Shown: in pieces, positions 1 through 35,486 of the stretch | Position numbering within the stretch: the stretch's first letter is position 1 | How the letters are laid out: every line of letters starts with the position of its first letter | Position numbers and translations under genes: made by a program | The notes under the pieces: generated by a model | Seen by the model: only the letters and a program-made list of their open reading frames with translations | What the model was told of the DNA's origin: nothing | Databases searched by the model: none | Source of the DNA: an uncultured Hyphomicrobiales bacterium | GTDB taxonomy: Bacteria > Bacteroidota > Ignavibacteria > Kapaibacteriales > UBA2268 | NCBI GenBank assembly: GCA_964539225.1 | Contig: CAZIIZ010000001.1 | Coordinates: forward strand, 1 to 35,486 | Direction: 5' to 3' | DNA: 35,486 nucleotides

Positions 1-421
1 AGAAGTCGGCGGCAAATTCTCGGTCTGACGAACAGGAAGCGGATACAAGGCAGGCGTAAGTGGATGGGTTTGCGAAATAAAACGAAGCCCGATACTATCC
101 GAAACTTATGAATGTATATCCGAGAGATAGATGAGATGAAAGATAATAGAATTACCCAATGAGGTCTGATATTCCGTATGCCAAAGTTGTTTTTCAACTC
201 AAGTAGCTAATTTAAGTCCAAAATTATAAATTGTTATGGCAGGAAAAAGTGGTTTCCTTTCACCGAAACAGATGATACACTTTTACCGAAATTTGCAAAT
301 ACCTAATATATAATAATTACAAATGATACTTCTATAGACACGGATATTAATATTTTCAGTATTGATGTTTTGTTTATATGTTGATAAATAATAATCAATG
401 TGTATTGTTGCATTAATATAT

Positions 422-499
422 GTCGATATTTATCGACGAATAACGGCTGTTTATAGATTATCATTGATTATAATGAAATTACTTATTTATATTTGATTC
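422..499 (+). promoter_or_regulatory. Relic promoter region of the decayed PAS-LuxR paralog (upstream TTTATCGAC..GCTGTTTAT block, TTGA, TAtaTTTG -7-like box at 488-495)
   Basis: Ungapped alignment of 433-495 with the reverse complement of 4204-4266 (upstream of the intact PAS-LuxR gene) gives 51/63 identical bases by hand count. TAnnTTTG matches the Bacteroidota-type -7 element, with TTG about 21 nt upstream. Confidence 0.4.
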
Positions 500-533
500 T
501 AAAATTTATACTTAAAAGAATATAAAGGAAATA

Positions 534-800
534 ATGAACCTTGTTATTATTCAAAAGAATATATCTGAAATAATCGATTGATTATTTATGGATAAATATA
601 TTGAGAATATTGTATAATTTCAACGCATTTAGTATGATAGTTTCGAAAGTTAGTTGAGCAAAATTTTATATCAAATATGATTTAAGGAAAATTAGAAAAA
701 AATCTGATTAATCTATATACTATTGCAGAATGTACTGTTTGGCAAACGGCAAAACTAAAAAACAACACAAACCATATTAGTATTGAAAGTAGTATGATTG
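534..800 (+). pseudogene. Decayed 5' fragment of a PAS-LuxR regulator paralog (copy of the gene at 3278..4165)
   Basis: Translation from ATG 534 reads MNLVIIQKNISEIID*LFMDKYIENIV*FQRI*YDSFES*LSKILYQI*. It aligns position for position with MNHIIFQNNVSEIFNLLNKDNFIENATQLQTSQYDSFENLWSNILHKI of the intact gene. In-frame stops lie at 579, 615, 630, 651 and 678. An AAGGA RBS-like motif precedes the ATG, as in the intact gene. Homology becomes patchy after ~700, so the 3' limit is approximate. Confidence 0.7.
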
Positions 801-863
801 GAAAAATATATAATATGGTTTATAATAATTCAGTAATTAATATATTATCATTGGGGAGAACGT

Positions 864-2885
864 ATGAAAAGAATATTACCAATATGTCTGCTTGCGGCAT
901 TTATTATGACTCAAGTATCAAATGCTAAAATGCCTAAATTCTTATTGAATAAGGCCGAAATTGCTAAAGAAAATAGTTTGCAATCTGAGGGTAATTTGAA
1001 AAAACTTTATGGGGAGTATATAGATACCAAAGTTAGAAATTACGACGTGATTTCATATAGTTTAGATTTGGATTGGTATGAAGTGTTGAAAAATTCTGAT
1101 GTAAAATGGAATGGAACTAATACAATTACATTAAAATCCAAGGTTGTTAATTTAGACACAATAGAACTTGATGCCGGATTTCTTCAGATAGTATCTATTA
1201 AGTCATTGGGTATCGATCTTGATTTTCAGCACGACAAACAAAAAGCTCAACTAAAAATATCTCTTAAAAAGTCGATAAATATTGGAGAAAAGGTCGAATT
1301 AGAAATAAAATATAAACATTCCAATGTGTCTCCACAATTTGGTTTCTATTATTTTCAATCAAATGAGCTAGCGTTTACGATGTCTGAACCAAGGAATGCA
1401 CGAAATTGGATGCCTTGTAATGATATAACTTCAGATAGAGCTCTGAGTGAAATTAAAATTAAAGTTCCGAATGGATATTCTGCTGTTTCAAATGGAGTAA
1501 GACTCGATTCGTTATCCATCGCTGATACGAGTTATTTTCATTGGAAACATAAATTTCCGATGCCAACATATTTGATGGCAGTTGTTGCGTCGAAATTTAT
1601 TACATACTCAGATAAATATATTAAAAAAGATAGTTCGGAATTGTCTATTGATTATTATTTTGATTCATCTTTTATGGAATATTCTAATAATGGTAAAACT
1701 ATCCCAGCTTTTGATTTGCATACAAATATGATGGCATATTATAGTCAAATATTTTTTGAATATCCTTATGAGAAATATGGAATAGTTAGTATTGCTCCAA
1801 TAAATGGTGGTATGGAGAATAATACAATCACCACAGTTGGAAATAGTTGGATAACCGATTTAGAATTTAGTGGATTTGCTCATGAATTAGCTCATCATTG
1901 GATTGGAAATTATATTACTTGTGCCGATTGGCAAGATTTATGGATAAATGAAGGAGGAGCTACTTGGGCAGCATCTATGTGGATGGGGCATTATTATGGT
2001 AAAGATGTTTTCAATAATGAAATAAAAACTCATAAGTCAAAGTATTTTCAAGGTGGGGGTGCAACGTTACCTCCGATTTATAATTTGGATAATATGAATT
2101 TATTTAACGAAGCATTGACATATAAAAAATCTGGAATGGTATATCAAATGCTTTCTGCCGCTCTTGGTGAAGAACAGTTTATAAAAACTTTGCAAAAAAT
2201 ATTTACTACTTATCCATTAACGTCTATAACGACTCAACAATTTAGAGATATAGTAAAACAAGAGAACCCTAATTATCCGCTTTCTTGGGATACATTTTTT
2301 GAACAATGGTTGCTACAAAGAGGACATCCAGAATTAACATTGGATTTTGCCCCACCCACAAAAGTAAATGATAATTTTAAAGTAGAATTTAAAATCAATC
2401 AGACTCAACTTGGTAGCGATGTACCAAATATATTCGAGATGCCGCTATTTATTGAATATACTAAACCTAATGGCGATACCCTAACTAAAAAGTATTATAT
2501 GAGTCAAAGAGAACAATCATTTACAGATACTCTTGATTTTCAACCTACTCATTATTCTATCAACGAATATATGTTCTTAGGTAAAGTTAATAGTATTGCG
2601 AAAGTCGAAGAGGAACAATCAGGCAATATAGCAATTTTTCCAAGTATTGCTCAAGCCGGTGGGGAAATATATTGTTCGATAAAAAATACTGAAATATTGG
2701 GCAATGTTCGCTATGAAATCTATAATGAATTAGGCGAAGTAATGGTTGATGGTGAAATTGTAGTTGCTAACCCTGTTCAAAATGGTACTTTTAGCTTCAA
2801 ATTGCCGAATTTAAGTGCAGGATTATATATAGCAAGAATATGGTGCAATAATAACGTAGAATCATATAAATTAATAGTGAAATAA
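864..2885 (+). CDS. Secreted M1-family zinc aminopeptidase with T9SS C-terminal sorting domain
   Basis: 673-aa ORF with signal peptide MKRILPICLLAAFIMTQVSNA. Carries GGMENN (a GAMEN exopeptidase motif variant) and HELAH-x18-E (HELAHHW...WINEGG) zinc site. The last ~80 aa (..LPNLSAGLYIARIWCNNNVESYKLIVK) look like a Por/T9SS CTD. GGGGAG RBS lies before the ATG. Confidence 0.9.
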   Translation: MKRILPICLLAAFIMTQVSNAKMPKFLLNKAEIAKENSLQSEGNLKKLYGEYIDTKVRNYDVISYSLDLDWYEVLKNSDVKWNGTNTITLKSKVVNLDTIELDAGFLQIVSIKSLGIDLDFQHDKQKAQLKISLKKSINIGEKVELEIKYKHSNVSPQFGFYYFQSNELAFTMSEPRNARNWMPCNDITSDRALSEIKIKVPNGYSAVSNGVRLDSLSIADTSYFHWKHKFPMPTYLMAVVASKFITYSDKYIKKDSSELSIDYYFDSSFMEYSNNGKTIPAFDLHTNMMAYYSQIFFEYPYEKYGIVSIAPINGGMENNTITTVGNSWITDLEFSGFAHELAHHWIGNYITCADWQDLWINEGGATWAASMWMGHYYGKDVFNNEIKTHKSKYFQGGGATLPPIYNLDNMNLFNEALTYKKSGMVYQMLSAALGEEQFIKTLQKIFTTYPLTSITTQQFRDIVKQENPNYPLSWDTFFEQWLLQRGHPELTLDFAPPTKVNDNFKVEFKINQTQLGSDVPNIFEMPLFIEYTKPNGDTLTKKYYMSQREQSFTDTLDFQPTHYSINEYMFLGKVNSIAKVEEEQSGNIAIFPSIAQAGGEIYCSIKNTEILGNVRYEIYNELGEVMVDGEIVVANPVQNGTFSFKLPNLSAGLYIARIWCNNNVESYKLIVK

Positions 2886-3015
2886 TTAAATTTGTAGTTT
2901 AATATATAAATAATCACTACTGTCTGGTAAAATTCTAATTTCTTGTTTCTTAAGAAGATAGTTATTGTAAGTAGCTGAAATAAATACCAAGTAACTAATA
3001 TAGTAAAATTATAGT

Positions 3016-3072
3016 AATAAAGGCAGAAAAGACAATTTATAAATTAATATAATTGTCATTACTGTCTTTATT
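3016..3072. terminator. Candidate bidirectional terminator hairpin between the convergent M1 peptidase and PAS-LuxR genes
   Basis: Outer 11-bp stem AATAAAGGCAG / CTGTCTTTATT (one G-U pair) and inner 7-bp stem GACAATT / AATTGTC, with a 4x4 internal loop. T-rich flanks on both strands. Confidence 0.35.
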
Positions 3073-3277
3073 ATTTATTTATGCTGACCTTAAGTTAAAG
3101 ATGAATTGTTAATGCAATGTAGGTATTCCTAATCGGATTTGCATAAATATTTTTCAAAAATTGCAATAAAATCCGAGAATCTCTTTTGCAAATAATCTTG
3201 ATGGCTCAAGTTTGGCTTACGACCTATTGCCTTTAAGCAACGTATGTGCATCAATCGAGCTTTCTGGGAGTACTGTA

Positions 3278-4165
3278 TTAATTTAAAAATCCTGGAATTA
3301 TGCTAAATTTCCTTCTAATTTTATACTTATGGCTTTCTACAGTTCTAACGCTCAAATTTAAAAGTTCAGCAATGTTTTTATTGGAAAGTCGAGCTTGCGA
3401 TAATCGGAATACTCTTTTTTCGCTTTTTGATAATTCTGAAAATACTTGTTGAAACATTTCACACTCATTCAATAATTCATCGGAATTTAATATTGAAGTA
3501 GCGTCTATTAATAAATCTTTAACCAAATTCGGCGTTTGAAATTTATCAAACTGTGTATTTTGTAAGAAAGCGAGAACCGTATCTAAAATATGATTAGTAC
3601 AATATATTTTAGATTTTAAAAGATTAATATGTTTCAGTGAATTTTGCTCTATAAATTTCATCTCAATATTTTTTTGGTTCTCTTTTTCTCGGCGTTCATT
3701 AATATCAATCATCACACCAGAATAGAATAATTGTTGATTAATCTCGTTGATTACATAGTAAACTAAAACCCAATGCCAATTGCCAGACTTATTCAGAATT
3801 CTTGCTTCTATCGTAGCAAACATAGTACCGTTTTCAGTAATTATGAACTGGTTGCTCGGATTATTTGTAATTTTATTTAAGTCATCTTTATGAAGTAACT
3901 GTTTTAAATCGTAAGACTTACGATTTAAAACTTCTTCCATTGTATAACCGAGTAGTGTATAAATTGAATTGTTAACCCAGATACATTTATCGGAATTGAA
4001 AACAAACATCACAATAGGTATTTTGTGTAAAATATTGCTCCACAAATTTTCGAAACTATCATATTGGCTGGTTTGTAATTGTGTGGCATTCTCAATAAAA
4101 TTATCCTTATTTAGCAGATTAAATATTTCGGATACATTATTTTGAAAAATAATATGGTTCATCAT
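3278..4165 (-). CDS. PAS-domain LuxR-family transcriptional regulator (one-component, no receiver domain)
   Basis: 295-aa ORF. The N-terminal half is PAS-like (IVMFVFNSDKCIWVNNSIYTLLGYTMEEVLNRKSYDL...NWHWVLVYYV). The C-terminus is a LuxR/GerE HTH (LSKSEKRVFRLSQARLSNKNIAELLNLSVRTVESHKYKIRRKF). Confidence 0.85.
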   Translation of the reverse strand: MMNHIIFQNNVSEIFNLLNKDNFIENATQLQTSQYDSFENLWSNILHKIPIVMFVFNSDKCIWVNNSIYTLLGYTMEEVLNRKSYDLKQLLHKDDLNKITNNPSNQFIITENGTMFATIEARILNKSGNWHWVLVYYVINEINQQLFYSGVMIDINERREKENQKNIEMKFIEQNSLKHINLLKSKIYCTNHILDTVLAFLQNTQFDKFQTPNLVKDLLIDATSILNSDELLNECEMFQQVFSELSKSEKRVFRLSQARLSNKNIAELLNLSVRTVESHKYKIRRKFSIIPGFLN

Positions 4166-4203
4166 TCCCTTCTAATTTGTTAAAGCGTAAATATTAAAAA
4201 ATT

Positions 4204-4277
4204 CAAAATTAAACAAGTAATTGCATTAAAATCAATCATAATCTGTAAACAGCTGTATTAAGTCGATAAACGAAGAC
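4204..4277 (-). promoter_or_regulatory. Putative promoter and upstream operator of the PAS-LuxR gene (TAatTTTG -7-like box, TTGA, GCTGTTTAC and TTTATCGAC blocks)
   Basis: On the minus strand: TTTATCGAC-N8-GCTGTTTACAGATTATGATTGATTTTAATGCAATTACTTGTTTAATTTTG, ending ~45 nt before the ATG at 4165. The same architecture and spacing occur at 433-495 and 24353-24415. Confidence 0.4.
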
Positions 4278-4575
4278 AAATATTAACACAATAGGAAGAA
4301 ATAATTATATAGTAATAATAAATTAACAATGGTGTGTTAATGTTAATATTGTGTAAGTGATTTATCAGTAGTGAATAATATGTGGAAAACTAATAAATTT
4401 GTATATTATATGGAACGAATATGTAGAATTATATAATATAAATTGAAAATAACTAGTGGCATGTTGATGGAATATAACAAATTATAGATATTTATTATAC
4501 CAAATGATATTACAATGAATTATACAAATATTGCAAACAGGTATTAGATACGCTAATAAACATTGGAAACGGATA

Positions 4576-6084
4576 ATGAAGATAATTAATATTAGTCCAA
4601 TTAAAAATAAAACAATAAATTCTCCTCAATTGTGGTGGAATAATTGTAAAATAATCAATGAAAAAAATAATATTGAAAGTTTTATTAGAGGGAAAATATT
4701 ATTGTATTCATCGTTACAGTATTCAGTTAACATGAATAATTCTCGTAATACTGACAGGGTTGATAGTAGGTATAAATTTATAGCAGAACATACATCTGAT
4801 GGGATAGTGCTAATTAAAAATGATATTATTGAATTTGTATCTAATAGCTATTACAAAATTTTGGGATACCTTCCTTCAGCAATGATGGGTGAGCAGTTTA
4901 GTTCTTTACTTGAATTATTGCATCCGGAAGAACTTGATATAGTCCAACAATCGTTACGGAATGCTATTGACAATAGAATCTCGGAAATGAGATATGAAAC
5001 AAGATTAAAACATAATAATGGAAATTATATATGGATAGAGGATAATATTAGTTTCGAATATAATTTGAATGGTGGGTTAAAGTATATATTGATTGTAGCT
5101 AGGGAAATAGAAGAGAGAAAAGTAGCAGAAGCCGAAATAATAAATGCGAATAATGAGCTTAATCAGTTGGTTGATATTCGAACTCAAGAATTAGAAGTAG
5201 CTGTAGAAAAATTGGAAGAAAGAAATATTGAATTAGAATTATTAGTTAAGCAATTATCTATTGATTCTATTGAAATTAATAGACTTAATAATGAATTAAG
5301 AATATTGAATGGGAAATATATTGATATCAATAGGCATCTTGAACAGCAGGTACAACTAAAGACTAATGAATACTTGATAGCAATGGAAAAAGCTCAAGAG
5401 AGTGATAGACTTAAATCTTCATTTATAAATAATTTGAATCATGAGATTAGAACTCCGTTAAATGGAATATTAGGCAACGCAGAAATATTGGTCCATGACT
5501 TTTTAGATGTTGAGGACAAAAAAGAATTGCATTCAGCTTTGCGACTTTCCTGTGATAGATTATTATTAACTATAAACAACATGATTGAAATATCTAAACT
5601 AGAAGCAGGAATAGTTAAACCAAGATTCCGAATTTTTTATCCTTACATGATTATGGATAATTTGTATGATGTGTTTTCTAATGTTGCCCAAAAAAAAGGA
5701 TTGAACTTGATTTGTCAAGTGATAAAACAACAATCTGAAACCAAAATTCGAAGTGATGAACAAAGAATATTCCAAGTTATGAGTATATTTTTGAATAATG
5801 CGATTAAATATACCGAACTAGGACAGATTAGATATGGATACATTATACAAAATAAAGGAATTGAATTTTTTGTAGAAGATACAGGTATTGGTATTGCTCC
5901 AAAAGTAAAAAACAATATATTTGAAAAATTTTATCAGGAAGATTATGAATTGAGTAGAAAATATGAAGGTAGTGGCTTGGGATTATCAATCGCCAATGCC
6001 TGTATCAAGTTATTAGGAGGAATAATTAATGTGGAATCCGAAAAAGCGATTGGTTCAAGATTCTCATTTATTATACCTAAGTAG
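4576..6084 (+). CDS. Cytoplasmic PAS sensor histidine kinase (PAS, long coiled coil, HisKA, HATPase_c)
   Basis: PAS (YKFIAEHTSDGIVLI...NGNYIWIEDNISF), ~100-aa heptad-rich linker, H-box SSFINNLNHEIRTPLNGILG, N-box FLNNAIKYT, G-boxes EDTGIGI and GSGLGLSI. The start is uncertain: the ORF track begins at TTG 4531; in-frame ATGs lie at 4576 and 4732 (just before the PAS). Confidence 0.85.
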   Translation: MKIINISPIKNKTINSPQLWWNNCKIINEKNNIESFIRGKILLYSSLQYSVNMNNSRNTDRVDSRYKFIAEHTSDGIVLIKNDIIEFVSNSYYKILGYLPSAMMGEQFSSLLELLHPEELDIVQQSLRNAIDNRISEMRYETRLKHNNGNYIWIEDNISFEYNLNGGLKYILIVAREIEERKVAEAEIINANNELNQLVDIRTQELEVAVEKLEERNIELELLVKQLSIDSIEINRLNNELRILNGKYIDINRHLEQQVQLKTNEYLIAMEKAQESDRLKSSFINNLNHEIRTPLNGILGNAEILVHDFLDVEDKKELHSALRLSCDRLLLTINNMIEISKLEAGIVKPRFRIFYPYMIMDNLYDVFSNVAQKKGLNLICQVIKQQSETKIRSDEQRIFQVMSIFLNNAIKYTELGQIRYGYIIQNKGIEFFVEDTGIGIAPKVKNNIFEKFYQEDYELSRKYEGSGLGLSIANACIKLLGGIINVESEKAIGSRFSFIIPK

Positions 6085-6331
6085 CGTACTATTTCGATGA
6101 ATTATTTACCAATAATAAGAATAATTACTGAATGCAGTATTATTTCCTCCAATATACTTTGGAGTATTGTTTAAACATTGAACTTGTACATTGAAATAAT
6201 TATTAATGAAAATAGTATCTGTGAGCAGTAGCATCCGTAAATTATTTTGATAATAAAATAATAGAATAACTGGTATATATATAGTTATCCAAAGTTTGCA
6301 ATTATCAGATGCTTTAAAAACACGGATTAAA

Positions 6332-6413
6332 TTCCGGCATTCTCTTTATCCAATCCCATTCTTTAATGGTTGAATGGGATAGTCCTGTCCTTGATTAAGG
6401 AAGAATGCCGGAA
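6332..6413 (+). promoter_or_regulatory. Nested hairpin / long-spacer inverted repeat upstream of the YfiR-like gene and MCP
   Basis: Perfect 12-bp outer arms TTCCGGCATTCT (6332-6343) / AGAATGCCGGAA (6402-6413) enclose perfect 9-bp inner arms ATCCCATTC (6353-6361) / GAATGGGAT (6372-6380). No T-tract follows. The ATG at 6405 used by the ORF track lies inside the right arm. Confidence 0.4.
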
Positions 6414-6458
6414 GTTATATTGAAAATATTATTAACAATATTAATATGGAAAAATCAA

Positions 6459-6962
6459 ATGAAAAAAACGATTATAACTCTAGTGTTTGTATTAATTACA
6501 ATTTGTAATTATGATGGTTTTGCACAAAAAGAATCTTCTGCTAGCGTCGCTGCTGCTTTAACATTGAAATTGGTTGGATTTAATTCTAAGTTAAGTGGTG
6601 GAATAAAAATATATGTTGTAGGAAATGATGCTTTAGCTAACGAAATGAAAAAAGGAATTGGTAAACCCATAGGTAAGGCGACATTGGAATCTGTTGATGG
6701 TGGAAATGATATTCCATCAGGTAAATACCAAGTAATTGTTTGTGGTTCAACCGCAAAGGTGAGTGCCGTCAGTAAATATGCAAAATCTAACAAAATTCTT
6801 AGTATTACTAATATTCCGAGTTTGCTGTCAAAAGGGATTTCATTAGGGATTGGGGTTGGAGATGATAATAAACCCAAAATAATGCTAAATTTAACTCAAT
6901 CAAACGAAGAAGGTATTGATTGGAATCCTGCAATCATGAAAGTTGCTGAAACTACAAAATAA
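6459..6962 (+). CDS. YfiR/DUF4154-like periplasmic protein
   Basis: Start chosen at MKKTIITLVFVLITICNYDGFAQ (signal peptide) rather than the track start at 6405. The body follows the DUF4154 pattern as I recall it: IKIYVVGND...ILSITNIPSLLSKGISLGIGV...KPKIMLNLTQSNEEGIDWNPAIMKVA. The stop lies 32 nt before the MCP start. Confidence 0.55.
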   Translation: MKKTIITLVFVLITICNYDGFAQKESSASVAAALTLKLVGFNSKLSGGIKIYVVGNDALANEMKKGIGKPIGKATLESVDGGNDIPSGKYQVIVCGSTAKVSAVSKYAKSNKILSITNIPSLLSKGISLGIGVGDDNKPKIMLNLTQSNEEGIDWNPAIMKVAETTK

Positions 6963-6994
6963 CCGATTTAACTATTTTATGCGTGGATTAATAA

Positions 6995-9900
6995 ATGTCT
7001 ATTAAAACAAAAATATTATTATTATTAGCTGGAATTTCGTTATCTTTTTCATTAATAATAGCTATCTATTCTCCTAATCAATCTGAAAAATTGGCAAAAT
7101 CAATGTTGATTAAGGATGCCGAGTTTATTTCAAATTTATTGGCGGAAAATTTAGCACTAGGTATGCAGACAAAAGATTTTGATAGTGGTACTGCTTTAGA
7201 ACAAGCACTACAAATAATCAGAGGCGATTCTACTCAAAAAGATAAAATTGAAACTATTTACAATGTTCAAATATTTGACGCTAATCAGGAATTTGTCAAA
7301 TCATTGATTAAAAATCAAAATCCAAGTAAAATAAACAACAAATTCTCTAAACTGCTTTTTAGCGAAAATGATGAACACATTATTGCTTCTTTGCCAATGA
7401 AAGATCAAACTAAAAATACTTTAGGGTATCTACAAATTTATTTTTCTAAAAAACATTTAACCTCCGAAACGAACAAGTCGCAAATATTTATGCTTATTAT
7501 GGCATTAATTATTTTGCTTGTAAGTCTAGGAGTAGGTTATTATATAGTTAATTCTATTGTAAGTTCTATCAAACAAATTATCCAAGCTGCAGAAAGTGTG
7601 TCTTTAGGTGATTTGAATGCCGTAATTGATATTCATTCTAAAGATGAAACAAAACTATTGGGCAATTCACTTGCTAAAACGATTGCCACATTAAAAGAAT
7701 TAATTTCTGAGATTCAATTCATTAGTGAAGCTAATGCAAATGGTCATTTAGATAAGCGAGGCGATGCTTCGAAATTCCAAGGAGCATACTATGAAATAAT
7801 TGCCGGAATCAATGCGTCGATGAATTCAGTAATTTCTCCACTAAATGTTGCAGCTGAATATATCGACAGAATTGCTAAGGGCGACATTCCGCTGAAAATT
7901 GTAGATGAATATAAGGGCGATTTTAATGGCATTAAAAATAATATTAATCAATGTATTGATAGCCTAAACGGATTAATTAAGTCTATGTTATCCACTACTG
8001 AATTACAAAAAGCCGGCGACATAGACGCATTCTCTGATGAAATGAAGTTTACAGGAGTATATCGTGAATTAATTAATGGTTATAATGTCGGAATGCAAGT
8101 TCACATTAATGCACTAATGCATATACTTAATTTACTTAATGAATATGCTAATGGGGATTTAACCAATGAAATGTTTATCGCACCTGGTAAACAGATAATC
8201 GCTACAGAGATAATTAATAAACTACGGCAAAACATATTGGCTTTAAGTGAAGATGCTAGTATGCTTTCAAATTCAGCAATGAAGGGTAGATTAGATACGA
8301 GAGTTGATGCTGCAAAACATCAAGGAGTTTACGGAAAAATCATTGAAGGAATGAATACTACCCTAAGCAATGTTGTTGGGTTCTTTGAAGCAATTCCAAC
8401 GCCTATACAATTTATGGATAAAGATTTTAAAATACAGTATATCAATAACACCGGTAGTCAATTATTAGGACTTTCGAAAGAGCAACTTAAAACGAAAACC
8501 TGTGCGGAATTATGGAAAACAAAAAAATGTGCTACTAAGGAATGTCCATGTTATATATCTATGGATAAAAATCATACATTTACTTGCACAAATGAATGTA
8601 TGGTGGGCAATGATAACTTAGATATATTCTGTGCAGCCGCACCTTTACTCAACGAAGAAGGCAATGTAATAGGCTCATTTGAATTCGTTATGGATCAAAC
8701 TGAAATTTCGAAGGCTGCGAGAAACGCATCAATGATATCTGAATACCAATCTAAGCAAGCACAAAAACTTACTAAATCATTAGGACAATTATCAAAAGGT
8801 GATTTAAGTTTCGAATTGGAAATTGATGAACCTGATAATACTACTCAAGAAGTATTTGAAGTATTCTCAGGGATAGTTGATAGTATTAATCAATCGAAAG
8901 CAGCAATAATTGCATTAACTACCGATGCGAATATGCTTTCGGAAGCTACAGTTGAAGGAAGGTTAGATATTCGTGCTAATGTGAATAAGCATAACGGCGA
9001 TTATCGAAAAATAGTTGAAGGTGTAAATCATACACTCGATGCAGTAATTCGTCCATTGAATGTAGCGGCTGAATATATAGATAGAATTGCTAAAGGTGAT
9101 ATACCGCCTAAAATTATCGACCATTACAATGGTGATTTTAATGGAATTAAAAATAATTTAAATCAGTGTATAGATGCAATAGCACAATTAGTTGATGACG
9201 CATCGATGCTTTCAAATTATGCGATAGAGGGCAATTTGGATAATCGAGCTGACGAGCAAAAGCATAACGGAGACTTCAGGAAATTAGTTGCTGAAATGAA
9301 TCATTTAATGAACGCTATTGCCGAACCTATAGGAGAAACCTCCACAATATTAGCTGGAATGTCGGTCAATGATTTTGAAATTCGCTATCAATCTGAATAC
9401 AAAGGAGTTTGGCAAGAAATGCGAAAATCTACAGAATTAGCTCAAAGCCGTGTCAATAGCTTTATCAAAATTATTACCAATATTAGCAATGGAGACATTA
9501 GTGATTTAGAACCGTTAAAAACATCTGGTAAACGTAGTGAGAATGATAAATTAGTCCCGGCCGGAATTCGATTAATGGAAGCTATCCAAGGGGTAATTAA
9601 TGTAATGATTGCTAATATTAGTAAACAAAAAGCCGGCGATATCGAAGCATTTGCTGATGCTAGTAAATTTCCTGGAGAATACTCTAAACTTATAGCAGGC
9701 TATAACGAAGGTATGCAAATCCATATAAATACTATTCTCGAAATATTGAATTTGTTAGATGAATATGCCAATGGAGATTTGTCAAATAAATTACCAATAT
9801 TACCAGGCAAACAAATTATTGCAACTGAAAGAGTAAACAAGCTTCGTCAAAATGTCTTGAATTTAATCACAGACTCTAATATGCTTTCTACTGCCGCAGT

Positions 9901-11227
9901 CCAAGGCAAGCTTGATACTCGTGCAGATGCCAGTGAACACCAAGGCGATTTTCGAAAGATTATCGAAGGTGTAAATCATACGCTCGATGCAATTATTCAT
10001 CCTTTGAATGTTTCGGCTGAATATATGGATAGAATTGCTAAAGGCGATATTCCTCCAAAGATAAATGAGCAGTATAGTGGAGATTTTAATGAAATTAAAA
10101 ATAATCTTAATCAGTGTATTGATTCTATCAATTTATTGATAATTGATGCTAATGGATTAGCAGAAGCGGCTATAAATGGCGATACTACTAAGCGTGCAGA
10201 TATTTCTAAGCATAATGGAGATTATCGAAAGATTATCCAAGGTTTTAATAATACATTGGACGCTACGACAGCACCTATCACAGAAGCCGTAAATATAATG
10301 GAACTTATGGCTCAGGGTGATATGTCGCATCTGATGGAAGGAGACTTTAAAGGAAACCATGCAGTACTAAAACAAACATTAAATTCTACTTTATTCTCAA
10401 TTAACCAATTACTACAACAAGTGAATGATACTGTCGCCGAGGTATTAAATGGTTCAATGCAGGTAGTAGAAAGCTCCCATAAGTTAAGCGGAGGAGCATC
10501 TGAACAAGCCGCAGCTATAGAAGAAATGTCAAGCTCTATGATGCAAATTGCTTCACAGACTAAGCAAAATGCTAATAATGCAAGGAATGCGAATTCTTTG
10601 GCTGATAATTCACAAAAAGCGAGTGAACGAGGATTTAGTGAAATGCAACAATTGCAAATTGCAATGAGCGAAATTAATGAGTCCAGTAAAAATATCGCAA
10701 AAATTATTAAAGTAATAGATGAAATTGCTTTTCAGACAAATTTATTAGCTTTAAATGCAGCGGTCGAAGCGGCAAGAGCCGGAGTTCACGGGCAAGGATT
10801 TGCAGTAGTTGCAGAAGAAGTACGTAATTTAGCTCGAAGAAGTGCAGAAGCCGCAAAAGAGACAGCTGTTTTAATTGAAGGATCTATCAAAAGGGTTGAT
10901 AATGGTACTATGCTGTCTGAAAAAACTGCAACCGTATTGAAAGAGATTCGGGAGCAATCCACAAGTGTTGCAGAATTAATTAAAGAAATTGCTATCGCTT
11001 CTAACGAACAAGCCAATGGCATAAATCAAATAGAAATTGGATTTATGCAAATTGACAAAGTAACCCAACAAAACACAGCAGGATCTGAAAAAAGTGCGTC
11101 TATTGCTGAAGAATTAGCAGAGCAAGCAAAGATGGTTGAAGAAATATTATCAGGATTCGTTTTGAATAAAACTGAACAACAAAACTTAATTCTAAAAGGT
11201 AGGACTTCGTATTATCTTAATAGATAA
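6995..11227 (+). CDS. Giant methyl-accepting chemotaxis protein (2 TM, HAMP, multiple duplicated helical modules, Cys-rich PAS, MCP signalling domain)
   Basis: 1410-aa ORF. TM1 is aa ~7-25, followed by a ~135-aa external loop, then TM2 at aa ~163-187 and HAMP-like [32 protein letters not shown]. The C-terminal MA domain (nt ~10412-11164) carries the canonical hairpin [49 protein letters not shown]. Confidence 0.92.
7838..7960 (+). repeat. Intragenic coding repeat Z, copy 1 ([41 protein letters not shown])
   Basis: aa 282-322 of the MCP. Near-identical peptide and clearly similar nucleotides at 9053-9175 and 10001-10123. Confidence 0.9.
8006..8245 (+). repeat. Intragenic coding repeat Y, copy 1 ([80 protein letters not shown])
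   Basis: aa 338-417 of the MCP. An 80-aa module duplicated at aa 878-957. Confidence 0.9.
9053..9175 (+). repeat. Intragenic coding repeat Z, copy 2 ([41 protein letters not shown])
   Basis: aa 687-727 of the MCP; see copy 1. Confidence 0.9.
9626..9865 (+). repeat. Intragenic coding repeat Y, copy 2 ([80 protein letters not shown])
   Basis: aa 878-957 of the MCP; see copy 1. Confidence 0.9.
10001..10123 (+). repeat. Intragenic coding repeat Z, copy 3 ([41 protein letters not shown])
   Basis: aa 1003-1043 of the MCP; see copy 1. Confidence 0.9.
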
Positions 11228-11322
11228 GCTCGATTAGCGAATAGGAAGAAATTCATAATATTTTATTCAGTTGATTATGTAAATAAAAGTAAATGGAATT
11301 ATTATTATATTTGAGATAAGCG

Positions 11323-11694
11323 ATGATAAGTAAAAATATGGTATTGGCTTCAAAATGTATTTTGAAGACTGTATGGCAAAGATACGAAGTGTATATTGAT
11401 CGAATAGAATTTAGTACAGAACTCAGTAAATTGGTGATTCCATTTGAAAAAATAAAAGATGTTGCTTTAATTGAAACAGAATTAAAGGGAACATATCAAG
11501 GCATAATTCAATTGAATCAATTTGTCGTTCCTCGCAACATCGAATGGGAGAATTATCCTGAATATATCATTGTAGATAAAGATGGAAAATATGTTAAAGC
11601 AATAGTATATACTCCAGAAAGTACAAAGGCGTTTAATCAAGTAGTGGAGGAACAATTAAAAGAATATAGGCATCAAACAATAATTATTGCTTGA
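11323..11694 (+). CDS. Small cytoplasmic protein, tentatively bacterial PH-like; paralog of 19646..20002
   Basis: 123-aa ORF with no TM segment or signal peptide. The pattern W..Y.VY.DR.EF....KL.IP...I resembles bPH-type domains. Clear similarity to the ORF at 19646..20002 (shared SK..K..W..Y..Y.DR.E.....KL.IP and Y....TP.....F.....EQL). Confidence 0.6.
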   Translation: MISKNMVLASKCILKTVWQRYEVYIDRIEFSTELSKLVIPFEKIKDVALIETELKGTYQGIIQLNQFVVPRNIEWENYPEYIIVDKDGKYVKAIVYTPESTKAFNQVVEEQLKEYRHQTIIIA

Positions 11695-11715
11695 TTAGGC
11701 TTTAACAAAATATTG

Positions 11716-11805
11716 CTCGGATGAATTCTTATACAATTAATAATAAATACAAATATTGCGATTTAAGTTATGCATATCCCTTAAATTGGACCTAGTTCAT
11801 CCGAG
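11716..11805 (+). terminator. Long hairpin just after the small-protein gene (possible terminator of the YfiR-like/MCP unit)
   Basis: Perfect 10-bp arms CTCGGATGAA (11716-11725) / TTCATCCGAG (11796-11805) enclose a 7-bp inner hairpin ATTTAAG (11761-11767) / CTTAAAT (11780-11786). It is followed by TATTTTG. The 70-nt spacer is atypical for an intrinsic terminator. Confidence 0.3.
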
Positions 11806-11845
11806 TATTTTGATATCACGTATATTCAACATATTAATAATATTT

Positions 11846-11914
11846 CAAGTGGGTATTTTCGTTATCATTATATAATGATATTATAGCATCACCCCGTACG
11901 GATGTACCCACTTG
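11846..11914. promoter_or_regulatory. Nested inverted repeat with a Fur-box-like perfect 18-bp palindrome upstream of the TonB-receptor genes
   Basis: Outer arms CAAGTGGGTA (11846-11855) / TACCCACTTG (11905-11914). The inner perfect palindrome TATCATTATATAATGATA (11863-11880) contains ATAATGATA / TATCATTAT, the core of the classical Fur consensus GATAATGATAATCATTATC. Confidence 0.4.
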
Positions 11915-11964
11915 TGTTTAATAGAAAATATCGAGGGAATCATAATACTATTCGGGTGAAAAAA

Positions 11965-11997
11965 ATATAAATAAACATGTTGTTAGTTTATTTATAT
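11965..11997. promoter_or_regulatory. Perfect 12-bp-stem hairpin / palindromic site just upstream of the methyltransferase-like ORF
   Basis: ATATAAATAAAC (11965-11976) / GTTTATTTATAT (11986-11997) with a 9-nt loop. No T-tract follows. Confidence 0.25.
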
Positions 11998-12089
11998 CGC
12001 AACAACACTTGAAAAACAAATTTCATCCGAATAGTAATTTTGATAAAATATTTAATTGTTCAATAAAGAATACATATAGTTTAAATCGA

Positions 12090-12650
12090 ATGAAACATAA
12101 TATTATCAAAAATAATGATTGGAATGTGCCTAGTAATTTGCGTACTGCTTTGGCTAAGGTCTATATCCCTAAAAATTCATTTGTATTAAATATTGGTAGT
12201 CGCAATATAGATTCTATATTAAACATGGTAAAGTATTACCACGATGCTCGTATTTATGCTGTTGATGCAGATGCTGTTTCTTTAAATCAGCTGAGGAAAA
12301 AAATTGATAATGCAAAATTGTCGCATCGAATATTTACCCTGCTATCATCAGAGCGTGAAATAAATTTTCTTAATACTCAATTTGATTTAATTTTAATAGA
12401 AGGGATTGCCAATTTGAAAGGATTTGAGAAGGGAATAGACGTAGCGAATAAATTGCTAAAAGAGCGTGGCGTGTTGATAATGCGTTGTGAAAATAATTAT
12501 CATCTTGAGAATATGAAAATGCTTCGAAAAAATAACTATTTTCTATTAAATTATTTACTATTAGATATGGTCGAAGTACAAAATGACTGTGGAATTAGCA
12601 AAACGAATTGCAACTCAAATAGATTAGTTTACTATGTGGTGTCAAAATAA
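12090..12650 (+). CDS. Class I methyltransferase-fold protein with degenerate SAM-binding motif
   Basis: Fold-like order: VLNIGSRNIDS (motif I position, Gly-rich loop mostly lost), IYAVDADAVSL (post-I acidic), FDLILIEGI (motif II-like), KERGVLIMR. The start is uncertain: the ORF track uses TTG 12009; the first ATG is at 12090. Confidence 0.45.
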   Translation: MKHNIIKNNDWNVPSNLRTALAKVYIPKNSFVLNIGSRNIDSILNMVKYYHDARIYAVDADAVSLNQLRKKIDNAKLSHRIFTLLSSEREINFLNTQFDLILIEGIANLKGFEKGIDVANKLLKERGVLIMRCENNYHLENMKMLRKNNYFLLNYLLLDMVEVQNDCGISKTNCNSNRLVYYVVSK

Positions 12651-12682
12651 GAAAATATTATACAATTTATATTAGGGAATGT

Positions 12683-14692
12683 ATGAAAAAGTATTTACAA
12701 AAAATCGGCAGAACTGCAATTGCTACTGCTCTTGCTTTATCAATTTATTCTGGAGCTTTTGCACAAGATACAAAAGATTTATTAGATATGTCTTTAGAAG
12801 AAATAATGAATATGCAAATTAATGTAGCATCCGGATCTAAGGCTCTTACGCAAAGAGAGTCACCGGGAATAGTCTCGGTTGTAACCGAAGATGAGATACG
12901 AAAATCTGGTGCAAGAGATTTGATTGACGTTTTAGAATTAGTACCGGGTATTACATTTAATGTTGATGTCTCTAATGCGGTCGGAATATCAATGCGTGGT
13001 AATTGGGCTCATGAAGGAAAAGTGTTGCTTCTGTTGGATGGACAGGAGTTTAATGACTTACATTATGCCGCTAATCAATTCGGAAATCATTTCCCCGTTT
13101 CAGCTATTAAAAGGATTGAAATTATTAGAGGTCCGGGATCTGCAATCTATGGTGGTGCTGCGGAACTTGGAGTAATTAACGTGATTACCAAAGCTGGGGA
13201 AGATATCGATGGGATTGCTGTTTCTCAATACTATGGTCAAATGAAAGATGATTTCGGCAGAAAGAATACGACCATAATGGGAGGGAAAAAAGATAGTAAT
13301 TTCGCTTTTAGCGTGTATGGATTTTTCGGAGAAGGCAACCGTAGTGATAAACCATATAAAGATATTTACGGGAATGGGACAACAAATAATAAAAATACTC
13401 TCAGACTCGATCCGAATATGATAAATATGTCCTTGAAATACAGTAATCTTAGTTTACGTTTTATTTATGATTACTTTCATACTACAACAATCGATAAATT
13501 TACAACTATTTTACCTCAGGCAATAGATAAAACTTATGGTTCATATTTGGGTGAAATAAAATATGAGATTAAACTCTCTGATAATTTTTCTATTACTCCA
13601 AGATTTAACTATGTATTCCAAGAACCTTGGAAGGCATTAGATACCAATAACTATAGTTACGCTCAATCTACGAGATACAAAGGAAATATTGCTTTGAATT
13701 ATGCATTTGACTTAAATGCTGACACGAAAGAAAAAGTAGATATTTCTGCCGGTGCTGAATTCTATAAAGACCACACGAAAATTCCAGATGTAGCTCAAAT
13801 GGGCACTTTTACTAATGGCAAAGATTATTGCGAATATGATAATACAGCTTTATTCTTACAAGCTTTAGTTTCCACTCGTATCGCTAATTTTACGATAGGC
13901 GGTAGATATGATAAGCAAAGCGATGCCGGTGGAGCTTTTGCACCGAGAATTGGTATTACAAAAGTAATCGGGGATTTTCACACAAAATTATTGTATAGTC
14001 AGTCATTTCGTTCACCGGTTACATTTAATTTCGAATATAAATTAGAGAACAAATTAGACCCTGAGAAAACAAATGTTCTTGAAATGGAATTTGGATATAA
14101 GGCTACTGATAATTTATTACTCACAGCGAATTGCTATTATCTGACTATTGATAAAACCATTGTTTATAAAGTATTGCCAGACGGTTCAGAAGGATATATA
14201 AACGCCGGCAAAACCGGTACTCTGGGTATGGAATTTGAGAGTAAATATCTAAATGATTGGGGAACGGTAAATTTAAACTATTCTTTCAATACTGCTCACG
14301 GAAAGAATGAAATAAATGATTATAAAGTACCAGAAAACGATAACGTACTTTTAGGAATGCCTCAGCACAAGGTTACACTCAATAGTAGTATTAATATAGC
14401 AAGAGGATTTTCTGTGAATCCATCAATAGTCTTTATGAGTGAAAGAAATTATGTCTCTGCTTTGGATCAAGCCAATAATCAAATATATAGTGCCGGCAAA
14501 GCTCAATTGCAGATAAATCTATTTTTCAACTATGATGATTTCATCAAAAAAGGTTTGAATGTAGGCTTTGGTGCATATAATATTACTAATCAAGATATTT
14601 ATTATTATCAACCATATTCAGGGAATCACGCAAAATTGCCTGGAGCATCTACGGAATTTGTTCTAAGAGCTTCTTACAATTTTGGTATTTAA
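12683..14692 (+). CDS. TonB-dependent receptor 1 (669 aa)
   Basis: Signal peptide ..SGAFA/QD. Plug motifs ESPGIVSVVTEDEIRKSGARDLIDVLELVPGI and IKRIEIIRGPGSAIYGGAAELGVINVITK, followed by a long beta-barrel-like region. AGGGAA RBS. Paralog of 17447..19546. Confidence 0.9.
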   Translation: MKKYLQKIGRTAIATALALSIYSGAFAQDTKDLLDMSLEEIMNMQINVASGSKALTQRESPGIVSVVTEDEIRKSGARDLIDVLELVPGITFNVDVSNAVGISMRGNWAHEGKVLLLLDGQEFNDLHYAANQFGNHFPVSAIKRIEIIRGPGSAIYGGAAELGVINVITKAGEDIDGIAVSQYYGQMKDDFGRKNTTIMGGKKDSNFAFSVYGFFGEGNRSDKPYKDIYGNGTTNNKNTLRLDPNMINMSLKYSNLSLRFIYDYFHTTTIDKFTTILPQAIDKTYGSYLGEIKYEIKLSDNFSITPRFNYVFQEPWKALDTNNYSYAQSTRYKGNIALNYAFDLNADTKEKVDISAGAEFYKDHTKIPDVAQMGTFTNGKDYCEYDNTALFLQALVSTRIANFTIGGRYDKQSDAGGAFAPRIGITKVIGDFHTKLLYSQSFRSPVTFNFEYKLENKLDPEKTNVLEMEFGYKATDNLLLTANCYYLTIDKTIVYKVLPDGSEGYINAGKTGTLGMEFESKYLNDWGTVNLNYSFNTAHGKNEINDYKVPENDNVLLGMPQHKVTLNSSINIARGFSVNPSIVFMSERNYVSALDQANNQIYSAGKAQLQINLFFNYDDFIKKGLNVGFGAYNITNQDIYYYQPYSGNHAKLPGASTEFVLRASYNFGI

Positions 14693-14841
14693 TTAACATT
14701 TTGACAATTATTAAATGAACGCACAGATTAATGGATTCGAATTATACAATCCATATCAATTTATATGATAGTTTGTTTGGTATATGAGCAATATACTGAA
14801 TAAGAATACTAATTAATTCGTTATTACATTAAGAGGGGATT

Positions 14842-17277
14842 ATGAAAAAATATTTACAAACGCTCGGCAAGACAGCAATTATTATGGCTCTTGCATTAAC
14901 AATTAATTCGGAAGCTTTTGCTCAGGATTCTAAGAATTTACTTGATTTGTCGTTAGAAGAACTGATGAATATTGAAGTGGATATTGGCGGACGCGGAGGC
15001 GAAAGAACAGTATTTAATTCCCCTGTACCAATTGATGTAATTACAGCAGCCGAAATTAAGAACACCGGATTGACTGATTTAACATCGGTAATGCAAAGGC
15101 TTATTCCGGCTTTTAATAGTCCAAGACCGTCAATAACTGACGGTACTGATCACATTCAACCATTCACTTTAAGAGGATTATCTTCTGATCAAGTTTTGGT
15201 ACTAATTAATGGCAAGAGGAAGCATAATTCGGCTTTGGTACATATTAATAACAGTATTGGTCGTGGCTCTACCAGCAATGATTTGAATACTATACCCGTG
15301 GAATCAATTGAGCGAATTGAAATTCTTCGTGATGGTGCGGCAGCTCAATACGGATCAGATGCAATTGCAGGAATTGTTAATATTGTTTTAAAAACGAAAC
15401 CAGATAATTCTTCAAATCTGCAATACAAAACCACAAATGAAGGCGACGGAAACACCTATACATTTTCGCATAATTATGGTTACGAGAATAGTAAAAAAGA
15501 TTATTTCAATCTTACTGCTGAATTTAGGGATCGAGATTATACCAATCGTTCTATAGCTTTACAGGATATTGATGCGGGCGGATTGGATAAAGATATTGTA
15601 GGGAAACAAATTTATCGTCAAGGCGATGCGGCTGAACGTGATATTTTGTTGGTATATAATTATTCTAAAGATGCTAATGATGCAACTTTATATTCATTCG
15701 GATATTTGAATAATAGATACGGTGAGGGTGCCGGATATTATAGAAAACCTTCTGAAGCTAGAACTTTGGTTGCTGTGTATCCTCAAGGATTTTTGCCATT
15801 AATTAAGCCGAAAATATTTGATGGAGCTGTTACTGCAGGGGTAAAAGCAAAATTAAAAGGTTGGGATGCAGATATTAGTGTGAATTACGGAAAAAACAGA
15901 ATCGAATATAATGTTGATAATAGTATCAATAGTTCGTTAGGTCCGACCAGTCCTCGCTCGTTCTATTGCGGAGCATTACAATTTCAACAAACATTACTAA
16001 ACGCTGATTTCTTTAAAGCATTCGATTTCCTTACCAAAAATCCTCTGAATTTGGGTGTAGGATTCGAATATAGAATGGAAAATTTCTCAATTGAAAAAGG
16101 CGAAGAAGCCTCGTATATTACTGGGACTTATTCGGATTCTGTAGGCGGTGTGTTAAGAAAATATCCAGGCGGTGCTCAAGTATTCCCAGGATTTCAACCG
16201 ATTAATGAAACGGATAAATCCAAAAATAATTTTTCAATTTATGCAGATTTAGAAAATAAATTGCTCGATAATTTGTTAATCGGATTAGCAGGGCGATACG
16301 AGAATTTTAGTGATTTTGGAAAAACAGTAAATGGAAAATTTTCATTCAGATATGAACCAATTGAAAAATTAGTAGTTCGTGCTTCAACAAGTACAGGATT
16401 TAAAGCCCCTACACTAGAACAATCCTATTTTACTGCGACATCAACCAATTCTGTAGCGGGAGTTCCGTATCAAATTGGAACATTTTCAGTAGAGCATCCA
16501 TTGGCTAAATTACTCGGTGCCCAACCGTTAAAACCTGAAAAATCGTTCCACATTAGTGGTGGAATCGCAACTCAATTAATAGATAACCTGTCTATTTCGG
16601 TTGATTATTATTATACTCATATTACAGACAGAATTGTGCTGTCCGGTAATTTTCTATTGAATAACTCTTCGGATTATGTAGTCTCTTTACTTAATTCTTA
16701 CAAAGTAGGTGGAGCAAGATTCTTCACGAATGCTGTCGATACCAAAACATCGGGTTTAGACTTAGTCGCAAAGTATAATGTTGATTTTAAGAATGCGGGA
16801 CTTGTGCAATTGTCTGCCGGTGTAAATTATAGCGAAACTAAAATAGATGGGAATATCAAAGTACCAGCACAAATAAGTGATGCAAAGACCAAGGCGATTT
16901 TCTTTGATAGAATTGAAGCTGCCAGAATGGAAACTATGCAACCTAAGCTAAATTTGCAATTCGGAGTAGATTACAAAATCGGAGATTTCAAAACAAATAT
17001 TAAAGTTATTAAATATGGCGATATTAAAGTAGTTCAAGACGTACTGAAAACAGAATTAGATCAGACTTATGCAGGCAAAGTTATTGTTGATTTGAATATT
17101 GACTATCAAATTTTTAGTAATTTCTCAGTTAACGTTGGTGGGCATAATATTTTGAATACTTATCCTGATAAAGTAATGACCGGAGTGGCAAATTACAAAA
17201 TTGTTCCTTATACTGTATTCTCTCCTTTTGGATTTAATGGAGCAGATTATTATGCAGGAATTAAAGTGAATTTGTAA
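14842..17277 (+). CDS. TonB-dependent receptor 2 (811 aa, different plug/barrel subfamily)
   Basis: Same leader as receptors 1 and 3, then FNSPVPIDVITAAEIKNTGLTDL, FTLRGLSSDQVLVLINGKRKHN and IERIEILRDGAAAQYGSDAIAGIVNIVLK, followed by a long barrel. GAGGGG RBS. Confidence 0.9.
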   Translation: MKKYLQTLGKTAIIMALALTINSEAFAQDSKNLLDLSLEELMNIEVDIGGRGGERTVFNSPVPIDVITAAEIKNTGLTDLTSVMQRLIPAFNSPRPSITDGTDHIQPFTLRGLSSDQVLVLINGKRKHNSALVHINNSIGRGSTSNDLNTIPVESIERIEILRDGAAAQYGSDAIAGIVNIVLKTKPDNSSNLQYKTTNEGDGNTYTFSHNYGYENSKKDYFNLTAEFRDRDYTNRSIALQDIDAGGLDKDIVGKQIYRQGDAAERDILLVYNYSKDANDATLYSFGYLNNRYGEGAGYYRKPSEARTLVAVYPQGFLPLIKPKIFDGAVTAGVKAKLKGWDADISVNYGKNRIEYNVDNSINSSLGPTSPRSFYCGALQFQQTLLNADFFKAFDFLTKNPLNLGVGFEYRMENFSIEKGEEASYITGTYSDSVGGVLRKYPGGAQVFPGFQPINETDKSKNNFSIYADLENKLLDNLLIGLAGRYENFSDFGKTVNGKFSFRYEPIEKLVVRASTSTGFKAPTLEQSYFTATSTNSVAGVPYQIGTFSVEHPLAKLLGAQPLKPEKSFHISGGIATQLIDNLSISVDYYYTHITDRIVLSGNFLLNNSSDYVVSLLNSYKVGGARFFTNAVDTKTSGLDLVAKYNVDFKNAGLVQLSAGVNYSETKIDGNIKVPAQISDAKTKAIFFDRIEAARMETMQPKLNLQFGVDYKIGDFKTNIKVIKYGDIKVVQDVLKTELDQTYAGKVIVDLNIDYQIFSNFSVNVGGHNILNTYPDKVMTGVANYKIVPYTVFSPFGFNGADYYAGIKVNL

Positions 17278-17338
17278 ACAAAAAATTGGACGAAACATAA
17301 ATTAAAGGATGACTGTAGGAACTAATTAATATATATCC

Positions 17339-17411
17339 GAGGGGAATTGTTAATAGATACTCAAGCTTAAGAAGTAAATAGCATACATCCAATATTCCCC
17401 TCTGTTTTTTT
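17339..17411 (+). terminator. Hairpin plus T-tract after TonB-dependent receptor 2
   Basis: GAGGGGAAT (17339-17347) / ATTCCCCTC (17394-17402), followed by TGTTTTTTT (17403-17411). The loop is long (46 nt). Confidence 0.4.
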
Positions 17412-17446
17412 AAAAATTTATTATTTTAAAACAAGTGAGGTAATCT

Positions 17447-19546
17447 ATGAAAAAGTTATTACAAAAACTCGGCAAGATTGCAATTGCAGCAGCTTTTGTT
17501 TTATCACTTCATTCCGGAGCGTTTGCACAGGACACTAAGGATTTACTTGATATGTCCCTAGAAGATTTAATGAATATGGAAGTGAGTGTTGCTTCGGGCA
17601 AAGCACAGAAAATGGATGAAGCTCCTTCAATTGTTTCTGTTGTTACTAAAGCAGACTTCGAGAAATACGGAGCTAGAGACCTTGCTGATATTTTACGGAA
17701 TGTCCCAGGCTTCGAATTTGGTGCAGATTCGTATGAACTTGCTGGAGCCAGTTTCAGAGGGATTTGGGCTTATGAGGGGAAAATTGCATTTTTGATGAAT
17801 GGTGTTAATATCACAGAATATGCTACCGGAAATTTCAACATGGTTGGGAATATTCCTTCTATGATGATTGAGCGAGTTGAGATTATTCGCGGTCCTGGTT
17901 CCGCTTTGTATGGAGGATATGCAGAAGTGGCTGTAATTAATATTATTACAAATTCCGCAGCTGCATTGAACAATGCTGCTGTGCTTTATGCCAATGGAGG
18001 CAAGATGGGCGATGCTTATTCGGGGAATACATGCTTCAGCATGGGTTTAGCAAATGAGAAAAAAACTGTAGAAATAGCAGCACACGTCGGAGTTGGCTAT
18101 AATTTATTGTCAGATAGAGATTATACTCCATTTATCCAAGTTAAGGATCCTATTTCCGAAGTTTCTTCTCCGGCAGTAGGGAAGATGGGGGACGAAAGTG
18201 GTTATAGAAAAACAATGTATTCTGTGATTGACGGGAAAATTGGTGATTTCAAGTTTGATTTTGTCAGGAACTCAGTAACTTATGCTGCTCAGAATAATGG
18301 TTACGTTATTCCTCAAGTCAATGGGTTAAACGGCGAGGACAGGAATACTAAAATGCTGGGTATATCTATGTCGTATAAGTATTCATTAAGCGATAACCTA
18401 TGGATTAAACCCTTGTTCGAATATACAGAATCAAATCTGTTAGCTTCAACAGTTAATCCAGATATGGCAATTGAAAGTCCTTTTATATACGAAGGTACCT
18501 TAATGAATAGATACATGGGACAAATCGTAATGGAATGGGACAATAAACTGTTAATCGGTGGTGGTGCTATGCGAAACAACATTTATGCTACTGACAAATA
18601 TGGAAATGATGGGTTAGAAATCGGTCCCAATCCGCAGGATACTGCAAGAGAACATTACGTGATGGGATATTACGGAATTCTTCAATATGCAGATAATTTT
18701 GGTAATTTGGGTTTTACAATAGGTGCAAGAGGTGAATTTACCGAATGGGGAAACGCATTTGCCCCACGCCTTGGTTTAACTTATATACTTGATAAACTAA
18801 ATTTCAAGTTATTATTTGGCAGCTCATTCAGAGTGCCTACTTTGTTCCAGGCATACACTCGGCTTTGGGCTTGGGACACCAAAGATGCCAATGGTAAAGC
18901 AATTGATTTAAAACCTGAAACTTGTAATTCCTTTGAATTCGAAACAGGCTATAAATTTAGTAGCAATCTAAAAGCTAAAATGAATATATTCTACGTATCA
19001 ATTAGCAATCCTTTGGTGTACCAAGGTTCGTATGTAAACTATGGAAAAATTAATTCTATTGGTATCGAAGCAGAAGTAGAATTATTATACGAGAATTATG
19101 GTACTAAGCTTAATATCTCCTATTCCAAACCATCAGGAGAAACTAGCGATAATTTTCTGACTGATGATAAAAACGGTTTTTTAGGAATGACTCCGATTAA
19201 AATTAACTGGTTCGGTCATTATACTTTCGGTAATTTAACGGCAGGAGCTTCGTTGACATTTGTATCTGAACGAAAAGGCATCTCTAAAGATTATGCCTTA
19301 TGGATGTGGGAAGGCGACAAGAACAAACCGAAACCAGCCGTTACTAATCAAACATTAGAAGCATTGATGCTACTCAATTTGAATCTATCGTACAAAAATT
19401 TAATTGATAAGGTTTTAGATGTGCAAGCGACTGTTTATAATGTGTTAGATGCAAAATATATGTTAATACAGCCATATTATGAATACCATGCACCACTACC
19501 GGCATTCGACAGACATGTCGTTGTAAACTTAGCGTTGCACATATAG
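17447..19546 (+). CDS. TonB-dependent receptor 3 (699 aa)
   Basis: Signal peptide ..SGAFA/QD. Plug motifs EAPSIVSVVTKADFEKYGARDLADILRNVPGF and IERVEIIRGPGSALYGGYAEVAVINIIT, followed by a barrel. GTGAGG RBS. Confidence 0.9.
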   Translation: MKKLLQKLGKIAIAAAFVLSLHSGAFAQDTKDLLDMSLEDLMNMEVSVASGKAQKMDEAPSIVSVVTKADFEKYGARDLADILRNVPGFEFGADSYELAGASFRGIWAYEGKIAFLMNGVNITEYATGNFNMVGNIPSMMIERVEIIRGPGSALYGGYAEVAVINIITNSAAALNNAAVLYANGGKMGDAYSGNTCFSMGLANEKKTVEIAAHVGVGYNLLSDRDYTPFIQVKDPISEVSSPAVGKMGDESGYRKTMYSVIDGKIGDFKFDFVRNSVTYAAQNNGYVIPQVNGLNGEDRNTKMLGISMSYKYSLSDNLWIKPLFEYTESNLLASTVNPDMAIESPFIYEGTLMNRYMGQIVMEWDNKLLIGGGAMRNNIYATDKYGNDGLEIGPNPQDTAREHYVMGYYGILQYADNFGNLGFTIGARGEFTEWGNAFAPRLGLTYILDKLNFKLLFGSSFRVPTLFQAYTRLWAWDTKDANGKAIDLKPETCNSFEFETGYKFSSNLKAKMNIFYVSISNPLVYQGSYVNYGKINSIGIEAEVELLYENYGTKLNISYSKPSGETSDNFLTDDKNGFLGMTPIKINWFGHYTFGNLTAGASLTFVSERKGISKDYALWMWEGDKNKPKPAVTNQTLEALMLLNLNLSYKNLIDKVLDVQATVYNVLDAKYMLIQPYYEYHAPLPAFDRHVVVNLALHI

Positions 19547-19645
19547 CGTTAAATTGATTGGAATTCTAATGAGTATGGAAATACAACATCGAAAGTAAGA
19601 ATTTAATAAAGAACTTTGTGCTTGATTATAAATTATGGACGTAAT

Positions 19646-20002
19646 ATGAACAAACAAATAGTATTTAATTCCAAGAGTGTGGATAAAGGATTTTGGTTAG
19701 AATATAGTATTTATGAAGATCGACTTGAACTTGTTTCTATGATTGGCAAGCTCATAATTCCTATGTCTTGTATCTCTTATATTGATTCTGATGATATCGA
19801 ACTTGAGAAAATTAGTACAGTAAGGTTAGTTCTGAAAAATTTTCGACTTTCCCCTATACTAGGATGGAACATCTTCGTTAAATATATAACAATTTATCCC
19901 AAAAGTAATTATGTTGAACATATACTAATTACTCCAGATAAACCTAAAATATTTTGTAATTTTATAGATGAACAACTTGACAATTTAGATTGGGTTGAAT
20001 AA
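19646..20002 (+). CDS. Small cytoplasmic protein, paralog of 11323..11694 (tentatively PH-like)
   Basis: Start placed at ATG 19646 (MNKQIVFNSKSV...); the ORF track begins at TTG 19616. It shares the W.EY.IY.DRLE...GKLIIP and ITPDKPKIF..FIDEQL blocks with the first copy. Confidence 0.6.
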   Translation: MNKQIVFNSKSVDKGFWLEYSIYEDRLELVSMIGKLIIPMSCISYIDSDDIELEKISTVRLVLKNFRLSPILGWNIFVKYITIYPKSNYVEHILITPDKPKIFCNFIDEQLDNLDWVE

Positions 20003-20027
20003 AACTCCTAAATGTGTTTTGAATTAA

Positions 20028-20121
20028 GCAATCCGTAAAATATAACGGGAACTAATCAATAATTGAATAAATCTATAAATTCAGTTGTGAATTAGTTAAA
20101 TTTTACGGATTGCATATTTTT
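20028..20121 (+). terminator. Long nested hairpin plus T-tract closing the receptor cluster
   Basis: Perfect 14-bp arms GCAATCCGTAAAAT (20028-20041) / ATTTTACGGATTGC (20100-20113), with inner AACTAAT / ATTAGTT pairing. TTTTT follows at 20117-20121. Confidence 0.45.
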
Positions 20122-20147
20122 AATAAAATAAATTGTAATAAGTCATA

Positions 20148-22037
20148 ATGAGCAAACAGTATTCCAGATTTATTAAATATATTCTAATATTAATACTAAG
20201 TGTCTTTGAAAGTGACGCTTTCGAGTTGCCAGACAGTTTGGTGCAACAAATCGAAGGAATTAGTGATAATGTTAAAGTTAAAATATTGCAAAATATTGCG
20301 TGGGAAAATAGAATATCTAACCCATTATATGCCTTAGAATGTACAAATATGTCGCTAATATATGCTGAAGAGCTATCAGACTACTATGCTATCGCCCAAG
20401 GCATAAATTATACAGGAGTAATCTATATGCACCAAAGCGTATATGATAAAGCGTATCAATATTTTCTTGAAGCAAAAGATATAGCTATTAAGCATAAGAT
20501 TAATCTTCAATTGGGATATTCATACTTAAATATGGGGAAGATTAAGCTTCTAAATATGGCTACAAACGATGCTCGCACATTGTTTCAATCTGCACAAACA
20601 ATTATGTATGCAATGAATGATATAAAAGGGATTTCTTATGTATATTCAAGATTAAGTGAACTATACAATAGTACTAAGCAGTTCGATTCGGCACTGTATT
20701 ATGCAAAAAAAACAATTCGAATTGCTGACGAGATAAGGGACGAAGAAATCCGTATACGCGGAAAATTTGAATTAGCTAATACTTATACTAATACCAGAAA
20801 TTATAACGAAGCCCTCGATATATATAAATCAATCTATAGCCAATCAGATAGGAGGTTGCAAATTGATATATTAATATCGAATGTGTATCTCAAATTAAAA
20901 ATGTATAATCAAGCAAATATCAGAGCAAATATTGCTTTCCAAACGGCAATGCTACAAAATAAATATCAAGAAATATTCGATATATTGCAAATACTTGTTG
21001 AAATTAATAGCAGTAATGGTGTATATTATCAAGCATTTAATTATAGTCGAATGCAATTACAGTATAAAGACAGTTTGTTTTCTGCGGAAAAGAAGAAGCA
21101 AATGTTAATGTTAGAGTATTCACAAAATATTCGACAAAAAGAATCAGAAAATATTATTTTAAAAAAATCATCCGCTTGGAAAACTCATATTATCCTTTTC
21201 TTTATATTATTTGTAATGGCTTTGGGGTATGCGATTAATTTACAAATTCGTAAAATTATGCACGAGAAAATAAACAATAAAAAACTATTGGAGCAAAATC
21301 AAATAATTGAGCATCAAACAAAAAAACTTCATCAAGAAATTATTAATAAGGATAAATTCTTTTCGATTATTGCTCACGATTTGAAAAATCCGATTGGTAA
21401 TTTCCGTGAGACTATAAAATTGTTATTTCACTCTTTTCGAGAATTTGATGAAGAGGAAAAGATGGAATTACTAAATATGCTTATGAAATCATCCGAAAAC
21501 ACTTATGAATTATTAGAAAATTTATTAGAATGGTCTCGTACCCAACATGGTCTTATTCAATATAATCCCGATAATTTTGATTTGCATTTGCTTGCTAGCA
21601 ACTGCGTAGAATTGTTGCAATTATCTGCTGAAACCAAAATGATTGCATTGAACAATACGATTAAAAAAGGTACAATAGTCAAAGCAGATGCAAATCTTGT
21701 AACAACAATATTAAGGAATATTGTTTCAAATGCAATTAAATTTACTCCGAACGGTGGCACTATTGAACTAAATGCCAAAAAAGAACCTTATCATTATATG
21801 ATTGCTGTTTCTGATACCGGCATCGGAATGAGTCAAGAAGTAGTGGACAAATTATTTAATATTGAGGAAAATGTTAGTAGAAAAGGAACTTGTGGCGAAT
21901 CGGGGACAGGCTTGGGTTTGCTATTGTGCAATGAATTTATTGAAAAGCATAATAGTAAAATCAATGTCAGCAGTGAAGTAGGCGTGGGGACAACATTTAG
22001 TTTCGCATTGGCTATATCACCGTATTATACAAAATAA
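20148..22037 (+). CDS. TPR-repeat sensor histidine kinase (extracytoplasmic TPR, 1 TM, HisKA, HATPase_c)
   Basis: 629 aa. Has an N-terminal signal/anchor, TPR-like repeats (A..YF.EA..IA, ALYYAKK, EALDIYK) and a TM segment (HIILFFILFVMALGYAINL). H-box FFSIIAHDLKNPIGN, N-box VSNAIKFTP, G-boxes SDTGIGM and GTGLGLLLC. Confidence 0.88.
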   Translation: MSKQYSRFIKYILILILSVFESDAFELPDSLVQQIEGISDNVKVKILQNIAWENRISNPLYALECTNMSLIYAEELSDYYAIAQGINYTGVIYMHQSVYDKAYQYFLEAKDIAIKHKINLQLGYSYLNMGKIKLLNMATNDARTLFQSAQTIMYAMNDIKGISYVYSRLSELYNSTKQFDSALYYAKKTIRIADEIRDEEIRIRGKFELANTYTNTRNYNEALDIYKSIYSQSDRRLQIDILISNVYLKLKMYNQANIRANIAFQTAMLQNKYQEIFDILQILVEINSSNGVYYQAFNYSRMQLQYKDSLFSAEKKKQMLMLEYSQNIRQKESENIILKKSSAWKTHIILFFILFVMALGYAINLQIRKIMHEKINNKKLLEQNQIIEHQTKKLHQEIINKDKFFSIIAHDLKNPIGNFRETIKLLFHSFREFDEEEKMELLNMLMKSSENTYELLENLLEWSRTQHGLIQYNPDNFDLHLLASNCVELLQLSAETKMIALNNTIKKGTIVKADANLVTTILRNIVSNAIKFTPNGGTIELNAKKEPYHYMIAVSDTGIGMSQEVVDKLFNIEENVSRKGTCGESGTGLGLLLCNEFIEKHNSKINVSSEVGVGTTFSFALAISPYYTK

Positions 22038-22050
22038 GAATATATATTTA

Positions 22051-24123
22051 CTAAGAATATATTCCTTTATATTCAGGAATGGTGAAAGAGAATGTGCTAC
22101 CATTTCCTAATTCGCTTTCCGCCCAAATAGTCCCAGCATTTTTTTCTACAAATTCTTTGCATAAAATTAACCCTAATCCAGTACCGGGTTCATTGTCTGT
22201 CCCTTTGGTTGTAATACGCGAATTAAGGCTAAACAACTGAAGTAGAGTGTCTTCAGTAATGCCAACTCCATTATCGATAACGGAAATTGTTATAGTATTA
22301 TGTGCTTGATTTGCTGTAATAGAAATCACTCCATTTGGAGGAGTAAATTTAATAGCATTATTTACCAAATTCCGTAGTACCGTTATTATCATATTCTCAT
22401 CAGCTATTCCAATTATTTCATTGGAAATATTACAATTGAGAATTTGATTTTTTTCCTTAGCGGCTATTTCTAATGATTGGATGACTTGTATTCCTAATCT
22501 ATTAACATTAACAGGAACTGGATTTACGCACATTTCTCCGAGCTGAGTTTTTGCCCAAGCTAAAAGACTTTCTAAGAGATTATATGTTTCTTTGGAACCT
22601 TGATAAATGCTCTGAGTTATAGAAGTAATGTTTTCTGGAGTCATTGTATCTATTTCTGTAACAAGTAGTTCAGATAGACCAAGAACACCGGAGAACGGTG
22701 AGCGTAAATCGTGCGAAATAATTGAGAAAAATTTATCTTTGGCAGAATTGGCTTCGTTTAGTTGCTTATTGGATAGTTCTATTTGCTTTTTTTGTAGCGA
22801 AATATTCATCAACAAACTATCTAATTCTACATTATTCTGATTAATGATTCTGTTTTTTTCTTGTAGTTCTATATTGTGGGTTCGTTTTCTAGATAGTAGG
22901 ATTAAAGTTGCTATTAATATTGTCGCAATTAAAACAATGACGGAAATCGTTATGTATATGGTTTGCCGTTGCCTTTCAATTTGAAGCTTATTAACCTCTA
23001 ATTGTTTGTCTTGGAGTAGAATATCTCGATCTGCTTCGTAAAAATTAAATTGTACTTTAAGGGCAGATGAATTCAATGAATCTCTAATTATATTGCATTT
23101 TTCAGCATAATCAAGTGCTAGATGAGTTTGTCCCATGGCTTTATATGTTAGATACATTGATTCATAACAAGCTTGTAAAGCCGATAAAGCATTCATATTA
23201 ATAAAAATCACTTTTGCTTTTTGTAAATTATTCAGTGCTGTGTCTAAAATTGCCCCCTTACTATTTGGAAAAATCTTTATTTTACCAAATTGAGCTGAAT
23301 CTGTAGCATAACTCAAATACATATTCGCAGTTTCAAATAGAATAGCTGGATCTAAATAATTATCATTGTTAATTTTAATTGCATCTTTTGTCTTATTTAA
23401 AGTATAATACGCATCCAAATATTTACGACTTTTTGTATAAACAGCTGCTAAATTAATTAATATCATGCCATCAGTTGCTTTATCATTCAATGAACTATTA
23501 ATATCTAATGCTTTTATGTAATATTCGATTGCAAAATTATAGTTTTTTGAATCTCTGGACAATCCGGCTAAATTGAATAAAGCTTTTGCTTCACTGGGTT
23601 TAATATTTGCTTTCCGACTTGTAATTATGGCCTTCTGATAGTACTCTTCAGCTCTTTTTAAATTATTTACCCTTCCGTATATCATTCCGATATTGCTTGA
23701 TGATTTGATTATTCCTAAACTATCTTTAATATCTTCATAAGTATTCAAAGCGGTTAATAAATATTTAAGTGCTTGTGGTAGTTCGTACATTTTCCAACAA
23801 TTAATACCGAGTGCATTATTAGCATCACCTATACCTTTTAAATAATTAATATTTTCCGCCAATTTCAATGCTTGAAGCCCATATTCTTTACCTCTTTGAG
23901 GATTTAAAGAATAATTAGTAGATGATAAATTTGCTAAAATATTGATTTTAGCTGTGTCGCTCTTAGCTAATATTAATTCTTGCGAAAGAGAGTCAATTAT
24001 GGTAAGTTTATTTGAAGTGGCAAAAGCTGTGGATATGAAACTCATACTGAATATGAGTAAAATAGTAAAGATATTGATATAATATCTATTAATGGGAAAT
24101 ATAATGGATGTATATTGTTTCAT
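22051..24123 (-). CDS. TPR-repeat sensor histidine kinase (paralogous architecture to 20148..22037)
   Basis: 690 aa. Has a signal/anchor, TPR-like repeats and a TM segment (IYITISVIVLIATILIATLILL). H-box FFSIISHDLRSPFSG, N-box VNNAIKFTP, G-boxes IDNGVGI and GTGLGLILC. Its 3' end lies 13 nt from the convergent kinase gene. Confidence 0.88.
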   Translation of the reverse strand: MKQYTSIIFPINRYYINIFTILLIFSMSFISTAFATSNKLTIIDSLSQELILAKSDTAKINILANLSSTNYSLNPQRGKEYGLQALKLAENINYLKGIGDANNALGINCWKMYELPQALKYLLTALNTYEDIKDSLGIIKSSSNIGMIYGRVNNLKRAEEYYQKAIITSRKANIKPSEAKALFNLAGLSRDSKNYNFAIEYYIKALDINSSLNDKATDGMILINLAAVYTKSRKYLDAYYTLNKTKDAIKINNDNYLDPAILFETANMYLSYATDSAQFGKIKIFPNSKGAILDTALNNLQKAKVIFINMNALSALQACYESMYLTYKAMGQTHLALDYAEKCNIIRDSLNSSALKVQFNFYEADRDILLQDKQLEVNKLQIERQRQTIYITISVIVLIATILIATLILLSRKRTHNIELQEKNRIINQNNVELDSLLMNISLQKKQIELSNKQLNEANSAKDKFFSIISHDLRSPFSGVLGLSELLVTEIDTMTPENITSITQSIYQGSKETYNLLESLLAWAKTQLGEMCVNPVPVNVNRLGIQVIQSLEIAAKEKNQILNCNISNEIIGIADENMIITVLRNLVNNAIKFTPPNGVISITANQAHNTITISVIDNGVGITEDTLLQLFSLNSRITTKGTDNEPGTGLGLILCKEFVEKNAGTIWAESELGNGSTFSFTIPEYKGIYS

Positions 24124-24352
24124 ATATTTAGCGTTCTATTTATAAAAAAATTGAAAGAATACAAAGATACAAAATATTCTACTTACCGTTAATTAATAAA
24201 AGATAATATCGGCAACGGCATTGTTTATCAATAGTAGATATGCTCCTGACTTACACCCTGTTACCTCAATTATTCAAAATAAAATCATATAGAACATAAA
24301 TTAACTTATAATAATCATAATATGTGATATATACAATAAATTGCAAACGTTT

Positions 24353-24415
24353 GTCGTGAATATACCGCAGTTTATCGATTTGTTTTTGAATAAACTGAAT
24401 ATGATTCTTATATTT
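24353..24415 (+). promoter_or_regulatory. Putative promoter of the S41 peptidase gene sharing the PAS-LuxR promoter architecture
   Basis: TCG at position 1, GTTTAT at position 17 and TATATTTG at position 56: the same register as 433-495 and the minus-strand 4266-4204. 35/63 ungapped identities to 433-495 by hand count. The -7-like box ends 72 nt before ATG 24488. Confidence 0.35.
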
Positions 24416-24487
24416 GTGTTTAAAATTTTAGTTGTACATTAAACAATATTTTCAAAACATTATTGCTTTGATATAAAAAGAAATACT

Positions 24488-25912
24488 ATGAAAACTAAAA
24501 TATATTTACTGATAATTATTTTTCTATTTCCTTATCTTATACAATCTCAAACTTTAACTCAAAAGGAAATGCTTTCCGATATGAACCAATTAGAAAGCGT
24601 TGTTGATAATTACTTTCGAGCAAAGGACCTTGTTGAGAAGAGAACTCAAACGAGTATTTTAAATGAAATCAGTTTGGTGAGAGAAGAATGTAAACATATT
24701 TCTTCAGATTCTGACTTCGTCGAATTGATTCGCAAATCGTTAAATATTCTATGTGATAAACACGTTTCGTTTGCGACTTCTGACTTAATAAAAACATATA
24801 TGTCCCGTTTTCCCGATATCTTGAGTTATGGGAATGTTACGCTAGCCGATACATTAATTGCTGACTGCTATTATAACATGGCATTCAATAATGTGATGTT
24901 AAAAATGAAATGTGGGATTCGGGCAAAGTACATAAATGGTAAATACTACAATACAAGGTCATTTATCAACAAAGGAATATTTATCAGATCCGGAGAACAA
25001 ATTACTGCGATTAATGGTACTCCGGTTACAAACTATGTTGCACAAAATAAATACAAACTCTACAACTTAACGTGGGATGAGAATAATAGGAATTGGTATT
25101 CGGAATTGTTTTGGATTAACAATGATATTATCAAAGCTGGGGAATTTTGTCTGACTATTGATAATAAAGAGATAGAGTTAAATTGCGATGTGGCTGTAGA
25201 AAGGACTGAAAAGCCTATGGAATTCTCAACCTCACCTCTGGTAACAAATTTAGATTCAAATATTTTATATATCAGACTGCCCTCCATGAGAGATTCTGAA
25301 TGGTACATAAATCAGATTACAAATCAATACAGTCCAAATATTAAAAAAATTGTAATTGATATAAGAGGAAATAGTGGGGGAGAGGATATCGTTTGGCGAA
25401 ATATAATGAGTACACTAATATGCGATGTTGTCTCTGTAAGAACAAATATATCAATGAATAATAATGAAGCTGTCCGAAATGTATTGCCATTATTTAATAT
25501 CAGCGAGCCACAGATTATTATTTGTGATACTATTTTACCTGCTTCTAACAGCATTAATTACAAAGGTACTATTTATATTTTCCAAGATGCTGATACTTAT
25601 TCATCTGCCAGCAGTTTAGCTTCCTTAGCTTTTCAAATGGATAATATAGTTTTAATTGGACAACCGACATCGTATATTGGCGGCAGAGGCTTAACCCCAT
25701 TAATATTCAAATTATACAATTCAGGAATAATATTCCGCATGCCGATTACAGCGGATTTATCGGGTGGTTCGATTAATCCATATATGAATAAAGTTGAAAT
25801 TGAAATCCCTCAAGATGCTGATACTTATTTTAGAACGACAACTGAAAATCAATACGAAATTGAATATCTCGAACACAAAGATAAATTGATTGAATATGTG
25901 AAAGAACAGTAA
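24488..25912 (+). CDS. S41-family serine peptidase (tail-specific protease-like), secreted
   Basis: 474 aa with signal peptide MKTKIYLLIIIFLFPYLIQSQ. S41 signature blocks: IVIDIRGNSGGEDI, a Ser-containing block DADTYSSASSLASLAF, and downstream GGRGLTPLIFKL. Confidence 0.75.
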   Translation: MKTKIYLLIIIFLFPYLIQSQTLTQKEMLSDMNQLESVVDNYFRAKDLVEKRTQTSILNEISLVREECKHISSDSDFVELIRKSLNILCDKHVSFATSDLIKTYMSRFPDILSYGNVTLADTLIADCYYNMAFNNVMLKMKCGIRAKYINGKYYNTRSFINKGIFIRSGEQITAINGTPVTNYVAQNKYKLYNLTWDENNRNWYSELFWINNDIIKAGEFCLTIDNKEIELNCDVAVERTEKPMEFSTSPLVTNLDSNILYIRLPSMRDSEWYINQITNQYSPNIKKIVIDIRGNSGGEDIVWRNIMSTLICDVVSVRTNISMNNNEAVRNVLPLFNISEPQIIICDTILPASNSINYKGTIYIFQDADTYSSASSLASLAFQMDNIVLIGQPTSYIGGRGLTPLIFKLYNSGIIFRMPITADLSGGSINPYMNKVEIEIPQDADTYFRTTTENQYEIEYLEHKDKLIEYVKEQ

Positions 25913-26016
25913 AATATAAAGAACAATATATGTAATCCTAACATGATTGAAATTATAATTAACTATATAAAAATTAAAAGTGCGGAGTCAGCACTATAAT
26001 CACTGACGATAAAATC

Positions 26017-26850
26017 ATGAAAACACTTTTAAGAATGCTGCTACTTTGTATGAGTATCAATGTTGCTTATTCGCAATTCTTTTCTTTACCTTTGCCATAT
26101 TATACCGGATTCGATTCACCAGTTGAAAAATCAGGATGGATGCAATATCGGAAAGGAGTTCAATGCATGGCACAATGGAGTGATAACACTGCATTATATC
26201 ACGGTTATAATGTCGGAGGTGCTCCTACAGATACCGTAATTGATTGGTATGTATCTCCATCGTTTTATTTCTCCAAGTCTGAGAATCATTATTATACAAG
26301 AATATCATTAAAAATAATGACTGATGGATTTAGTACTCCTTTCCCAGATAATTGTGAAATATGGTTTGGTACAAAGGATCAAGATCCATCAGTAGGGGAA
26401 TTTAGATTAATTGGCAACTTATCTTATGTCGCACCTCAATGGCAGTGGATAGATACTACTATGAATTTTCATTTTATTGCTGATAGTGGTTATATAGCTT
26501 TTAGGTATAAAACTATTGGACCTGAGTGGATGGATTACACAATAGATAGTATTAATATAAGTCAAGGGCCAGTATCATCTGTCGAAGAGAAAAATACTCT
26601 TAAGAAAGTCGGCATCAAATTATTGCCTAACGCATTTAATTTTTCGACTATGATTCAATTTGAGCATCCAGTCATAAATGGAGTATTACATATTTACAAT
26701 ATTTCAGGTCAAATAGTAAGAACTATAAGTAATATATCAGGGCAAGAATATCAACTGCTAAGAGATGAATTGCCTAAAGGATTATATTTTATTCAACTAG
26801 TTCAAGGCAAAATTAATATCGCAACAGAATTTTTTGAAATAACTGATTAA
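26017..26850 (+). CDS. Secreted protein of unknown function with T9SS C-terminal sorting domain
   Basis: 277 aa with signal peptide MKTLLRMLLLCMSINVAYSQ. The C-terminal ~75 aa (LLPNAFNFSTMIQFE...HIYNISGQIVRTI...LPKGLYFIQLVQG) match the Por_Secre_tail pattern. Confidence 0.7.
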   Translation: MKTLLRMLLLCMSINVAYSQFFSLPLPYYTGFDSPVEKSGWMQYRKGVQCMAQWSDNTALYHGYNVGGAPTDTVIDWYVSPSFYFSKSENHYYTRISLKIMTDGFSTPFPDNCEIWFGTKDQDPSVGEFRLIGNLSYVAPQWQWIDTTMNFHFIADSGYIAFRYKTIGPEWMDYTIDSINISQGPVSSVEEKNTLKKVGIKLLPNAFNFSTMIQFEHPVINGVLHIYNISGQIVRTISNISGQEYQLLRDELPKGLYFIQLVQGKINIATEFFEITD

Positions 26851-26973
26851 GCAATTTGCAAACGCCTCTATTATTTCAAAGATATGAAATACTTCTCGGA
26901 CTGTAGGTCGCAACTAATTACTAATTATTGCAATTGAACAACAATTTCCCCATTAATTATAAGAAAAAATAAT

Positions 26974-27888
26974 ATGAAAGCAATTATATGTACTAAATAT
27001 GGACCACCCGAAGTTCTAAAGATAGTAGAGGTTGAAAAACCTATTCCCAAAGCTAATGAACTATTGATAAAAATAAAGGCGGTCGCTGTTACATCCGGCG
27101 ATTGCAGAATAAGAGCCTTTAATGCTCCTTTATGGTATCTTAAAATTCCGTATCGTTTATCTTTGGGAATCTTTAAACCTAGGAATCCAATTCAAGGATT
27201 ATGGCTTGCGGGTGTAATTGAGAAGACTGGGGTAAACACAAAGCAATTTGCTATCAATCAGCTAATCTATGCCAGAACTTTAAATTTTAAATTTGGTGCT
27301 AATGCAGAATATATTTGTTTGCCAGAAGACTGTATAATTGGATTAAAGCCTCAAAATCTTACTTTTGAAGAGGCTGTATCTATTCCATTTGGCGGAATAA
27401 CGGCTTTGCATTTTTTAAGGAAAGCAAATATTCAAGAAGGCAAAAGTATATTAATTTATGGAGCATCGGGATCGGTTGGAATTGCTGCTGTCCAATTGAG
27501 CAAATATTTTGGAGCCGAAGTTACTGCTGTGTGTAGCACGGAAAATATTGAATTAGTAAAAAGAAATGGGGCAGACTATGTAATTGACTACAAAAAGCAA
27601 AACATCAATGACCTGGATTCTAAATATAATATTGTATTTGATGCCGTGGGCAAAATAAATAAAACTATTGCCAAAAGACTCATTAAGGAAAATGGGGAAT
27701 ATATTTCCGTAATAACATCCGGTCATGCACAGGGCGGAAGCAAAGAATTAAATTATTTGTCTGAATTAGCAAATGAAAACCATCTTAAACCTGTGATTGA
27801 TAAATGTTTCTCTTTTGAAGAAATTGTTGAAGCTCATAAATATGTCGATATGGGACATAAAAAGGGAAATGTAGTAATAACAATATGA
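26974..27888 (+). CDS. MDR-superfamily NAD(P)-dependent oxidoreductase (quinone-oxidoreductase-like), copy 1
   Basis: 304 aa. N-terminus [34 protein letters not shown], Rossmann motif [29 protein letters not shown]-terminus EAHKYVDMGHKKGNVVITI. Paralog of 32266..33198. Confidence 0.85.
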   Translation: MKAIICTKYGPPEVLKIVEVEKPIPKANELLIKIKAVAVTSGDCRIRAFNAPLWYLKIPYRLSLGIFKPRNPIQGLWLAGVIEKTGVNTKQFAINQLIYARTLNFKFGANAEYICLPEDCIIGLKPQNLTFEEAVSIPFGGITALHFLRKANIQEGKSILIYGASGSVGIAAVQLSKYFGAEVTAVCSTENIELVKRNGADYVIDYKKQNINDLDSKYNIVFDAVGKINKTIAKRLIKENGEYISVITSGHAQGGSKELNYLSELANENHLKPVIDKCFSFEEIVEAHKYVDMGHKKGNVVITI

Positions 27889-27948
27889 GCTTATACTATT
27901 GAGGAATAGTTGAAATGGTGGTATTTTAATAATTATAACAAAGTATAA

Positions 27949-30360
27949 ATGAAAAAAATTAGCTTAATATTATTGCTTAACGCAATATTTATAACAATGG
28001 CTTATAGTCAAAACCTTACGCAAACGGTAAGAGGTACTATTTTCGATGCAGATACCAGATTGCCGTTAGTTAAGGCAAAAGTTGGGGTAGTTGGCTCTAA
28101 TCCTGTCATTGGTATGTTAACCGATACAAATGGTATGTTTAGATTTAAAAATATACCAATAGGGAGAATTTCAATTAAATTATCCTATTTTGGGTATGAA
28201 ACCAAAATAGTTCCAGATATTGTTGTAAATACAGGTAAAGAAGTCGTTTTAGAAATCTTTATGAAGGAATCTATAGTTGAATCAGATGAAGTTGTTGTAA
28301 TGGGAAATCTGAATAAAGGAGATGCACTTAACGATATGGCATTGCTTAGTGCTCGTTCGATTTCAATAGAAGAAACTAAACGCTATGCCGGTACTTGGGA
28401 TGATCCTTCAATGATATTAAGTAATTTTGCAGGAGTATCATCTTCTGGTTTGTCAAATGATATTATTGTCAGAGGCAATTCGCCCAAATATATCCAATGG
28501 CGTTTAGAAGGAGTAGAAATTACAGCTCCAAATCATCAAGCAGATCAAAATTCAACAATCGGAGGATTCAGCTGTCTAAATAATAAATTATTAGCAGCCT
28601 CTGATTTTTTTACCGGATCATTCTCGCCTGAATATGGCGGAGTTCTGTCTGGTATTTACGATTTAAAACTTCGAGCTGGAAACAATGAGAAATTTGAAGC
28701 TATAGTGGGTATTGGTTTAATGGGAACCGACTTTACAATCGAAGGCCCTTTTAAAAAAGGCTATGCCGGTTCATATCTTATGAATTACAGATTTTCTAAC
28801 ATTGGCTTGATTCAAAAACTTGGATTAGTGGGCGATATAGATGGAGTTACGACTACATTTCAAGATGCAAATTTTAAGTTTGTGCTACCAACGGAAAAAA
28901 TCGGAACATTTTCTTTCTTCGGCGTATGGGGACTTGATAATTTATTGATTAAAGACGTAGATCCAACTCTTTGGATAACTCCGGGTGATAACGGAATGAA
29001 ACCAAATTTTACGCAAGATTTCGATAAAAACAACTATATGGCAAACTTAGGAATCAATCATAAATTCGTTATAAATAGCAATAGTTATACTAATATTTCA
29101 TTCACTTACTTAGGCAGAGGATTGAACGACGATGTTTTTGAATCAAGAATAATTGAGCATGATACTGTGGACAGAAAACTAAACTTTAGTAGCGACATCA
29201 AAACTTCCACTTATAAAGGAGTAATAAAATACTTCAACAAAGTTAATACAGAGAACTTAATTCAAATTGGTACAGAATACGCATTACTTAATGAAAATAA
29301 CAATCAAAGTCAACTGGGAAATGATTCAACGAATTCAAGATTTGTTTTAATAAATTATAAGGGCAACATCACTACTTTACAAAATTATATATCTTGGAAA
29401 CATAGTTTCAATAGTGATATAACTTTGGTTACCGGATTACATAATATGAATGTCCTATATAACCATAAAAGCACTATCGAGCCAAGAATTGCAATCAATT
29501 GGAAATTAGATAATTCAAGTTCAATTCATGCAGGATATGGCAAACATTCCACTATGGAGAATCTACACAATTATTTTGCAAGAGTCCTGCTGCCGGATGG
29601 CAATATTGTAGAACCTAACAAAAATCTAGATTTGCTCAAAGCAGATCATTATGTCCTTGGCTATGATAAAAGTATCAGCGAGAATTTGAAAGCAAAAGTA
29701 GAATTATATTATCAATACCTTTACCATTTGCCCGTAGAAAATAATAAAACAAGTTATTATTCGACCATTAACGAAGGTTCTGATTATAAATATGTCCCTT
29801 TAGTTAACCAAGGGATAGGGAACAATTATGGTGTGGAAGCTACTTTAGAACATTTTTTTAGCAATCATTATTATTTTTTGGTTAACGGTTCTGTATTTGA
29901 TTCAAAATATAAATCCTTAGAAGGAATTGAACGCAACACAAAATTCAATACTAATTTCCTGTTTAATCTGTTATTTGGGAAAGAATTTGATAAACTTGGA
30001 GCAAAAGAAAACCAAACTCTAACTTTAAATGCAAAAATATTTATTAGTGGCGGTCAAAGATACATTCCATTGTTGCGTGATGTAAATGGAAATTTAGATG
30101 TTGACCCTAAAAATAATCGATTCTGGGATTATAATAAAGCTTATAATAATAAACTCGATAATATTTACCAATTAAACTTATCTGTAAGCTATAAAATATG
30201 TACCCAAAATATAACACATGAAATATTTCTTGATTTACCCAATATTACTAATAGACGAAGCAGGTTATATGAATATTACGATGAGAATAAACCTAATAAA
30301 ATTGGATATGTAACTCAAATGCAATTTCTACCGAACTTGATGTATCGAGTATATTTTTAA
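27949..30360 (+). CDS. TonB-dependent receptor with N-terminal carboxypeptidase-regulatory-like domain
   Basis: 803 aa with a signal peptide. CarboxypepD_reg-like segment VRGTIFDADTRLPLVKAKVGVVGSNP..TDTNGMFRFKNIPIGRISIKLSYFGYE, then a plug-like region (ISIEETKRYAGTWDDPSMILSNFAGV), a long barrel and C-terminal ..LMYRVYF. Confidence 0.8.
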   Translation: MKKISLILLLNAIFITMAYSQNLTQTVRGTIFDADTRLPLVKAKVGVVGSNPVIGMLTDTNGMFRFKNIPIGRISIKLSYFGYETKIVPDIVVNTGKEVVLEIFMKESIVESDEVVVMGNLNKGDALNDMALLSARSISIEETKRYAGTWDDPSMILSNFAGVSSSGLSNDIIVRGNSPKYIQWRLEGVEITAPNHQADQNSTIGGFSCLNNKLLAASDFFTGSFSPEYGGVLSGIYDLKLRAGNNEKFEAIVGIGLMGTDFTIEGPFKKGYAGSYLMNYRFSNIGLIQKLGLVGDIDGVTTTFQDANFKFVLPTEKIGTFSFFGVWGLDNLLIKDVDPTLWITPGDNGMKPNFTQDFDKNNYMANLGINHKFVINSNSYTNISFTYLGRGLNDDVFESRIIEHDTVDRKLNFSSDIKTSTYKGVIKYFNKVNTENLIQIGTEYALLNENNNQSQLGNDSTNSRFVLINYKGNITTLQNYISWKHSFNSDITLVTGLHNMNVLYNHKSTIEPRIAINWKLDNSSSIHAGYGKHSTMENLHNYFARVLLPDGNIVEPNKNLDLLKADHYVLGYDKSISENLKAKVELYYQYLYHLPVENNKTSYYSTINEGSDYKYVPLVNQGIGNNYGVEATLEHFFSNHYYFLVNGSVFDSKYKSLEGIERNTKFNTNFLFNLLFGKEFDKLGAKENQTLTLNAKIFISGGQRYIPLLRDVNGNLDVDPKNNRFWDYNKAYNNKLDNIYQLNLSVSYKICTQNITHEIFLDLPNITNRRSRLYEYYDENKPNKIGYVTQMQFLPNLMYRVYF

Positions 30361-30378
30361 TTATTTAAAGTGGGGATT

Positions 30379-31002
30379 GTGAAAAAACAAATTATTTGGT
30401 TTGCTTTGTTTCTGATATTGACTGTTGCAAATCTATATTGTCAAACAGGTGAACAAGATTCCACCTCCGGAAAGTTCTATTTGGGAAGTTCGCTAATGAT
30501 GTTAGGAAATTTTGTACCAGAGGATACTAATCCGCCTGATTTTATTCAATTGAGTGTAGGATACCGGATAAATGCAAAAGATATCATTTCCGTAGAAGTT
30601 AAAACGTGGAAATATGCTTGGCCATTAGGAATACCTTATGGGAATTCTTTTCAAGCTCCTGAAGAAAAATACTCGGGATACGTTAGAGCATTCGGCATCG
30701 GTTTGATGTATCAACATTTTTGGTGGAAAGGGGCATACACTTCTATCGAAGCAATGAACATGTTGCAAAAATACATGAGAGAAGACAAAACGCTCATTCA
30801 AAATGGTTATCAACTATTCTTAACTTATCGTATAGGCTACCATTTCCAATTATTTAATAACCGATTCTTTATAGAGCCATCGATAGCAATGACTCATTGG
30901 CCAATCAATACGAATGTTCCTGAATCGTTTACGATAGTAGAGAATAAATGGTCATATTATTTCTTGTTTGAACCTGGTTTAAACTTTGGATTTAAATTTT
31001 AA
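30379..31002 (+). CDS. Hypothetical outer-membrane beta-barrel-like protein
   Basis: Start taken at GTG 30379 (VKKQIIWFALFLILTVANLYCQ signal peptide) after a GGGGA RBS; the track start is GTG 30370. Aromatic-rich alternating segments, C-terminal FEPGLNFGFKF. Confidence 0.5.
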   Translation: MKKQIIWFALFLILTVANLYCQTGEQDSTSGKFYLGSSLMMLGNFVPEDTNPPDFIQLSVGYRINAKDIISVEVKTWKYAWPLGIPYGNSFQAPEEKYSGYVRAFGIGLMYQHFWWKGAYTSIEAMNMLQKYMREDKTLIQNGYQLFLTYRIGYHFQLFNNRFFIEPSIAMTHWPINTNVPESFTIVENKWSYYFLFEPGLNFGFKF

Positions 31003-31023
31003 TACTAAATACAAGAGACAAAT

Positions 31024-31407
31024 ATGAAAAATATTGATATGAAAACGAAGTTATCAACGTTATGGATCGTTGTTATGATAAATATGATATTTGCCGACAT
31101 CTTTTCCATTATAGTTGAGCTTGTCAATAGAAACACTTTAAACTTCCCTGGAGATGTTAAAATAATTATGGCAGTAGCTGCTATCGTTACCAACATTCCT
31201 ATCTTGATGATATATTTTTCGAGAGTATTACGTTATAAATTAAATCGTATGACCAATATTATTGCTGCTTGTTTAACGATAATTTATATTATTGGCGGAG
31301 GCGACACTAATCTTCATTATATTATTATTGCTACCATTGAAGTAATTTGTTTACTTCAAATCATTATAAATTCGTGGAAATGGAGCGACACAGACAATAA
31401 TATTTAA
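31024..31407 (+). CDS. Small polytopic membrane protein (DUF6326-like by recollection)
   Basis: 127 aa with about four hydrophobic helices. The blocks LSTLWIVVMINMIFADIFSI and IPILMIYFSRVLRYKLNRMTNIIA resemble that family as I recall it; not verified. Confidence 0.55.
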   Translation: MKNIDMKTKLSTLWIVVMINMIFADIFSIIVELVNRNTLNFPGDVKIIMAVAAIVTNIPILMIYFSRVLRYKLNRMTNIIAACLTIIYIIGGGDTNLHYIIIATIEVICLLQIIINSWKWSDTDNNI

Positions 31408-31480
31408 CAGATTCGGATTAAATATTAATACTTAATGTATAAGTTGAATTTTTAGAAATTATTAAAAGGAAAAACTCGTA

Positions 31481-32155
31481 ATGAAATATTTATATTTTGC
31501 ATTTGTTCTATTGAATTTTTTGGCAATGTCTTGCACGTCTTTTGTTTATTCGCCAGCATTAAGTCTATCTGAAAGTCAAGTAAGAGGTGGGAAATTTGAA
31601 ATAAAGGGAGGTGTTGCAGGTTTGCCCGAATCAAGCCCAGACAACGTTAACAAGAAAGTATCATTTTGCGTACTTGGCGAGATAGGACTTGGCTTATCTG
31701 ACAATATAAACATAAATATCGGCGGTTTTACAGAACCGTCTGAATTTAATAGAGGTGGGGTTTCTTTCTCATCAAGGATTCGTTTATTCTCGTATGAAAA
31801 ATCAGAAATTTTAACATTTCCCAAAACCGAAATATTATTCGATGGGGGGAGCAGAGGATATGGGCTTGAAATACCTTTTATTTATTTACATTCGTTTTCG
31901 CAAAAGTTTTATTCATACTATGGATTGGGTTTTGCATATGGTTTCGATGGCAACAACAAAAAACAACAAAATAATCAAGGAATTAGTAAATATCGAGAAG
32001 GATATGGTATAATTGGACATATCGGTTTAGGATGGAATTTTGAGAAGAATGTTCGATTAATATTAGAGCTTAATCCTATATATCAAATTAATGTATTTGA
32101 TGACAAGAAGCACTTCTTAATTTCGCCTACGCTAATGGTTGGACTAAGCTTATAG
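31481..32155 (+). CDS. Hypothetical outer-membrane lipoprotein / small beta-barrel
   Basis: 224 aa. Lipobox-like LNFLAMSC, Gly/aromatic-rich alternating strands, AAGGAAAA RBS. Confidence 0.5.
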   Translation: MKYLYFAFVLLNFLAMSCTSFVYSPALSLSESQVRGGKFEIKGGVAGLPESSPDNVNKKVSFCVLGEIGLGLSDNININIGGFTEPSEFNRGGVSFSSRIRLFSYEKSEILTFPKTEILFDGGSRGYGLEIPFIYLHSFSQKFYSYYGLGFAYGFDGNNKKQQNNQGISKYREGYGIIGHIGLGWNFEKNVRLILELNPIYQINVFDDKKHFLISPTLMVGLSL

Positions 32156-32265
32156 ATATGATTGTCAAATAGTAGAAACTCGTCGCTATGATGATCAAGA
32201 ACATAAAAAATAGGATGTAACAATATCATTAGTATAACAAAATATTTTGAAAGAATCTAATTACA

Positions 32266-33198
32266 ATGAAAGCAATTATTTGTACCAAATATGGTCCACC
32301 GGAAGTTCTGAAAATAACTGAAATCGAAAAACCTGTTCCTAAAAGCAATGAAGTTTTAATAAAAATAATTGCTACAACAGTACACATCGGCGATACTAAA
32401 GTTAGGCGTTTAGAACCCGGCATGGGAATTATAAAAGATTTTTTTATGAAAGCCTTTATGAGAATTGCCATTGGATTCTTTGGGCCAAGAAATAAAGTGC
32501 TAGGAATGGAATTTGCCGGAACAATTGATGCTTTGGGGGCAAATGTTACCCTGTTTAAAATCGGCGACCCAGTTTTTGCATCTACAGAATTTAGGATGGG
32601 GGCTTATGCCCAGTATTGCTGTTCCCCTGAAAAGGGATGTATTGCAATAAAGCCAAGCAATATGACATTCGAAGAGGCTGCTCCAATTTCTAATGGAGGA
32701 TTAACAGCGTTAATAAATTTAAGAAAAGCCAATATTCAATCCGGGCAAAAAGTATTGATTTATGGTGCTTCAGGTAGTGTTGGAACTTACGGGATACAAA
32801 TTGCCAAATATTTCGGGGCAGAAGTAACTGGAGTATGCAGTACTGGAAATATAGAATTAGTAAAATCAATAGGTGCAGATAAAGTCATAGATTACACAAA
32901 AGGAGATTTTACTCAAAATAAAAATACTTATGATGTGATTTTTGATGCTGTTGGTAAAATTAAATCTTCGAAGCGTAAAATTGCATTAAAGAAATCCGGT
33001 ATGTTTGTGTCTGTTTTCGATATGTCAGGTAACATCAACTTAAAGGCGACAGATTTAGTATTCTTAAAAGAATTATGCGAAAACGGAAAACTAAAGACGG
33101 TAATAGATAAATACTATCCAATGGAAGAAATTGTTGAAGCACATAGATATGTCGATAAAGGGCATAAAAAAGGACATGTCGTAATAACATTAGAATAG
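32266..33198 (+). CDS. MDR-superfamily NAD(P)-dependent oxidoreductase (quinone-oxidoreductase-like), copy 2
   Basis: 310 aa. The first 16 residues ([16 protein letters not shown]) are identical to copy 1. Rossmann motif [29 protein letters not shown]-terminus [20 protein letters not shown]. Confidence 0.85.
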
Positions 33199-33259
33199 CA
33201 ATTAAATTAAACACTTAATCTCAAATATTAACTACCATTCTTGAAAGGATATTATCACA

Positions 33260-33925
33260 ATGAAACTTGAATCAATTAAGACTAAAGGTTTTGCAATTTC
33301 GCTTATTGCATTTCCATTAATGTTGCTCATAGGGTTTTTAATGCATCCTAATCTCCAAAAACTTGAGCCACTCCAAACCGTTGAGCAACTCGTCGGAAGA
33401 TTTCACAATCAACCAATATATCATATTGGACATTTCATCGTAATGTTTGCCGTACCGGTAATAATGATAATTCTGAATAATTTTATGAAAATATTACGAG
33501 GCAGAGGCAAATATTTTGGTTTTTGGGGTGGTATTATCGGTTTATTTGGTGCCTTCATCTTAGCTGTTGATAAAGGAGCTTTATGCTTAGTTCTTTCAGC
33601 ATTTGACACGTTGCCAGAAGCTCAATTTCAACAATTCGTCCCATTTCTTAGCGTTATTGTAAACAAAGCGGGTATGCTTTGGGTAGTATGGCTATTACCA
33701 TTATTACCAATAGGAGCAGCAATTCAGTCAATAGGATTATTCAAAGAAAATTTTATCAGCAAATGGCAAACAATATGTATCGTAACTGGTCTGCTGCTAT
33801 TAAACAATCCCGATATTGAATTAATTAGCTCAGTTGGAGCGTTGCTAATGTGTATCGGATACATTCCATTTGCCATAAAGATATTACGGAGACAAGTGAT
33901 TTTCTCTAAACAGCCTATACTATAA
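33260..33925 (+). CDS. Hypothetical polytopic membrane protein
   Basis: 221 aa with ~6 hydrophobic segments and an AAAGGA RBS. No family recognised. Confidence 0.5.
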   Translation: MKLESIKTKGFAISLIAFPLMLLIGFLMHPNLQKLEPLQTVEQLVGRFHNQPIYHIGHFIVMFAVPVIMIILNNFMKILRGRGKYFGFWGGIIGLFGAFILAVDKGALCLVLSAFDTLPEAQFQQFVPFLSVIVNKAGMLWVVWLLPLLPIGAAIQSIGLFKENFISKWQTICIVTGLLLLNNPDIELISSVGALLMCIGYIPFAIKILRRQVIFSKQPIL

Positions 33926-34039
33926 ACGGAACTATCGACTAAAAAGAATCTGTAATTTGAATACAACTATAAGTAATTAGACTATTTATTAATCTCATCA
34001 AATTGATTAATTTTGTATTTTAAAAATTTAGGAATAGCT

Positions 34040-34954
34040 GTGAAAAATATATATTACAAAGTAGAAACAATTAGCGAACTGCATGAAATAGTGGGTTTTG
34101 AGAAACCTAAGCATCCGCTACTTACAATAATAGATTATTCTGATGTAAATATTAAAAATGCCCCCGAATCCGGTAGTTTTATATGCAGTTTTTATTCTAT
34201 TAATTTTAAAAAGCATTGCGACTTTATTTATGGCAGACAAGCATTTGACCATCAAGAGGGTACTTTACACTGTACTTCTCCAGAACAGATTATTACATTC
34301 AATAGAAAAAAAGAAGCAAATAGTGCAGAAGGTTGGGGCTTATACTTTCATCCTGAATTAATTAGAAATACTGCTTTGGGTAAAAAAATCCATGAATATT
34401 CCTTTTTTTCATACGCAGAAAACGAAGCTTTACATCTTTCTGAGTACGAGAAACAAACGTTACTTTCTATTCTAAAACAAATGCAAAATGAATATAATAC
34501 CAATATGGATCATTATTCTCACGACCTATTAATATCAAACATTGAATTGTTACTAAATTATTGCAAACGCTTTTATGGACGGCAATTTATTACACGAGGC
34601 AATCAGAATAAAGATATACTCATCCGATTTGACGAATTTATAACAAATTATTTCAACTCTAAACAACTGGATAAGCATGGTATTCCCAGCGTCAAATATT
34701 GTGCAGATGCTATGAATCTTTCTCCAAACTACTTTAGCGACCTTTTAAAAACTGAAACAGGCAAAAACACACAGGAACATATTCATTATCATTTATTAGA
34801 AAAAGCGAAATTAATTCTGCTTTGTTCGGATAAAAGCATTAATGAAATTGCCTACGAACTTGGATTTGAATATCCGCAAAATTTTAGCAAATTGTTCAAA
34901 AAGAAAGTTGGAACGACTCCAACTGAATTTCGATGCACTACATTCAACAATTAA
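34040..34954 (+). CDS. AraC-family transcriptional regulator
   Basis: C-terminal double HTH (..YCADAMNLSPNYFSDLLKTETGKNTQEHIHYHLLEKAKLILLCSDKSINEIAYELGFEYPQNFSKLFKKKVGTTPTEFR). The N-terminus ISELHEIVGFEKPKHPLLTIIDYS is typical of the Bacteroidota-type subfamily. There is no in-frame ATG near the 5' end. GTG 34040 follows an AGGAA RBS; the track start is TTG 34013. Confidence 0.85.
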   Translation: MKNIYYKVETISELHEIVGFEKPKHPLLTIIDYSDVNIKNAPESGSFICSFYSINFKKHCDFIYGRQAFDHQEGTLHCTSPEQIITFNRKKEANSAEGWGLYFHPELIRNTALGKKIHEYSFFSYAENEALHLSEYEKQTLLSILKQMQNEYNTNMDHYSHDLLISNIELLLNYCKRFYGRQFITRGNQNKDILIRFDEFITNYFNSKQLDKHGIPSVKYCADAMNLSPNYFSDLLKTETGKNTQEHIHYHLLEKAKLILLCSDKSINEIAYELGFEYPQNFSKLFKKKVGTTPTEFRCTTFNN

Positions 34955-34976
34955 GTATTAAACGAAAGGGAAAAAA

Positions 34977-35405
34977 ATGAAAATCAATGTAAAAAGTATA
35001 TTAACCAGTGGATTGATTTCCGGATTAATAATTAATCTAAGTGGAATCTCAATGGTTCCGGTAGTTGGAAATGAAATGGATTTAGTTCTTGCGAGTCGCG
35101 GACTCCCTCCGTTAAGTAATATGGCAATGTTATACATTAGTATAGTTTCATTTATATTTGGTATAGCTCTTGTCTGGCTGTACGCCGTCGTAAAGAATCA
35201 ATTGGGATCTCGGACAAAAACAGCGGTAATAGTATCAATAATATTCTGGTTTCTAACTTATTTTTTAAGCAATGTATCTTTGGTAGTAGTATATGGATTT
35301 ATGCCCGTTCGCCTAACAGTAATTGGAACTGTCTGGGGATTAGCGGAATTATTATTAGCTGGTGTAGTTGGTTCTAAATTATATAAAGATGCTGTTGAAA
35401 ATTAA
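34977..35405 (+). CDS. Hypothetical small membrane protein
   Basis: 142 aa with four hydrophobic helices and a GAAAGGGA RBS. No family recognised. Confidence 0.5.
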   Translation: MKINVKSILTSGLISGLIINLSGISMVPVVGNEMDLVLASRGLPPLSNMAMLYISIVSFIFGIALVWLYAVVKNQLGSRTKTAVIVSIIFWFLTYFLSNVSLVVVYGFMPVRLTVIGTVWGLAELLLAGVVGSKLYKDAVEN

Positions 35406-35425
35406 ATAATATTTGGAATTATCTT

Positions 35426-35486
35426 ATGAAACTAATAATTATATTGATGATTTTATTAATTCCAAGTGTAGTATTTACACAGGATA
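35426..35486 (+). CDS. 5' end of a secreted protein gene (truncated by window end)
   Basis: ATG 35426 opens MKLIIILMILLIPSVVFTQD.., a typical signal peptide. Only 20 codons are visible. Confidence 0.4.
   Translation, partial: MKLIIILMILLIPSVVFTQD

Follow-up and report, generated by a model that had tools for sequence, protein, structure and literature searches.

A YfiR-like gene with a chemoreceptor (MCP) gene directly on its 3' side is the conserved unit of the locus described here, which lies in a window of 35,486 nucleotides, the whole stretch of DNA that was analysed. By analogy with YfiR-YfiN, we lean towards reading this core as a periplasmic partner-switch made up of two genes, whose membrane transducer is a chemoreceptor. 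The role of the neighbouring TonB-dependent receptors (TBDRs) as its outer-membrane input is more speculative. The linkage of YfiR-like protein, MCP and TBDR suggests a possible connection by which the outer membrane could influence swimming. All coordinates below are positions in the window and all features are on the + strand.

The YfiR-like protein

The first gene (6459..6962) encodes a secreted protein of 167 aa. Its identification as DUF4154/YfiR in an earlier note on this DNA holds for both sequence and fold. In Pfam the protein scores 35 bits for PF13689 (DUF4154), whose cut-off is 24.9, and aa 65-181 of the 185-aa ORF are aligned to model positions 25-142 of 143. The AF2 model has a pLDDT of 86.7, and in a Foldseek search of the PDB its 13 best matches are YfiR chains, including those of YfiB-YfiR complexes (TM 0.63-0.74, prob 1.0), at about 18% sequence identity to YfiR in the structural alignment. 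For nearly all of the 70 homologues found, PF13689 was among the precomputed annotations. The N-terminus consists of the signal peptide MKKTIITLVFVLITICNYDGFA followed by QKE, and a similar hydrophobic leader is found in 24 of 24 aligned relatives, i.e., the protein is predicted to be Sec-exported and periplasmic.

The positions that are invariant over the 24 relatives (L129, K138, I141, L143, N144, W155, P157, A158 and I159) fall in the block aligned by hhalign to E. coli YfiR aa 138-167. Via the E. coli-P. aeruginosa alignment, the same C-terminal block corresponds to aa 148-187 of P. aeruginosa YfiR, a region that includes the proposed YfiN-binding residues F151, E163, I169 and Q187 (PMC3375315). 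A pocket formed by L166/I169/V176/P178/L181, which takes F57 of YfiB (PMC4887326), is in this region as well. The positions matching P. aeruginosa F151, F162, L166, I169, V176, P178 and L181 are L129, I141, L145, S148, W155, P157 and M160, respectively. As placed by a low-probability hhalign alignment together with the E. coli-P. aeruginosa alignment, these C-terminal surface positions are invariant or nearly so, and several differ in residue kind.

The same pocket binds vitamin B6 and L-Trp in YfiR (PMC4887326), and its equivalents L145, S148, W155, P157 and M160 belong to the most highly conserved positions. It can be asked whether the YfiR-like protein is instead a small-molecule binder, with half a periplasmic-binding-protein fold, that hands a TBDR-imported ligand to the chemoreceptor, on the model of the maltose-binding protein and Tar; the TBDRs would then be the entry of the attractant only, and nothing would be sequestered. 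After YfiR, the next Foldseek matches are a single-domain substrate-binding protein from Rhodothermus marinus as well as binding proteins of the ABC type, one of which has L-Trp bound, and the gene order with importers would suit an uptake-and-sense unit. However, the ligand affinities of YfiR are in the ten-millimolar range (PMC4887326), a candidate ligand cannot be named, and a sequence tag common to the TBDRs and two non-TBDR outer-membrane-type proteins, described below, would be left unexplained. We consider such a co-receptor unlikely.

The two disulfides of YfiR (C71-C110 and C145-C152) are a property of the P. aeruginosa protein and not of the Pfam family. The 24-sequence alignment contains no conserved Cys for them, and redox control as in YfiR is thus unlikely.

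The chemoreceptor and its sensor domain

The second gene (6995..11227) encodes a protein of 1410 aa with the order TM, CHASE8-like sensor, TM, HAMP, poly-HAMP, Cys-rich PAS, poly-HAMP and MCP signalling domain, as assigned from Pfam, NCBIfam and TM prediction. The signalling domain, HAMP and two TM helices of the MCP family are all present. The partner of the YfiR-like protein had been claimed to be a chemoreceptor rather than a GGDEF protein, and Pfam agrees: the MCP signalling (kinase-control) domain (10595..11065, aa 1201-1357) matches PF00015 (MCPsignal) with 163 bits, and no GGDEF output domain is detected. The HAMP part comprises a match to PF00672 (68 bits), six HAMP_2 stretches and two HAMP_N3 stretches. 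Inside this array lies a cytoplasmic PAS (8378..8704, PAS_9/PAS_4 at aa 462-570), which contains seven Cys in the stretch aa 503-546 and for which no solved relative was found.

TM prediction places TM1 at aa 7-25 and TM2 at aa 164-182. The periplasmic part in between, aa 26-163, is about 138 aa long, in line with the loop of about 135 aa given earlier. This region (7070..7483) is modelled by AF2 with a pLDDT of 93.1 as a single Cache/PAS (PDC) fold, and Foldseek matches it to the sensor domains of WalK, KinD, CitA and DctB. From the profile comparisons it appears to be a divergent CHASE8, the sensor domain type of YfiN, and we propose it, by analogy, as the docking site for the YfiR-like protein. 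The CHASE8 model of Pfam is seen below threshold in three of 23 relatives (best 17.5 bits vs 27). A comparison by hhalign of the sensor profile with the CHASE8 kinase from a Pelobacter YfiR-TBDR operon gives a probability of 95.5% (E 1.5e-8), and a direct one with E. coli DgcN (YfiN) gives 2% (E 0.023). In this weak alignment the sensor is colinear with E. coli YfiN, and LDDG of the MCP falls beside 'AAVVF', the YfiR-binding motif of YfiN (PMC3375315). Ten of 20 YfiR-insensitive YfiN mutations map to the N-terminal sensor region with this motif (PMC3375315). The sensor domain is found in only 95 clusters among 1.84 billion representatives, and 76 of the 81 that were scanned are MCPs.

Conservation of the neighbourhood

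Of 33 species-level loci, about 24 have an MCP gene directly after the YfiR-like gene on the same strand, with a gap of 3-136 nt, and 16 have a TBDR gene no more than a few genes away. The earlier note had proposed to look for recurrent linkage of this kind across FCB genomes. The linkage does recur, but it is not confined to FCB: the loci carry about ten phylum labels, with many uncultured lineages, and include Acidobacteriota, Zixibacteria, KSB1 and others, and triads with other outputs exist in Ralstonia and Pelobacter. The order YfiR-like protein, MCP and three TBDRs repeats in two other genomes. In three Calditrichota loci the same type of sensor domain is fused to hybrid histidine kinases. 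The locus L003, which counts against the partner-switch reading, combines a 59%-identical YfiR-like protein with a kinase that has a DUF4154 domain of its own in the periplasm in place of the Cache-type sensor.

The TBDRs vary across the loci in number (0 to 3), side (upstream or downstream) and strand, being divergent in places. They are absent nearby in, for example, Acidobacteriota, Marinimicrobia and several Melioribacteraceae loci. About half of the loci have no nearby TBDR, and therefore the YfiR-like/MCP pair can work without an adjacent receptor. This could mean that the pair is an envelope-state sensor alone, and that the TBDRs are uptake genes which became neighbours by co-regulation or by chance in TBDR-rich genomes. 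The 17 of 33 loci that have the pair and no TBDR within a few genes point in this direction, as do the variable arrangement of the TBDRs and, in the window, the hairpins and the 395-nt gap between the MCP and TBDR genes. On the other hand, adjacency in 16 of 33 loci far exceeds the expectation for a gene family that makes up about 1% (our own estimate), all adjacent TBDRs belong to one tag-bearing subfamily, and NCBIfam has a curated pairing of a TBDR and a YfiR-like family. Overlaps of 4 nt join the TBDR, DUF4154 and transducer genes of Ralstonia and Pelobacter, which points to a single operon. Mere neighbourhood is in our judgement an improbable explanation of the TBDR genes.

TonB-dependent receptors and their N-terminal tag

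Three TBDR genes lie in the window: TBDR1 (12683..14692, 669 aa), TBDR2 (14842..17277, 811 aa) and TBDR3 (17447..19546, 699 aa). The Plug domain, which precedes the 22-strand barrel in TBDRs, is above the Pfam threshold in all three (74, 84 and 71 bits), and the barrel model passes in TBDR2 only (128 bits). TBDR1 and TBDR3 have a fitting length and partial alignments to the full-length NCBIfam models of BtuB and haemin receptors. NCBIfam also holds the paired models TOL_0243 (YfiR-like) and TOL_0244 (TBDR), and for these TBDRs the N-terminal part of the models ranks first or near the top among the matches. TOL_0244, a TBDR partnered with a YfiR-like protein, is the best NCBIfam match of TBDR1. 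The three TBDRs score 98, 53 and 70 bits against its cut-off of 645, and the YfiR-like protein scores 16 bits against the 125 of TOL_0243. Being below both cut-offs, the proteins of the window are not members of these equivalogs but distant relatives.

Directly after the signal peptide, 22 of 22 full-length TBDRs have a tag of the form DLLxMSLEELMNxEV. It reads DLLDMSLEEIMNMQI in TBDR1 (aa 32-46, nt 12776-12820), NLLDLSLEELMNIEV in TBDR2 (nt 14935-14979) and DLLDMSLEDLMNMEV in TBDR3 (nt 17540-17584). The tag is also present in two non-TBDR outer-membrane-type proteins that adjoin YfiR-like genes, and in the TBDRs of annotated TBDR/YfiR/CHASE8 operons of Ralstonia and Pelobacter. In the window TBDRs about 29 residues separate the signal-peptide cleavage site from the Plug domain, and Pfam gives no match to the STN signalling domain at E <= 0.01.

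The tag could be merely a family-specific TonB-box region, because it is located just before or over the expected position of the TonB box. A bolder possibility, which we raise tentatively and hold to be somewhat doubtful, is that the tag serves YfiR-like proteins as a docking peptide, both in this TBDR subfamily and in the few other outer-membrane-type proteins that have it. Loading of the receptor would then tie up the YfiR-like protein and free a transducer of the CHASE8 type, which would make this a second widespread trans-envelope route, distinct from FecA/FecR cell-surface signalling.

Organisation of the locus

The eight co-directional ORFs described earlier are all found on the + strand (6405/6459-6962, 6995-11227, 11323-11694, 12009/12090-12650, 12683-14692, 14842-17277, 17447-19546 and 19616/19646-20002), and public gene calls use the same starts at 6459 and 12090. 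The two tight gaps are likewise exactly as described, with 32 nt between the end of the YfiR-like gene at 6962 and the MCP start at 6995, and 32 nt between the end of the methyltransferase-like gene at 12650 and the TBDR1 start at 12683.

The four hairpins pointed out before are also present and are more stable than shuffled sequence, as judged by folding energy against 200 shuffles. The long-stem hairpin 5' of the YfiR-like gene (6332..6413, MFE -35 kcal/mol, z = -5.8) is probably the end of an upstream PAS-kinase transcription unit. A second one (11716..11805, z = -3.9), in the 395-nt gap 5' of the methyltransferase-like gene, is a likely transcription-unit boundary. Between TBDR2 and TBDR3 a hairpin followed by U7 (17339..17411, z = -2.6, equalled by two of 200 shuffles) forms a terminator-like boundary, and the block has a terminator-like end in a strong hairpin, also followed by a U run (20028..20121, MFE -31.5 kcal/mol, z = -8.6). 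The block thus probably consists of two or three transcription units. No che genes are found within the window, and a profile search of all its ORFs finds no OmpA/Pal-like protein of the YfiB type.

Three of the eight genes have no part in the conserved neighbourhood. The two small orphan proteins, of 123 aa (11323..11694) and 118 aa (19646..20002, alternative TTG start 19616), are real paralogues (30% identity, E 1e-16 in BLASTP). Their earlier description as PH-like goes back to a single sub-threshold match of the second protein to bPH_5 (17 bits vs 22.5), and the first has no Pfam match and no homologue besides itself in 5.8 billion proteins. The third gene (12090..12650, alternative TTG start 12009) encodes a SAM-methyltransferase-like protein of 186 aa. 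Several methyltransferase models, among them Methyltransf_25/11, match one region of it with 19-24 bits, all just below their cut-offs (23.7 bits vs 27), so that the methyltransferase fold claimed for it is a sub-threshold assignment.

All eight genes had been put forward as one candidate signalling module, in which the receptor genes lie between those of the two small proteins. The co-directional genes, the framing hairpins and the paralogy of the small proteins would fit such a unit. However, homologues of the small proteins or of the methyltransferase-like protein occur in none of more than 40 related loci, including the closest one (L011, with a 71%-identical YfiR-like protein), and the Kapabacteria loci consist of YfiR-like protein, MCP and three TBDRs without these three genes. 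As they have no counterpart in related loci, an eight-gene module is very hard to believe in, and from the sequence comparison the three genes are best described as lineage-specific passengers outside the conserved module.

Proposed mechanism

Returning to the partner-switch, we suggest that the YfiR-like protein could use the hydrophobic face in its C-terminal part, which appears to be conserved, to dock onto the MCP sensor domain at the N-terminal helix and loop, where the docking motif would be located. The docked protein would hold the chemoreceptor in one signalling state, and the HAMP array would relay this state to the kinase-control tip and on to CheA. In a more speculative step, the neighbouring TBDRs might stand in for YfiB as the outer-membrane input: (i) loading of a TBDR would free the tag, (ii) the tag would capture the YfiR-like protein and (iii) the chemoreceptor would be released. 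We infer that signals would run from the outer-membrane receptor into the chemotaxis pathway, and the cell may then move towards or away from substrates whose only way across the outer membrane is through TBDRs.

If this is true, the transducer outputs of such systems may be chemotaxis in the window and in over 20 lineages, c-di-GMP in Ralstonia and phosphorelay in Pelobacter and Calditrichota, and the MCP version could provide taxis towards substrates entering only through TBDRs.

Comparison with known systems

An extracytoplasmic single PAS/Cache sensor under the control of an accessory protein, and not of free ligand alone, is also found in WalK with YycH/YycI and in Tar with the maltose-binding protein. 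The best structural match of the MCP sensor is in fact the WalK sensor region (TMq 0.73, Foldseek), but the accessory proteins of these systems are unrelated to the YfiR-like protein and there is no relationship at the sequence level. In its cytoplasmic part the MCP resembles the Aer2-type poly-HAMP chemoreceptors, where HAMP arrays also surround a PAS before the MCP signalling domain. Its best NCBIfam match is Vibrio Aer2, with 421 bits in five stretches and a cut-off of 1200. However, Aer2 is soluble and senses O2 via haem, while the MCP of the window is membrane-bound with a periplasmic sensor and a Cys-rich PAS.

The proposed logic is the same as in FecA-FecR-FecI: a TBDR has a periplasmic extension at its N-terminus, which signals loading to a partner, and this partner controls a signalling protein of the cytoplasmic membrane. 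The FecA type has an STN/Secretin_N-type domain of about 80 aa before the TonB box, while the window TBDRs have only the tag of about 15 residues. Moreover, the partner of FecA is an anti-sigma factor and the output an ECF sigma factor, in contrast to a soluble YfiR-like partner and a chemotaxis output here. We regard this likeness as a functional analogy only.

All three components are found together in the operons of the Ralstonia solanacearum megaplasmid (CJO94_19995-20005: TBDR, DUF4154, CHASE8-GGDEF-EAL) and Pelobacter propionicus pPRO1 (PPRO_RS18065-18075: YfiR-family, CHASE8-kinase, TBDR). Their TBDRs share the tag, and the sensor of the Pelobacter kinase appears homologous to that of the MCP. 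Unlike here, the output is GGDEF-EAL or a histidine kinase, and their CHASE8 passes the Pfam threshold. No experimental study of these operons or of TOL_0243/TOL_0244 was found in the searchable literature.

The closest known systems also include YfiBNR (TpbB/DgcN) of P. aeruginosa and E. coli and HmsCDE of Yersinia. They likewise have a secreted DUF4154/YfiR-fold gene directly 5' of a two-TM transducer, a periplasmic PAS/Cache domain followed by HAMP in this transducer, which is CHASE8 in YfiN and CHASE8-like in the MCP, and an outer-membrane protein gene in the cluster, and the C-terminal hydrophobic face of YfiR and the N-terminal part of the sensor appear to be kept. The differences are the output, which is GGDEF in YfiBNR and a signalling domain behind a long poly-HAMP/PAS array in the MCP, the outer-membrane component, which is the Pal/OmpA-like lipoprotein YfiB there and TBDRs here, and the disulfide cysteines of YfiR, which the window protein lacks. 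The earlier note knew of no characterised YfiR-MCP pairing. The MCP-output version is indeed uncharacterised, but it is not a new kind of system, as the YfiR-YfiN[PAS] core was termed modular already by Malone et al. 2012 (PMC3375315). By this comparison, the locus may best be seen as an MCP-output variant of the YfiR-YfiN core, with TBDRs in the place of YfiB.

Gene block and transcription units

The window is AT-rich (G+C about 31%) and holds eight ORFs on one strand between 6459 and 20002. The eight-gene co-directional block described in the earlier note is thereby confirmed: a YfiR-like (DUF4154) gene (6459-6962), a 1410-aa chemoreceptor (MCP, 6995-11227), small protein 1 (11323-11694), a methyltransferase-like gene (12090-12650), three TonB-dependent receptors (TBDR1, 12683-14692; TBDR2, 14842-17277; TBDR3, 17447-19546) and small protein 2 (19646-20002). 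The contig comes from a metagenome assembly, and the public gene calls agree on the starts of the first gene (6459) and the fourth (12090). The tight gaps that had been pointed out, 6962/6995 and 12650/12683, measure 32 nt each, which suggests joint transcription of the YfiR-like gene with the MCP gene, and of the methyltransferase-like gene with TBDR1.

The four hairpins that had been proposed (6332-6413, 11716-11805, 17339-17411 and 20028-20121) are real, as all fold better than dinucleotide shuffles, with z scores of -5.8, -3.9, -2.6 and -8.6 from 5' to 3'; U runs follow the last two. The hairpin-containing gap of 395 nt (11695-12089) and the terminator-like hairpin at 17339-17411 are the suggested unit boundaries. 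A sigma-70 promoter scan found 81 sites against 72.7 +/- 9.1 in shuffles and thus gives no information on operon structure; terminator-like sites are barely enriched. The Bacteroidota-type -7 element TAnnTTTG occurs in intergenic DNA of the block at two sites only, 11306-11313 (17 nt 5' of small protein 1) and 12035-12042 (55 nt 5' of the methyltransferase-like ATG). These are suggestive only, and may be internal promoters. No Rfam family matches 5900-20400 at E <= 1, so no riboswitch is seen ahead of the TBDR genes.

The flanks are rich in signalling genes, with a PAS histidine kinase (4531-6084) and a minus-strand PAS-LuxR regulator (3278-4165) on one side and two convergent TPR histidine kinases (20148-22037 and, on the minus strand, 22051-24123), which have a 75-nt inverted repeat in common, on the other. 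None of these genes recurs near the module in other genomes. T9SS sorting domains are also encoded near the block, and the relatives suggest an FCB-type organism. A 181-nt inverted repeat, 72% complementary, has one arm upstream of an M1 peptidase gene (497-677) and the other in the 5' part of the PAS-LuxR gene (4019-4199), and may be the leftover of a duplicated gene start. Further downstream, two zinc-type alcohol dehydrogenase paralogues (26974-27888 and 32266-33198) lie 5.3 kb apart and have DNA segments of 77-79% identity in common at both ends.

The YfiR-like protein

The first protein scores 35 bits with the Pfam family DUF4154 ('YfiR/HmsC-like'; gathering score 24.9), so its assignment in the earlier note holds. 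Its N-terminus is a typical signal peptide, MKKTIITLVFVLITICNYDGFA/Q. In a 5.8-billion-protein collection it has 70 relatives, nearly all already annotated as PF13689; those with names are from Melioribacteraceae, Calditrichota, KSB1 or Poribacteria. A tblastn search against plasmids gave no match. As a sequence search of the PDB with the YfiR-like profile was also empty, the fold was searched instead, using an AlphaFold model (pLDDT 86.7) built from an alignment of 24 of the 70 relatives. Its best 13 PDB matches are all Pseudomonas aeruginosa YfiR chains, including YfiB-YfiR complexes (TM 0.63-0.74).

The invariant residues of the subfamily sit in a C-terminal block, KPKIxLNL...EGIDWNPAI(M/L)KVA, which hhalign places, at low probability, on residues 138-167 of Escherichia coli YfiR and, via the alignment of the E. 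coli and P. aeruginosa proteins, on residues 148-187 of P. aeruginosa YfiR. Two functional sites of YfiR fall inside this region: the proposed YfiN-binding surface of F151, E163, I169 and Q187 (PMC3375315), and the pocket of L166, I169, V176, P178 and L181, into which YfiB inserts its F57 and which can also bind vitamin B6 and L-Trp (PMC4887326). Their probable counterparts in the window protein, L129, I141, L145, S148, W155, P157 and M160, are invariant or nearly so in the subfamily, several of them differing in kind from the YfiR residues; the disulfide cysteines of YfiR are not kept in its alignment.

After the YfiR chains, the next PDB matches are single-domain and ABC-type substrate-binding proteins. 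One alternative is that the YfiR-like protein acts as a ligand-binding co-receptor for a compound that the TBDRs import; we consider this unlikely.

The chemoreceptor and its sensor domain

The MCP consists of TM1 (aa 7-25), a periplasmic part (aa 26-163), TM2 (aa 164-182) and then HAMP. Pfam finds HAMP, six stretches of HAMP_2 (440 bits), HAMP_N3, a PAS domain at aa 462-570 and MCPsignal (163 bits). In a model of aa 1-240 (pLDDT 93.1), the fold comprises a long helix at the N-terminus, two short ones and a sheet of five strands. Structurally closest to it are WalK, KinD, CitA and DctB, through their extracytoplasmic PAS/Cache domains. The best-kept blocks among 23 orthologous partners are aa 44-68 and PMxDx6GYVxIxFSK (aa 134-152).

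From its sequence we read this sensor as a divergent CHASE8 domain, because of colinear Pfam matches, present in only three of the 23 relatives and below threshold, and because its family profile aligns to true CHASE8 proteins with hhalign. These are a CHASE8-HAMP kinase from a YfiR-TBDR operon of Pelobacter (95.5% probability, E 1.5e-8), a Ralstonia GGDEF-EAL protein (E 0.001) and, end-to-end but weakly, E. coli YfiN/DgcN (E 0.023); all three have CHASE8 above the Pfam threshold. The DgcN alignment sets LDDGAALxQTL of the sensor opposite AAVVFADGPAATETL, the 'AAVVF' motif, at which YfiR binds according to the proposal of Malone et al. (PMC3375315). Ten of 20 YfiR-insensitive mutations in YfiN map to the N-terminal end of its CHASE8-type domain (PMC3375315).

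The sensor domain is rare. A profile search with its alignment in the 5.8-billion-protein collection gave no match, its candidate list probably being saturated by TM-helix words, and a phmmer scan of a library of 1.84 billion representatives, with full HMMER, was used in its place. This found 95 clusters, and among the 81 scanned with Pfam, 76 carry MCPsignal and three carry kinase domains.

Orthologues of the MCP vary in length from about 530 to 1410 aa. Internal DNA repeats of 64-77% identity (7700-7965, 8915-9180 and 9863-10128, with 71-nt units at 8972, 9245, 9920 and 10193) indicate that the giant size of the window protein came from tandem duplication of poly-HAMP blocks. The PAS domain inside the HAMP array is Cys-rich, with seven cysteines in 44 residues (C503, C512, C517, C519, C531, C535 and C546; window 8501-8632), which hints at a metal or Fe-S cofactor. 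It has no informative solved relative, and the Kapabacteria orthologues (1216 aa) have no PAS match.

Pairing across genomes

The YfiR-like alignment served as query for a scan of other genomes in which each species was represented once. Neighbours were then identified from ORF calls and BLAST with the window's own domains as probes, cross-checked by precomputed Pfam annotation. The scan gave 33 distinct YfiR-like loci under about ten phylum-level labels: Kapabacteria; Melioribacteraceae; KSB1; Fibrobacterota and Chitinispirillaceae; Calditrichota; GN15; Zixibacteria; Marinimicrobia; Poribacteria; and Holophagae, Acanthopleuribacter and Sulfidibacter. As the loci were picked by similarity to it, the census describes this YfiR-like subfamily.

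At about 24 of the 33 loci, an MCP with the same sensor domain follows the YfiR-like gene directly on the same strand, with a gap of 3-136 nt, and at two more it is one gene away. Three Calditrichota loci have the same sensor on a hybrid histidine kinase, at one locus the contig ends, and three loci have neither an MCP nor a kinase with this sensor. The order YfiR-like, MCP and three TBDRs is repeated exactly in two other genomes (loci L013 and L016), and with two TBDRs in a third (L012). Thus, the linkage between the YfiR-like gene and the chemoreceptor is real and is kept well outside the window genome. The conserved gene pair encodes a periplasmic protein of YfiR fold and a chemoreceptor with a CHASE8-like sensor, and this sensor can be joined to other outputs. 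At a Marinimicrobia locus (L037:5907-16047) the pair lies within a run of five MCP genes. Its cultivable carriers include Acanthopleuribacter pedis KCTC 12899 and Sulfidibacter corallicola M133 (L040 and L042).

The other genes of the block fare differently. Homologues of either small protein or of the methyltransferase-like gene are absent from every related locus, including the closest one (L011, 71% identity), and small protein 1 found only itself in the 5.8-billion-protein collection; these genes are therefore lineage-specific additions outside the module. The labels 'PH-like' and 'methyltransferase-fold' were weak points of the earlier note: small protein 1 has no Pfam match, small protein 2 has a single bPH_5 match and the fourth protein has SAM-methyltransferase matches, all sub-threshold. 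The two small proteins are nevertheless paralogues, as had been proposed (30% identity, E 1e-16). The proposed link of YfiR-like protein, chemoreceptor and TBDRs thus survives in reduced form, with the pair kept and the eight-gene unit lost.

TonB-dependent receptors and their N-terminal tag

All three large proteins contain a Plug domain, and the Pfam barrel model passes in the second only. Neighbouring genes offer no hint of the substrates of these TBDRs. Across genomes, 16 of the 33 loci have a TBDR no more than a few genes from the YfiR-like gene, on either side and sometimes divergent. That half the loci are without a nearby TBDR counts against the TBDRs as the outer-membrane partner, and would suit an alternative in which the YfiR-like protein and the MCP sense the envelope state by themselves, the TBDRs being mere neighbours. 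We give this alternative a low probability. A further point against the favoured reading comes from locus L003 (7694-12626), where the gene of a close YfiR-like relative (59% identical) follows a TBDR gene and precedes that of a histidine kinase whose periplasmic part is itself a DUF4154 domain. This suggests, as another possible mode of action of YfiR-like proteins, that they pair with a sensor domain of the DUF4154 type.

In favour of TBDRs as partners, every full-length TBDR ORF at non-redundant loci (22 of 22, the window's three included) carries the same tag, DLLxMSLEELMNxEV, directly after the signal peptide, with the consensus (Q/A)E(T/S)(D/E)DL(L/M)(D/E)(M/L)SL(D/E)(D/E)L(M/L)N(I/M)EV(T/S)xASK. 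In the window it lies at 12776-12820, 14935-14979 and 17540-17584. The 5' 161 nt of the three genes, made up of 9 nt upstream, the signal peptide and the tag (12674-12834, 14833-14993 and 17438-17598), are 71-79% identical in DNA, while identity in the rest of the proteins is only 32-38%. Gene conversion, or else a strong constraint on the N-termini, would account for this. The tag is at the position expected for a TonB box. However, it is also found on two non-TBDR proteins encoded beside YfiR-like genes: in Zixibacteria an outer-membrane barrel of the Phenol_MetA_deg type (343 aa; L036:12473-13504), and in GN15 a 441-aa signal-peptide protein without Pfam match (L032:8471-9796). The tag is therefore not tied to one type of barrel, and its role probably goes beyond that of a TonB box. 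This portable tag, tracking YfiR-like genes, is the strongest new lead of the analysis.

Two annotated operons came to light when the N-terminal consensus of the TBDRs was used as a tblastn query. In Pelobacter propionicus pPRO1 (L046:3804-7890) the order is YfiR-family gene, CHASE8-HAMP-kinase and TBDR, and on the Ralstonia solanacearum megaplasmid (CP023017.1, L047:4782-9432) it is TBDR, DUF4154 and CHASE8-GGDEF-EAL, adjacent genes overlapping by 4 nt in both. The search matched 134 Ralstonia records. Both TBDRs start with versions of the tag, DLTELPLEQLMQVQVTSASK and LEDLLSMEISVASA (L047:4782-5141; L046:5884-6183). The tag-bearing TBDR subfamily is thus a frequent third partner across phyla and output types.

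In our full-text literature search, no paper turned up that treats DUF4154 together with TBDRs or YfiR together with chemoreceptors, nor any study of the Ralstonia and Pelobacter operons. The only trace of a TBDR/YfiR-like pairing was in the names of two paired NCBIfam models: TOL_0243 stands for a YfiR-like periplasmic protein, TOL_0244 for a TonB-dependent receptor. These TBDRs match the N-terminal part of TOL_0244 best or among their top models, with all scores far under the cut-off.

Proposed mechanism

Chemoreceptors that sense the periplasm detect only what reaches it. Work on the YfiR-YfiN partner-switch has so far dealt with its part in c-di-GMP signalling and biofilm switching in pathogens among the proteobacteria.

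We suggest that the YfiR-like protein is coupled to the chemoreceptor, with the TBDRs as the probable outer-membrane partner. The C-terminal face of the YfiR-like protein would bind the N-terminal helix and loop of the sensor and so set the state of the receptor; this docking is inferred by analogy with YfiR-YfiN (PMC3375315, PMC4887326). More speculatively, the TBDR tag, freed on receptor loading, could compete for the same face, as the N-terminal segment of YfiB does on YfiR, and TBDR occupancy would then be relayed to CheA.

A conserved multi-phylum pair, often beside a tag-bearing TBDR subfamily, is a concrete candidate for a link from TBDRs to taxis, by which bacteria might navigate to scarce or bulky substrates that TBDRs import. 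It would also widen the YfiR-YfiN switch to a general periplasmic module that drives motility or phosphorelays, with TBDRs as an alternative to YfiB for outer-membrane input. The Ralstonia TBDR/DUF4154/GGDEF-EAL operon offers a genetically tractable setting for the shared mechanism.

Comparison with known systems

According to Malone et al. 2012, the YfiR-YfiN[PAS] core is modular and widespread; it occurs mostly in the absence of YfiB, and its outputs are of the GGDEF, GGDEF-EAL, HPT and kinase types. Their account names neither an MCP output nor a TBDR partner (PMC3375315). A profile search found no YfiB/Pal-like gene in the window, and as it has neither GGDEF nor YfiB the window system is not YfiBNR proper. 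The FecA-type STN domain is absent from all the TBDRs in Pfam searches, which sets those of the window apart from FecA-type transducers, and the scores of the window proteins, far below the cut-off, place them outside the TOL_0243/TOL_0244 equivalogs. In contrast, the window system belongs with the DUF4154/YfiR, MCP and TBDR families by their profiles, and is a new, uncharacterised version of a known kind of system.
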